DNA of 63,622 bases, filler included, from Folioceros fuciformis (taxonomy: Eukaryota), in assembly GCA_049999805.1 (NCBI GenBank). It is 9 parts of 9 records of this genome, joined end to end, with 100 filler letters (N's around TTAATTAATTAA, not from the genome) between each part and the next. Parts side by side here need not be neighbours in the genome. Positions count along the whole stretch, not along the records: positions 52,200 to 58,452 come from JBNGIO010004396.1; 8 more parts are not named here. One strand, written 5' to 3'. How positions within the stretch are numbered: the stretch's first letter is position 1; the number at the start of each line of letters is the position of its first letter. A program made the position numbers and the translations under genes. The notes under the pieces were generated by a model. It did not search any database. It saw only the letters and a program-made list of their open reading frames with translations, and had not been told where the DNA came from. Of this stretch, positions 1-63,622 are shown in pieces.

Positions 1-60
1 GGGCTATAAGGGCAGCCCTCAATTATGAGGAGTCTCATCCGTGGGGCAAAGGGAGATCCA

Positions 61-119
61 AGAAGGACAAGGAGAGAGTGAGGGAGAAGGACAAGGAGAG
101 AGTGAGGGAGAAGGACAAG
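61..119. repeat. 24-bp purine-rich tandem repeat (about 2.5 copies)
   Basis: AGAAGGACAAGGAGAGAGTGAGGG at 61-84 and 85-108, partial third copy. Confidence 0.85.
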
Positions 120-386
120 AAGAAGAACAGAATGGCTTTGATTCCATAAAGGTTGGACTAAGATCGATACATTGGAAGTCGAGATGACTGAAAAAAAGGC
201 AAGAAGAATAATAATTATTGAGACCATGTGGCCTACTTGAAAGAACGTGGGGACATCCGTTGGTGGTGTCCCGTAACTATCTTTGGGTCACGACCCTCAA
301 CGGCATCGATAGGGATGTAACGATTACTATCCGATGCCCTAATTAATTAATGTTATTGTTTCGTTTAATGCTGGATATATATATAT

Positions 387-2053
387 TTAGTAAATACTTA
401 TTTCTACCTTTAGTGCTGAAGATGGAGGTCGCTCCACCTTCCGACAGTAACTCTGTGGAGACAACGTGAGCTGACGTTTCTTCTCCACTTCTCTCGCCTG
501 CAAGCCCTTCAGCAACGCTGCAAGCCTGACTTTTTTTGCAGCCCGCTCAATAATCTCTACCGACAGTTCCTCCACCTCTCGTTCTGTCTCCTCTCGCAGC
601 CTACGCAGCTCCTCCTTGGAAAATCTATGTGTCTGCAACAAATTCCACTGAGGTGGCAGCGAACTCTAATCACCGCCACAAAATTCCTCCTCTGCTCCAA
701 CCAGCGCGTCTTGCGCTGCTTCCTGCTCCCACTCTTTGCTGCATTCCTCCTCCCCCGGTCCTTTATCTTGCTCGATCCTTTCTGACGCCTACGGTTTCGT
801 AACCGTTTTTTGCTCCCCCCTTGCCAACCCCTTATTGGCACTGCTCACCTCTTGCGATGAAGAGCTATACTCCAGTAATCATCTTCACCTCGGCCTTGGC
901 AGTGTTGCTGGCGAAGCCTCTTCCTGCACCACCTTTGTATCTGCAGCCGCGGGTGTGACTACCGAGGGTGCAAGCTTTGCTCACGACTTGGGTTCTTCTT
1001 CCACTGCGTGCGCCACAATAGAACCTCCCGCTAACAGCCCACCAGTCATAACAGTCGTCAGTGCTGCTGCCGGCACTTTCTTCAAGAATTCACCTCCCAC
1101 TCCTATTGCCGCAATTGGCGCAAAATACTCTGGCGCTGCGCCTTCCCCACCTGCTGTCAGCACCACGGCAAGATTCCTTCCTGCCTGTGCATCTCTCTCG
1201 CCCGCTGCCGACATTGCCGAAGAATCTTTTCCTGCAAAAACATCTCCCTTCGACATGCGCTCCTTCCGCGCTGAAATGTCCTCCTTCGACAACCTGTCCT
1301 CCTTAGGTGTATCTTCCCTGCAGGCTAACAATGTTGTCACAAAATTCCCCTCCGCTGTCGCAGTCTCCTTCTCCTTTGTCACCATCACTAGGGAACCCTC
1401 TCTCGGTAGTTTGCCTCCGACCCCTCCCACCAACGCTGTCGGAAGGGCTCCTGGTAGAAACCCACCTTCCTCTCCTACTCCGTGCGCTTTTGGCGCATCA
1501 CCTTGTAGCAGCCCATTCTCCTCTCCAGACTCGCACACGCCCTCCTTCTCGTTTCTTGGCAGCACTGCGGCCTTTTCGACCTCCTGAACTGTAGGCGGAG
1601 CGCTTCTTGCAAACTCAGCCTCACCTTCTTGCTCGCATGCGGTCGGCGGCAGCTCCTTCAACAAAGCCTCTCCACAATCACACTGCCTCTTTTTCTCTTG
1701 CTCGTGATTCGTCAAAATGATGACATCCGCTTCTCCAAACTTCTTCGTGCCAGCTTTTCCCTCTCCTCCTGACCGAGCTAGAACCGGACTACTTGTCACT
1801 GTAGGCAGTACAGAAGGTCCGCATATTTTTGTCACCGCATCGCTTAGCCTTTCTAACCTAGGGCTCAGGCCGCACCTGAGCCTCTCCAATTCCGCCTTCT
1901 GCTCTTCAACCTGCTGGAGAAGCTGAGCCTTAGTGACTCTGCCGGCAGCCGCTGCTCCAAAGCGACCTTTCGCCTGTCTTTTGCTGCCCTAGAAGCTCCC
2001 GAACCCCTTGCAGACTCCTTCCCCTTGCCTGCCATAGCCACGTCTTCCACCAC
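387..2053 (-). pseudogene. Frameshifted low-complexity/coiled-coil ORF, probably a retrotransposon accessory ORF
   Basis: Minus-strand ORFs 1865-2053, 981-1889, 557-841 and 387-641 roughly tile one E/K/A/G-rich reading ending in a heptad-like segment (LRRLREETEREVEELSVEI); no recognisable domain. Confidence 0.3.
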
Positions 2054-3132
2054 CTTGCTCTCTTCGCAAAGTTTTCCACATGCTCAATCTCGCTACCTCA
2101 CAGTCCATCGTCTTAAATTCCCTCTCCAGTACCATGGCACAAACCCCCTCTCTCTTCATCTTTCAATAAGATGAAAGAAAACTATGCTCATACCCAACTC
2201 GACACATCTTGACCTTAGCAATCTCTCCACCCCAAACAAAACTTTTCAGTAACACTTGCTTCACTAACACTCTTACAATCTCCCTAACCTGCCCACTGCC
2301 TAGCCTTTCCCCTCAATCACATTCTCAAATTCTCCAAGCATCCTTCAAACGTCAACAAGGCCATCCATTCAATCACAAAACTGACAAGATAACCTGAACA
2401 GCACTTTGAAACACCGCCACAACACTCTCACCTAGCCACTCTTTTCTTAAGCGAAACTCTTTGTTCTCTAAACATAAGAAACCCATGCACACACTCAACT
2501 TCCAACATTCAAGAGTCGAAACATTCTTTTGATAGTGACAAGTTTGAAGATATTAGTCCGATGATGCTCCGTGTCATGCCATTGCAACGCTTTCCTATTC
2601 TCTAACGTGTGCAAATGCTGATTAACAACACAGAACCTTTGATTCAATTGTTCAGTTCAATACAAGCTTCTTGGTTACAATCGCTCATTGCAAAAACACT
2701 AAGCGCGTCGCCGCTCATCAACCTTTCTAAGCAAACTATCAAAAGAATGTTCGATCATTCTTTCTTTATCACTATATACCTACAAATACCATTACCAACC
2801 ACTTGAATGGTGATTTCCAAGCCGTTATAAACTGTCTACAAAGTTAACCAACAAAAACCCTACTCTTCAACCGTTCCTATGCGAGAACTTTTTCTTGCCA
2901 ATTGTCTCTTTAGTCAAAACGTAAGGGATTACCCCTTTCTGTCAGCGTATTCGTCCCAAACAAACAGCTTTCGCAGTTGCGACCGGCATAGAAAGTTCTC
3001 ACAGATGGAAAACTCTAACAGACTTTCTAAGTCATGACAGCCTCAAGCCTAGAGGTTTCAACAAAGACGTTGGGGGCCTCAAGCCCACAAGTAGCCAAAA
3101 AGATCTTGGGGGTCTAAAGCCCTCAAGCCTTG

Positions 3133-3243
3133 AACTCCGACTCCAACTCCGACTCTGATTCGAACTTTGACTCCGACTCCGACTCTGATTCGGACTTCAA
3201 CTTCGACTCCGACTCTGATTCAAACTCTGACTGCGACTCTGAT
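3133..3243. repeat. Degenerate hexamer tandem repeat (ACTCCG/ACTCTG)
   Basis: Runs of actccg-actctg-attcga visible directly. Confidence 0.8.
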
Positions 3244-3468
3244 TAGTTAGAGATGCATATGCGGAAGCGTCTTGCATCAAGCAGATGCTTTATTAACAAT
3301 AATATGTTTGGTTCATAGGTGGGCTTATAAAGGATGGTTACGAGGGGGTGTGTCCTTTCACTAGGCTGCTAGTTAACTAACTACCAACTAGCTAAGTCTA
3401 GTTTGATTAATCCACATTGGGTCTGGTCTAGTCGACCTTAACCAACGTAGTCTGCACTATTTCTAACT
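3240..3468 (-). repeat. Putative 3' LTR of the older minus-strand copia
   Basis: On the minus strand a purine tract (GAGAAGGAG, ~3469-3477) is followed by AGTTAG..., then TATAA and AATAAA, ending ...TAATCA; lies downstream of that element's RNase H stop; no partner LTR in window. Confidence 0.45.
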
Positions 3469-3694
3469 CTCCTTCTCAGACACGTTGAGTTATCTGAGAT
3501 CTCCGTAAAACAAAAGGAGACCACTCATTGTCGGAGTCTTGCAATGTGCTACAGTCTTCCCCTCGCCTGTCTCAACTCGCGGTCGTACTCCCTCGCCCTA
3601 AGGCTGGCTCTCCGGCGGCTCACGGAGTAGTACACCGGTTGTGGCCAGGGCAGAAGCAAGCTGTCTGCAACAACTGTCAACTTCAAGTGATGGA

Positions 3695-3795
3695 ACAAAA
3701 GATGATAAGCCTCACCATATGAGTGACTTGTCTAGCGTCATAAAGCTACTACAGTCTACTAATCCAAGCCCTTCTCTATGCAAGCAGTGTTTAAA
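3695..3795. repeat. Left copy of ~101-bp duplication flanking the copia insertion
   Basis: ACAAAAGATGATAAGCC...GCAGTGTTTAAA, repeated at 9715-9815 with one mismatch (3778 A vs 9798 G). Confidence 0.95.
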
Positions 3796-3938
3796 TGTTG
3801 GAAATTAAACCCCGTTAGGGTTAGCGTTTCGTTTATGTCATAATTAAGCGAATAGCCACTTAGCGAATAGTTACGACGTTTCAGGAAAACACCTTAAAAA
3901 CCCTTGTTGCAATTTCCTGAAAATTAATTAACCTGATA
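3796..3938 (+). repeat. 5' LTR (143 bp, TG...TA)
   Basis: TGTTGGAAATT...AACCTGATA, identical to 9572-9714. Confidence 0.95.
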
Positions 3939-3950
3939 TGGTATCAGAGC
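3939..3950 (+). promoter_or_regulatory. Primer binding site (tRNA-iMet)
   Basis: TGGTATCAGAGC immediately after the 5' LTR. Confidence 0.95.
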
Positions 3951-4597
3951 ACATCTAATCCTACAATTTTTTTTTTATCACCTTCCGCTACAATAACAAT
4001 GAAGACAAGGCACTTATACAATCTCTGGTCCTAGCCGCTCTCTTCAGGAGAGCATTTAGAGCAAAAGGGGACCAGACAATGTTCTTGTCTCGACCGCGGC
4101 GGTGAGGATGTGTCTCGTCCGAGTGAACCTTCAGGCGGTTGTTTCCTTTTGACATGACATCAAGAACGAACGGCAAAGCAAGGCGCCTGTCTGTGTTGTG
4201 CTTTTTTTGTCGCNNNNNNNNNNNNNNNNNNNNNNNNNNNNNNNNNNNNNNNNNNNNNNNNNNNNNNNNNNNNNNNNNNNNNNNNNNNNNNNNNNNNNNN
4301 NNNNNNNNNNNNNTCGTAGCCGCCTGATCCTGCACATGAATTCATGAATGAAAACCCTCCACGCTGTCTGCAGATGTGAAAATTCGTCAGCGGAGAAGGT
4401 TAGCTCCATGCGATTGCTGATCGCCTGCAGCTAATTCCTCCCTGAAAACGGTTTTGCACATCTGCCGTTTTTTTTTTTCTGGCGCTGTCGATCCCGTGTT
4501 TCCGATTGTTTCTCTCTGAGGTGACCAATGTGAGGTTGTCGGCCTGATCAATTGACATATCTCCCATTTTGCTCCCTCAGATTAACAGTCAAACACG

Positions 4598-5359
4598 ATG
4601 TCAGTCGAGCGCCGACGCGGAGGGCAAGGTGATCTCAGTGCAGGAGGAGGAGGCTTTGGAGAAGGTGGCAGCGGGAGCGCGGGAGGCACTCCAGACAGTT
4701 CTCCCCCTCCGACTCCCTCTGCCGTCTTACCTCAGCCTACTTATGTTGCTGAATTCAAAGAGCGTGATCGCTTCAATGGTACCAAGTTTGAAAGCTGGCG
4801 TGTTCGTATGACTGCAGCCCTGCAAGCAAGACATGTGTGGGGTGTGGTAGATGGGACAATTACGAAGCCGTCAATAACTTCCACATCAGAGGAGAAATCA
4901 AGGTGGGAGAACCTGAATAGTGTCGCTCGTGCGGTATTGATCAGTGGTCTCGATGAAGTTCTCCTCCCAGATGTGGCATTTATTTCTAAGGCTGAGGACA
5001 TATGGAACCAACTGCTGCAAACTTATGAAGTAAAGAACATTCTCACCATGTGTGCTGTGAGAGGCGAGCTCTTTTCTCTACGACTCAAAGAGGGAGAAAA
5101 AGTTTCACCTTTCATTCTTCGTTTTCGTCAGCTTCGAGCACAATTGATCCATCTGGGTTCATCGTTTCCCGATTTGGATGCTGTTGCTCAGTTACTTACT
5201 AGTCTGCCTCCTAGCTACCAACCGTTCGTGTCCAGCTATGGGTCTACCCTCCGTGAAGCTGACAGAGCTGTTGCCTTAGGTCTTCCTTCGCGCATCAATT
5301 TCACTGATGTGGTCGGTGCTTTGCTGCAAGAGGAGCAAAGCCGTGTTAGTTCCACATAG
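4598..5359 (+). CDS. gag: Copia Gag, N-terminal/capsid-like (UBN2-type) part
   Basis: FNGTKFESWRVRM, WGVVDG, LLTSLPPSY, LLQEE motifs; ends at an in-frame TAG. Confidence 0.9.
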   Translation: MSVERRRGGQGDLSAGGGGFGEGGSGSAGGTPDSSPPPTPSAVLPQPTYVAEFKERDRFNGTKFESWRVRMTAALQARHVWGVVDGTITKPSITSTSEEKSRWENLNSVARAVLISGLDEVLLPDVAFISKAEDIWNQLLQTYEVKNILTMCAVRGELFSLRLKEGEKVSPFILRFRQLRAQLIHLGSSFPDLDAVAQLLTSLPPSYQPFVSSYGSTLREADRAVALGLPSRINFTDVVGALLQEEQSRVSST

Positions 5360-5362
5360 CAT

Positions 5363-8300
5363 ATGGGACGCACAAAACTTGACAAGGTCCTGTATGCTAA
5401 GAACAAGAACACGCGAGGCAGATTTTCACCTGGTGCTTCAACTTCGAAGCCTTCAACTTCCCAGAAACGAGTAGGTGCATGCAATTGGTGCGGTATCCAA
5501 GGACACTGGGAAAGAGAATGTAGGAAGAAGAAATCTGGTGAGCCCCGTCGAGTTGAGAAGCCTGTTCGTCCGGCTGAAGCTCATGTGACTGCAACCCGAG
5601 ATCGTTCTTCTTCCCTTTCCAGCAAACCTCCCGTTGTGATGACGGTTTGCTTGGCCTCCTCTCTCCCATCTCTTCCACACGTTTGGTACCTAGATTCAGG
5701 TGCAACGTCACACATTTGCAATGATAAATCGCTATTTACTCACTACCGGTCCTCATCTTTACGAGATAAGGTCCTCTTGGGTGATGAGATAACACGGACA
5801 GGTCTGTCCATCAGGGGGAGTGGCACTTGCCGTTTTCGTCTTCTTGATGGCTCAGTCCTTTACTTGGATCATGTGTTGCATGTTCCTCATATGGCTAAGA
5901 ATCTCCTTTCTGTTAGCCAGCTTCTATCCTTGCATCAGCTTGACCTGTACTTCACTGCCACAGGATGTGTGTTAGTGAAGAAAGGGGGAGATAGACAAGA
6001 GGTCGTTGCTGATGGCAAATTAGTGCATGATCTTTATCAGATGAATCTGACATGCGTAACTAGGGATTCGGTCAATTTAGCACATCTTTCTCAAGCTGCT
6101 GTTGCCAGTCTTTGGCATGCCAGATTAGGTCATGCTAACCGTGATAAACTGATTAGGCTTTCTGGTCTTACCTGTTATAGGGAACCCCTGCCAAAATGTT
6201 TCCAGGATCTTCCTTTGTGCGATGCATGCGTAGTTGCTAAACAAAAGGAGCTCCCCTTCCCTAGAACTGTCGCTCATCGTGCATCCAGTGTGTTAGAGTT
6301 GGTGCACGCTGATATATCTGGTAAGATACATATTCCTAGTTTGGGAGGAGCCCAGTACTACTTTACACTTACGGATGATTATAGCAGGTATTCATGGACT
6401 TACCCCATCCGGTTGAAGTCCGATACTTTCAGTGTTTTTAAGGACTGGCTGCCTGTTGTTCAGAAGCAAACTGGTTGTTCCTTGAAGTGCCTCCGATCAG
6501 ACAACGGGACAGAGTTCGTACACTCTCACTTTACCCAATTCCTTACTGATCATGGCATACTTCGGCAGTTGATTATTCCCTACACCCAGCAACAGAACGG
6601 GGTTGCGGAAAGACGAAATCAAACACTGCTTGGAATGACAAGGAGTATGCTTGAGTGGTCAGGATTAAGTAAAGGTTTCTGGGCAGAGGCAGTGGTAACC
6701 GCAACTTACATCCTCAATCGTTTGTTAACAAAGGCAGTGGTAGATAAGACACCTTTTGAGGTTGTCTGGCGGCAAAAGCCTAGTCTCCTCCATCTTCGTG
6801 TCTTCGGTTCTCCCGCTTACGCCTATATTCCAAAGAACAAACGGAAGAAATTGGAAGCCAGAGGGAAGCCACTTATATTTGTCGGATATGGAGAAGAGGT
6901 GAAAGCCTACAAGCTATACGATACCTTTTCCAAGGAAGCCGTTTATGCTCGAAGTGTAACCTTTAAGGAAATTATCGTACCTGCTAAACCGTTCTTCGAT
7001 TCTCTGCCACATAACCAGTCTTCTGTTGAACATATCGATGCTTTTGAGGATGAAGATGTTTCAGAGTATCCTTCAGATGATTCCCCTGCTACTTCTGTAC
7101 CTGGTTCCTTGGGGCCAGATACATCTGCAGTTTTCTCTGAAGAACAGGACTCCTCTTACTTACCACAATTAGAAAGGGAAATTGCTGGTTCCCAAGTTGG
7201 TATGGCTGATGTTTTAGATCAGCCACATGCATCTGAGCAGGATCAAGCCGCGACGGGTATACCTACCTCCTCCTTCACATCTGATGCCCATTCAGATGTT
7301 CCTCCAGATGCTTCACCTGCTATACCGTCTGAGGAGCCTCCCCATGCTACAATTCCTGTGGTAATTCCACCATCCATGGATGCCACTGAATCAAGATATC
7401 CTCGTCGGTCTCGTCCACCTCCTTCAGAGTGGGTGGAGCCACCATATGCCTCAATTGATTTTCGTCATTCAAGAGCTGGCGTTGCTTTGCTGGATTCTGC
7501 TGAGCAACCCTTTTCTAAGCTCGAACCTCGCACATATACCGAGGCCATTACAGGACTTGATAAACATCACTGGCAGCCGTCCATTCAAGATGAATATAAT
7601 TCACTCATCAAGAATTCCACTTGGGAGCTCTGTCCTCTTCCCGCAGGCAGAAAAGTTATTAGCTGCAAGTGGGTATTTAAACACAAACTTAACGCTGAAG
7701 GCCAGATTTCCAGATACAAGTCTTGCCTTGTTGCTCGCGGGTTTACTCAAATTCCTGGTGTGGATTTCACTGAAACCTTTAGTCCGGTTGTGAAAACCCA
7801 ATCTATACGCATGATCATTGCTCTTGCTGCTGCCTATGAATGGGATCTTCAACAAATGGACGTCTGTACGGCATTCCTGTATGGCGAGTTAGAAGAGGAT
7901 ATTTACATGCAGCAGCCCGAGGGCTTTGCGGATCCTGAACACCCAGATTGGGTCTGTCGACTAAAGAAGACCATCTACGGTTTAAAGCAGTCAGCACGGG
8001 AGTGGTATAAGGCCATCGACAAATACCTTAAGTCCATCGGCTTTATACAAAATCCTGGTGATGCTAATGTCTACTTGTACTCCCAGAATGGTAAACTGGT
8101 GATTTTGGCGTTGTACGTCGATGATGCCATTCTGGCTTCAAACAACCCTGAACTTTTAGCTTGGGTAAAGCAGATGCTGCACAGCAAATATGACATGAAA
8201 GACATCGGTCCACTTACTTTCGTTTTGGGGGTACAGTTGGTTCGTGAGCCAGCCTCTCGTACCATTTTTCTCCATCAGGCTAAGTATATTGCAGAGACTC

Positions 8301-9100
8301 TTCGACGATTTCATCTTGATTCTTCGAAGCCTGTTTCTACTCCTGGCCCAGTTGGTGCTAAGCTCTCTCGCAATCAGTGCCCTCAGACTGATGTAGATCG
8401 GCAAGCTATGTCTCCAGTGCCCTATCGCCATGCAGTTGGTTGTCTCAATTACATCAGCTGCTGGACTCGCCCGGACATCCAGTACTCGGTTAGTGTCGTT
8501 TCTCAATTTATGGACAATCCTGGAAAGGAGCACTGGGGTGCCGTTAAACGGATTTTGCGTTACCTGAAAGGCACTCAACAGTATGGGCTCTGCTTCCGGG
8601 GGCGATCTCGGGATCAGGCTCTGTGTGGTTTTGCCGATGCTGATTGGGCCACCGACCCTGATGCTCGTCGAAGCATCTCCGCATACTGTTTTCTTCTCTC
8701 CGATTCTGCTGTGCACTGGGCTGCAAAGAAACAAGCTAGTGTTGCCCTCTCCTCGACGGAAGCGGAATACAAATCCTTGACCGAAGCAGCCAAGGAGGCC
8801 ATTTGGGAACGCAGTTTCCTCAGTGGTTTAGGAGTTCTGCCATCTCAACCCACTGTGATCTCGTGTGACAATATGTCCACGATTGCTATGACTGCCAATC
8901 CGCGATTTCACGCAAGAACTAAGCACATCGAGGTGCATCACCATTTTATTCGCCACTCTGTGCAAGAAAAGGAAGTACAAATTGAGTATATCCCTACAGA
9001 GGAGAATCCTGCTGATCTTCTCACAAAATTTCTGCCTTCCTCTCTACATGCGCGACATGTGGCTACTCTGGGAGTCACAGATTTCTCTCTCGCGAGCTAA
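5363..9100 (+). CDS. pol: Copia zinc knuckle-protease-integrase-RT-RNase H polyprotein
   Basis: CNWCGIQGHWEREC, WYLDSGATSH, WHARLGH...CDAC, HAD/RSDNG/NGVAER, QMDV, YGLKQS, LYVDD, ADADWA, SSTEAEY, KHIEV, ADLLTK; same frame as gag. Confidence 0.97.
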   Translation: MGRTKLDKVLYAKNKNTRGRFSPGASTSKPSTSQKRVGACNWCGIQGHWERECRKKKSGEPRRVEKPVRPAEAHVTATRDRSSSLSSKPPVVMTVCLASSLPSLPHVWYLDSGATSHICNDKSLFTHYRSSSLRDKVLLGDEITRTGLSIRGSGTCRFRLLDGSVLYLDHVLHVPHMAKNLLSVSQLLSLHQLDLYFTATGCVLVKKGGDRQEVVADGKLVHDLYQMNLTCVTRDSVNLAHLSQAAVASLWHARLGHANRDKLIRLSGLTCYREPLPKCFQDLPLCDACVVAKQKELPFPRTVAHRASSVLELVHADISGKIHIPSLGGAQYYFTLTDDYSRYSWTYPIRLKSDTFSVFKDWLPVVQKQTGCSLKCLRSDNGTEFVHSHFTQFLTDHGILRQLIIPYTQQQNGVAERRNQTLLGMTRSMLEWSGLSKGFWAEAVVTATYILNRLLTKAVVDKTPFEVVWRQKPSLLHLRVFGSPAYAYIPKNKRKKLEARGKPLIFVGYGEEVKAYKLYDTFSKEAVYARSVTFKEIIVPAKPFFDSLPHNQSSVEHIDAFEDEDVSEYPSDDSPATSVPGSLGPDTSAVFSEEQDSSYLPQLEREIAGSQVGMADVLDQPHASEQDQAATGIPTSSFTSDAHSDVPPDASPAIPSEEPPHATIPVVIPPSMDATESRYPRRSRPPPSEWVEPPYASIDFRHSRAGVALLDSAEQPFSKLEPRTYTEAITGLDKHHWQPSIQDEYNSLIKNSTWELCPLPAGRKVISCKWVFKHKLNAEGQISRYKSCLVARGFTQIPGVDFTETFSPVVKTQSIRMIIALAAAYEWDLQQMDVCTAFLYGELEEDIYMQQPEGFADPEHPDWVCRLKKTIYGLKQSAREWYKAIDKYLKSIGFIQNPGDANVYLYSQNGKLVILALYVDDAILASNNPELLAWVKQMLHSKYDMKDIGPLTFVLGVQLVREPASRTIFLHQAKYIAETLRRFHLDSSKPVSTPGPVGAKLSRNQCPQTDVDRQAMSPVPYRHAVGCLNYISCWTRPDIQYSVSVVSQFMDNPGKEHWGAVKRILRYLKGTQQYGLCFRGRSRDQALCGFADADWATDPDARRSISAYCFLLSDSAVHWAAKKQASVALSSTEAEYKSLTEAAKEAIWERSFLSGLGVLPSQPTVISCDNMSTIAMTANPRFHARTKHIEVHHHFIRHSVQEKEVQIEYIPTEENPADLLTKFLPSSLHARHVATLGVTDFSLAS

Positions 9101-9571
9101 GTGATCCTTGGACAGCTGTGCGACTGCAGACTTTGGCGGATGAAGCTCTCCTTCAGATTGAATCGCCATCTTCCTGCAGTCCTCGGTGTTCTGCTGCACG
9201 TCTTGGAGTCTTCGGCAGCGGACATCCTGCTGCTTGCTTCAGCTGATGCTTCAGTTGGAGCTCTTCCACCGTTTTCTCAGCCCCTGCAGTTCTGGTTTTA
9301 CGCTTCAGTGACAGCATGCACATCAGCTGGATTTTCCATCCCGCTGCTCTCCATCTCTACTCCATCGTGCACGTCTTCTCCACATTATGCTGTGCTTTGC
9401 GTCGCTCGTGCTGTGGTTGTGTCGTGCCAGGCTGTGCATTCTTTCCCTGTTGCTGGTGAAGGATGTATATTGCGATTGCCAGGACGCACAGGTTCAGAAT
9501 GACGAGGAGTGTTTCTCCCATTCTGCTCTCGCGTTTCCGTCGCTAACCTGGCCGATTCGCTTACGGGGGCG

Positions 9572-9714
9572 TGTTGGAAATTAAACCCCGTTAGGGTTAG
9601 CGTTTCGTTTATGTCATAATTAAGCGAATAGCCACTTAGCGAATAGTTACGACGTTTCAGGAAAACACCTTAAAAACCCTTGTTGCAATTTCCTGAAAAT
9701 TAATTAACCTGATA
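9572..9714 (+). repeat. 3' LTR (143 bp)
   Basis: Identical to 3796-3938. Confidence 0.95.
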
Positions 9715-9815
9715 ACAAAAGATGATAAGCCTCACCATATGAGTGACTTGTCTAGCGTCATAAAGCTACTACAGTCTACTAATCCAAGCCCTTCTCTGTG
9801 CAAGCAGTGTTTAAA
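9715..9815. repeat. Right copy of ~101-bp flanking duplication
   Basis: Matches 3695-3795 at 100/101. Confidence 0.95.
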
Positions 9816-10831
9816 CTTGGGCAAGGTTTTGGTCAGCACATCTGCTGTGTTGTCGTCTGTTGGTACATATTGTACCTTTACTATTACCCTTTCTGCAGCA
9901 TCACGAATATAGTGATGTTGAATCTCTATGTGTTTTGTGCGTGCATGGAACACAGGGTTAGCAACTAAAGCAATTGCTGACATGTTATCACAGTTAAGTA
10001 TTGTTGGCCCTTCCTGCGTCATACCCAGATCCTCACATAGCTTCCTTTCCCATTCAGCCTCTTTGGTGGCTTCAGTGAGAGCCTTGTACTCCGATTCTGT
10101 TGATGAAAGTGATATGGCTGCTTGTTTTCTACAAGACCAATTAACAACAGTGGAGCCAGCAAGAAAGCAATATGCTGAGATACTTTTCCGGGTGTCAGCA
10201 TCCGAAGCCCAATCTGCATTCACATAATATGTAAGCAGGAGGCGCTTCTTTCCGCTAGGTTTGTAGCATAGGCCATAATTTTGAGTACCCTTGAGGTACC
10301 GCATGATGTGTTTGAGAGCAACCCAGTGATCCCTCCCTGGATTCTCTAAGAACTGAGCAACAACATTCACGGTGTTTGAGATGTCTGGTCTTGTCTGATT
10401 ACTCAAGAACATGAGAGTGCCAACTCCCATGCGGTAGGGCACAGTCTCCATCTCCTTCTTGTCCTCTTCTGCTTGAGGGCAGGAAGCAGATGAGAGCTTA
10501 ACACCAACGGCACCTAGTGTGGCTGCCACTCGTGCGTTCTCCAAGTTGAAACGTTTTAGCATACCAGCTACATATCGTCCTTGATGAAGATAAATAGCTC
10601 CAGTGCTATCTCTATGTACATGCATTCCAAGAATATATTTAACTTTGCCGAGATCCTTCATCTCGAATTCTTTGCTTCTTCAGCTTTTATCTTGTTGACC
10701 AATTCAACAGTATTGCCTTGAATAACTAAGTCATTGACATATAGGGCAACAAGTGCAAGTGAGCTATCCTGACGAAGTACATAGATGTTAGTATCTGCTT
10801 CACTTTGGACGAACCCCAACTTCTTGAGATA
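9732..10831 (-). pseudogene. pol: Older copia RT/RNase H (target of the nested insertion)
   Basis: MKDLG, TRPDI, RYLKGT, SSTESEY, KHIEIQHH, ADVLTK; catalytic YVDD reads YVND near 10735-10745; frame disrupted upstream of 10661. Confidence 0.92.
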
Positions 10832-10931
10832 NNNNNNNNNNNNNNNNNNNNNNNNNNNNNNNNNNNNNNNNNNNNTTAATTAATTAANNNNNNNNNNNNN
10901 NNNNNNNNNNNNNNNNNNNNNNNNNNNNNNN
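10832..10931. other. Artificial scaffold spacer
   Basis: N44-TTAATTAATTAA-N44, stops in all six frames. Confidence 0.98.
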
Positions 10932-11464
10932 TGGTGGTGCCTTGCCTAGCGCCCGGCACTCCCGCTGTGGCGCCTGGTGCGGATGGCACCCTGAGCAGAT
11001 GCCCCGCATGTCAGAGATGGAGACTAGGAGTAGCGTGCAAAGTAGTTGCTTTATTGCATGCAGAAAAAATGTCTTACAAATTAATTAATTACAGAAAAAT
11101 GTCTTACAAATTAATTAATTACAATATACCAACCACCGCCTTTACTAAATAACTGCCTATGGGTGTCACGTGCAACGTTCCACCATCCATGCCGTTCCAC
11201 CAGCCATACCGTTTCAGGTGGTTTAATTAATATAATGTATTTATGCCTAAACGAGATTATATTTTAACACCGCACTTCCACACCCCGAGCTCCCAGCACC
11301 CCGAGCTTCCAACTCAGACTTCGCGCTCTGGCCTGAGGGGTTGAGATCCTACACTTCGGGATGGTGCACAAAGAACCCCCGGATGCCGGAGGTTGTCCTC
11401 ACTCCGGTGCACTCCTCACCTTGTCCGCATCACCTACAGACACAACCATCTTGCTCCACAACCA

Positions 11465-11477
11465 GGCTATGATACCA
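11465..11477 (-). promoter_or_regulatory. Primer binding site (tRNA-iMet-like)
   Basis: Minus strand TGGTATCATAGCC, 2 nt after the LTR end. Confidence 0.75.
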
Positions 11478-11479
11478 CT

Positions 11480-11771
11480 TGTAGGATCACTACAGGAGCT
11501 ACATGGTTAAGGAGGAGAGGAGGAGGCAAGGAGGAGAGGAGAAAGGAGAGGTCGCACTCTCACACTGAGTCTCTATAGCAAGGGAGCTCAAGGGAGTATT
11601 TATACCCTCTAGAAGAGCTCCCTAGGAAGCTTCACAAGAAGCGCACAGGAAGTTACGCAAGAAGCTTCCTACAGATTAGCTTAAGCTAATCTAAACTAAT
11701 GGTACTTAATTAGACACTAATCTTAGACTGAACACATTAGTCTAAGCACATTAGGCTTTATTAACTCTACA
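11480..11771 (-). repeat. 5' LTR (292 bp, TGTAG...CTACA) of a truncated element abutting copia RT
   Basis: Terminal inverted TGTAG/CTACA, internal TATAAATA, followed by PBS; similar to ~39326-39701. Confidence 0.75.
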
Positions 11772-12610
11772 AGGACATCAATGAGATCCTAAGGAAGTTT
11801 AACCTGGATCAAGCATATCCTGTCACCACACCCTATGCAGTTGGAACAAGACTTACTCGTGAGCAGTGTCCTGAGACAGCTGAGGAGATAGAGGACATGC
11901 GAGATGTCCCATACAGACATGCTGTGGGCAGTCTGATTTTTGTGGCTAATTGGACGTGGCCTGACATCCAGTATTCCGTTAGCACAGTTTCAAAGCTCTT
12001 GGAAAGCCTTAGTAGAACGCACTGGACAACTATTAAAAGGATAATTCGGTAATGGAAAGGCACCCAAACAATAGGCTTGGTTTACAAGCGTAGTGGCCAA
12101 GCACAGCTTACCTTGATAAGTTACACGGATGCATATTGGGCCTTTGATTCTAATTCTTGCTGTAGTCTATCCACGTATTGTTTTTTCTTGGCCTCTGCTG
12201 CAGTGAACTAGAGTTGTAAGAAGCCGGCAAGTATAGCCCTCAGCTCCACTGAAGCCGAATACAAGTCATTGATAGAGGCTTCTAAGGAAGCTGAGTGGAA
12301 GAGGAGCTTCCTTGCTGATGTTGGCCAAGTGCAATACCAGCCCACACAGCTGCTCTGCGACAATCAGTCAGCTTTGGAGTTAGTAGCCAATCCAAAATTT
12401 CATGCTCGCACAAAACATATTGAGGTCCAGCATCACTACATCCGGGACGTGGTGGAAAGGAAAGTAATCCAGGTTGGCTATGTGCTCGCAGGCGAGAATA
12501 TAACAGACATCTTGACCAAAGGGCTGTCCAAACGACAACATTATGCACACATGGAAGGGTTAGGGCTGGCAGATTTTTCAGCCTACTTCAATAGTGAGGA
12601 CTTATCTAGT
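11772..12610 (+). pseudogene. pol: Decayed copia RT/RNase H
   Basis: VPYRHAVGSL, WPDIQYSVS, SSTEAEYK, KHIEVQHH, DILTKGL with in-frame stops. Confidence 0.9.
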
Positions 12611-13452
12611 TGTGGCAGGGGGGAGGGGGAGGGTGGAAGCTTGCACTTCCAGTTTATTTTGAGGACCTTCTCCAACATAGCCAAGGCTCCTCCTTGCACA
12701 TGAGAGTGAGGTTAGTAAACACATGAGAAATATCAGACTGGAGTAGGTGGATGAAGCTTAGAGCAATATCTAATCACCTGGCTGCTGGTCCCTCGATGGA
12801 TATCACATTCTTGACCTTCTCTAGTAGCTTAATCGTCTTCTCCCATTCCTGGATTAGGCTTTGCTTCCCTGTTTCTCCCTTGCAGTCATCCGCTAGGTGA
12901 GGGTGGGACTGTCCCTTCTTCACCTTGCCTACCAACATCATGAAGTCCACCTTCACGTGGAAAGGGCCTAGGTGCACATACTACCCCCAGCCATTTCGTG
13001 CATCCCAGTCCCATCCCCTTGCAACAATGGCCCTCCTCTTAGTGTCAGAAATTGGGAGGCCTGCTAGTGAAGAAGGGGAAGTGTCCTTCACATCAGCTGT
13101 AGGGCTTGGTGCCCTTCTCTTCCTCTTGCCCCTACGCTGCTTCGCTAGGTTACTGAAGGTTCGCCCACTCCGTGTCTACTTGATGGCAAGCTTGAGCAGG
13201 TGGATGAGCATAAATAGGCCCAGCTGGATCAGCGCAGCCATAGAAGCTAGATGATCTGCCATCTCGGAGCTGTTGCCTCGCTTTTATTCTCAACTAGTCT
13301 TGGGTCGTAAGCACATGTATACGCTGCACAAGTTCTCAGGGCATGATGTTGTCCGCTACTAGTTGTGATGCCAGCGATGGTTCAGCTCAGTACTCCGAGC
13401 TCTACGTGAAGAAATCCTGATCATTTCGACATGTGTTGAGCTTAAGGGAGGG

Positions 13453-13642
13453 TGTTACGATAGGCATCATTAGGGTTAAGCCTAAACACATGTATACGGA
13501 GATATGCAAATTAGGGTTATCTGTGAAGAGTCGTGCATATAGTATTTAAACATTTTGTGTATGCTTTTATTCATTATCCAATTCAACTGAAGAAAGTTTA
13601 TCCAAAAACATTCTCTCGCTCCGCTCCACAATTTACACTACA
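13453..13642 (+). repeat. Putative 3' LTR of the decayed copia
   Basis: PPT AAGGGAGGG directly before TGTTAC; TATTTAAA inside; right boundary approximate. Confidence 0.5.
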
Positions 13643-14705
13643 CAACAAGCCAACTACCTGAAGCCAAGTGGCGACTAGAGTACCGCACACTCTGTCGGAT
13701 GGTGGTGGATGCCATCTAGTAGCTTAACGATAGCCACGCTTTCTTCCATAGCAAAGTTCTCTAGGTCCTGAGTGAGACCACAGAGGACTGTGGCAGGCGC
13801 AACTACCAGACACTCCCTTCAAACTTGCGAACTATGCCCAGTAGTTTGGAGGCTCCAACCCGCAGATCTTCCGATTCGCTCACCCCATGCTGGCTCTGTC
13901 AACTTGCCCATCCCAATCGGCGAGGTAGAATCTCCTCCCGGCCCCACCTCACCCATAGGATCTACTTCAGCAACACTCTCCCTCGATCCTACCTTTTCTG
14001 CTCCCCCCTTTCTCATTAAGGAGCGGTGTCATTGTTAGCTGGCTCTTGATAGAATCGGATTGTTAGGACCTTAGAGTAGATACTAGACTTCTTTTTGTTT
14101 ATGGTAGCTGTCTGGAACTGGAGTCCGATTTTTGCATAAAACTCCTCATACGGTAATTGAGAGGGGCCTCGGACCTCACTCTCTGCTCAGAACACACTGT
14201 CTTGTTCCCTCTCCTTTGTCTTACATCCAAGTGCTCCTCTCCCCTTCCACCGTCCCTCGTAGCCGCCCCTCTAGGCTCATCGACGTAACTCCATCTCCCA
14301 CCCTGACCGCCAGGGCACCTACTATCCGATCTTTAGGAGCGATGAAGATACATATGCTCGAGGAACGTATATGGACAACCTACCAATTGCTTTTTGCAAT
14401 GACCCTCGCCTGCAACGAATCGCTGACGACATCCACCAGATCGGAGTTGCTATCACCCATCTTTGCCATGTACCACTTCCGCCCTCTCCCACTTCTGTGC
14501 ATCTTTGGTTCCCCCCGGACTTCGTGAAGCAGTGGCCTCGTTTTCCCATCCCCTCCTTTCTTTCCTATGCTCACCTTGACCCTCCATGTCTTTGGCATCC
14601 TAGCGGACCCTCGTCGGGCCACGCCACGTTTGTCAGCACCTTAGTCTGTCCCATCTCCGACTCCACGTGTTGCCCTATGACTAGTTCGCCGATTTTGTTC
14701 TTACT

Positions 14706-15300
14706 GTGTCCAAACACTTGACTCCCATAGAAAAGGAGGAATTCAGGGCTCTCTTTAGAGAGTTCATGGATGTGTTTGCTTTCAAAATAATGGATATGAT
14801 TGGGATCCTGGAAGCCTTGGGAGAACATCGGATCGATTTGAAGGAGGGTGCCACTCCGGTTCGCATTAAGCAATACCGGCTAAACCCCAAGTATTTGATG
14901 GTGGTTGAGGAGAAGCTGAATCAATATCTTAAGGATGGGGTCATTTACCCCGTGCCGACTTGCAAGTGGGTAGCTCGTATTGTGGTAGTGCCTAAGAAAC
15001 AGAAGGGGAGGTCTGGGTTTGCCAAGATTTGACGATTGAATGAGGCAACAAAAAAGGAGCATCATCTACTGCCCTTCATTGACTCTATCCTCGATACTAT
15101 GGCGGGTCGTGAGATGTACAACTTCCTGAACGGGTACTTCGGCTACAACCAGATCTCACTCGAAGAAGAGGATTAGAGCAAGACCACCTTCAGCATAGAT
15201 TGGGGGATATTCGTGTATGCCAAACTACTATTTGGCCTCTGCAATGCACCAACAACGTTCCAGCGAGTCGTCAATCCAATTTTTAAGGACTTTCTCCGCC
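14706..15300 (+). pseudogene. pol: Ty3/gypsy reverse transcriptase fragment
   Basis: HRIDL..PVRIKQYRL, IVVVPKK, LPFIDSILD, GYFGYNQI, KTTF, FGLCNAPTTFQR across frameshifts and stops. Confidence 0.9.
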
Positions 15301-16006
15301 AAGGAGATCACGTGCGTCTTGCAGGCATGTGGGAACGTGGCGGAAAGCAACTACGGAAAAAAAAAAAACAAAAGTTTCGGAAAGCAATGGCATGCAAAGG
15401 TCAGAAAAAAAGAGCTTGAGGCTGATGTGCCCTACTCAGTAAATCTGTACTGCGGCATACCCATGGTGCAACATCAGAAATACAAGCACACATGTACGTG
15501 GGAAGTTTCCTCCGCCGTGCACGGGTCCAAAAAAGGTCTGCATATAGGCCGAAGAAAACATTTCTCAATATCGTCCCCACAAGAAAAAGAATTACATACA
15601 TCTGACAGTATCGTGAATAATATGTCCAGACACAGCGTCACAGCCTAGGAACGTGCTCCGAGAAAGCGGCTGAGAGCCCTTGGCCAAAAAATGAAGGACT
15701 AAAACACAACACTGTTCTGCAGGGTCTACCGCAGAACGGCACTTTTGAGCAACGCAAATTGCCCTTTCAGCAAATGCCCCTCCGTCTGTAGTGCATAGAC
15801 CGGAGATCGCTCGAAGGGATAGATCAGCAGATTATAAAATAGTCGTCGTCCAGCTTACTCCACAGTCCGCCAGGGTCCACCATTATTGATTGCTACAGTC
15901 CCGGGTCCACAGTTTGTGAAAGAACAAATAGGGACATCTGGCTGCTTCGGCAATCACAGATTGCAGAATTTTCGCTTGTGGGTGCAGAACTATTTGGAGC
16001 GAGGCC

Positions 16007-16379
16007 ATGACGAACCTGGCTTCTCTTCTCCTCTCCTACCTCCTGATCCTTGTGACTTAGTGGGGAAAAGAAGTTCTGGTCACTAATTTCATTTCGGGAA
16101 GAATGTCTAATGTATAATCAAGAGGCTACTTGTAGCATCTTGAGGAGTCAAGTCACTCGAGGAGACACGACTGTTCAACTAATGAGTCGCGACTGTTCAG
16201 ACCTCGATCGGTTGCAGCTTATATGAATGCATCTCTTCTCATACGGATCGTGGGTTCCGACGGCCTGGGCGGCCGCAAGCTGACCTGGCAAGCACCACAA
16301 GCTCAAGCTCACCCCGAAGCGGGAGAAGTTCCACCAACACAACTTCTTCCTGCACGACGATCTGCTGGTGTCCAATGCG
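16007..16379 (+). pseudogene. Truncated dirigent paralog
   Basis: ATGACGAACCTGGCTTCT... and TTCTTCCTGCACGACGATCTG match 23090-23262; interrupted by a ~190-bp insert and lacking the 3' part. Confidence 0.85.
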
Positions 16380-16930
16380 CACTGAACGATGCACGCCTGT
16401 TTTTGAAACGCATGGCTGGAAAGGAGGTGTCGACATGGAATAATGCACGGATTGCGTGGGATTCGTATCTACGAAGGAGTCGGCCAACAGGTTTTTGTTC
16501 TGTTTCGCCAATCAACTGGAGCAAGAAGGCATTGTTCTGGCTAACCAAGCTACTATTCTGCGCATGCCTTGCGATGGTCTGTGTAAATACGGGTGCCTAA
16601 CAGAAGAGCAGTCAGCAGCATTCACAGATTTTGGAAAGAGGATTGCTCATTAACGGTCTAGTTGGAAACTGCCTGCTGGCCATTTATGCCAAAAGCGGTA
16701 AACTGCAAGATTCACACCCGGCTTTTTTACAGCAGGACCACAAAGGATGAGGTGTCATGGACTCTGCTGATTGCTGAGTATGCAGAATGTGGTGAACTGA
16801 CAGATGTAGGCTAGGTGTTTGACAGATGCAGGCCACTTGTTTGAAAGCTTGAACATAAAAAGAAGGTGGTGACATCGACTGCCCTCACTGCTTGGTATCC
16901 ACTTGATGGACTCAGCCAAGAGGGCCTTGT
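16380..16930 (+). pseudogene. Decayed PLS-class pentatricopeptide repeat fragment
   Basis: Across frames: ARL..RMAGKEVSTWN, QLEQEG, VGNCLLAIYAKSGKL, VSWTLLIAEYAECG. Confidence 0.65.
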
Positions 16931-17205
16931 TCTGTATGGACAACTGGAGGCGGCTCCCATCTACGGTATGTGATTTGTGGAGTAGACTGGCCAGTGACAG
17001 TGATAGCTCGCCAAGCAGGACAAGGGCACGCAGCGTAAAGTCACGGACTAAGCAAAGAAACAGCAAAATGACGTCTAACGTATGCACGATTCTGGAAAAC
17101 CAAGCGACTGCTCGAGGCCCGAAGGGTGTGTTCATTGGCAGCACATGGTACTGCGTACCTGTAACACGTGAGACCTAAAGGCACTTGTGCCTCCTCCTAC
17201 TGGAA

Positions 17206-18698
17206 TCAGTTTGGGCAGATTCGACGATCTTGCACGGTGAGAAGGAAAGGATCATCGCAGGTAAAGCTGTATCCGAGTTCCTCCACCTTTGCTAGCAGGG
17301 AGTTGGTCAAATCTTGGGACAATGTCGGCGTTCTGGACAGGATGAAGATGCTGGTGTCTATCTCCCCTTCAGACAACTGGGTGCACGAGAAGACGACGGC
17401 AGCCTCGTAGCCCTGGCTTGCCACCCCGGTGATGGCCACAACCCAGTAAGGTCCTGGCGTCAGCGGCTGTCCAGGGATGGGGAAGAAGACATCGAGCTTG
17501 GCGGGATCCGATACGCTCTGCTCTGCAAATCCGGTGAGAGCGAAGAGCTGCGACGGTCTCGAATTGTCCGCCGCCACCAGCTCATCAGCAACTTCTAAGA
17601 GCTTCTGGCTGCCTAAAGCGATGTCCACGTTCTGCGAAGTGATGGCCTCTTCTTGAGCCCAGATCTGGGTGCCGGCGAGGGTGAGCAAGAAGGCTGCTTG
17701 CGCGTTGCTCGGAGAGCCAGCCAGCAGCTTGTTGGCAACCTGCCGCACACACCAAGTTATGTCACATGAGCATTCACTACTACTGCTCCAACACAGTGGC
17801 AGAAGAGGAACCGTGGCGTACCGAGATAATCTGCGCTCGGGCTTGTGAGATTTTCTTCAGAGTCGTGAGAGCACTCAACACTCCATTCTCCAAATCCTTG
17901 GCAATATGGGAGAATTCCTTCAAGGTCCCGGCCTTGCTCCCGATTGCCTGGCTCAGTGCCCCGGCCTTGATGGCCGCTGCCTTTACCTTCTCGGGTAGGG
18001 GACTGACCAGGCTTTGCAAAGACGCCAGCGCCTCGGAAATGTTGGCAACCGCGGAAGCAAGAGTCTTGGCGTCCTTCCCGACGAGGCCTCCACTCAATGT
18101 CTTCACCTGTGCAACGGCCTGCGAGATGGGCCCGTCTGGATCAACCGTGGAGCACAATGAGCGGGCTGCAGAACAGATTTTCTGTAGGCTGGCCTGGATC
18201 AACGCCACTCCCTGAGAAGCTATCGGGCCCAACACCTGCACGAGATCACCCACTCCAAGTCGTCAATCTACATGATGGCAACGGAAACTGGAAGACAGAA
18301 GCATGTCTCGCCGCTCAGGGTCTCACTGACCGAACCCGGCTTGATTGGAATTTTACCGATGAGACGTATGGAATTCACCAACGCTGTACCTGAAATCCCG
18401 AGTTGACGACAGTGACGTTGGCGCCCTGGGTGGGCGTCGGGGCCTCGGCCAGGGTGTAGTTGGCGAAGACGCAGACTAAGCCGGCCTCGGTACCCAGCTT
18501 GAACCTGGCCGTGCTGCCGATCTCGTACCACTTCCCGACGTACGCAGAGAGATCGAAGTCCCGCACGGTAGGGGGATTCGGGCACGTAGTGGCCTTGTAT
18601 GAGGATGAACAGTTTGCGGCGGCATAGGCACCACCACGTGCGACCAGTAGCGCGAGGAACGCGAGGGCCGACAACCAGGCAGCCTGTGGTCTCGCCAT
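17206..18698 (-). CDS. Secreted apolipoprotein D-like lipocalin with large helical insertion (predicted 418 aa; exons 18698-18390, 18235-17822, 17739-17206)
   Basis: Signal peptide; CPNPPTVRDFDLSAYVGKWYEI, CVFANYT, PAKLDV, PYWVVA, AVVFSC, FILSRTPTL, terminal CP; two phase-0 GT-AG introns give one stop-free frame. Confidence 0.88.
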
Positions 18699-18739
18699 TG
18701 TTTGGAGCTGCAGTGTTTTGCCGGACAGGGGCCCCTCCC

Positions 18740-18746
18740 TTAAATA
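18740..18746 (-). promoter_or_regulatory. Candidate TATA box of the lipocalin gene
   Basis: TATTTAA about 42 nt upstream of the ATG. Confidence 0.45.
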
Positions 18747-19019
18747 CGTTCGAAAACGCGATCGTGGGACAACACCTCTAATTGAGAAGCTGCTACAACG
18801 GTTCCATTCTGCTTTGCTTCATGATGCTGCCATTCGTCGAACTCCTCCGGAGAAGTTGCGAGAAACGACGCGTGACGAAGCTGGGAAGTGGGGAATCGGG
18901 AGGCTGACAACTGTAATGTGAACAGAGATAAATTACAGCCATTTGTCGGCGCTTTCTCTCCGCAAAAATGCAGTGGTGCGCCTGTTCCGTTGTCAAGGTG
19001 CATTTTTCGTAACAATGTA

Positions 19020-20450
19020 ATGACCTCTGAGGACGACGACGAAGTCTCGTCTGTCCTAAAACACGGTCACGAATCTGGTTCGTACTGTCCTCGTCACTCC
19101 GGCGGAGACGGCGGTGATACGCACCACACGCATTGTCTATCATACCAGAGGGATTCAAGATAACGGGGAGCCGACCTGGGCCTGCGACTGGCTCTGGGCC
19201 TGGGCCTGGGGCTGGGGCTGCGTGTGACGATCGCATCGAGCCTCCAACGGGGCTGAGATCTGGAAAGTGGCGGCATCTGAGATTGCCGCATCGATGCTCA
19301 AGGCGGTGGAGAAGGCAGGGAAAGTGCGACGTAAGCTGCTGGAGAACCTGCTCGGCAAAAACGCAGACTGCAAGTACCTCCGAAAGCAAGGGATTAATGG
19401 TAGAATGGACTTGGAGTCCTTCCGCTCCTGTATTCCGGTGATCAATTACGACGCTGTGGCTGAAGACATTGAGCGGCTGATGCAAGATCACACTGCTCAC
19501 ATTCTTGTTGCGACCAGACAACTGAAATTTTTGTCAGGTTCGGACTTGTCGTGCGCAAAGAGAGTGCGCAGGAGTACTAGCTAGTGTTCCCATATCCATC
19601 TTGTTGAAGAATGCATTTCCAGTGGTTTGTAATTTTGTTTCCATCCAGCCTGAAGTAACGATCCTCCTGCCTGGCTCCTGGTGTCAATGCGCAGTTCGGG
19701 AACATTCGCAGGCAAGCGCAAGGCCTTCCCGGTTACTGCGTCTCAGCTCGAGGCCTTCGACCGTTCCTTTTCCTACCTTGAAGTTTTTGAGCAGTAAGCT
19801 GTGACATCGAACCTTGCAACCTTGTACCTGGAGATATTATATCTCGGTTAAGGATACACATTGATGGCTGGCTGGCTAGTAATTGCAACCGCGGCCTAGG
19901 ATTGCAACTTGCTTGTGAAGAAGAATGATGCATCCGGTGACATAACCGCGCATCCTATTGTATATGTGGCTTCAGACAGGCAGATTGAGAAAGCGCAGTG
20001 ATGGCGTCGGGCCCGCGAATGATGCTATATTCGGTAGGCAGACAGGCAAGCACGCCAGGTGGGCTGAAAGTGGAGACAGCAATTTCTTCCCTTCTCAATA
20101 GGAGATTTGGCAACGTATCAACAGACTTAGACTTGTCCAAGGTAATCACAAGTCCGATCGAGGTTGTCCTGTGCGACGACTACGAACAGGCAACCTACTG
20201 CCGTCTTGTCTGCTGATTGATCCGCTCCAGCCAGGTGAGTAGAATAAGTTAGTTGCTTCAGGCCTGGCGAATATCTTTGCCAAATTCGAGCAGTGGTGGG
20301 AGCACATATGCAGTGACATAGAACAAGGCAAGCTGAGCAACCGTATCACAGATGCTACCCTGCGTGCATCCATGTCTAAGCTGCCGGTGAACGCCGATAA
20401 CGATGTTGCTCGCTCTACTGAAAAGAAAAGAGTAAGGAGTCGCGGGAAGG
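19020..20450 (+). pseudogene. GH3: GH3 acyl-acid amido synthetase pseudogene (5' half)
   Basis: LENLLGKNADCKYL..SFRSCIPVINYD, SSGT.AGKRKAFP after intron 19538-19693, TPGGL, ITSPIEVVLCDDYEQATYC, WEHICSDIEQGKLS; frameshift before the first intron, premature stops, no 3' exons seen. Confidence 0.85.
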
Positions 20451-20624
20451 TATCATACCTTTGATCGTAAATAACTTGTACTATACAAGTTTGTACACAA
20501 GTCTCGGCTTTCAAGTCTCAGTTCTTCTTCATTCTTCCTCTCTACAATAGATGTCTATCTTCCAGTCAAAAGGTTAAAAGGTACTAGCCCCTTTCAACAT
20601 CACTTTCAAAAACTATCTTCCAGT

Positions 20625-20771
20625 CCCAAAATGTCATGATGTGGAATATCAACAAGGCATGGCCACCATTGGTATCAAATAAGACTTGCGCTTGACTATC
20701 TACCACTCCCAAAATGTCATGATGTGGAATATCAACAAGGCATGACTACCATTGGTATCAAATAAGACTTG
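20625..20771. repeat. Local direct duplication (~64-bp core, 83-bp period)
   Basis: CCCAAAATGTCATGATGTGGAATATC...AAGACTTG occurs twice. Confidence 0.85.
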
Positions 20772-21696
20772 GGCTTGTTGCTATTCATTATGTTAGCATG
20801 CTAGGAATAAAAGAATAATATGCTAGGGTTAGTGATAATTAACACTATGTAGTGTTGACTATCTTAAGTGAACAATAGACGCACTTGGGATCGCTGACCA
20901 CTCGGCTTAGAGAAAACAATTTGAGAAAATTTACAACAACTATGGAATTGATGTGGCCAGGGTACATGTGAGAGTGACCGGTGGGGCACCGGCAAAGTCA
21001 ATTCTTGACTTGAGTTACTTGGCATTGCATTTCAGCATACTTCGTTGGTGCGGATAAACAAACCCAAGGCATCGATCATAAGCCGGCTGTATCGATAAAG
21101 GCATCCTCGTTGCGCTTTAGCTTACACTCGTCACGCAGTTCACGCCGACAAATTCCTGACTCACATGGCTCCTACCACNNNNNNNNNNNNNNNNNNNNNN
21201 NNNNNNNNNNNNNNNNNNNNNNNNNNNNNNNNNNNNNNNNNNNNNNNNNNNNNNNNNNNNNNNNNNNNNNNNNNNNNNGGCGGGGGCTTGGCAGATCCGC
21301 GTATAAAGGTGTCAGGTCAGGTCGAAGGAAATATTTGTCAATGGCAACTCCACGAGAAAAAGCATATATATCCACAGAAGTACTTGGACTCTTCTGCTGG
21401 CCTTCTGCTGGTGGGGTCGCTATTTTCCATGATTAAATTTGATGTACAGGCACACGGCATCACAGCACAGGACTATGTGAGCCTCGGAGACAGCAGCTAC
21501 GATCTCCTGGCGAAAACTCAGACACTACTGTATGTAGAAACCGCAACGCTGTTCGGCACGGTGTAGCGTAGAACAGCGCTTTTCAGCGACTGCCCGTCCT
21601 CCTCCAGGGCACAGACCGGGAATGAATGCTCCAAAGAACGAATCTGGTTCAGCAGACTACAAAGTAGTCGTCGTCTAGGTTACCCCACAGTCCACC

Positions 21697-22942
21697 GCCT
21701 GTGTCTCAATCTCCGAAGCGATGAATGCTTCACTCGTGTAAAATCCTACGTGGCAGGCATGTCACGCCCCGTGCATCCAAAGACCCCCATACATCTAAGG
21801 CTAGCCAGCTCACATACGGTTTTCCCGCGATGCATTGCGCCATGCGCGTAAGCGCCCCTGGCAATAGGACCGAGCGGGCTGAACGAAAGCGTATTCGATC
21901 CCCCCCACGTCCGGTTGTCCCTGCACAAATTCCTCTTGAGCACGCCCACATCCACTCGCCCTTCAAGGGTCTGTCCACCTTCACTCCCCGGCTCGTCTCT
22001 CCTGCCGTGCCTACGTCTCAATCTAGGCAGGTGGGATCTGAGGGGGAGAAGGAGAGGATACCGGGGTGTGTTCGGATCAGGCGTGAAGGGTCGGCAGTGC
22101 CGGCTTTGGGCAGGGGAAGGAATTGGCGGAGAAAGGGTTTCAGGCTTTTGAGGGAGGCCGAGATCAGGCCGGGAAGAGGAAGGAAGGACGGGAAGGGGGT
22201 CGGGCTGGAGAGGAAGGATTTTAAGATCGCTTATGTTGGATGAATAGATTGGAGAGGAGGATTTTAAGATCGCCTATGTTGCATGAATAGACTGCAAATT
22301 TGTTTTAGGAAAAGGCCTGAAATGTGCTGCCAGTTTAGATTGTCGATGAAGAATTGCCCAAGCAGTGCATGGAATGCAGCACGTTTGCTTTCGCAGGCAG
22401 AACTTGGGTGAAGCACGGTCTGCAAGGAGTAGTGGGTTTACGTTTGAATTGAGAAAGCTCGATCGTTTGAACGAGGCTGGCAGGACTAACTACGAGCCCG
22501 CGCACCATTGCGTGATCTGAGACGATATATGTACATGATAGGAAATGTGGGTTACGCTTGGCATCTGTAGAGGAGTTTGCAACCTGATCTGAACGTGTAC
22601 AATTCTAGCTTCAATGGAAATGAAAACGCAAACAAATGTATATGAGTAAACCTCTCCCATCAAAAAGCACAGCAGCGTGGAGTGAGGAAATCGAAATCTC
22701 AGCGTTCTCCCGTGCTTCTTGATCGGGTAGACGTAAAACGAGGGCGGGAGGAGAGGAAGAGAGACGGGGGGAAGAGGGACGCCTACCGCGCTTAGGGTTA
22801 TGGCACAATGCGTCGCGGCAAAACCGTATGTGTGCTGGCTAGCCTTCAGCGTATGAAGGTCTTTGGATGGACGGGGCATGACATGCCACGTCCGATTTCA
22901 CACGAGTGAAGCATTTATTGCTTCGGAGATTGAGACGCAGCG
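21697..22942. mobile_element. Non-autonomous Mutator-like element (MULE)
   Basis: ~155-bp imperfect TIRs (GCCTGTGTCTCAATCTCCGAAGC.../...GCTTCGGAGATTGAGACGCAGCG); 9-bp TSD CAGTCCACC at 21688-21696 and 22943-22951; empty site in the paralog at 15863-15871. Confidence 0.92.
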
Positions 22943-23089
22943 CAGTCCACCAGGGTCCACCGTTGTCAGTTGCTCCAGCGCCCTGGTCCCACAGTTACTT
23001 TGAGAACATATAGTGATATCCGGCTTCCTTCGCCAGTCACAGCCTGCAGCATTTTCGCTTGTGGGTGCAGCATCACTTCGAGCGAAGCC

Positions 23090-23689
23090 ATGACGAACCT
23101 AGCTTCTCTTCTCCTCCCCTCCCTCCTGGTCCTCGCCGTGGTTGGATCGTGGATTCCGACGGCCTCGACGTCCAAGCACCACAATCTCAAGCTCAGCCCT
23201 AAGGACGAGAAGTTCCTACAGCTCAAATTCTTCCTGCACGACGATCTGTTGGTGTCCAACGCTAGCGCCTTCTTCATTGTGCCTCCGCTGGCGGGCATCC
23301 CCAAAGAGTTTTCCCTGGAAGGCAAGGCGTTCTTCGGCGGCGTGGTGGTGATCGACGACCCATTGACGGAGGGCCCCGATCCCAAATCCAAGAACATTGG
23401 CCAGGCCAAGGGCTTCTACGTGTGGGACGCCCTTGTGGGCGGCTCTGCCTTGGAGTTCGTCTTCACTGCGGTGTTCAACAAAGCGAGCGGATTCCGCCCA
23501 GGCACCACTTTGTCTTACCGCGGCAACGACAACCTTCCTGCCGATGTGCGGGAGATCGCCATCGTGGGAGGCACCGGGGACTTGAGGCTCGCCCGAGGCT
23601 GGGCCCAGTTTTCCGTGACCAAGGCTGTCCAGTTCGCCGCCGTCCTCAACTTCACCTCCTCCGTCTTCCACGGTGGTTATGCATCGTGA
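23090..23689 (+). CDS. DIR: Dirigent-like protein, intronless, 199 aa, secreted
   Basis: Signal peptide; FFLHD, FGGVVVIDDPLTEGPD, GQAKGFY, REIAIVGGTGDLRLARG. Confidence 0.93.
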   Translation: MTNLASLLLPSLLVLAVVGSWIPTASTSKHHNLKLSPKDEKFLQLKFFLHDDLLVSNASAFFIVPPLAGIPKEFSLEGKAFFGGVVVIDDPLTEGPDPKSKNIGQAKGFYVWDALVGGSALEFVFTAVFNKASGFRPGTTLSYRGNDNLPADVREIAIVGGTGDLRLARGWAQFSVTKAVQFAAVLNFTSSVFHGGYAS

Positions 23690-25658
23690 ATCGATGATGT
23701 GGGCTACGCTTCCGCGGCCTGGTGAAGCACGTGATGACGGTGACTAGCTTGGTAGTCTAGATTTGTAGAACCAGTTTCCGAAAGGTGAATTCCTGAGTCA
23801 GCCGAGATTGATGTGTTCGATATCCGCAGCTTCTTCATGACTATGGATGAAGACTCCTCTAGCTTGATTTGAGCAGGAGATATTTATTCAGGCATGAATC
23901 TCCTCTCAGGACAATCGGATGAGCGCACTTAGGTAGAATCTTACGGAAACCAGAGACAGGCGAATGCGAATCACAACGTTGTGGAACATCCATTACATAC
24001 AGTAGTTGCATTTGTCACGCTTGAAACGTTTGAAGTCTTGTTGCTGCCGGAAAACCTGGTTTCCAACAACATTCCCTATGTTCCTCCGCAGTCACCAGGG
24101 GCCAATGGAATTACTGCATCTAGTCTCACGCTCACACGTATGCTGTGTACATCCGGTCCTGCCACCAGGCACTCCTCGTGGCACCGAAAAACATGATCCG
24201 AATGCAATCTTTCTTGTTCAAATCTTCTCCACGGTCCGAGTGCAACTTTTCAAGCATGTGACTACATTCTTTGCATGTGGCAAGTGTCTGTTATGGAGCA
24301 CGATGAAATAGCTTGCTTGTGGTGCATTTTTTTCTGGGAGGGACGACCTGTGGAAATGAAGTGGGGCTGGCCGATCTCGAAAGGCTTGAGATGCGCAGCC
24401 CATCGATCTGAAAAATACTGACCTCACTAAATCCCCTGCCTCCGCAAACACGCTAACCACGTTTTCGGATCTGGAGGTGAGGTGACCCACGCTAGACCAT
24501 AAAAACCACGCCGAGCTTCCCACTTTGCGCTTGGTTGTGGAGTCGTGGCCTTTCCTCAGTCATGGAAGCCGTGGGCGATTATGATTCACGGCGCCGACGG
24601 TTCCCTACGACAAAATCGCGGCCGCAGTCAAGAGAGAGAGGGAGGAGGCTAGAAGTGGACCAGGTTCAAAGTTGGGGAAATATTATAATGATCTATTTAA
24701 AACAGGCCCTCTGTAGTCATCTGTAATTTCGTGTTGGGTTCCATTTGTGTCGTGTCTACTCGCTGGTCTTCTTTCATTGAACCTGCCGCCCACGTGTCCT
24801 TTCCATCTTCCGCGCTTACACTTGAGTGTGGAAAAGCTGCACTCTTTTTAAAAAATATTAAATATATTTATAGATATTATTTATATATATTCTTTTTTAT
24901 CTATGTTTTCATGGTATCTTGACTATGATGTATCTTGACAATGTCCTGATATTAAATCCTATTCTCATTGGATTCTTTTTGTTTTGTAGAAGAGTTTGGA
25001 ACTTTGGGTTCATGTCATTGACTTGACATTACATAGAAGTGTGGTTAAGTAGTATAGGGTCTCCATTTTGAGTCTCTATGGAGTGCTATCTTTCCTCCTC
25101 GTCTAAATATAGTTTCCTTAGATTTTACATTTTCATCTTGCACTAAAGAGCAATCACCAAGACTTAACATATAACTACTAAAAGACTACTAGTCACCAAG
25201 ATTAGTGTTTCAAGATTGTCTACTGTGGTTTTGCAGAGATTCCTTAGTCCCATACTTTAGACTATTGAGAGTGTCCCAAAAACCAAGTTTGAACTTTGTT
25301 AGCCTAATTTAAATATTATACTTTATCTGAATTTATTTCTTTATAAAAAATAGAGCCATTAAAAACAAAGTCATGAAGGCTTGAGGCACTGATTGCTTGC
25401 ACTACAGCCACATCCATCTTCATGCCAATAGGAACAAGGCTACTACAAGGGCCAGGATGTTAATATACGGGATGAAGGGAGTGTTGTGGAGTGGGACACA
25501 AGAAAGAGGGGCTCCAACACCTCTTTGAAATGTAAATGTGGTGCTCTCGATACAAGCAACTCACTTTGGTTTAGATGAGTCATGAAGCAAAGCTGTGTTC
25601 CCATATCAATGGTGGGGGCTGGTGTGGAGCTCTTGCTTATCTAGCTATGGCTAAATTG

Positions 25659-25902
25659 GATAGGATAGCAATGGTGTGCAAGGGGAAGGACCCAATGCCA
25701 ATGAAATTGCTATCTAGCCTATGGCTAAATTGGATAGCAATGGTGTGCAAGGCCAAGGACCCAATACCAACGAAATTGCTATCTAGTCTATGGGATAGCA
25801 ATGGTGTGCAAGGCCAAGGACCCAATACCAACGAAATTGCTATCTAGTCTATAGGATAGCAATGGTGTGCAAGGAGAAGGACCTAATGCAAATGAAATTG
25901 CT
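25659..25902. repeat. ~60-bp tandem repeat, 4 copies
   Basis: GGATAGCAATGGTGTGCAAGG...GAAATTGCTATCTAG unit. Confidence 0.9.
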
Positions 25903-26386
25903 TTGTCCGACTTAGGAACAACTTCTGATTGTAGCAAAAGGTGAAAGAGTATTAGCCCCATGTAAGTTCAAAGTGTAGAGGTTGGAGGCTTGTTGATTTC
26001 CTCACTCCAGGAAAGAGATGGTATGAAACCACTCTTGCCCATGAAGAGGGTGACTTTAGTGACTGGTTCTATTATCTAAATAGGTGGCATAGAAAGGAAG
26101 CAAGGAGTCCCTCCTTACCTTGTAGGACAGGGGATGAATCCCTAGCTTCATATGTATGCTTGTAGATAGCACCCTAAACCCTAAACATGTGTTTTATTTT
26201 TTCTTGTGAACAATACTTGTGTTTCTCTACATAGTTTTAGTATTCATATGTGTCACTATTTCAATTTTCCGGGTTATATGCATGTGTAGGGGCATTTTTT
26301 AAGTTTGAATGTGTTTTAAAATTTTGGGGTATTTTAAGTTTCAGTATCTAATATTATTATTTTAGGTTAGGGTTTAGGTCCACACT

Positions 26387-26550
26387 ACTATTTGATGAGG
26401 CTATTTGAACTAGGCTATTTGACGAGGGTATTTGAACCAGGCTATTTGACAAGGATATTTGAACTAGGCTACTTGATGAGGGTATTTGAACCATGCTATT
26501 TGACAAGGGTATTTGAACTAGGCTACTTGACGAGGGCATTTGAACTAGGC
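26387..26550. repeat. 27-bp tandem repeat, ~6 copies
   Basis: CTATTTGACGAGGGTATTTGAACTAGG unit. Confidence 0.9.
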
Positions 26551-28898
26551 CCTTCGTGGATATAAAAATAACAATGATAATAGAACTAAGTAAGGATGGA
26601 TAATAGAACTAAGTAAGAATGGATGACTTGAAGGGAAAGGACCCTAAACCCCTAAAGAAGAAGAGAACATGACTCTAGATAAAGGAGAGGAATGTATGTC
26701 ATCATTGTAAAATAAAAATAGATAAGTAAATAATCCATAACTATTTAGTTATAGATAAAAAGCCTACGCAACTGCAGCAAAATGCAAGAGAGGAAAGGGA
26801 AACTCAACAAAATGCAAGAGAGGAATGGGAAACTCACCAAAATGTCTGTTGGGGCTGTTTGCCGGGCGTTCGTGACTGCCCGACTCGCCTCGTGCCGGAG
26901 GCGGATTGAAGACTTCTTGAGTGGGATGATGATGTCGAATCCTGGCAGTGGAAGCTGTGCAGTGGGGAAATCTTACTCGCATCATGGTGAACAGGTTCCG
27001 AAAACTGCGCTGGGCATCGTACAAAGGTACACCGGACAGACGAGAGTATTCGACTCTTGGCATGTTTTATGACCTCCTGGTCCTGCCTCTTGCCTCTGTG
27101 GGTAGCGCTTGGAGATGAAGACATGGTAGAGACGGAAATGCTGGTTTGGTAGCTGGTTGCAGCTCGTGTGCTTTTTCTCGCAGGTGAGGGGAATAGTGAC
27201 CTGTTTGTTGCCTGGAGCAGGACGTGGCTAAGGACGCAGCTGGCAGTCTCGTTCATTTGTCTCAAGACTTCAAATTCACGGAGATGATGCTGGCTAAGGG
27301 CGTAGTTGAGCGGTGAGCTCCAGCTGCAGCAGGCTCCAGTGACCAGGCTGTATGTGACGCTGCTTGTGTATTTGAGCCACCTTTGAGAAGGGAGACTCCA
27401 TTATGCTGCGGGTGAGAGATTTGTGAGTGGTTTCCTTTCGCTGTCATGTGTGACTGCCCTGGTTTGCCTTTTGAAACTAGGTTAGAACTTCATGGTGTGA
27501 CTTCTACGTGATTTCGTCGAAAGGCAACCCTGAGGACTCGTCCTCAATCTTGTCCACGCAGGCTGCAGATGAAAAGCTGACAGCCTTGTTTGTGAGCCTG
27601 TTGGTGAGGACCTGCAGCTTGTTGGATCCAGAGGATGAGGACGGTGAGCTTTACGTTTGTGCTTCAAAGACAATCAAAACATTCATTTTGCAATTCATAT
27701 TGTGATGCAGTGCGGGAAGGCATTCTGGTGCAGAGCATGCGCTGAGTTGGTGACTGTAACAGGAAGGGGGTGGAAATCCTTATTATGCTTTCGCCTCAGA
27801 TGGATTCCAAGAGCGAAATCCGGAAGAAAGGGGTATATCCATCTCTTATACCTTTGAGTCTGACAAATATATGGCTAGCTTGCTAGAGGTTTCTCAGTGC
27901 CTATGGCCTGCTCTACTGTTCCCTCTCGTCGGAAGTCGCGTATCACTATGTCGCGTGTCACTGCAAGTAACTTTGGTCATAGGTCCTGCTTGATTGATGG
28001 GTCACTTCCATAGGCTTTGTGTTGTATCTAGCCATATGAAAGTCCAGAGGAGGAACACGCAACGTTTCACCGGAGCTAGTATGTCCCTTGTCCATGGAAC
28101 GTGAATTAGAAGTGGGCCCCAAAATACGGCTGGAGGCTGTAGAGTCAATCTATTTGATAGTGCAGTAGGTGCACCCTTTGTCTCAATGCTTGATTTATAC
28201 AGTGGGCACATTTAAGGAAGTCCTCATGACGAGTTGAAGGTACTGAATATGCAGGAGGAAGGGACAACAGGCTTTTCAGTCGGTAAATGGGCTAACAGTT
28301 AGTGAGCGGGGTTTTGAAGATGAAGCCGAGCCCGAAGTGTGCAGTGCTTTAGAAAGGTTGGGGTCCCTGTTGCGTGAAATTTTGAGTACTTTATGTCTAT
28401 GCAGGGGGTAACAGCGCTCTCCAAGAAGTAACATTCGCTATTGCGCAGATCTTGAGCTTTTGCAGGGGAAGCATGGAATCTGTGTACAAATTGACAACGA
28501 CGCTGATATTCAGATGGCTGAGGTCAAGCGACTTTCGTACTTAGCAGGACTGCCAACAGGTTGTGTCCCGGGTATCGGTTCATGGCATAGGAACTGACCC
28601 GAGAGTGGCACTTCAGCAGCCGGAAACTGGTGGTAGTGCAGCCCTCCGTACTAATTTTTAGTAGATTTGTTATAATCGCATCACCTAACGTCGATCTGAT
28701 TCCCTCCTGTTCGTGACAGAATGGACAGAAAACGGGGTACTCTGCGGACTCGCCGTGAGCATTGAGTGCACGCGGATTTACAGGTGAGTCAATACAGAAC
28801 ATGCAAACAGTCTGTTATCGGAAATGAAACTACCGAAGCAACTACAGTTCTAGGACCAACTCTTTGGCTGCGTTGAGCGAGTCCCTGTTCAATCGGTT

Positions 28899-30689
28899 TC
28901 ATGTACGTACTTCCACTGGAAGCAATAGTGATGTGAGGCCAGCTTCTGGAGCTCGTCTTGTTCCCTTCTCCAAATCATAACCGTTTTCGAAATCAGGGCT
29001 TTTCTCCAGATCAGCACCCTCCTCCTCTGCCATTGGACTTCTCATCATGGACTGAGTCTGCCAGGCAATCTTTCGACCCCACGTAACGAGGTACAGGCCC
29101 ATCACTATCCCAGCCCCCCCAAGAATGCTGTTCATGGATACAGAGAATGAGTACTAATCGTCCATGTTCTGATTGGTTTAAACGCAAACAAGTAGCAAAC
29201 AAGTAATTTGAACGACTAACCTGCCGAAATATAATGGGTCGCCCAGGAAGATGACGGCCAAAGGTAATGCCACCAAGGACTGGAGGGGAGTGCAAGCTGC
29301 TGTGAGGATGGGCCCTCCCATCCGGATACACCATGCTTGTAGGGTGTATGCTAAGGCAGAAGAAATTAGGCCCTGTATCGAGAATCACGGGTGACTTCAG
29401 TGATCCAGTAGTCGGCGAAGCAACGGCAAACATGATCAAGAGCCTGGACTCACCGCGTAAGCAACTGCTAGGAGGGGTAATCCTCCCTGCAAAGGCAAGA
29501 CGGAAATCTCTCTCTCTACCGCAATTGCTGCGCCCCCAAACTGCATTGCTCCAAATAAGTAAGTGAACGCTAGAACCGTGAGCGGCGCGGGATATTCCTC
29601 TTGAATAGGGGCCTGCATGCTATTAAACGCGTCACTGACAACGTTCTAGCTCATGGATGTGCCGAAGTTCAATCTCAACTTCTCAGAGCTAGCCTGCAAG
29701 GTGAGATATGTCGCCCAGAAGACGGCGTTCGTTATGCAAAGCAATGCACCGATTTGCCAGTCGCTCCAGTCTACTGAGGCGTGCGAGTTCAGCCACTGAG
29801 CAAGGGTAGTGGCATTCACATTCAGCGGCATAGTCTCCACAATCCCATCCTGCAACAAGCCAGAGCTTGGATGTCCTACGAGGAGCGCGCCCTTGAACAT
29901 GGTCATGATCACGACTCCCGACATGCATATAATTGTGCCGATGACTTTTGCCACTCCATCCAGTCGTCGTATATGCACCTGCTCCACTCTGCATCATATT
30001 AACGTGTTTAGCAGAGAAACGTGGAGATCCTCTAAGTGAAGTGCTGCTGGCGCGGCTCAGGCTGCCGGCAGGTACGCGTGCCCATATGCTCACCCCATGG
30101 CAGAAGCCACGATGAAAGTGAACACTGGAACAGAGTTCTGAAGTGCTGATGCAAGGGCCGAGGAGGAGGACTCAGCTCCTGCCAAGAAGAGGGATTGTGA
30201 AGAAAAAAGCCTGCAAACAAGGACGGTGAGGATGGAAGTAGTAAGTCAGAAGGCCACTATCACGAACACGACATTCCTACCAGGGAGCTTTGCCGATGTC
30301 AACAGAAATTGAATGCGGACGATTGTCTCACCCGATAAACGACAGCATAAGGAACTTAAACACAAGTTTCCAAGTAAGGCGAGGCCGTGTCCTCCTGCAC
30401 AGCACACAATTCAAAGCAGCAGGCCCCTAAACCCTTTCCAGAATCTCTTCTAATAGAAACAAATGACCAAGATGAGGAGCCCCAAAGGAAACCCAAATCA
30501 CCTTTCAAAAATCAACGCAGCGGGGACAAGCAACGCCAGAGCAAAGACACTCCTGTAGAAGGAGAAGGCGAAAAATTTGACGCCATTGTCGAGAGCCATT
30601 CGAGACAATATCTGGTATGAAGCAAAGATCGTTTGGAGAACAAAGAAGCCAAGAGGTAGCCGGATTCGCCGAAGCCAAGGTGTCACCAT
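28899..30689 (-). CDS. WAT1/UMAMIT (nodulin MtN21, EamA) transporter, predicted 400 aa, 7 exons (30689-30502, 30394-30332, 30210-30094, 29988-29694, 29612-29454, 29372-29221, 29127-28899)
   Basis: FYRSVFA..ER|RTRPRLT, ASALQNSVPVFTF, GVAKVIGT, WQIGALL, YPAPL, QAWCIRMGGP, FLGDPLYFGS, GLYLVTWG; exons sum to 1203 nt in frame; intron 4 needs a GC donor. Confidence 0.92.
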
Positions 30690-31445
30690 CTTCGGTCCCA
30701 GAAATGCCACCACACTCCCAGCTCGTGTCCCGTACCAGCTCTTTGGTCAGAAGCTCGTCAATTCCTGCAACGGTGACCAACTCCCTGCCAAGTGCTACAA
30801 GTTAGTGTCAGGCTACCAGAATTCAGCACAGCACGAGTACAAGAAATATTTGCTGGTCAGGGCCTCAATCCAAGCTTAATGCAGGCACGAGTCCTCGGGA
30901 CTTCTCAGCCGAGTCCAGGCTGAGGAACGGGTGCGAATTAATATCACACGGTCGTGCAGCTGGATGCCGAGTAAAAAGGAGGCAGATCTCAGCTCTCTTG
31001 TCCAGCAGCAATGAAGAAGAACGTATTTTATGTTTAACGTATTAAGAACGTATTTTATGCCACCACCAAAGTATACCTTTCTCACTAACAAAGGCTTTTA
31101 ATATGTGGGGATGGGGGAGCAAGCCATTTGGGGCCTTTTTGATGTCACAAGACTTGCCAAGATATGTACAGTATGTATCTAGCTCAATGGCAAAGCAACG
31201 TACTGTAGTTTTAATAACCCCATGGCAATTTATAATCACAAGGTAAAACTGCCCAAATAGTGCTAATCTGGGATTGTTGGTTGCGATTTGACAGATGTAG
31301 AAAAAATTAGGACCATATAAGTCCTCTTTTACGTGCATGGGCTGTTTTAGTATCCACCGTCTTCTAAGCTCGGTTAATTGTCTGGTGGTACGAATTACTT
31401 TTATAAACAAAGGTGCATTGAGTGGTTGTAGTTTGGTGTGCTACC

Positions 31446-32100
31446 TATGGCATACCAAAGGGGACACTCTCTCACTATACATTTTTTAATGCTTTCCCAT
31501 GAGGTATTTACCCGGATATTCCCTTTTGATGCCCATATTTTTCTTGTCCGTTTTGGTAATCGACCAAACCGGACTCCACACCAAAGGGGACATGGAAAAA
31601 ACACCACAACTCTTCGTTTTCATGTACACACTTTGTAAATTTGTCATACAGGTTTCCTCGACCAAACCGGACTCCACACCAAAGGGTACATGGAAAAAAC
31701 ACAACAACTCTTCGTTTTCATGTTCACACTTTGTAAATTTGTCATACAGGTTTCCTGTTCCCTAGGGTTGGATCTTCATAGAATATTCTCTTTCTAGGGT
31801 TGGAGCTTCACAGAATATTCTCCCAACTGGATCTAGATAGAATATTCCCAATTTTAGGGTTTGCATGGTATAGCATGAGGCTAGATGGTAGGAAGGGGGG
31901 GGGGGTTGGATGACAGGTTTTTTTTTTGATCTGAGGAAAAGTGTTTCAAGTGGCCTCCACACAAGTTTTTTCACATGCATCTGTCAATTGTCCGGTTTGG
32001 TTTTGGCCCTCAAACTCGCGTACACGCCAAAGAGGACGCATAACCCGTGTGTTTGTAGAAAAACCTAGAGAGAGGGGGCGTGTCCCTTTGGTATGCCATA
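31446..32100. mobile_element. Non-autonomous TIR element, hAT-like
   Basis: TIR TATGGCATACCAAAGGG(G)ACAC / GTGTCCCTTTGGTATGCCATA; GCTACCTA at 31440-31447 and 32101-32108 (8-bp TSD overlapping the left TIR by TA); internal ~98-bp tandem duplication. Confidence 0.8.
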
Positions 32101-33002
32101 GCTACCTACTATTTTGGTGCACGAAGGTTCAGACTAAAGGTAACGAAGTTGAACGTAGGTGGAAACTAATGCAACTTAGGCTCCAATCAGTGCCCCCTTG
32201 ACGTGAGAGGATTCAGTACAACAGACGCGAAGGGATTTACAGTTCCTCAACTAGCCTGGGACGCAAGGTCTGACCTGAAAGCTACAGCGCATGAAGTGGT
32301 CCACATCTGGGCAGGGTGAGGATGGTTCATGTCTTTTACAATAGGAGATAGGCTAGAGGTTTCTTTCTCATGGCAGACTCTGGGTCCTAGTGGAGTCTGC
32401 AAGACTGCGGAATCGGTAGAGGCCTTGGCTCCGAAAGAGGAAGAGCGAGTGAGTCATGCAGTCAGCCTGAACGGCCTAGGAGATCGACCATGGCACGTGG
32501 GGACTCACTATGGGGCTGATGCCGTGGTTTGTGATCATGACGTGAAAGTGTGCAGTGCTCATTCGTGCCGTATGATAGTCAGTACGGCTAGCAACCTATT
32601 GCCATCTGGCTATTACCCATTCATCGTCTCCCAGGCTGGGAAGCAAGTTGCAAACATCTCCACTGACGCCATTTCACCCACTCCACCCGACACCCTCTGA
32701 GCATCCTCCAAGTGGCCTTGAGGAGGCACGCAGGCAATCCTCTTGCACAGATTTGGCTGCTGTTGCTTGCGAGTGCTCCACAAACGACCACGCGGGTGGA
32801 TCCCGAGAATGAGACTGAATTCCATTCTAGTTCAGCTTTGGTACGATGAGAGCCACAACAACTAGCAGATATCACGTCATCGCGGTTAAGGAAAAATTCC
32901 AAGCACAAAGGTGATGATAGAAGCAGCTTGTCTGGCCGCAGCAGAAGAGATGTGATCGGCAGGCTACAGATCACGACGAGAAGTGAAAGCTATGAGTTGT
33001 GA

Positions 33003-33143
33003 CCGAGCAAGGGGCTTTCCATGCTTACCATTTTTTAACACCGAGTAAGGGGCTTTCCATGCTTACCCTTTTTTAACACCGAGCGTGGGGCTTTCCGTGC
33101 TTACCCTATTTTAACACCGAGCAAGGGGCTTTCCTTCCGTGCT
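33003..33143. repeat. ~38-bp tandem repeat at scaffold end
   Basis: ACCGAGCAAGGGGCTTTCCATGCTTACC..TTTTAAC unit, about 4 copies. Confidence 0.9.
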
Positions 33144-33243
33144 NNNNNNNNNNNNNNNNNNNNNNNNNNNNNNNNNNNNNNNNNNNNTTAATTAATTAAN
33201 NNNNNNNNNNNNNNNNNNNNNNNNNNNNNNNNNNNNNNNNNNN
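33144..33243. other. Artificial scaffold spacer
   Basis: N44-TTAATTAATTAA-N44. Confidence 0.98.
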
Positions 33244-33263
33244 GAGGCAAAGGATCCTATAGG

Positions 33264-34199
33264 ATGGAGAGAGGCGAACCGTCCTCAAGTGGTGGAGGAC
33301 TGACCAGTCAGGTTGAGGCATTGACGAGGAGGCTAGCCGAGTTGGAGGTGAAGGCTGTACGCAACCAAGCACCAAGGAGGTCACCTTCACCGGGTCGGCA
33401 GCTAGTGTACTGTTCTATTTGTCACCAATCAGGACACACCCACCAAGAGTGCACTAGGGCTCCCCGCCACGCCGTCAACCAAGTGGACACCTACCTACCA
33501 GGAGACTATTGGTACGTGGATGACTCCTACCAGGTACAGGCTGTGACTGCTCCTCGACCACCACAGTCCATTCGGCCATCTTTCCAACCACCAGGACCTC
33601 CTGGAATGAGGTATGGTCCTCGTCCAGTATCTCCAAGCCATTGGAGGCCAGATCCGTCCCAGCGTCCACAAGTGGTGGCAGCAGGTTGTTGTTTTAATTG
33701 TGGCTTGCCAGGACACTATGCTAACGAGTGCACAGAGCCACGTAGGCAACTTGGATTTGTGCCGTTTTGTCAGGTGTGTAAGGATCCAGGGCACAGGGCT
33801 GGGGATCCAAGGTGTTCGGGCATCCCTAGGCCTGCGCTGCCTAGATCCGGAGTGAGGATCACGGAGGCACCGCAAGAGGGACTTCCTCCTGCGGTGGAGA
33901 CAACAACTCCGGTGACAAGCACACCTGTGTTGTCGGTGGAGGCTGAGGAGGAGCCTTTGATTGACTCTCAAGCATTTTCTGGCATTGTGGAGGAGGGATA
34001 TTCAGGCGAAGCTAGCGATGGTGAAGAAGTCATGGTGGCAAGGGTCACCACTCGTTCTGAACGTCGTTATCGGGAGAGGACGAAGAAGGAAGAGAAGAGA
34101 AGGAGGAGAGAACGTGACAACACTCCTAAACCATCGGAGGCAAGGGAGGAACCACTCATCCAGCAAGGGAAGAATGATGTGTCAACTGGACAAGAGTGA
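33264..34199 (+). CDS. gag: Gag C-terminal fragment with three CCHC zinc knuckles (probably gypsy)
   Basis: CSICHQSGHTHQEC, CFNCGLPGHYANEC, CQVCKDPGHRAGDPRC; VTTRS motif; cut off by an LTR fragment. Confidence 0.75.
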   Translation: MERGEPSSSGGGLTSQVEALTRRLAELEVKAVRNQAPRRSPSPGRQLVYCSICHQSGHTHQECTRAPRHAVNQVDTYLPGDYWYVDDSYQVQAVTAPRPPQSIRPSFQPPGPPGMRYGPRPVSPSHWRPDPSQRPQVVAAGCCFNCGLPGHYANECTEPRRQLGFVPFCQVCKDPGHRAGDPRCSGIPRPALPRSGVRITEAPQEGLPPAVETTTPVTSTPVLSVEAEEEPLIDSQAFSGIVEEGYSGEASDGEEVMVARVTTRSERRYRERTKKEEKRRRRERDNTPKPSEAREEPLIQQGKNDVSTGQE

Positions 34200-34448
34200 G
34201 TTTGTGGGCACCGAGAGAGGTGCAGCTGACCGCCGGACAGCGAGGCCTGTCCTACGCCTGATCGGAGCTGGAGGGGAGCCCTCGAATCCATCATCGAGTT
34301 CATCAAGTCCGACCCTCCATCCACAGCAGCAAGGAACCCCATCGCTCCTTCGTGGGAACGAAACCCAATGTCTCAACGACAGTGGGATAAGTGTGGCCAC
34401 TAAAGGTGGGACCCGTCGGCAATCAGTGCCCGGGGTTTTGCCTCCACA
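34194..34448 (+). repeat. Terminal fragment of the same LTR family as 39091-40341
   Basis: High similarity to 40087-40341, ending ...CTCCACA. Confidence 0.88.
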
Positions 34449-34489
34449 GGGGTGCCCGGTTGCATGTCACCTGTTTTTCAAGCAGACTC

Positions 34490-35509
34490 CTACAGCGCTG
34501 AATCCACTGTTGCCCTGGTGACGCGCGCACTGACCTTCCTCCTCTTTGCGGGGGTCTTCCGTCCAGCCCATGCCTTCCTTTTCCTACTGACGGTCGCCTC
34601 TTCTTCCAAACTCCCCGTTGGTCCAAACTCCCAGCTGCAGGATTTGGCCGCCTCCTTGGGCTCCTCCGGCTTCCACTTGACCTCTTGAACGGGCTTCCAC
34701 ATGTGCAGAGAGGCCACCACTTCTAACTCTAGCAGGCTATTAGTATAGGAATACAAATTGACCAGGAAGGGTGAGATTTGAGACGAACAAGGGGTTGGAT
34801 AAGTCAAATTCTACCTCTCCTCATTTAGTTGGTCGAAGATAATTTTCCCCCAGTTGATCCTGCTCCCCTTGACCACTTCGTGCAGGAACAGCAATATGTG
34901 GTTCGACAGGTAGTCTTGCTTCTTGTGCTGCAAAAAACACAGGAGCCACTTGGCCAAACCCATGAGTTTGGCAGCCGCCATCTCCCGTGCCAGCCAGCCG
35001 TTGGCCTCCCTTCCAATTCTTGTTTTGAACAATGCTATTGCCGCCACCGTGGTGCTGCGCTTCCTCACGGACTTGATCACGAGTCCCCCGCCTTCCTCTT
35101 GACTTCGCCCATACACCATCCTGACCAGTTCGACGTCCCAATCCTAGGGTCTCTCCTTGGTTCCTTCCCCTTTGGTCCTGTTCTGCAGTCGGTGCACGCA
35201 CTCCTGCACCAGAGCGGGGGTCACATGGTTCCACCTTTTGGCCATGAACCCGAGGCCTAGCTCCTCTACCAGCCCTCCAGCCCTGGCCTTCCAATGGTCC
35301 ATGTTAGGCCAGAGGGCTACCTCCACTTGAGGCAACGGCTCCAGCGCGGTGTCCCTAGACGACTTCGCCGGCGCCAAGTTCGTGATCACCCCCTCCATCA
35401 GTCTCCGCTCCACAGTCGCCCTGGGCGCCGCCGCCTCTCCTGCTAACAGTGCGCTCTGCTCCCCTTCTGGCCTGTCCAGGCAATCGCCGCGCTCAGGCTC
35501 CACTTGCAT
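34490..35509 (-). pseudogene. Accessory ORF downstream of gypsy integrase (disrupted)
   Basis: ORFs 35144-35509, 34811-35119 and 34490-34807 tile one reading (WNHVTPALVQEC, INWGKIIFDQL, ISPFLVNLY, basic RKRK tail), same strand as the integrase. Confidence 0.55.
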
Positions 35510-36112
35510 ACCGTGCGCTCGCCTGCACCTTATGTCCTATCCGCCACGTTTGCTCCCCGACACCGCTCCCGCCATAGTTGCACTCCACTTCGAAAATACC
35601 CTGGGACCCTTAGGTCCCTACTTAGGGTTTCCATTCGTCCACGACGCTTCGATTCCACTACCATCCAGGGGGCTTTACTACCAATTCCACTCTCCACAAC
35701 GGTGGTCCGTCTTCCCCTACGGTTGCTGAGTCACATCTACCTCTTCTTTTAGCCTAAGTCCACAACTCCTTCCTCCTTGGCCGATCACTCCTCCCTTTAT
35801 AGATGTAGGGAGGGGGGGGCCTTATATAGGCTTCCTAGAACTTGTTCAAACATCGAAGCCCAAGGACCAAGTAGCAACCTCCACGACCTAGTCCACGGAC
35901 CAGTTATTGGTCAACCCTGCGCCTACCTCAAAACTTCGAGACCCAAGGAGGTCTTGAGTATAAATACCCCGGCCTATTCCCAACCTAAACCGCTTTCGCA
36001 TCCATCTTACCAAAAAACAAAAAAAACACCAAAGCTTGCACTTGGTGAGGGGATTTCTAAACATTTTTTCGTCTATATACTCCTCTTCTCATTTGTTGGT
36101 GCCCTCGCCAAC

Positions 36113-37287
36113 TTAGGTGTAGTACTTCTTCATTCGCCAACCATTGACTCTGGTTGGCAATGGCTGCCCGTCCAGCTGTTGCAATTGGATGGACCCGTTT
36201 GCAAAGACTTCGACCACTCGGTACGGCCCCATCCATCTTAGATGAAGTTTACCTGGAAAATGCATATATTTGTTCTCATACAGCAGGGCCAAGTCTCTTG
36301 GTTTTTCCCATTCCTGTTTCCGCAACTTGTTGTCATGCCATTCCTTCCGCTTCGCCTATACCTCTTGCATGGCATCCAGCTTCGCCTGTACCTCTTGCAT
36401 GGCATNNNNNNNNNNCTTGCATGGCATCCAGCTTCGCCTGTACCTCTTGCATGGCATCCAGCGCCCGCTCCCTGTCCTTGGTGTGCCTCATAAAGCTGGC
36501 TAGCCATTCCAATTGACTTTCTTTTGCAGACATGCAATTCGGCTCTTGGATACGTAAAGTGGGAACTTCAAACTCAATTGGCATTACCGGGTGGTGTCCG
36601 TAAGTAAGGTAGTAAGGTGTCTTTTAGTCGTGATCCTTTCCACAGTCCTGTATGCCCAGAGTGCGGAATGGAGCTTTAGGTCCCAGTCATAGGCATATTC
36701 TACCGTTAGCTTATTAAGGATCTAGCACAGGAGCCCATTCACCTTCTCTGTCAAGCCGTTGGCCTTTGGATTATAGGGGGTAGTTCAGTTAGGTAAGAAA
36801 CGAAGTACTCAGTTAGGTAAGAAATGACTTCATTCACAAAGTGCGTATCTCGGTCGCTTACCAACTCTAAGGGACACTCATAACGGGCAATCACCTGCTC
36901 GTCCAGAAATTTGGCCACCACGTGAGCTGTGTCCACTTGAAGAGCTTGCGCCTCCACCATGCTCGTGTAGTAATCAATGGCCACAAGAATATACTGATTC
37001 TGACGGGTTCTTGTCTTGGGTTGGATAGGCCCTACACAGTCGATTCCCCATTTCTCAAACGGGGCCAAGGCCAGGATTGGAACCAAATGCCATTGAGTGG
37101 TGGCCGTTGGCTTGCTCACCCTGTGGCAAGCATCACATCGCTTGACAAACTCTCTGGTGTCTCGATGCATATTCGGCCACCAGTACCCAGTTTCCAAGAT
37201 TTTCCTGCACGTGATATGCGCAGCAAAATGTCCTCCTGCCTCCCCTTCGTGCAGCTCGGCCAGCACCGGGGAATCTGCTCCCCCGTT
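36113..37287 (-). pseudogene. pol: Ty3/gypsy integrase (non-chromovirus type)
   Basis: HEGEAGGH..YWWP..CDAC, PFEKWGID, VSD, LWAYRT, KLHLRWMGPY, VNGWRMKKY; frameshifts present. Confidence 0.92.
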
Positions 37288-37387
37288 NNNNNNNNNNNNN
37301 NNNNNNNNNNNNNNNNNNNNNNNNNNNNNNNTTAATTAATTAANNNNNNNNNNNNNNNNNNNNNNNNNNNNNNNNNNNNNNNNNNNN
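37288..37387. other. Artificial scaffold spacer
   Basis: N44-TTAATTAATTAA-N44. Confidence 0.98.
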
Positions 37388-39090
37388 GTATTCTGCTCTC
37401 ATTTAACATGTGTAGTGAAGTAGTTAAAATGGACCTCTCGTCAAACTTCCTGAAACGGGCATGCGTAGCTCTGCCAGTACCCGGGTCATAGACCTTATAC
37501 CCCTTAATGCCTTCTGTGTAACCAACAAAGAGCATTTGTCTTGCCTTGTAGTCAAGCTTCGTTCGAACCTCTTTGGGTACATGTACGTAGACTTTGCACC
37601 CAAAGATTCTAAGATGTGATATCGTTCGCTTTCTGCCAGTCCAGCGCTCAAAAGGCGCGGAATTCATGAAGACTGCAGTAGGAAGTCGATTTAGAAGATA
37701 CGTGGCAGTATGTACCGCCTCAGCCCAATATCTCCTTGAAAATCTTGGCTGCTTCTTGCAGGTACCGATTTTTAGACGTTGCAAGCGGATTCTGACTAGA
37801 GGTATATGGAACCGTGATCTATCTGCAAATTCCAGACGACCTACAGTAAGTACTCTTGAAACTCACAGCCAGTAAACTCTCCACCTCCATCGCTTCGCAA
37901 AACCTTGACCTTATTTCCAGTTTGTCTTTGCGAATAGTTAACATAGTCAATAAATCTCTCCAAAGCCTCTAACTTGTGACGCAAAAAGTATGTAATTGTG
38001 AAACGAGTGTAATCGTCAACCAACACCATGAAATATAAGGCTCCTCCCAAAGATTTAACAGACATGGGCCCGCAAAGATCAATATGTACAACAGCTAGAG
38101 TTTCTGATGGTCTATTTTGTTCATGTGGCTTCTTAACATTCTGTTTAGGGAGCTTTGCATGCAGACAAGCCTCACAAAGCACATCTACATCTTGAATTGT
38201 CCAGGGCACGTCATCTTGGTACAGCTCCTTCCAACCATGTCTTTCATTTTGTTATAGTTTGGGTGCCCCAACCGACAGTGCCATAATAACTTAGTACTAT
38301 CTTCATCCAAACGTTTTGCTAAGTGCGCTCGAGCATGCAATTTGTCCAAGTCATTTTCAAAATGGGTGTGGTAGTCACGTCTATATAGATCAGAGTCAAG
38401 AGTTCCCAAGGCAACTACCATTTCTGTCTTGACATCAATAAGGTTGCACATGTTTTGATCAAAACTTACTTTCACGTTCCACTCCTGACATACATGTCTA
38501 ACAGATCATAGATTCTTAACCATCTGAGGTACATGCAGGACCTGCTTCAAACATCTGGTGGAACCATCCTTCAGTCGAATCTTCACGGTTCCAACTCCAC
38601 CAATATTGAGCCCACTCTCATCGCCCAGCAGGACAAATTGTCCAGGTGAATACTCTTGATAATCATTAAAGCTACTTCTGTTATAGCATATATGGGCAGA
38701 TGCCCCCGAGTCTATGAACCAAGAATGTTCATCAGACTTGGTGTGTGCAAGAAATACTGTCAAGATAATGTTCGAACTTGATGTCTTTGACTTAGTGATG
38801 ACATTTGCCTTTGGTGAGCTTGTCTTTCGTGGCTCGCTTGCACGTTTCTTACGACAGCCTGCCTCAATATGGCCCATGTATCTGCACCAGTTACATGTTA
38901 ACTTCTTGTGATTAGGATTAGAGGGAAGACGTGTTCCCACAGCTGTTGACCTGCTTTGCCAACTTGTCTGATTTGGGAATCTACCTCCTCTGCCGCCTCT
39001 TACTCCTCTCCCGGCGTAGAGAATGCGGCCATGCGAGGTTTGTGCTTGTGGCCTGCCTAAGTTCATCAAAGCCTCCTCTTCTAGTAGTGC

Positions 39091-40341
39091 TGTGAACCTC
39101 CAAAGTTTGGGGTAGTGGTTTGTTTTGGTTGAAAAAGGGTTAATAGTGGTATGGTTTGGTTTTCTTTTTCTACTTATTTTCCCTAATTTTTCTTGATTTT
39201 CTGGTCATTTTTCCTATTTTTCTTTATGCTAATTAGGTTAATTGACCAGGAAATAGTTGGTTTGGTTATAAGAGTGGGTATAGGTTTGGTCCCAGACCTG
39301 GGAAAGTTTAGGTCCGGTACCGGGCCATAGGGTTATTAAAGCCCAATGTGCTTAGACTAATGTAATCAGTTTAATTAGGCTAATGTGATTAGTCTATTTA
39401 GGCTAATGTAATTAGTCTAAGATTAGTGTCTAATTAATTATCATTAGTTTAGATTAGCTTAAGCTAATTTTTAGGAAGCTTCCTGCAGAGCTTCTTGTGA
39501 AGCTTCCTTGGGAGCTTTTCTAGAGGGTATAAATACCCTCTTGAGCTCCCTTTTCAAGGGAGATGAGAGAGATGAGAAAGATGAGAGAGATGGGAGAGAG
39601 CTGTGAGAGACATTGTGACCTCTCTTTCTCCTCTTCTCCTCTCTTCCTCTCCTCTCCTCTCCTCTTCTCCTTCATCATGTGGCTCCCTTTCTGATCCTTC
39701 AAGGATCACAAGGTGTAATGACCAGGGTGAAGGGGTTTGCCCCTAGCTCTTGATTGTAAAGGATGTGTCTTTCTCTCGACCTGTCCACTCTTGTTCCCTG
39801 TTTGGACAAGTGCTGTAGGCCGGTTATGTTTCATGGCGTCTGGTAAGGTTGTGGGGAGGAGATATCCGAGGGGGTGTGGGGGGAGAGTGTGATCCCTTCT
39901 TTCTTTCCTTTGGGGTTAGTCTAGTGACTCTTGCCGGGTAGGAGGAGTCACTAGGGAAGTGTAGAAGGTAGTGGTGTCATTGTTAGTTGCTGGTGCTGGT
40001 GCTGGTGCTGGTGCTAGAGTGAGAGAGCGAGTGAAGTGAGTGAGGGAAGTCGCAGATCTGAGAGGTTAGGGTCGTTGTAGTGACTGGAGTGAGTTTGTGG
40101 GCACCGAGAGAGAGGCAGCTGACCGCTGGACAGCGAGGCCTGTCCTACGCCTGATCGGAGCTGGAGGGGAGCCCTCGAATCCATCATCGAGTCGATCAAG
40201 TCCGACCCTCCATCCATAGCAACAAGGAACCCCATCGCTCCTTTGTGGGAACGAAACCCAATGTCTCAACGACAGTGGGATAAGTGTGGCCATTAAAGGT
40301 GGAACCCATTGGCAATCAGTGCCCGGGGTTTTGTCTCCACA
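39091..40341 (+). mobile_element. Solo LTR (1251 bp) inserted in copia gag
   Basis: TGTG...CACA ends; 5-bp TSD AGTGC at 39086-39090 and 40342-40346; empty site in the homolog near 55620-55640 (NTIGALLEEE). Confidence 0.92.
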
Positions 40342-40967
40342 AGTGCCCCAATAGTATTTGACAGTGAGACTGCTGTCGCTGCTGCTATTCGCAGATTACT
40401 GTTTTGTGTGCTCACAAAGACTCGATATCTGTCTGGCAGGGACATGAGGAGTGCAACTGATGCCTGGAGTTCAGAGACCTTCGTCCCTGCTGCTGCCAAC
40501 TTCTGCCTCAAATGCCTGAAGTACATCACATGCTCCTCAACTGTCTCAGATTCTTTCATCTTGCAATTCCAGAACAAGCGAGTGGCGTGGACCAACGACG
40601 ACTGGTTCGTCGTAGCAAACAACTGGGCCAAGGCTGTCCATGCCAGATGTGCTGTTGTGGCATCCTCTATGTGGTGTATCATACTATCATCAATAGTGAG
40701 TTCTAGGATGGCCCTGGCCTTCAAATCCATCTTATTCCATGCCCTAATGTCTGTTGTCGCTGCGTTTTGTCTTGGGTGAGGAGTAGAGCCATCCACCACC
40801 TCCCACATGTCTTCTATCATCCGAAGGGTCTTAACCCTGTGTGCCCAGACATCAGAGTTGGACCCCGAGAATCGGTCCTTGTCTTTAAAATCAAGTTTCA
40901 ATGAAGTCGTCATGGTTGGTTGAATTCTCTTGGCCTACCCCAGCGACGAGGTTGCCCAACCTCTCTC

Positions 40968-41456
40968 TTAGTTTTTCTGCGGAGGTGGCTCTCGTAAGTG
41001 GCATACGGGACATGCCACCTTAATAGGCTTGAGTGCATCCTCATTTTGTTGACAGTCTCTAACAGGGACTGATGATTGAATCACCGACGTCGCATCAAGA
41101 ATAATTTGCAGCCTTAGGAATACTCTCTCCATGATATGCTCTAAAACTGTGATATGATCATGCAACCCCTTAATCAAAGAAGGCAGTTGATCCGGTGAGC
41201 CTAAGCCCGCTCTACTAGCTGGGTGCCCCGATTGCTTACAGCATGAGCAAACAGGGTCTTCTTCTGAATGACTAAATGACTGCAAACAGGGTCTTCTTCT
41301 CGGTGTAGGTGCAGAAGAAAGGAGGTGCGGATTGTGGCAATCTCCGTACCTAAGGGTTCGAGAAAGCGTCTCTCCTATGCTTGACAGAAAGCTTGGGGAG
41401 ACATCCCTGCTCTGCCGATCTACACGGCGCCCTCTATCGCGGCCTCTGCGCGGCAT
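40968..41456 (-). CDS. Extra ORF upstream of gag (162 aa, Arg-rich N-terminus, Cys/His motifs)
   Basis: Open and collinear with 54429-54917, about 85% aa identity by eye, many silent differences. Confidence 0.65.
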   Translation of the reverse strand: MPRRGRDRGRRVDRQSRDVSPSFLSSIGETLSRTLRYGDCHNPHLLSSAPTPRRRPCLQSFSHSEEDPVCSCCKQSGHPASRAGLGSPDQLPSLIKGLHDHITVLEHIMERVFLRLQIILDATSVIQSSVPVRDCQQNEDALKPIKVACPVCHLREPPPQKN

Positions 41457-41823
41457 GGCGCACGCAATTCATGTGCATTAAGCCGCAGACAAAAAAGGTT
41501 GTGGGATGTCTAAAAGATGCACATACGCGCCAATCCGAGCAGCAGCTAGCCTGCAGATGTGGTCGCCAAGGCATGTAGACCGAGAATTGTGGGCAAGCAC
41601 ACACAAAATCTCATGTGCGCCCATGAATTTGCTGGCTTGCATACTGGGAACTGCAGGAGTTTGTTCGCGCAATACTGCAAAAGCCATTGCACGATTTTTG
41701 CAAGCACGCAATCACGACACCCCAAGAAATCTAGCCAAAGGCATTTGGTAGTGATTCCATATCATGCCATGCTTGATCTGAATGCCTGTGGATGCCACCA
41801 TCTGGAAACCCGCTCTGATACCA

Positions 41824-42028
41824 TAGAAAGTTTTAGATTGAACAAGCAAATTTGTATTACAGCTGAATGTTTTTAAAAACCACTCTTGACAGTTGGAAGC
41901 GGTTAGGTTACCCATTCACGGGATTTGTTCATATCTCGATATCTACATATATACAATAAACTAACTTATTCTATATAACTATTTCGATTTGCTACTGCTA
42001 GACTATACTAGCTTCAAGTATTTTTTTA
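41824..42028 (-). repeat. LTR (205 bp, TA...TA)
   Basis: Lies between PPT-like AAGTGGGAG and PBS TGGTATCAGAGC; homologous to 53178-53383 and 53896-54078. Confidence 0.8.
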
Positions 42029-44089
42029 CTCCCACTTAGGCTGGCTGGCAGCATGTCGAAAAAGGTTTAAGGTTTTTTTTTCTTCTTTCAATTCGAACCT
42101 GTTAATAGTTTGTGACTTGAGCTTGCTGGCGTCTGTGTGACTTGAACAACACCTAGACCAGTTGTGTGCCTCGCATGCTCACTCTTTCCCAATGCCTTTG
42201 TAAGCTGATCAGCAATATTGTTGACGGTGTTCACATAACTTAATTCAATCACTTTATCCTCGATTGCCTTGCGGATAAAGTGTTGTTTGACTTCTATGTG
42301 CCTCGTTCTGGAATGTGCGACAGGGTTTCTTGCAATCGCCATCGCTGACTGATTGTCACACCAAATGCAGGAAGGCTAACTCTGCTCATGTCCCAAGGTT
42401 TGCAAGAGAGATCTCATATGCATAACCTCTTGCGCTGCAGATGTGAGTGCTGAGTATTCAGCCTCAGTCGATGACAGAGCAACTACCGACTGCTTCTTCG
42501 AGGACCAGCTCACCAAGTTTCCGTCCAATTTCACACAGAAGGCAGAAGTAGATCTTCTCGTATCTCTGTCAGCTGCCCAGTCCGAATCCGAGTGACAAGT
42601 AAGCTCCAGCTGATTACTCGATTCCTTCTTATATTGCAAACCATAACCAGCTATGCCTTTAAGATAGCGCAGAATTCTCTTTGCTGCTGACCAGTGTTGT
42701 TGCCCCGGATTTGACAAGAACTGAGAAACGACTGAAGTAGCAAACGCAATATCTGGTCCCGTCCACGAACTCAACCACAGTAGACAGCCCACCAACATTC
42801 TGTACGGAACATGGGACATCTCCTGGGTTTCTACCTGGCTGCTAGGGCATTGTTCTTGTGTGAGTACTGCTCCAACTGCAACTGGAGTGGCTGCAGGATT
42901 TGCATCTTTCATATTAAACTTATCCAGAAGTCTGTCTACGTACTGTTTTTGGTGTAGCACAATTGTTCCAGATTGCTTATTGATCATAGCTTGTACTCCC
43001 AAGAAGAAAGTGCATTGCCCCATATCCATCATCTTAAACTCCAGCGACAGGATTCTTTTAACTTCATCGACTATATGCAAGGAGGACCCCATAATCAGGG
43101 TTTCATCTACATAAACAGCTAAGTATGTCACCTCATTACCTCGCCTGTAGATGTAGACACTTCCATCAGCTGCTGACTGCTTGAATCCATGCTTAAGCAA
43201 GAAATTATGCAATCGCCTGTTCCAGCACCTAGGCGCTTGTTTCAGCCCATACTATGTTTTCTTCAATCTACAGACATGTTTAGGGTGTTTCTTACTGACA
43301 AAACCTTCTGGTTGGCTCATGTAGACAGTCTCCTCTAGCACACCATTGAGAAAAGTGGTCTGTACATCCATTTGATGTACATTATATCCTTTGGCAGCTG
43401 CTATAGCTAACAGTGTCCTAACAGATGACGAGCGTACAACTGGGGAAAAAGTTTCATTATAATCAATGCCATCACGCTGGGAGAAACCACGCACCACTAG
43501 TCGAGCCTTGAAGCGTGCCGTGGTGCCATTAGGATTAAGTTTACGCTTGAAAACCCAGCGGTTCGAGATTGGTGTCCTACCAGGGGGTAAATCCTCCAAC
43601 ACCCATGTCTCATTTTCAATCAACGAGTTGAATTCTGAATTTATGGCTTCTAGCCATTTTTCTCTGTCCACTGACATGACTGCTTCTTGGTATGACTGCG
43701 GCTCCCCTAAGTCAGATGTTGCCATAAAAGCTTGGACTAACATGGCTGAATGTAGCTGGTGTCCCTCCATGGCATAAGGTACCTCATTCCACTGAAGAGG
43801 TGATGTGGTGTGTCTACGTGATGATCTTCGTGGCTGAGCTGCTATTGAATCCAAGGTTTGTTGAATGGTTTGGTCACTAGCACTACTCATGTGAGTTTGA
43901 CCATCTAAATCTGGAGCTCCCATTGACTCGTGATCACTGTCGTCATCTTTAGGGTCTGAAACCCCATGCTGATTTAGGGGTTTTCCAGATTCATCAACCA
44001 TTTCAGGATGTTGAGTCCTGCCATGGTTTGAATGGCTAGTTGACTGACCAACACTGCCGTATGTAACTTCATCTGTTTCNNNNNNNNNN

Positions 44090-47000
44090 GTATTCTGCTC
44101 TCATTTAACATGTGTAGTGAAGTAGTTAAAATGGACCTCTCGTCAAACTTCCTGAAACGGGCATGCGTAGCTCTGCCAGTACCCGGGTCATAGACCTTAT
44201 ACCCCTTAATGCCTTCTGTGTAACCAACAAAGAGCATTTGTCTTGCCTTGTAGTCAAGCTTCGTTCGAACCTCTTTGGGTACATGTACGTAGACTTTGCA
44301 CCCAAAGATTCTAAGATGTGATATCGTTCGCTTTCTGCCAGTCCAGCGCTCAAAAGGCGCGGAATTCATGAAGACTGCAGTAGGAAGTCGATTTAGAAGA
44401 TACGTGGCAGTATGTACCGCCTCAGCCCAATATCTCCTTGAAAATCTTGGCTGCTTCTTGCAGGTACCGATTTTTAGACGTTGCAAGCGGATTCTGACTA
44501 GAGGTATATGGAACCGTGATCTATCTGCAAATTCCAGACGACCTACAGTAAGTACTCTTGAAACTCACAGCCAGTAAACTCTCCACCTCCATCGCTTCGC
44601 AAAACCTTGACCTTATTTCCAGTTTGTCTTTGCGAATAGTTAACATAGTCAATAAATCTCTCCAAAGCCTCTAACTTGTGACGCAAAAAGTATGTAATTG
44701 TGAAACGAGTGTAATCGTCAACCAACACCATGAAATATAAGGCTCCTCCCAAAGATTTAACAGACATGGGCCCGCAAAGATCAATATGTACAACAGCTAG
44801 AGTTTCTGATGGTCTATTTTGTTCATGTGGCTTCTTAACATTCTGTTTAGGGAGCTTTGCATGCAGACAAGCCTCACAAAGCACATCTACATCTTGAATT
44901 GTCCAGGGCACGTCATCTTGGTACAGCTCCTTCCAACCATGTCTTTCATTTTGTTATAGTTTGGGTGCCCCAACCGACAGTGCCATAATAACTTAGTACT
45001 ATCTTCATCCAAACGTTTTGCTAAGTGCGCTCGAGCATGCAATTTGTCCAAGTCATTTTCAAAATGGGTGTGGTAGTCACGTCTATATAGATCAGAGTCA
45101 AGAGTTCCCAAGGCAACTACCATTTCTGTCTTGACATCAATAAGGTTGCACATGTTTTGATCAAAACTTACTTTCACGTTCCACTCCTGACATACATGTC
45201 TAACAGATCATAGATTCTTAACCATCTGAGGTACATGCAGGACCTGCTTCAAACATCTGGTGGAACCATCCTTCAGTCGAATCTTCACGGTTCCAACTCC
45301 ACCAATATTGAGCCCACTCTCATCGCCCAGCAGGACAAATTGTCCAGGTGAATACTCTTGATAATCATTAAAGCTACTTCTGTTATAGCATATATGGGCA
45401 GATGCCCCCGAGTCTATGAACCAAGAATGTTCATCAGACTTGGTGTGTGCAAGAAATACTGTCAAGATAATGTTCGAACTTGATGTCTTTGACTTAGTGA
45501 TGACATTTGCCTTTGGTGAGCTTGTCTTTCGTGGCTCGCTTGCACGTTTCTTACGACAGCCTGCCTCAATATGGCCCATGTATCTGCACCAGTTACATGT
45601 TAACTTCTTGTGATTAGGATTAGAGGGAAGACGTGTTCCCACAGCTGTTGACCTGCTTTGCCAACTTGTCTGATTTGGGAATCTACCTCCTCTGCCGCCT
45701 CTTACTCCTCTCCCGGCGTAGAGAATGCGGCCATGCGAGGTTTGTGCTTGTGGCCTGCCTAAGTTCATCAAAGCCTCCTCTTCTAGTAGTGCTGTGAACC
45801 TCCAAAGTTTGGGGTAGTGGTTTGTTTTGGTTGAAAAAGGGTTAATAGTGGTATGGTTTGGTTTTCTTTTTCTACTTATTTTCCCTAATTTTTCTTGATT
45901 TTCTGGTCATTTTTCCTATTTTTCTTTATGCTAATTAGGTTAATTGACCAGGAAATAGTTGGTTTGGTTATAAGAGTGGGTATAGGTTTGGTCCCAGACC
46001 TGGGAAAGTTTAGGTCCGGTACCGGGCCATAGGGTTATTAAAGCCCAATGTGCTTAGACTAATGTAATCAGTTTAATTAGGCTAATGTGATTAGTCTATT
46101 TAGGCTAATGTAATTAGTCTAAGATTAGTGTCTAATTAATTATCATTAGTTTAGATTAGCTTAAGCTAATTTTTAGGAAGCTTCCTGCAGAGCTTCTTGT
46201 GAAGCTTCCTTGGGAGCTTTTCTAGAGGGTATAAATACCCTCTTGAGCTCCCTTTTCAAGGGAGATGAGAGAGATGAGAAAGATGAGAGAGATGGGAGAG
46301 AGCTGTGAGAGACATTGTGACCTCTCTTTCTCCTCTTCTCCTCTCTTCCTCTCCTCTCCTCTCCTCTTCTCCTTCATCATGTGGCTCCCTTTCTGATCCT
46401 TCAAGGATCACAAGGTGTAATGACCAGGGTGAAGGGGTTTGCCCCTAGCTCTTGATTGTAAAGGATGTGTCTTTCTCTCGACCTGTCCACTCTTGTTCCC
46501 TGTTTGGACAAGTGCTGTAGGCCGGTTATGTTTCATGGCGTCTGGTAAGGTTGTGGGGAGGAGATATCCGAGGGGGTGTGGGGGGAGAGTGTGATCCCTT
46601 CTTTCTTTCCTTTGGGGTTAGTCTAGTGACTCTTGCCGGGTAGGAGGAGTCACTAGGGAAGTGTAGAAGGTAGTGGTGTCATTGTTAGTTGCTGGTGCTG
46701 GTGCTGGTGCTGGTGCTAGAGTGAGAGAGCGAGTGAAGTGAGTGAGGGAAGTCGCAGATCTGAGAGGTTAGGGTCGTTGTAGTGACTGGAGTGAGTTTGT
46801 GGGCACCGAGAGAGAGGCAGCTGACCGCTGGACAGCGAGGCCTGTCCTACGCCTGATCGGAGCTGGAGGGGAGCCCTCGAATCCATCATCGAGTCGATCA
46901 AGTCCGACCCTCCATCCATAGCAACAAGGAACCCCATCGCTCCTTTGTGGGAACGAAACCCAATGTCTCAACGACAGTGGGATAAGTGTGGCCATTAAAG

Positions 47001-50000
47001 GTGGAACCCATTGGCAATCAGTGCCCGGGGTTTTGTCTCCACAAGTGCCCCAATAGTATTTGACAGTGAGACTGCTGTCGCTGCTGCTATTCGCAGATTA
47101 CTGTTTTGTGTGCTCACAAAGACTCGATATCTGTCTGGCAGGGACATGAGGAGTGCAACTGATGCCTGGAGTTCAGAGACCTTCGTCCCTGCTGCTGCCA
47201 ACTTCTGCCTCAAATGCCTGAAGTACATCACATGCTCCTCAACTGTCTCAGATTCTTTCATCTTGCAATTCCAGAACAAGCGAGTGGCGTGGACCAACGA
47301 CGACTGGTTCGTCGTAGCAAACAACTGGGCCAAGGCTGTCCATGCCAGATGTGCTGTTGTGGCATCCTCTATGTGGTGTATCATACTATCATCAATAGTG
47401 AGTTCTAGGATGGCCCTGGCCTTCAAATCCATCTTATTCCATGCCCTAATGTCTGTTGTCGCTGCGTTTTGTCTTGGGTGAGGAGTAGAGCCATCCACCA
47501 CCTCCCACATGTCTTCTATCATCCGAAGGGTCTTAACCCTGTGTGCCCAGACATCAGAGTTGGACCCCGAGAATCGGTCCTTGTCTTTAAAATCAAGTTT
47601 CAATGAAGTCGTCATGGTTGGTTGAATTCTCTTGGCCTACCCCAGCGACGAGGTTGCCCAACCTCTCTCTTAGTTTTTCTGCGGAGGTGGCTCTCGTAAG
47701 TGGCATACGGGACATGCCACCTTAATAGGCTTGAGTGCATCCTCATTTTGTTGACAGTCTCTAACAGGGACTGATGATTGAATCACCGACGTCGCATCAA
47801 GAATAATTTGCAGCCTTAGGAATACTCTCTCCATGATATGCTCTAAAACTGTGATATGATCATGCAACCCCTTAATCAAAGAAGGCAGTTGATCCGGTGA
47901 GCCTAAGCCCGCTCTACTAGCTGGGTGCCCCGATTGCTTACAGCATGAGCAAACAGGGTCTTCTTCTGAATGACTAAATGACTGCAAACAGGGTCTTCTT
48001 CTCGGTGTAGGTGCAGAAGAAAGGAGGTGCGGATTGTGGCAATCTCCGTACCTAAGGGTTCGAGAAAGCGTCTCTCCTATGCTTGACAGAAAGCTTGGGG
48101 AGACATCCCTGCTCTGCCGATCTACACGGCGCCCTCTATCGCGGCCTCTGCGCGGCATGGCGCACGCAATTCATGTGCATTAAGCCGCAGACAAAAAAGG
48201 TTGTGGGATGTCTAAAAGATGCACATACGCGCCAATCCGAGCAGCAGCTAGCCTGCAGATGTGGTCGCCAAGGCATGTAGACCGAGAATTGTGGGCAAGC
48301 ACACACAAAATCTCATGTGCGCCCATGAATTTGCTGGCTTGCATACTGGGAACTGCAGGAGTTTGTTCGCGCAATACTGCAAAAGCCATTGCACGATTTT
48401 TGCAAGCACGCAATCACGACACCCCAAGAAATCTAGCCAAAGGCATTTGGTAGTGATTCCATATCATGCCATGCTTGATCTGAATGCCTGTGGATGCCAC
48501 CATCTGGAAACCCGCTCTGATACCATAGAAAGTTTTAGATTGAACAAGCAAATTTGTATTACAGCTGAATGTTTTTAAAAACCACTCTTGACAGTTGGAA
48601 GCGGTTAGGTTACCCATTCACGGGATTTGTTCATATCTCGATATCTACATATATACAATAAACTAACTTATTCTATATAACTATTTCGATTTGCTACTGC
48701 TAGACTATACTAGCTTCAAGTATTTTTTTACTCCCACTTAGGCTGGCTGGCAGCATGTCGAAAAAGGTTTAAGGTTTTTTTTTCTTCTTTCAATTCGAAC
48801 CTGTTAATAGTTTGTGACTTGAGCTTGCTGGCGTCTGTGTGACTTGAACAACACCTAGACCAGTTGTGTGCCTCGCATGCTCACTCTTTCCCAATGCCTT
48901 TGTAAGCTGATCAGCAATATTGTTGACGGTGTTCACATAACTTAATTCAATCACTTTATCCTCGATTGCCTTGCGGATAAAGTGTTGTTTGACTTCTATG
49001 TGCCTCGTTCTGGAATGTGCGACAGGGTTTCTTGCAATCGCCATCGCTGACTGATTGTCACACCAAATGCAGGAAGGCTAACTCTGCTCATGTCCCAAGG
49101 TTTGCAAGAGAGATCTCATATGCATAACCTCTTGCGCTGCAGATGTGAGTGCTGAGTATTCAGCCTCAGTCGATGACAGAGCAACTACCGACTGCTTCTT
49201 CGAGGACCAGCTCACCAAGTTTCCGTCCAATTTCACACAGAAGGCAGAAGTAGATCTTCTCGTATCTCTGTCAGCTGCCCAGTCCGAATCCGAGTGACAA
49301 GTAAGCTCCAGCTGATTACTCGATTCCTTCTTATATTGCAAACCATAACCAGCTATGCCTTTAAGATAGCGCAGAATTCTCTTTGCTGCTGACCAGTGTT
49401 GTTGCCCCGGATTTGACAAGAACTGAGAAACGACTGAAGTAGCAAACGCAATATCTGGTCCCGTCCACGAACTCAACCACAGTAGACAGCCCACCAACAT
49501 TCTGTACGGAACATGGGACATCTCCTGGGTTTCTACCTGGCTGCTAGGGCATTGTTCTTGTGTGAGTACTGCTCCAACTGCAACTGGAGTGGCTGCAGGA
49601 TTTGCATCTTTCATATTAAACTTATCCAGAAGTCTGTCTACGTACTGTTTTTGGTGTAGCACAATTGTTCCAGATTGCTTATTGATCATAGCTTGTACTC
49701 CCAAGAAGAAAGTGCATTGCCCCATATCCATCATCTTAAACTCCAGCGACAGGATTCTTTTAACTTCATCGACTATATGCAAGGAGGACCCCATAATCAG
49801 GGTTTCATCTACATAAACAGCTAAGTATGTCACCTCATTACCTCGCCTGTAGATGTAGACACTTCCATCAGCTGCTGACTGCTTGAATCCATGCTTAAGC
49901 AAGAAATTATGCAATCGCCTGTTCCAGCACCTAGGCGCTTGTTTCAGCCCATACTATGTTTTCTTCAATCTACAGACATGTTTAGGGTGTTTCTTACTGA

Positions 50001-50781
50001 CAAAACCTTCTGGTTGGCTCATGTAGACAGTCTCCTCTAGCACACCATTGAGAAAAGTGGTCTGTACATCCATTTGATGTACATTATATCCTTTGGCAGC
50101 TGCTATAGCTAACAGTGTCCTAACAGATGACGAGCGTACAACTGGGGAAAAAGTTTCATTATAATCAATGCCATCACGCTGGGAGAAACCACGCACCACT
50201 AGTCGAGCCTTGAAGCGTGCCGTGGTGCCATTAGGATTAAGTTTACGCTTGAAAACCCAGCGGTTCGAGATTGGTGTCCTACCAGGGGGTAAATCCTCCA
50301 ACACCCATGTCTCATTTTCAATCAACGAGTTGAATTCTGAATTTATGGCTTCTAGCCATTTTTCTCTGTCCACTGACATGACTGCTTCTTGGTATGACTG
50401 CGGCTCCCCTAAGTCAGATGTTGCCATAAAAGCTTGGACTAACATGGCTGAATGTAGCTGGTGTCCCTCCATGGCATAAGGTACCTCATTCCACTGAAGA
50501 GGTGATGTGGTGTGTCTACGTGATGATCTTCGTGGCTGAGCTGCTATTGAATCCAAGGTTTGTTGAATGGTTTGGTCACTAGCACTACTCATGTGAGTTT
50601 GACCATCTAAATCTGGAGCTCCCATTGACTCGTGATCACTGTCGTCATCTTTAGGGTCTGAAACCCCATGCTGATTTAGGGGTTTTCCAGATTCATCAAC
50701 CATTTCAGGATGTTGAGTCCTGCCATGGTTTGAATGGCTAGTTGACTGACCAACACTGCCGTATGTAACTTCATCTGTTTC
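44090..50781 (-). mobile_element. Second copy of 37388-44079 (assembly duplicate; solo LTR 45793-47043, extra ORF 47670-48158, LTR 48526-48730)
   Basis: Identical ORF set at offset 6702, separated by N10. Confidence 0.93.
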
Positions 50782-50881
50782 NNNNNNNNNNNNNNNNNNN
50801 NNNNNNNNNNNNNNNNNNNNNNNNNTTAATTAATTAANNNNNNNNNNNNNNNNNNNNNNNNNNNNNNNNNNNNNNNNNNNN
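50782..50881. other. Artificial scaffold spacer
   Basis: N44-TTAATTAATTAA-N44. Confidence 0.98.
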
Positions 50882-52099
50882 GCCGCTGCCACCTTGAGCA
50901 GCAGGAGCAGGCATCTTTGCCGATCCTTGCTGCTGAGAGGAGGCGGCTGTTCTAGTCGGCTTGCTCACAAACCGCCCTAGCTTGTCACGATGGCAGACAC
51001 AACGCTTTGCAGGAGGGGAGTCAGTAGCTGAAGACGTCATCTTGAGCTCAGAGATCCTACGCCCCAACGGCTTACAAATAAAGGACTTGAAGCGAGGAGG
51101 GATGCTATAAGGGTCGCGACACACCTGCTACCTAAGTTTGTGCACTAGTTTGCTACCCTAGTTTTATCACTAGAAATATCATTTATAGGTATGCATTCTA
51201 GTAGTGATAATCAAGTTGCAATTTGTTCATTATGATATGAAAGTCTAAAAACCGACTAATCTTGCACTAAATGGTAAACTTTAGTCAAGCAATGGTCAAC
51301 TAGCACCTAACATAATGTGTTCACATTCACAAACGATAAACTCTAGTCACGTATTGGCCAACTAGCACCCAACATGATGTGTTCACATTCACAAAGAATA
51401 AACTCTAATTGGGCATTAACTAACTAGCACCTAACATGATGTGATCAAATTCACAAATAAGAACTAACTTAAAAGGTCAAAACATNNNNNNNNNNGCCGC
51501 TGCCACCTTGAGCAGCAGGAGCAGGCATCTTTGCCGATCCTTGCTGCTGAGAGGAGGCGGCTGTTCTAGTCGGCTTGCTCACAAACCGCCCTAGCTTGTC
51601 ACGATGGCAGACACAACGCTTTGCAGGAGGGGAGTCAGTAGCTGAAGACGTCATCTTGAGCTCAGAGATCCTACGCCCCAACGGCTTACAAATAAAGGAC
51701 TTGAAGCGAGGAGGGATGCTATAAGGGTCGCGACACACCTGCTACCTAAGTTTGTGCACTAGTTTGCTACCCTAGTTTTATCACTAGAAATATCATTTAT
51801 AGGTATGCATTCTAGTAGTGATAATCAAGTTGCAATTTGTTCATTATGATATGAAAGTCTAAAAACCGACTAATCTTGCACTAAATGGTAAACTTTAGTC
51901 AAGCAATGGTCAACTAGCACCTAACATAATGTGTTCACATTCACAAACGATAAACTCTAGTCACGTATTGGCCAACTAGCACCCAACATGATGTGTTCAC
52001 ATTCACAAAGAATAAACTCTAATTGGGCATTAACTAACTAGCACCTAACATGATGTGATCAAATTCACAAATAAGAACTAACTTAAAAGGTCAAAACAT
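50882..52099. repeat. 604-bp unit written twice around N10; contains a ~62-bp tandem repeat (3 copies)
   Basis: 50882-51485 = 51496-52099; AACTAGCACCTAACATGATGTGTTCACATTCACAAA unit. Confidence 0.9.
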
Positions 52100-52199
52100 N
52101 NNNNNNNNNNNNNNNNNNNNNNNNNNNNNNNNNNNNNNNNNNNTTAATTAATTAANNNNNNNNNNNNNNNNNNNNNNNNNNNNNNNNNNNNNNNNNNNN
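52100..52199. other. Artificial scaffold spacer
   Basis: N44-TTAATTAATTAA-N44. Confidence 0.98.
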
Positions 52200-53125
52200 G
52201 CACTTTCTTCTTGGGAGTACAAGCTATCATCAATAAGCAGTCTGGAACAATTGTGCTACACCAAAAACATTACGTAGACAGACTTCTGGATAAGTTTAAC
52301 ATGAAAGATGCAAAACCCTCAGCTACTCCAGTTGCAGTGGGAGCAGTACTCACACAGGAACAATGCCCTACCAGCCAGATAGAAATCCAGGAGATGTCTC
52401 ATGTTCCCTACAGAATGTTGGTGGGCTGTCTACTGTGGTTGAGTTCGTGGACGCGACCAGATATTGCATTTGCTACTTCAGTTGTTTCTCAATTCTTGTC
52501 AAATCCGGGGCAACAGCACTGGTCTGCAGCAAAGAGAATTCTACGATATCTTAAAGGCACAGCTGGTTATGGCTTGCAGTATAAGAAGGAATCGAGTAGT
52601 CTGCTTGAGCTTACTTGTCATTCGGATTCAGACTGGGCAGCTGACAGAGATACGAGAAGATCTGTTTCTGCCTTCTGTGTGAAATTGGATGGAAACTTGG
52701 TGAGCTGGTCCTCGAAAAAACAGTCGGTGGTTGCTCTGTCGTCGACTGAGGCTGAATATTCAGCACTAACATCTGCAGCGCAAGAGATTATGCATATGAG
52801 ATCTTTCCTGCAGACATTGGGACATGAGCAGAGTCAACCTACTTGCATTTGGTGCGGCAATCAGTCAGCAATGGCGATTGCAAGAAACCCTATCGCACAT
52901 TCCAGAACGAGGCACATAGAAGTCAAACAACATTTTATCCGCAAGGCAGTCGAGGACAAAGTTATTGAATTAAATTATGTAAACACCATTGACAATATTG
53001 CTGATAAGCTTACAAAGGCATTGGGAAAGAGTGTACATGTGAGGCACACAACTGGTCTAGGTGTCGTTCAAGTCACACAGACGCCAGCAAGTTCAAGTCA
53101 CGAACTATCAATAGGTTCGAATTGA
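52200..53125 (+). CDS. pol: Copia RT C-terminus/RNase H (partial)
   Basis: TRPDIAF, RYLKGT, SDSDWA, SSTEAEY, RHIEV, ADKLTKAL; same family as scaffold D. Confidence 0.93.
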
Positions 53126-53177
53126 AAGAAGAAAAGAAAAAGTTTTTTGATATGTTGCCAGCAAGCCTAAGTGGGAG

Positions 53178-53383
53178 TAAAGAAAGTACTTGAAATTAGT
53201 ATAGTCTAGCAGTAGCATATCGAAATAGTTAAATAGAATAAGCTAGTTTATTATATATATGCAAATATCGAGATATGAACAAATCCCCTAACTGAATAAC
53301 CTAACCGCTCTCAACTGACAAGAGTGTTCATAAAGACATTCAGCCGTAATGCAATTCGTACTTGTTCGTTCTAAATGTTTCTA
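53178..53383 (+). repeat. LTR (206 bp, TA...TA) followed by PBS 53384-53395
   Basis: Preceded by AAGTGGGAG, followed by TGGTATCAGAGC and leader sequence. Confidence 0.8.
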
Positions 53384-53895
53384 TGGTATCAGAGCAGGTT
53401 TCCAGGTGGTGGTGTCCGCAGGCATTTTGATTGAGTGCGGCATGATAAGGAATCACTATCAGATGGCTGTGGCTAGATTTTTCGGGCTGTCGTGATTTCG
53501 CACTTGCAAAATCAGTGCGATGGCTTCTGCAATATTGTGCGAACAAACTNNNNNNNNNNNNNNNNNNNNNNNNNNNNNNNNNNNNNNNNNNNNNNNNNNN
53601 NNNNNNNNNNNNNNNNNNNNNNNNNNNNNNNNNNNNNNNNNNNNNNNNNAAGCAAACAAGGCCTTAGGCACATATTTCCAACCTCGCCGCACATTTGCAA
53701 GCAAACTTAAGCGCAACTCTTGTGCCTAAGCAAACTAACCTTTTCTTCCAACGGTCTATTTAAAAATTACTTTGTGCGCAAGGACACACGAACTTATGAC
53801 CATCTTTTAAATGTAACTGAGGTAACATTATGTATATGTTCAATATTGATTTCTTGCCTTCTTCTTTGACCTAGTGTCTTTTTGTTGCTTTTACG

Positions 53896-54078
53896 TAAAA
53901 AAGTACTTTAAGTTAGTTTAGTCTAGCAATAGCATATCGAAATAGTCAAATAGAATAAGTTAATTTATTGTATATATGTAGATATCGAGGTAACCTAACT
54001 GCTTTCAACTGTCAAGAGTGCTTCTTAAAGAGATTCAGCTGTAATACAAATCCTCTTGTTCGATCTAAAAACTTTCTA
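53896..54078 (+). repeat. 5' LTR (183 bp, TA...TA) followed by PBS 54079-54090
   Basis: Similarity to the other LTRs starts at TAAAAAAG after unrelated flank; PBS TGGTATTAGAGC. Confidence 0.8.
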
Positions 54079-54428
54079 TGGTATTAGAGCAGGTTTCTAG
54101 ATGGTGGCATCCATAGGCATTCACATCGAGCGCGGCATAATATAGAATCACTACCAAATGCGTCCGGCTAGATTTTTTGGGGTGTCGTGATTGCGCGCTT
54201 GCAAAATCCGTGCAATGGCTTATACAGTATTGTGCGAACAAACTCCTGCAGTTTCCAGTATGCAGGCCAGCAAATTCATGGGCGCACATGCGTTTCTGTG
54301 TGTGCGTACCCACGATTCTCTGTCGGCATGCCTGGGCAAGCACATCTGCAGGCTAGCTGCTACACAGATAGGCGCGTATGTGCAGCTTTTTCTTGTCTGA
54401 GGCTTTATGCACGTGAATTGTGTGCGCC

Positions 54429-54917
54429 ATGCCGCACAGAGGCCGCGATAGAGGGCGCCGTGTAGGTCGGCAGAGCAGAGATTTCTCACTAAGCTTTCTG
54501 GCAAGCGTAGGAGAGACTCTTTCTCGAACCCTTAGGTACGGAGATTGCCGCAATCGGCACCTCCCCTCTTCTACACCTACACCGAGAAGAAGACCATGTT
54601 TGCAGTCATTCAATCATTCAAAAGAAGACCTTGTTTGCTCATACTGTAAGCAATCGGGGCGCCCAGCTAGTAGAGCGGGCTTAGCCTCACCCGATCAATT
54701 GCCCTCTTTGATTAAGGGGTTGCATGATCATATCACGGTTCTGGAGCATATCCTCGAGAGAGTATTTGTAAGGCTGCAAATTATTCCTGATACGACGTCG
54801 GTGATTCAATCATCAGCCCCTGTTAGAGACTGTCAACAAAATGAGGACGCACTCAATTCTATTAAGGTGGCATGTCCAGTATGCCACTTAAGAGAGCCAC
54901 TTCCGCAGAAAAACTGA
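54429..54917 (+). CDS. Extra ORF upstream of gag (162 aa from the ATG)
   Basis: Homolog of 40968-41456 with the same start and stop positions. Confidence 0.65.
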   Translation: MPHRGRDRGRRVGRQSRDFSLSFLASVGETLSRTLRYGDCRNRHLPSSTPTPRRRPCLQSFNHSKEDLVCSYCKQSGRPASRAGLASPDQLPSLIKGLHDHITVLEHILERVFVRLQIIPDTTSVIQSSAPVRDCQQNEDALNSIKVACPVCHLREPLPQKN

Positions 54918-55057
54918 GAGAGGCTGGGCAGCCTCGTCGCTGGGGTAGGCCTAGGTCGTATTCTCCACCCCCATCAAAATCACGAGACTGGTTTTCGGGC
55001 AGTCTGCCAACTTGGCTCACGCAATCAATTGCATATCAACGAAGAATTCAACCAAGC

Positions 55058-58000
55058 ATGACGACTTCAATGAAACTCGATTTTAAAGACAAGGACTGAT
55101 TCTCAGGGTCCAACTATGATGTCTGGGCACACAGGGTTAAGACCCTTCTGATGATAGAAGACCTGTGGGAGGTGGTGGATGGTTCTGCTCCCCACCCGGG
55201 ACAAAACGCAATGTCAGCAGACATTACGGCATGGAATAAGAAGGACTTGAAGGCCAGAGCCATCCTGGAATTCACAATTGACAACAGCATGATACACCAT
55301 ATAGAGGACGCCACAACAGCGCATCTAGCATGGACAGCCTTGGCCCAGATGTTTGCTACGACGAATCAGTCGTCTTTGGTCCACGCCACTCGTTCGTTCT
55401 GGAATTGTAAAATGAAAGAATCTGAGACAGTAGAGGAGCATGTGATGCACTTCAGGCATTTGAGGCAGAAGTTGGCAGCAACAGGGACGAAGGTCTTTGA
55501 ACTCCAGGCATCTGTTGCACTCCTCATGTCCCTGCCAGACAGATTCCGAGTTTTTGTGAGCACGCAGAATAGTAACCTGCGAACAGCAGCAGCGACAGCA
55601 GTCTCACTGTCAAATACTATCGGAGCACTACTAGAAGAGGAGGCTTCGATGAATTCAGGCAGGCCGCAAGCACAAACCTCGCATGGCCGTATACTCTACG
55701 CCGGGAGAGGAGCAAGAGGAGGCAGAGGAGGCAGATTCCCACATCGAACAAGTTGGCAAAGTAGGTCAACAGTTGTGGGAACACGTCCTCCATCCAATCC
55801 TAATCACAAGAAATTAACCTGTAACTGGTGCAGAAACATGGGACATATTGAGGCAGATTGTCGTAAGAAACGTTCAGGTGAGCCACGAAAGACAGGCTCA
55901 CCAGAAGCAAATGTGATCACTAAGTCAAAGGCATCAAGTTCGAATACTATCTTGACAGTTTTTCTTGCACACACCAAGTCTGATGAACATTCTTGGTACA
56001 TAGACTCCGGGGCATCAGCTCATATATGCTATAACAGAAATAGCTTTAATGACTATCAAGCGTATTCACCTGGACAATTTGTCCTGCTGGGCGATGAGAG
56101 TGGACTGAATATTGCTGGAGTTGGAACCGTGAAGATTCGATTGAATGATGGTTCTACCAGATGTTTGAAACAGGTCCTGCATGTACCTCAGATGGTTAAG
56201 AATCTACTATCTGTTAGACATGTATGTCAGGAGTGGAATGTGAAAGTAAGCTTTGATCAAAACATGTCCAACCTTACTGATGTCAAGACAGAAATGGTAG
56301 TTGCCTTAGGAGCTCTTGACTCGGATCTATACAGACTTGACTGCCACACCCACTTTGGAAATGACTTGGACAAACAGCATGCTCGAGCGCACTTAGCAAA
56401 ACATTTGGATGAAGATAGTACTCAGCTACTATGGCACTGTCGGTTGGGGCACCCAAATTATAACAAAATGAAAGATGGTTGGAAAGGATCTGTACCAAGA
56501 TGACGTGCCCTGGACAATTCAAGATGTAGATGTGCTCTGTGAGGCTTGTCTGTACGCAAAACTCCCTAAACAGAATGTGAAGAAACCACATGAACAAAAT
56601 AGAGCTTCGGAAACCCTAGCCGTTGTACATACTGATCTTTGCGGGCCCATGTCTGTTAAGTCTCTGGGAGGAGCTCTATATTTCATGGTGCTGGTGGACG
56701 ATTATAGTCGTTTCACAATTACATATTTTCTGCGTCACAAGTCAGAGGCTCTGGAGAGATTTGTTGACTATGTTAACTATTCGCAAAGACAAATTGGAAA
56801 TAAGGTCAAGGTTTTGCGAAGCGATGGAGGTGGAGAGTTTACTGGTCGTGAATTTCAAGAGTATTGTAGGTCGTCTGGAATTGGCAGACAGATCACGGTT
56901 TCGTATACTTCCAGTCAGAATCCACTTGTAGAGTCTAAAAATCAGTACCTGCAAGAAACAGCCAAGGCCATGCTATATCAGTCTGGGCTGTCAAGGAGGT
57001 ATTGGGCTGAGGCGGTACACACAGCCACTTATCTTCTAAATCGACTTCCTACTGCAGCCTTCATGAACTCCACGCCTTTCGAGCGCTGGACTGGCAGAAA
57101 ACCAACGATATCACATCTTAGAATTTTTGGGTGCAAAGTTTACATACATGTACCTAAAGAGATTCGAACAAAGCTCGACTACAAGGCAAAACAGATGCTC
57201 TTCGTTGGATACACAGAAGGCGTTAAGGGATATAAGGTCTATGACCCAGGCACAGGCAGAGCTACGCATGCTCGTTTCGGGAAGTTTGACGAGAGGTCCA
57301 TATTAACTACATCACTACACAAGTTAAATGAGAACAGAATACCTGCTAGTGATCTTGAAGAAGCAGAAACATGTGAAGTTACCTACGGCAGTGTTGGCCA
57401 GGCTTCGCAAGTGCCGTCTAACCATTCGAACTATGGCAGGACTCAACATACTGAAACTGTTGGTGAACCAGGAAAATCTCTGAATCTGCAGGAGGTTTTG
57501 GACCCTGTAGATGAGGACAGTGATCACGAGTCAATGGGAGCTCATGATTCAGATGGTCACACTCTCATGAGCAGTGCTAGTGACCAAAGCATTCAACAAA
57601 CCATGGATTCAGTAGCAGCTCAGCCACGAAGATCGTCACGTAGACACACCACATCACCTCTTGATTGGAATGAGGTACCTTATGCCATGGAGGGACACCA
57701 GCTGCATTCAGCCATGTTAGTCCAAGCTCTTATCGCAACATCTGACTTAGGGGAGCCACAGTCATATCAAGAAGCAGTTATGTCAGTGGACAAAGAAAAA
57801 TGGCTCGAAGCCATAAATTCAGAATTCAATTCGTTGATTGAAAATGAGACATGGGTGTTGGAGGAGTTACCACCTGGTAGGACACCAATCTCTAACCGCT
57901 GGGTTTTCAAGCGTAAACTGAATCCCGATGGCACCACAGCACGGTTCAAGGCTCGATTAGTGGTGCGTGGTTTCTCCCAGCGTGAAGGCATTGATTATAA

Positions 58001-58452
58001 CGAAACTTTTTCCCCAGTTGTGCGCTCATCTTCTGTTTGGACACTGTTAGCCATAGCAGCTGTCAAAGGATATAATGTACATCAAATGGATGTACAGACT
58101 GCCTTTCTCAATGGTGTGCTGGAAGAGACTGTCTATATGAGCCAACCAGAAGGCTTCGTCAGTAAGAAACACCCTAAGCGTGTCTGTAGATTGAAGAAAA
58201 CTCAGTATGGGCTGAAACAAGCGCCCAGGGCCTGGAACAGGCGTTTGCATAATTTCTTGCTTAAGCACGGTTTCAAGCAGTCGGCAGCCGATGGAAGCGT
58301 ATACATCTACAGGCAAGGAAATGAGGTGACATACTTAGCTGTTTATGTAGATGAAACCCTCATTATAGGGTCTTCAATGCATATAGTCGATGAAGTTAAA
58401 AGAAATTTGTCGCTGGAGTTTAAGATGACGGATGTAGGGCAGTGCACTTTCT
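55058..58452 (+). pseudogene. pol: Copia gag-PR-IN-RT with one nonsense codon and one frameshift
   Basis: LWEVVDG, CNWCRNMGHIEADC, WYIDSGASAH, WHCRLGH, HTD/RSDGG, FKARLV, QMDV, YGLKQ, YVDE; TGA at 55097-55099, frameshift near 56475. Confidence 0.93.
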
Positions 58453-58552
58453 NNNNNNNNNNNNNNNNNNNNNNNNNNNNNNNNNNNNNNNNNNNNTTAA
58501 TTAATTAANNNNNNNNNNNNNNNNNNNNNNNNNNNNNNNNNNNNNNNNNNNN
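58453..58552. other. Artificial scaffold spacer
   Basis: N44-TTAATTAATTAA-N44. Confidence 0.98.
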
Positions 58553-59265
58553 TTCTAATATACTATCTAGTATAGAGTTTCTATCTAGTTTAGATATAGG
58601 TAGTATTATAATAGTCTAGTAATTTTTCTTATTCTCTTTCTCTATTTAGAAAAGAATATTAAGTATTTAGTTAGAGATATTATAGCCTTCTCTACTTATT
58701 ATACTACTAATATAATATATTACCTTATTCTTAAACTTATAGTTTCTAGTAAAGTACTTAGGTTTACTATAGTTATAGTATGTCTTTTTATTATCTTTAT
58801 CTCTTTTTTTTATAGATTTCTTCTATTTCTTATCTTTCTAATTAATATTATCTAAGTATATTACTTTAAGTTAGCTAAAAATATAATATTCTATAGTATA
58901 AGCTCTTTAGAAGCCTTAAGAGTAGGCGTATCTTTTTTTCTTTATATTAGCTAGATTATCTTATTAATAAAAGCTTTATTCTTTAAGCTTTAATTTATAT
59001 AGCTTATTATTAATATAGATACTTTTATTAAGAAGTTTCTTAAATATATTAAGACTTAATCTACTATATATAAGTTTAGTATATACCTGTCTCTTATACA
59101 CATCTTAGAAAATCCTCTTAAAGGCGTTATTATTCTAATTTATTCTAGTAGAAATTTATTAGAATTAAGTAGTATACTTAGTAACTAATTTAGTCTATTA
59201 TAAGTACTAAATTTAGTATTTAGTCTAAGCTTCTTTCTTCTAGACTCTAAAAATAGTTCTAAAGT

Positions 59266-59318
<53 letters not shown>

Positions 59319-60181
59319 ATATTATTATTTATATACTTAGTAAAAAAAGAGGTTACTTAATCTTAGACTTTTTCTCTTATATAGATAGTAACTAAGATAA
59401 CTTAATTATTAGTATTAATATTAGAGTTAAGGTAGAAGTAGATATTCTACTAGATAATNNNNNNNNNNTTCTAATATACTATCTAGTATAGAGTTTCTAT
59501 CTAGTTTAGATATAGGTAGTATTATAATAGTCTAGTAATTTTTCTTATTCTCTTTCTCTATTTAGAAAAGAATATTAAGTATTTAGTTAGAGATATTATA
59601 GCCTTCTCTACTTATTATACTACTAATATAATATATTACCTTATTCTTAAACTTATAGTTTCTAGTAAAGTACTTAGGTTTACTATAGTTATAGTATGTC
59701 TTTTTATTATCTTTATCTCTTTTTTTTATAGATTTCTTCTATTTCTTATCTTTCTAATTAATATTATCTAAGTATATTACTTTAAGTTAGCTAAAAATAT
59801 AATATTCTATAGTATAAGCTCTTTAGAAGCCTTAAGAGTAGGCGTATCTTTTTTTCTTTATATTAGCTAGATTATCTTATTAATAAAAGCTTTATTCTTT
59901 AAGCTTTAATTTATATAGCTTATTATTAATATAGATACTTTTATTAAGAAGTTTCTTAAATATATTAAGACTTAATCTACTATATATAAGTTTAGTATAT
60001 ACCTGTCTCTTATACACATCTTAGAAAATCCTCTTAAAGGCGTTATTATTCTAATTTATTCTAGTAGAAATTTATTAGAATTAAGTAGTATACTTAGTAA
60101 CTAATTTAGTCTATTATAAGTACTAAATTTAGTATTTAGTCTAAGCTTCTTTCTTCTAGACTCTAAAAATAGTTCTAAAGT

Positions 60182-60234
<53 letters not shown>

Positions 60235-60374
60235 ATATTATTATTTATATACTTAGTAAAAAAAGAGGTTACTTAATCTTAGACTTTTTCTCTTATATAG
60301 ATAGTAACTAAGATAACTTAATTATTAGTATTAATATTAGAGTTAAGGTAGAAGTAGATATTCTACTAGATAAT
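58553..60374. other. AT-rich, CpA/TpG-depleted 906-bp unit written twice (RIP-like, probable fungal contaminant)
   Basis: 58553-59458 = 59469-60374; TA-rich, almost no CA/TG outside the adapter; long poly-A. Confidence 0.75.
59087..59105 (+). other. Tn5 mosaic end / Nextera adapter (second copy 60003-60021)
   Basis: Exact CTGTCTCTTATACACATCT. Confidence 0.97.
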
Positions 60375-60474
60375 NNNNNNNNNNNNNNNNNNNNNNNNNN
60401 NNNNNNNNNNNNNNNNNNTTAATTAATTAANNNNNNNNNNNNNNNNNNNNNNNNNNNNNNNNNNNNNNNNNNNN
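60375..60474. other. Artificial scaffold spacer
   Basis: N44-TTAATTAATTAA-N44. Confidence 0.98.
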
Positions 60475-61830
60475 CACAGGTCTTAGACAGTTTTTCTAGT
60501 GACTGTAAATGCACGCAGCCCACATGCTGCACTATGTTTATAATGTTTGATCTTTGGTAGTCCTTTTGTTAGGAGATCAGCTGTGTTATCTTCAGTGTTC
60601 ACATATTCAACTTTAACCAGTCCTCTCTTAGCCACATCTCTTATATAGTGATGGTATAATTCGATGTGCTTTGTTCGAGCATGAAACCGGGGGTTGGACA
60701 CAAGGGCAATAGCAGACATGTTGTCACATTTTAGCTGAGTTGATCCAACTTGTGTTTGTTGTACAAAATCAAGGAATTGGCACTCCCACTCAGCTTCTTT
60801 ACATGCATCTGTTAAGGCCTTGTATTCAGCCTTAGTGGAGGACAAAGCTAACAAAGTTTGCTTTTTGCAGCTCCCGCTGACAACACCTGAAGCCAAGATA
60901 AAGCAATATGCTGAAAGGCTCCTCCTAGTGTCAGAATCAGCTGCCCAATCAGCATAAGCAAAAGAGGTCAGTATAAATTTATTGTGTCCACTAGCTGTAT
61001 AGTGAAGTCCCCAATTTAGTGTGCCTCTTAAATACCGATAAATTCTCTTAACTGCTGACTAGTGAGTTCTCCCAGGTGCCTTCAAGAACTGGGAAACAAG
61101 GCTAACAGCATAGGAAATATCTGGACGGGTCCAGTTAGCAAGGAAAANNNNNNNNNNCACAGGTCTTAGACAGTTTTTCTAGTGACTGTAAATGCACGCA
61201 GCCCACATGCTGCACTATGTTTATAATGTTTGATCTTTGGTAGTCCTTTTGTTAGGAGATCAGCTGTGTTATCTTCAGTGTTCACATATTCAACTTTAAC
61301 CAGTCCTCTCTTAGCCACATCTCTTATATAGTGATGGTATAATTCGATGTGCTTTGTTCGAGCATGAAACCGGGGGTTGGACACAAGGGCAATAGCAGAC
61401 ATGTTGTCACATTTTAGCTGAGTTGATCCAACTTGTGTTTGTTGTACAAAATCAAGGAATTGGCACTCCCACTCAGCTTCTTTACATGCATCTGTTAAGG
61501 CCTTGTATTCAGCCTTAGTGGAGGACAAAGCTAACAAAGTTTGCTTTTTGCAGCTCCCGCTGACAACACCTGAAGCCAAGATAAAGCAATATGCTGAAAG
61601 GCTCCTCCTAGTGTCAGAATCAGCTGCCCAATCAGCATAAGCAAAAGAGGTCAGTATAAATTTATTGTGTCCACTAGCTGTATAGTGAAGTCCCCAATTT
61701 AGTGTGCCTCTTAAATACCGATAAATTCTCTTAACTGCTGACTAGTGAGTTCTCCCAGGTGCCTTCAAGAACTGGGAAACAAGGCTAACAGCATAGGAAA
61801 TATCTGGACGGGTCCAGTTAGCAAGGAAAA
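60475..61830 (-). pseudogene. pol: Copia RT/RNase H fragment, 673-bp unit written twice around N10
   Basis: TRPDI, ADWAAD, LSSTKAEY, KHIELYHH, ADLLTK; 60475-61147 = 61158-61830. Confidence 0.9.
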
Positions 61831-61930
61831 NNNNNNNNNNNNNNNNNNNNNNNNNNNNNNNNNNNNNNNNNNNNTTAATTAATTAANNNNNNNNNNNNNN
61901 NNNNNNNNNNNNNNNNNNNNNNNNNNNNNN
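61831..61930. other. Artificial scaffold spacer
   Basis: N44-TTAATTAATTAA-N44. Confidence 0.98.
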
Positions 61931-63622
61931 ATAGAGTTTTTATCTAAGTAAAATATTAGTAAAATATTTAATTATATTTATTAGAATTATTAATATTACC
62001 TTTTAAAGTTCTATAATTATTAATAATAGCTTTTATAGTAAAATCTAACTTAGTAGATTTTACTACTAAACTATTATTAATAGTAGTAGAAATAAAGATA
62101 GCTTTAGTAAGTATTTTATTTAGCTAATTAATAATAATTAATATTAGTATTTTTTAAATTAGAATATAATTTTACTTACTAATAATACTAATAAAAAATA
62201 AATATAGTATAGATAGTAAATAGATAACTTAGTAGAGTAAATAGTAAGTTTTCTAATTTAAAAAATAATTATTATAGATAGAGAAACTACTTATATATAT
62301 AAATTTAAAATTAAGAAAGTTTATTAAAATATCTAATAAAGTTTATTAAACTATCTAATAAACCTTATTATTATTTAATAAAGCTTATTATTATTTAATA
62401 AAGCTTATTATTATTTAATAAAGCTTATTATTATTTAATAAAGCTTATTTATATTAATCTATTATTTAATTTATAAATTTAATATATTAAATTCTCGTAT
62501 TTTTAATCTACTAATAGTTAGTTTATTAATTTAATATATTAAATTTACTAAATAAGTAATAAGTAATAACGCTTATTTTTTTAAAAATATATTAGTTTCT
62601 TAGTTAATTTTTTAAATTATCTATATAAAGAGTAGTATTTCTTTTTCTTTCTTTTCTTAAAATATAGTATAACTATTATTTAAATATTACTATATTATAT
62701 ATTTTACTATTTTTATTTATATATTATATTATATATATTATATTATATATATTATATTATATATATTATATNNNNNNNNNNATAGAGTTTTTATCTAAGT
62801 AAAATATTAGTAAAATATTTAATTATATTTATTAGAATTATTAATATTACCTTTTAAAGTTCTATAATTATTAATAATAGCTTTTATAGTAAAATCTAAC
62901 TTAGTAGATTTTACTACTAAACTATTATTAATAGTAGTAGAAATAAAGATAGCTTTAGTAAGTATTTTATTTAGCTAATTAATAATAATTAATATTAGTA
63001 TTTTTTAAATTAGAATATAATTTTACTTACTAATAATACTAATAAAAAATAAATATAGTATAGATAGTAAATAGATAACTTAGTAGAGTAAATAGTAAGT
63101 TTTCTAATTTAAAAAATAATTATTATAGATAGAGAAACTACTTATATATATAAATTTAAAATTAAGAAAGTTTATTAAAATATCTAATAAAGTTTATTAA
63201 ACTATCTAATAAACCTTATTATTATTTAATAAAGCTTATTATTATTTAATAAAGCTTATTATTATTTAATAAAGCTTATTATTATTTAATAAAGCTTATT
63301 TATATTAATCTATTATTTAATTTATAAATTTAATATATTAAATTCTCGTATTTTTAATCTACTAATAGTTAGTTTATTAATTTAATATATTAAATTTACT
63401 AAATAAGTAATAAGTAATAACGCTTATTTTTTTAAAAATATATTAGTTTCTTAGTTAATTTTTTAAATTATCTATATAAAGAGTAGTATTTCTTTTTCTT
63501 TCTTTTCTTAAAATATAGTATAACTATTATTTAAATATTACTATATTATATATTTTACTATTTTTATTTATATATTATATTATATATATTATATTATATA
63601 TATTATATTATATATATTATAT
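61931..63622. other. Extremely AT-rich, CpA/TpG-depleted 841-bp unit written twice (RIP-like), with a 20-bp tandem repeat
   Basis: 61931-62771 = 62782-63622; ATAAAGCTTATTATTATTTA repeats at ~62358-62450. Confidence 0.7.

Follow-up and report, generated by a model that had tools for sequence, protein, structure and literature searches.

A Ty1/copia element of Folioceros fuciformis flanked by a 101-bp duplication of its target

The target duplication (TSD) was 5 bp long in 93.4% of the plant elements surveyed by Neumann et al. (2019, PMC6317226); that survey admitted an element only if it had a TSD and TG/CA ends, so that copies of the kind reported here would have been filtered out. Longer duplications are known from retroviruses and their endogenous relatives. 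In HML-2, flanking duplications of more than 10 bp were recorded at 8 of 451 sites (Kahyo et al. 2017, PMC5488345), and the long TSDs given there for HERV-K (HML-2) measure 61, 96, 111, 206, 250 and 450 bp and contain 0-3 mismatches. One bad DNA end leads to host-made duplications of hundreds of bp, often but not always with truncation, as reported for ASLV and HIV-1 (Varadarajan et al. 2016, PMC5041404), while with wild-type HIV the same account gives aberrant proviruses as 0 of 99 and 0 of 85. No plant copia with a long TSD was found in the literature searched.

Here we describe a Ty1/copia element nested in an older copia of Folioceros fuciformis (assembly GCA_049999805.1), for which the longest flanking duplication is 101 bp instead of a TSD of 4-6 bp. 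The window is a stretch of 63,622 nucleotides, filler included, in which positions 1-10,831 correspond to JBNGIO010004390.1 and include the element.

An inserted copia within an older copia

The inserted element (Table 1) has two LTRs in direct orientation with a PBS behind the first, and the Pfam domains gag_2, Pol_BBD, rve and RVT_2 succeed one another, both as in Ty1/copia; the matches downstream of the first gag frame are Pol_BBD, gag_pre-integrs, rve, SH3_retrovirus and RVT_2. The RNase H is assigned by motifs, and the PBS is one that we take, from its motif, to be of the initiator-Met tRNA type. The LTRs are 143 bp each and 100% identical, and they begin with TG and end in TA rather than showing the TG...CA termini of Ty1/copia. 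The in-frame stop in gag is missing from all three other copies that span the position.

Table 1. Features of the inserted copia, its duplicated target and the older host copia (positions in the window)
Feature	Position	Strand	Remarks
Older host copia, 3' LTR of 224 bp with AG...CT ends	3245..3468	-	90-97% to other host-copy LTRs, same ends
PPT and 3' UTR of host copia, single copy	3469..3694	-	continuous with six host-family copies, 92-97%
Left copy of 101-bp target	3695..3795		private C at 3781; extra G-to-A at 3778
5' LTR of inserted copia, short variant	3796..3938	+	18 nt of U5 missing just inside last 5 nt
PBS	3939..3950	+	adjoins LTR directly; same layout in C5856, C4985, C6237
100-N assembly gap in 5' UTR	4214..4313		other copies end at or near same spot
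gag frame, in-frame stop before zinc knuckle	4586..5359	+	ORF list, Pfam PF14223
Remaining gag, protease, integrase, RT, RNase H, copia order	5360..9100	+	Pfam domains
3' LTR, short variant	9572..9714	+	end complete to final base
Right copy of 101-bp target	9715..9815		shares the private C (9801); G at 9798 is ancestral
RT end and RNase H frame of host copia	9732..10679	-	ORF list, Pfam, tblastn to pol residues 1063-1243
Scaffold tail	10149..10831		100% identical to host copy on C6281

The two junctions are separated by the assembly gap and lie on one gapped scaffold. Other copies break close to the same place: C5856 stops at the position corresponding to 4213, and the alignments of C1473 and C32 begin at 4314 and 4364. 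On the right, 9715-10148 differs from the host copy on C6281 at 18 sites, and the identical tail that follows may be an assembly chimera or a recent conversion.

The duplicated target and its junctions

The first report of a 101-bp duplication with one mismatch holds: the two copies are identical except for A at 3778 against G at 9798. Both adjoin the LTRs flush, each junction lying precisely where an LTR terminates. In BLAST the match is one base longer (102 bp, 99.0%, E 3e-45) and takes in 3694/9714, since the host base at 3694 is the same as the one that closes the LTR. No ordinary 5-bp TSD is present at the inserted copia, the junction 5-mers being TTAAA and ACAAA. The repeat is target DNA, as the preliminary description had proposed: in the older, opposite-strand copia, 84 nt of it are the last part of the RNase H, stop codon included, and 17 nt are 3' UTR, and in six other host-family copies it runs unbroken into both flanks. 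It is thus a large duplication of adjacent host DNA such as accompanies one-ended integration of the ASLV/HIV type.

A tabulation of TSDs bore out the 5-bp norm, which held for all 10 evaluable other elements, two of them from the same family as the inserted copia. It covered 46 stretches, eight of which have both LTRs and both flanks, and two further LTR pairs were matched across contigs; C6281, C6320, C570 and C895 were dropped (an LTR pair, but with a gap, contig end or interrupted end), and the remaining stretches lack an LTR pair.

Exact microhomology amounts to 1 nt at the U5 junction and 0 at the U3 junction, with offset 4-mers at both ends; among 20 normal control ends, three have offset homology of at least 4 nt and five have 1-2 nt of exact homology, and the inserted copia does not exceed this level. 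Truncation was looked for at either LTR end, and both ends are intact. Since truncation is absent and homology is at control level, the sequence does not tell which end failed, and microhomology was rejected as its marker. Shifted LTR boundaries, and a short TSD beside a tandem repeat already in the target, were rejected as well because no matching 3-6-mers arise from either.

A private allele speaks to the source of the two repeat copies. Both carry C at 3781/9801, where all six of the closest host copies have G, and in a genome-wide pattern search the C allele occurred in 2 of 7 hits, both on the JBNGIO010004390.1 scaffold; a third repeat copy with this allele, which might represent an empty allele, was not present in the one assembly. 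Because the allele is common to both repeats and absent elsewhere in the assembly, they derive from one host copy, and the flanks do not come from different host copies as a pseudo-TSD would have it.

The element had been called young; it is not brand new, since its body has 23 private substitutions in 5208 compared sites. With decay at this level the two repeat copies should differ by 0.89 mismatches and the two LTRs by 1.26, against 1 and 0 observed. The repeat mismatch is a G-to-A change in CHG context, and 17 of the 23 body changes are C-to-T or G-to-A. The duplication and the insertion therefore look coeval on sequence grounds, the single repeat mismatch fitting the roughly 0.9 expected.

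A link to the TA end of U5, suggested at the outset, has lost ground: the last U5 dinucleotide is TA in 7 and CA in 3 of 10 family ends, and the TA-ended sister pair C6237/C4356 has a 5-bp TSD (n=1; the two were paired across contigs by their matching 5-mer, and the stretch beyond reads N). A better candidate for the cause, from comparison of the family ends, is the 18-nt U5 deletion. Long U5 ends from two subfamilies have the same last 10 nt in seven of seven, apart from TA/CA, and the short ends (n=3) differ from position -7 inward; the deletion thus changes a terminal 10-mer kept by all long ends. The short variant is not dead, as it has inserted at least twice (the 3796-9714 copy and C5856). 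The 3' junction of C5856 is not assembled and is untraceable in a host family of at least 40 copies at 95-98%.

Possible origins of the duplication

The position of both junctions exactly at LTR termini ties the event to integration. A single integration-coupled event, taking completion by host repair and uncoupled action of integrase together, is the probable origin, in agreement with the aberrant single integration that the preliminary description had favoured. Of the two, a one-ended insertion completed by the host has by itself about an even chance overall. One copia cDNA would have entered one older copia copy without its ends being joined 5 bp apart. Integrase would have joined one end normally, presumably U3, between host positions 3795/9815 and 9816, and the other would have failed, leaving a free U5 end that carried the 18-nt deletion within its terminal sequence. 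Host repair would then have attached the U5 end at a point 96 bp to the left, and DNA synthesis reaching the first nick would have duplicated 101 bp. That a single molecule was involved, which end failed, that the deletion weakened it and which repair route was taken are points that we infer.

Completion by the host has some observations against it, namely intact ends and junctions without microhomology beyond controls, and also a gap at a shared break and a tail identical to another contig. The repeated insertion of the short variant and the lack of aberrant proviruses with wild-type HIV likewise speak against it. It is doubtful that the short-U5 copia is a transposition-competent variant in which the deletion weakens one attachment site, giving regular one-ended integration and long duplications.

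A possible but weaker account of the single locus is that integrase joined both ends in two strand transfers that were not coupled and struck opposite strands, or two sister chromatids, at a distance of 101 nt, or that blunt cDNA was ligated into a long-staggered break, followed by gap filling. Base-perfect LTR ends, junction homology at control level, the private allele common to both repeats and the match in age agree with it, but no positive sign sets it apart from host repair, and no retrotransposon with such spacing was found in the literature searched. Nor does an intact end require integrase: by inference from Ty1, a cDNA whose PBS abuts the LTR, as it does here, should have a flush end with no processing step.

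Unlikely is an origin from two independent, normal insertions of the short variant that point the same way and lie 96 bp from each other, in alleles or recent duplicates of one host copy, and that recombination or the assembler brought together across the gap. The alternative first raised, of insertions into two copies of the host family, is disfavoured by the private allele common to both repeats, which excludes different known host copies and leaves only this narrower form. The gap at a break point common to several copies and the chimeric look of the tail speak for it, and its probability is raised by the target preference of the subfamily, which has inserted into copia RT/RNase H at 4 of 5 sites. 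In Physcomitrella, nested insertions of one family are described at similar positions with at least 50 bp between them (PMC6911290), and the pseudo-TSD model is discussed for HML-2 (PMC5488345). Even if all insertions go into copia RT/RNase H, however, a second hit within 100 bp has a probability of about 1.4e-4 per pair (982 PBS hits, with 1.5 kb assumed for each), against long duplications at some 1-2% of HML-2 sites. Two short-variant 5' ends, moreover, already balance at most two bodies (the 3796-9714 copy and perhaps C32). Neither of the predicted partner junctions, 9714 joined to 9811 and 3699 to 3796, is present in the assembly, which is weak evidence because those of C5856, C1473, C5394 and C6323 are missing too, such losses being common in this assembly. 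Their absence from read contigs over 9100-10831 (two runs, one sample, one study) is uninformative, because no joints are listed for these contigs, not even the left junction that the assembly contains, the positive control. Contigs with the window's type of host piece have depths of 14.6-19.4 in X1 (maximum 33.8) and 23.3 in X2 (maximum 31.1), unusable for dosage because they fall in the low class in X1 and near the high class in X2.

It is improbable that a normal 5-bp insertion was altered later, when break repair or template switching copied 96 bp across the element or from an empty homolog. The single mismatch could then be an allelic difference, and 101 = 96 + 5 is compatible by construction, but the new junction would have had to hit the LTR terminus exactly by chance, filler and deletion are both absent, and a prior tandem repeat with a 5-bp TSD would have left matching 5-mers, which are absent. 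A pure assembly artefact, with an overlap written twice, is least probable of all, for although perfect tandem duplicates on either side of 10-N gaps do occur in the window (such as 37388-44079 and 44090-50781), these are 100% identical and abut N runs, whereas the 101-bp repeat has a mismatch and its copies lie 418 and 5401 bases from the gap, at two different LTR-end junctions.

Significance and comparison with known systems

This is a rare but known kind of event, and as a single case on one gapped scaffold it changes no model. If it arose at a single locus, long target duplications, so far those of endogenous retroviruses in primates and of retroviral mutants made by experiment, would extend to a plant copia, and some elements classed as recombinant for want of a TSD would be direct products of faulty integration. 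If the U5 deletion indeed defines a variant prone to such insertions, it would serve as a natural mutant for mapping the U5 attachment site of copia past its terminal dinucleotide, and it would point to a class of insertions discarded by annotation tools that require a TSD. The 101-bp direct repeats could also permit exact excision by recombination, as raised for HML-2 (PMC5488345).

In its domain order, LTR pair and PBS, and in sister copies with 5-bp TSDs, the element resembles plant Ty1/copia as surveyed (PMC6317226), from which its TG...TA ends and 101-bp duplication set it apart. Integrase-independent insertion of Tf1 (PMC11042837) offers a parallel in that host recombination completes the insertion of an LTR element, as proposed here. 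The Tf1 route, as that source describes it, depends on a target that resembles the PBS or PPT and leaves a truncated element, unlike the inserted copia, in which the right flank has no PBS match and both LTRs are whole.

Closer is the one-ended integration of ASLV and HIV-1 (PMC5041404), with its normal-looking end and large host duplication. There the cases are experimental with a known defect, and truncation of the bad end is frequent and short homology usual, whereas in the inserted copia both ends are intact and homology does not exceed the control level; in ASLV the cause is a mutated DNA end, to which the 18-nt U5 deletion may be parallel. HML-2 (PMC5488345) differs in that two of its sites were validated by PCR, the Folioceros case being known from its one scaffold, and the present element is a plant Ty1/copia, nested in copia, with both LTR ends flush. 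Nevertheless, as far as the HML-2 sites are described, the two have in common a natural LTR element, a long and near-identical target duplication and the same rival explanation by pseudo-TSD.

A long duplication beside an inserted copia element

The first scaffold of the window (JBNGIO010004390.1, 10,831 bases long; the whole assembly comprises 87 Mb and 7,240 contigs) carries a Ty1/copia element, recognized by its domain order, with identical TG...TA LTRs and a primer-binding site (PBS) directly after the 5' LTR, with zero spacer. As the preliminary description stated, a 101-bp repeat adjoins both LTRs with one mismatch (100/101 bases the same), and this repeat is a real feature. Its derivation from an older, opposite-strand copia was also borne out: it comprises the final 84 nt of the host element's RNase H frame and 17 nt of 3' UTR, on the minus strand. 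The same stretch is single-copy, and unbroken into both flanks, in six other copies of the host family.

Both repeat copies have C at 3781/9801, where all six close host copies have G; a genome-wide pattern search returned seven matches, with C in two, both within this scaffold. At 3778, only the left copy shows a G-to-A change, which lies in CHG context. The common C and the one-sided A indicate that both repeat copies derive from one host copy, one being altered later, contrary to the earlier alternative of flanks from two different host-family copies.

Coordinates of features (window positions unless a contig is named)
Feature	Position	Detail
Open frame left of host LTR	981-1988 (minus)	335 aa; no Pfam match
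Host-type LTR	3245-3468	
Left repeat copy	3695-3795	
5' LTR	3796-3938	
Shared 5' UTR break spot	4100-4480	
Gap between junctions	4214-4313	100 N
In-frame stop in gag	5357-5359	
3' LTR	9572-9714	
Right repeat copy	9715-9815	
RT/RNase H target of the insertion	9715-10314	
Flank adjoining tail	9715-10148	434 bp; 18 differences from C6281
Scaffold tail	10149-10831	683 bp; 100% identical to C6281
Dirigent-like gene	22934-23689	Pfam PF03018
Partial diverged dirigent copy	near 15863-16378	
Perfect tandem duplicates across 10-N gaps	37388-50781; 50882-52099; 58553-60374; 60475-61830; 61931-63622	
Tandem array with PBS	G000:C354:630-990	11 PBS motifs, 10 spaced 33 bp

Across 5,208 sites in the body of the inserted element, 23 substitutions are absent from the two to five other copies covering each; C-to-T and G-to-A changes account for 17. 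The gag stop is absent from three other copies. If all 23 arose after insertion, an assumption that makes the expectations upper bounds, the expected number of mismatches is 0.89 for the repeat pair and 1.26 for the LTR pair, against 1 and 0 observed; the counts agree and are compatible with simultaneous duplication and insertion, in a test of little power.

The host family and its relatives (the host-type LTR in the window and loci L072, L075, L076, L077 and L082) have LTRs ending in AG...CT, most with a 6-bp terminal inverted repeat, and 5-bp target-site duplications (TSDs) in five of five evaluable elements. Such elements would escape tools demanding TG...CA. The duplicates across 10-N gaps are non-biological, and typical of a linked-read assembler. 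The dirigent-like gene suggests a land-plant source, probably a vascular one.

Target-site duplications and the U5 end

For the inserted element's family there are 12 LTR matches, which fall into two subfamilies. Our TSD survey covered 46 stretches, leaving out four LTR pairs for gaps or contig ends, and the expected copia norm of 5 bp held in all ten evaluable elements: two family pairs across contigs (C4985/C5436, with TAATG, whose broken RT frame resumes across the pair, and C6237/C4356, with CCATT, paired by 5-mer match only) and, from other copia families, eight elements each contained in a single contig, one with a mismatch. Since contigs C5856, C1473, C5394, C6323 and C32 are unscorable, without partner junctions, this control set is not selection-free.

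The suggested tie to the TA end of U5 is weakened, as seven of ten family U5 ends are TA and the TA-ended C6237/C4356 pair has a normal TSD. The distinctive trait of the inserted element is an 18-nt U5 deletion just inside its last 5 nt, found otherwise only in C5856. TA/CA aside, the final 10 nt are common to all seven long U5 ends of both subfamilies, the rest of U5 being dissimilar between them, while short ends diverge from position -7 inward; the terminal 10-mer is a candidate attachment site. With at least two insertions by the short variant, any defect would be only partial. It is doubtful that this variant regularly yields long target duplications.

One faulty integration or two insertions

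Both LTR ends are complete and filler is absent, which ties the event to integration, as the preliminary description had proposed; the 101-bp target duplication, whose junctions lie either side of the 100-N gap, is probably true and the product of one faulty integration. The reading we favour, at about an even chance, is one-ended integration completed by the host. Integrase would join U3 to the bottom strand while the altered U5 end escaped strand transfer; target DNA 96 bp leftward would then serve as the template for extending the 3' end of U5, or as its ligation partner, and synthesis past the first nick would duplicate 101 bp. A search of the junction sequences for a failed end or joining agent identified neither: U5 shares 1 nt of exact homology with the target and U3 none, and the offset 4-mers at the two ends, each with a chance expectation of about 9%, are equalled in 3 of 20 normal ends. 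The clean ends would be explained equally well if integrase had acted in two uncoupled reactions or if the element had been captured at a staggered break, a possible, less probable account. All these probabilities are our judgement and were not calculated.

Two insertions brought together by recombination or mis-phasing are unlikely. They would draw on the preference of this subfamily for copia RT/RNase H, the target at four of five sites in a small sample (L003, L004/L005, L007 and the present locus; three antisense, one sense); three of nine elements of other families with tested flanks sit in copia pol, and in a plant survey coding regions were not common targets (PMC6911290). Even under full targeting, however, and with a target size assumed from 982 PBS matches, the probability that one host copy receives a second same-variant insertion no more than 100 bp away is about 1e-4 per pair. 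Long duplications make up roughly 1-2% of HERV-K HML-2 sites, well above that figure. The two short-variant 5' ends already balance the at most two short bodies, with no further copies needed. The partner junctions expected of two normal insertions (9714 to 9811 and 3699 to 3796) are not in the assembly, which lacks partners for other family copies too; public-run contigs displayed no joints, even for a junction certain to exist, so the positive control failed. One 5' UTR spot marks the start or end of several family copies, which suggests sequencing or assembly drop-out, and the scaffold tail, which matches the C6281 host copy at every base, is either an assembly chimera or a recent conversion; together these make the long-range phase of the scaffold unsafe. 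Later repair after insertion is very improbable, and pure artefact the least probable of all.

The contigs of public run X3 across 9100-10831 are short, show G-to-A runs and have hardly any words in common, as from a bisulfite-type library, and a methylation map of the locus may exist.

Comparison with known systems

Natural long TSDs are already published for HERV-K HML-2: that study gives flanking duplications above 10 bp at 8 of 451 sites, six of them 61-450 bp and two validated via empty alleles, and likewise considers a pseudo-TSD rival (PMC5488345). Plant surveys give TSDs of 4-6 bp, but with TSD presence as a selection criterion (PMC6317226, PMC6911290); literature searches in a collection with few subscription papers, judged from their listings, showed no long-TSD copia element from a plant. 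The integrase-independent route of Tf1, as outlined in PMC11042837, does not fit the inserted element. One-ended integration, our favoured mechanism, is modelled on aberrant integration of ASLV and HIV (PMC5041404); the workings would be similar, and two typical signs of that retroviral class were looked for here and not found.

What the first reader, a model, noticed from the sequence alone, without database searches (positions are those of the whole stretch)
54429..55099. Copia family with a conserved extra ORF upstream of gag and a candidate -1 frameshift signal
Seen: two diverged copies (54429-54917 and 40968-41456) keep a 162-aa ORF between PBS and gag open with the same start and stop, although gag/pol are damaged in both. 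Many differences are silent (ACG/ACA, CTG/TTA, TTT/TTC, CCC/CCG). The protein has an Arg-rich start, a CxxCxxxG(H/R) knuckle-like motif, a Leu/Ile heptad segment and CPVCH. It ends at G_AAA_AAC-stop (54908-54917), followed 5 nt later by the hairpin GAGGCTG-GG-CAGCCTC (54920-54935). The other copy reads GAGGTTG-GG-CAACCTC, a compensatory C-G to T-A change. In scaffold F the -1 frame is open from there into the gag ATG (55058). Knowledge: copia elements usually have one gag-pol ORF, and 5' extra ORFs are best known from Ogre gypsy elements. Inference: an ORF0-Gag fusion made by programmed -1 frameshifting. Caveats: the heptamer is imperfect, the stem is short, and indels break the frame link in copy D.
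Basis: partly seen in the sequence, partly recalled or inferred. Interest (0 to 1): 0.72.

Follow-up and report, generated by a model that had tools for sequence, protein, structure and literature searches.

The report
Copia retrotransposon with extra upstream gene
A plant jumping-gene family carries a small extra gene of unknown kind that overlaps the start of its main gene and hides that start in an RNA hairpin; the main gene has its own start, so the proposed frameshift fusion is probably wrong.

Summary
ORF0 is real. It occurs in five diverged subfamilies of one Ty1/copia family (120-162 aa, 23-66% identity between subfamilies), holds its frame to gag in 11 of 12 copies, and has omega 0.50 (gag core 0.08). 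No homolog was found. The -1 frameshift reading is not supported as the main route. Gag does not start at 55058: it has its own conserved AUG at 54881, inside ORF0, 34 nt before the ORF0 stop. Codons upstream of the proposed slip site are conserved in the gag frame, not the ORF0 frame. New here: a 7-11 bp hairpin buries the gag AUG in 13 of 16 ORF0-bearing copies and 0 of 10 sister copies without ORF0. Best reading: a separate accessory protein whose translation gates Gag-Pol initiation, most likely by termination-reinitiation. This mechanism is inferred; a separate Gag-Pol mRNA or shunting remains open. No expression data. In the REXdb survey, 5' extra ORFs mark no copia lineage, but its 250-codon cut-off would miss this one.

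The parts
53896..54078 (+). 5' LTR of copy F, 183 nt, TA...TA ends, TATA-like box
   Evidence: matches LTRs at 53178-53383 and 41824-42028
54079..54090 (+). primer binding site, tRNA-Met type (assignment recalled)
54091..54428 (+). leader, 9 upstream AUGs; length 208-544 nt across copies, not kept in frame
54429..54917 (+). ORF0, 162 aa, basic N-terminus, AUG in strong context (GCC ATG)
54699..54815 (+). best conserved part of ORF0, residues 91-129, predicted helix with a heptad repeat; I102, E106, R115, Q117 invariant
54863..54865 (+). gag-frame stop 5 codons before the gag AUG; present 5-6 codons upstream in 16 of 16 readable ORF0-bearing copies
54865..54889 (+). 10-bp hairpin whose 3' arm holds the gag AUG
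   Evidence: z -3.2; 2 of 200 shuffles as stable
54881..55057 (+). true gag start (AUG 54881) and 59-codon Arg/Ser/Pro-rich N-terminal extension; first 37 nt overlap ORF0
   Evidence: omega 0.31-0.33
55058..56503 (+). Gag core, zinc knuckle, protease, pre-integrase; premature stop at 55097-55099 in this copy
56475..58452 (+). integrase then reverse transcriptase (copia order), in a second frame in this copy, cut by the contig end
52200..53383 (+). RT end, RNase H-like ORF (52301-53125; label recalled from motifs), PPT (53169-53177) and LTR (53178-53383) of the same family
40968..41456 (-). ORF0 of copy D; gag AUG at 41002-41004; stop-to-core linker 54 nt against 140 nt in F
47670..48158 (-). 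identical duplicate of ORF0 of copy D

Best explanation
A Ty1/copia LTR-retrotransposon family with a bicistronic 5' end. SHOWN by sequence comparison: ORF0 is a protein-coding accessory gene under moderate purifying selection; Gag(-Pol) is a separate ORF with its own AUG lying 34 nt before the ORF0 stop; the 37-nt overlap, the ORF0 stop and a hairpin over the gag AUG are kept together (about 0.85 for this anatomy). INFERRED: on the full-length RNA ribosomes start at the strong ORF0 AUG, melt the hairpin while translating through it, terminate, and a fraction moves back and reinitiates at the gag AUG, so Gag-Pol output is low and tied to ORF0 translation (about 0.45). INFERRED, weaker: ORF0p is a small basic RNA-binding regulator with a coiled-coil-like helix, acting on the element's own RNA.
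For: ORF0 omega 0.50 in 12 copies with the overlap removed, 2dlnL 43.6 against omega 1; the other five frames of the same alignment give 0.70-1.92 with 53-112 stops each. Five start-to-stop lengths (486, 465, 435, 396, 360 nt), all multiples of 3; 11 of 12 copies in the same frame; 7 of 12 without internal stop. ORF0 stop at the same place in 15 of 16 copies, as TGA or TAA, while the gag residue after it varies R/K/N/S. Gag AUG in 28 copies; extension omega 0.31-0.33. AUG hairpin z at or below -2.2 in 13 of 16 ORF0-bearing copies and 0 of 10 ORF0-less copies; subfamily E keeps it with other pairs; a 7-bp stem shared by 4 of 5 subfamilies arose in 1 of 3000 column shuffles. Plain scanning to gag is unlikely: 4-13 AUGs in the leader and 4-8 more inside ORF0. 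Reviews describe reinitiation at an AUG upstream of the stop of a long overlapping ORF, also without TURBS motif 1 (PMC10275272; PMC5972666).
Against: No transcript, ribosome or protein evidence for ORF0. The 34-nt distance exceeds the documented range: within 20 nt for TURBS, falling beyond about 30 nt, up to 29 nt in pneumoviruses. UGGGA is present in 1 of 16 copies. The hairpin could refold behind a terminating ribosome and block restart. It was found after the fact, the fold window was chosen around it, its stem is nearly invariant in A-D (no covariation there) and both arms are coding. The ORF0-less sister group reaches the same AUG past 21-28 upstream AUGs, so the family may have a route to Gag that needs no ORF0. 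The codon alignment was protein-guided, which lowers omega in the guided frame; two close pairs show omega 2.8 and 0.95. All copies come from one fragmented genome.
Confidence: 0.5

Rival explanations
1. ORF0 and Gag-Pol are made from different mRNAs: full-length RNA gives ORF0p, an internally started or spliced RNA gives Gag-Pol; the hairpin silences the gag AUG on the genomic RNA or serves packaging.
For: Gag AUG has a purine at -3 in all ORF0-bearing copies. The ORF0-less sister group has a GTAAG donor-like site just after the PBS in 7 of 8 copies. Partial splicing is known in Ogre (PMC6317226), and MDG1 elements make a short sORF1 transcript (10.1101/2025.03.14.642691).
Against: No shared donor in ORF0-bearing leaders; YAG just before the gag AUG in only 8 of 16 copies and no AG shared by 12 of 16. 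It does not explain the fixed 37-nt overlap and the retained stop.
Confidence: 0.22
2. Gag is reached by shunting, internal entry or leaky scanning, and ORF0 acts as a repressive overlapping uORF whose protein has its own job.
For: The sister group must bypass 21-28 AUGs. Two of 8 leaders fold better than shuffles (z -8.6 and -2.6, 40 shuffles). Overlapping uORFs usually repress the main ORF (PMC10275272).
Against: 6 of 8 leaders are not unusually structured; no Rfam match at E up to 1; 4-8 AUGs inside ORF0.
Confidence: 0.15
3. One reading: -1 frameshifting at G_AAA_AAC makes an ORF0-Gag fusion, as the main route (about 0.07) or as a side product in subfamilies A and D (about 0.15).
For: gag is in the -1 frame in 11 of 12 copies; G_AAA_AAY in 7 of 17; post-stop hairpin in the same register in A, D and partly E. 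Imperfect X_XX is documented for several viruses (PMC5009743).
Against: Gag-frame selection upstream of the slip site and an own AUG; 0 of 17 strict heptamers; no tandem slip site in C or E; hairpin broken in B and C, z 0.03 in the window copy; a 4-bp register shared by 3 of 5 subfamilies appears in 69% of 2000 column shuffles. A shift further upstream would meet the conserved gag-frame stop.
Confidence: 0.1
4. ORF0 is a chance open frame in leader DNA, kept by shared descent.
For: No homolog or domain anywhere; 5 of 12 copies broken; omega only 0.50.
Against: Frame, start and stop kept at 23-45% identity with saturated silent sites; indels in multiples of 3, unlike the leaders.
Confidence: 0.03

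Closest known systems
Plant Ty1/copia elements with tRNA-Met PBS and one GAG-PROT-INT-RT-RH ORF (REXdb, PMC6317226)
   Same: Domain order and Pfam families, PBS type, size near 5-6 kb, short LTRs.
   Different: Carries a 5' sense ORF in five subfamilies. REXdb Additional file 5 lists extra ORFs only for SIRE (3', 74%) and a few percent of Bianca (5, 2) and Ikeros (4, 6; column assignment uncertain in the text dump), with a 250-codon cut-off. RT is at most 53% identical to the 120 listed hits; lineage not assigned.
Drosophila MDG1/412 group sORF1 and sORF2 (Ty3/gypsy; 10.1101/2025.03.14.642691)
   Same: Small selected ORFs of 60-130 aa between 5' LTR and gag, shown to be translated.
   Different: Gypsy, not copia; no sequence likeness tested or found. 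ORF0p lacks a clear membrane segment (best 19-residue hydropathy 1.0-1.65), so it is not sORF2/FAST-like.
Ogre, TatII and Tekay eORF-5'F (Ty3/gypsy)
   Same: Extra sense ORF upstream of gag in 21-33% of elements.
   Different: Those are 250 codons or longer, in gypsy elements; Ogre eORFs often carry the plant mobile domain; ORF0 has no Pfam hit.
Termination-reinitiation in SART1 (non-LTR), pneumoviruses and caliciviruses
   Same: Long upstream ORF overlapping the next AUG out of frame, with RNA structure near the junction.
   Different: Overlap here is longer (AUG 34 nt before the stop), no TURBS motif 1, and the AUG lies inside the stem; untested.
AtRE1 and other non-TGCA copia elements (10.1101/137141)
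   Same: TA...TA LTR ends and short LTRs.
   Different: Some subfamilies here end in TT before the PBS; no relationship to AtRE1 was tested.

Membership tests
Ty1/copia LTR retrotransposon | Gag, protease, integrase before RT (RVT_2) | tested here: met
   PF14223, PF22936, PF13976, PF00665, PF25597, PF07727 in that order
Ty1/copia LTR retrotransposon | LTR, PBS and PPT | tested here: met
Ty1/copia LTR retrotransposon | paired LTRs with target-site duplication on one contig | tested here: inconclusive
   contigs are cut or circularly permuted; no TSD was looked for
named REXdb copia lineage (Ale, Ivana, Lyco, Gymco etc.) | RT/INT/RH phylogeny against REXdb references | not testable with these tools
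   reference file too large to read
Bianca / Osser / Bryco | half-tRNA PBS | tested here: not met
   PBS is the full tRNA-Met type (match to tRNA-Met recalled)
SIRE | extra ORF 3' of pol | tested here: not met
   RNase H end lies about 50 nt before the PPT; the extra ORF is 5'
programmed -1 frameshift cassette | conserved X_XXY_YYZ heptamer | tested here: not met
   0 of 17 strict; relaxed in A, B, D only
programmed -1 frameshift cassette | conserved stimulatory structure 5-9 nt downstream | tested here: inconclusive
   6/6 pairs in 4 of 13 copies; no excess stability in A
programmed -1 frameshift cassette | downstream frame lacks its own start and is unconstrained before the slip site | tested here: not met
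   own AUG; gag-frame constraint upstream
TURBS-type termination-reinitiation | UGGGA motif 1 upstream of the stop | tested here: not met
   1 of 16 copies
TURBS-type termination-reinitiation | stop and restart within about 20 nt | tested here: not met
   34 nt
termination-reinitiation in general | downstream ORF output depends on upstream translation and stop position | not testable with these tools
   needs a reporter
MDG1 sORF2 / FAST-like protein | membrane segment followed by a polybasic tract | tested here: not met
   basic tract is N-terminal; no strongly hydrophobic 19-mer

The most novel reading that the evidence does not exclude
An LTR retrotransposon that makes Gag-Pol by coupled termination-reinitiation: its start codon is locked in a hairpin that only ribosomes translating a lineage-specific upstream gene can open. 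The upstream product may be a Rev-like regulator (Arg-rich N-terminus, helix with an export-signal-like spacing of hydrophobic residues; motif recalled, pattern match is unspecific) that routes the genomic RNA between translation and packaging.
Probability: 0.3. Interest if true: 0.8.

Novelty: new variant of a known kind. Interest (0 to 1): 0.56.

Why it matters
Copia elements are treated as one-ORF elements, and surveys with a 250-codon cut-off would miss genes of this size. A selected orphan gene upstream of gag, with a fixed overlap and a start-masking hairpin that appear only together, gives a short natural cassette in five sequence versions plus an ORF0-less sister group as control. That makes the open question of how 5' extra ORFs and Gag-Pol share one RNA testable with simple reporters. 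It also corrects the annotation: Gag is about 60 residues longer than its Pfam-visible core.

Tried and rejected
Homolog searches for ORF0, all empty: Pfam at E 0.1; 70 word-sharing candidates, none at E 0.01; profile of 6 copies against 1.84 billion representatives, 0 at E 0.001; ESM Atlas, no usable hit; viral contigs, 143 pattern matches, none confirmed. Gag extension among longer proteins: 11 candidates, none. Gag in metagenome contigs: 123 pattern matches, none confirmed. Fold: mean pLDDT 53, pTM 0.22; BFVD 0 matches at E 0.001, which means little with this model. Dimer job on residues 86-132: no answer, score 0.02, no evidence either way. Rfam: none. Expression: no RNA holder listed; run X3 is only guessed to be RNA, its 3 laid contigs cover 54881 onward and none covers ORF0 proper, which shows nothing about expression; that one contig begins exactly at the gag AUG was not used. 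A TGATG/TAATG stop-start in the sister group first looked like classic coupling, but no long ORF lies upstream of it and an ORF0 profile finds nothing in those 11 copies (E 14 or worse). Gain or loss of ORF0: the Gag tree (24 rows) holds the family as one clade (94/97) but leaves the ORF0-bearing copies unresolved, one side of a branch in 20% of bootstraps. Zinc-binding role for the Cys motifs rejected as family-wide. Earlier scan notes: nothing. Rows left out: the exact duplicate of copy D; C5400 and C5091 (deleted across the region); C2052 and four partial copies from the omega fit.

Full report
Setting. The window is a chain of contigs from an 87-Mb, 7240-contig assembly. A dirigent-like gene (PF03018) points to a plant; the host was not identified. 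The element is Ty1/copia by domain order, with a 183-206-nt LTR ending TA...TA, a tRNA-Met-type PBS and a PPT. Its RT region is at most 53% identical to the 120 listed database hits, so the family has no close described relative among them.

The observation. Both 162-aa ORFs are there. Between the two alone, dN/dS is 0.44 against 0.17 for gag, which is suggestive only. Searches of the own genome gave 30, 18, 29 and 15 matches (lower bounds). From these I set up 32 distinct loci. ORF0 occurs in five subfamilies, A-E, at 23-66% identity between subfamilies. Twelve copies hold both the ORF0 start and the gag start: 11 keep the same frame, 7 have no internal stop, and the five start-to-stop lengths in those 11 are all multiples of three, whereas leaders vary freely from 208 to 544 nt. 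A codon model on 12 copies without the overlap gives omega 0.50 (2dlnL 43.6 against 1); the other five frames give 0.70-1.92. The alignment was protein-guided, which favours the guided frame, and two close pairs show no constraint, as dead copies would. ORF0 is a coding gene under moderate constraint.

Where Gag starts. The frame is open to 54866 and holds MPLKRATSAEKL from 54881. This start was found in 28 copies: 17 ORF0-bearing and 11 of a sister group with no detectable ORF0. The motif search needed an ATG and so cannot count losses; the five loci without it are cut or deleted there, and the one initial miss had the ATG. The extension has omega 0.31-0.33, the Gag core 0.08. A gag-frame stop lies 5-6 codons upstream in 16 of 16 readable ORF0-bearing copies.

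The frameshift model. If ribosomes entered gag only at 54908-54914, the nine codons before it would be read in the ORF0 frame alone. They are conserved in the gag frame instead: 24 silent and 26 replacing differences against 4 and 50 (ten pairs of five representatives, not independent). No copy of 17 has a strict heptamer; the A-run is gag E-K-L and is absent in subfamily C and unslippable at the P site in E. The hairpin is 6 bp, z 0.03. It is fully paired in 4 of 13 copies, one of them subfamily D with two double changes, partly in E, and broken in B and C. Searching all registers, such sharing is common (69% of shuffles), though for a register named beforehand it is less so. A side product by frameshifting in A and D stays possible; a structure downstream of the stop also fits SART1-type reinitiation (PMC5972666).

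A new element. A stem of 7-11 bp places the gag AUG in its 3' arm (54865-54889; z -3.2). It scores z -2.2 or lower in 13 of 16 ORF0-bearing copies, the three others having lesions in the stem, and in 0 of 10 ORF0-less copies; subfamily E forms it with different pairs. One of 3000 column shuffles gave a 7-bp stem in four of five subfamilies. It was found after the fact and both arms are coding. The ORF0 stop is kept at the same place in 15 of 16 copies as TGA or TAA while the following gag residue changes.

Mechanism. Shown: two ORFs, fixed 37-nt overlap, masked AUG, many upstream AUGs. Inferred: translation of ORF0 opens the stem and terminating ribosomes restart 34 nt back. This is longer than documented cases (within 20 nt for TURBS, up to 29 nt in pneumoviruses) and motif 1 is absent, so I give it about even odds. 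A separate Gag-Pol mRNA is the main rival; splice signals are not shared among ORF0-bearing copies, but the sister group has a donor-like site. There is no expression evidence.

The protein. Basic (pI 8.4-9.8), Arg-rich start, two predicted helices (21-41 and 91-129), the second with heptad spacing and the invariant I102, E106, R115, Q117. No homolog or fold match. The Cys motifs are not family-wide. An RNA-binding regulator is my best guess, from composition only.

Known systems. REXdb (PMC6317226: passages, section 10 and Additional file 5) lists 5' extra ORFs as common in Tekay, TatII and Ogre, and in copia only in a few percent of Bianca and Ikeros, at 250 codons or more; Additional file 1 could not be read and may hold relevant elements. 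A screen of 121 plant genomes found no domain gain in copia (PMC9289625, passages). A review of additional ORFs stresses 3' ones (PMC7264820, part 1 of 3). The nearest working analogue is MDG1 sORF1/sORF2 (10.1101/2025.03.14.642691, passages, supplements not seen). PMC10275272 and PMC5009743 were seen as passages, PMC5972666 as passages and section 15, 10.1101/137141 as passages, PMC3485330 (rice gypsy ORF0) as listing only. Searches listed no copia element with a small ORF overlapping the gag start; the library lacks most subscription papers, and I opened only the papers named here.

Verdict. Real gene, wrong mechanism, and a more coherent junction than the one proposed. New variant of a known kind; interest 0.56.

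Noticed in passing
window 37388-50781; also 50882-52099, 58553-60374, 60475-61830, 61931-63622: Contigs made of two 100% identical halves split by 10 N; probably an assembly artefact, so copy D's duplicate is not an independent copy.
   Followed up: partly
window 52200-58452 and 37388-44079: Both element-bearing contigs look circularly permuted, with RNase H-PPT-LTR running straight into PBS and leader. The LTR plus leader at 53178-53549 is 371 of 372 identical to that of C6261. Either a tandem array sharing one LTR or assembly through identical LTRs of a young element.
   Followed up: partly
L062, L063, L071, L029, L024, L025, L027, L066 (sister group without ORF0): Leaders of 838-1159 nt with 21-28 AUGs, a GTAAG donor-like site right after the PBS in 7 of 8 copies, and a short out-of-frame ORF starting 7 nt before the gag AUG and ending 29 nt after it in most copies.
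   Followed up: partly
window 55530-55677 and 55798-56069: Contigs of run X3 (RNA only by guess) skip these parts with CT..AC ends, i.e. GT..AG on the minus strand: possibly a spliced antisense transcript over gag. One contig each.
   Followed up: no
window 4598-9100: A second, unrelated copia family with a 1245-aa open pol; the stop at 5357-5359 looked like a gag-pol readthrough site but 4 of 4 other copies covering it read through, so it is private damage.
   Followed up: yes
window 39092-40341: About 1.25 kb of other sequence interrupts gag of copy D; part of it matches 34194-34448 at 95%.
   Followed up: no
L015 (C4767), PBS to ORF0: The 208-nt leader of subfamily D folds far better than shuffles (z -8.6, 40 shuffles).
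   Followed up: no
window 23090-23689 and 18375-18698: Host genes: a dirigent-like ORF and a signal-peptide ORF that looks like a lipocalin start (label recalled, not searched).
   Followed up: no
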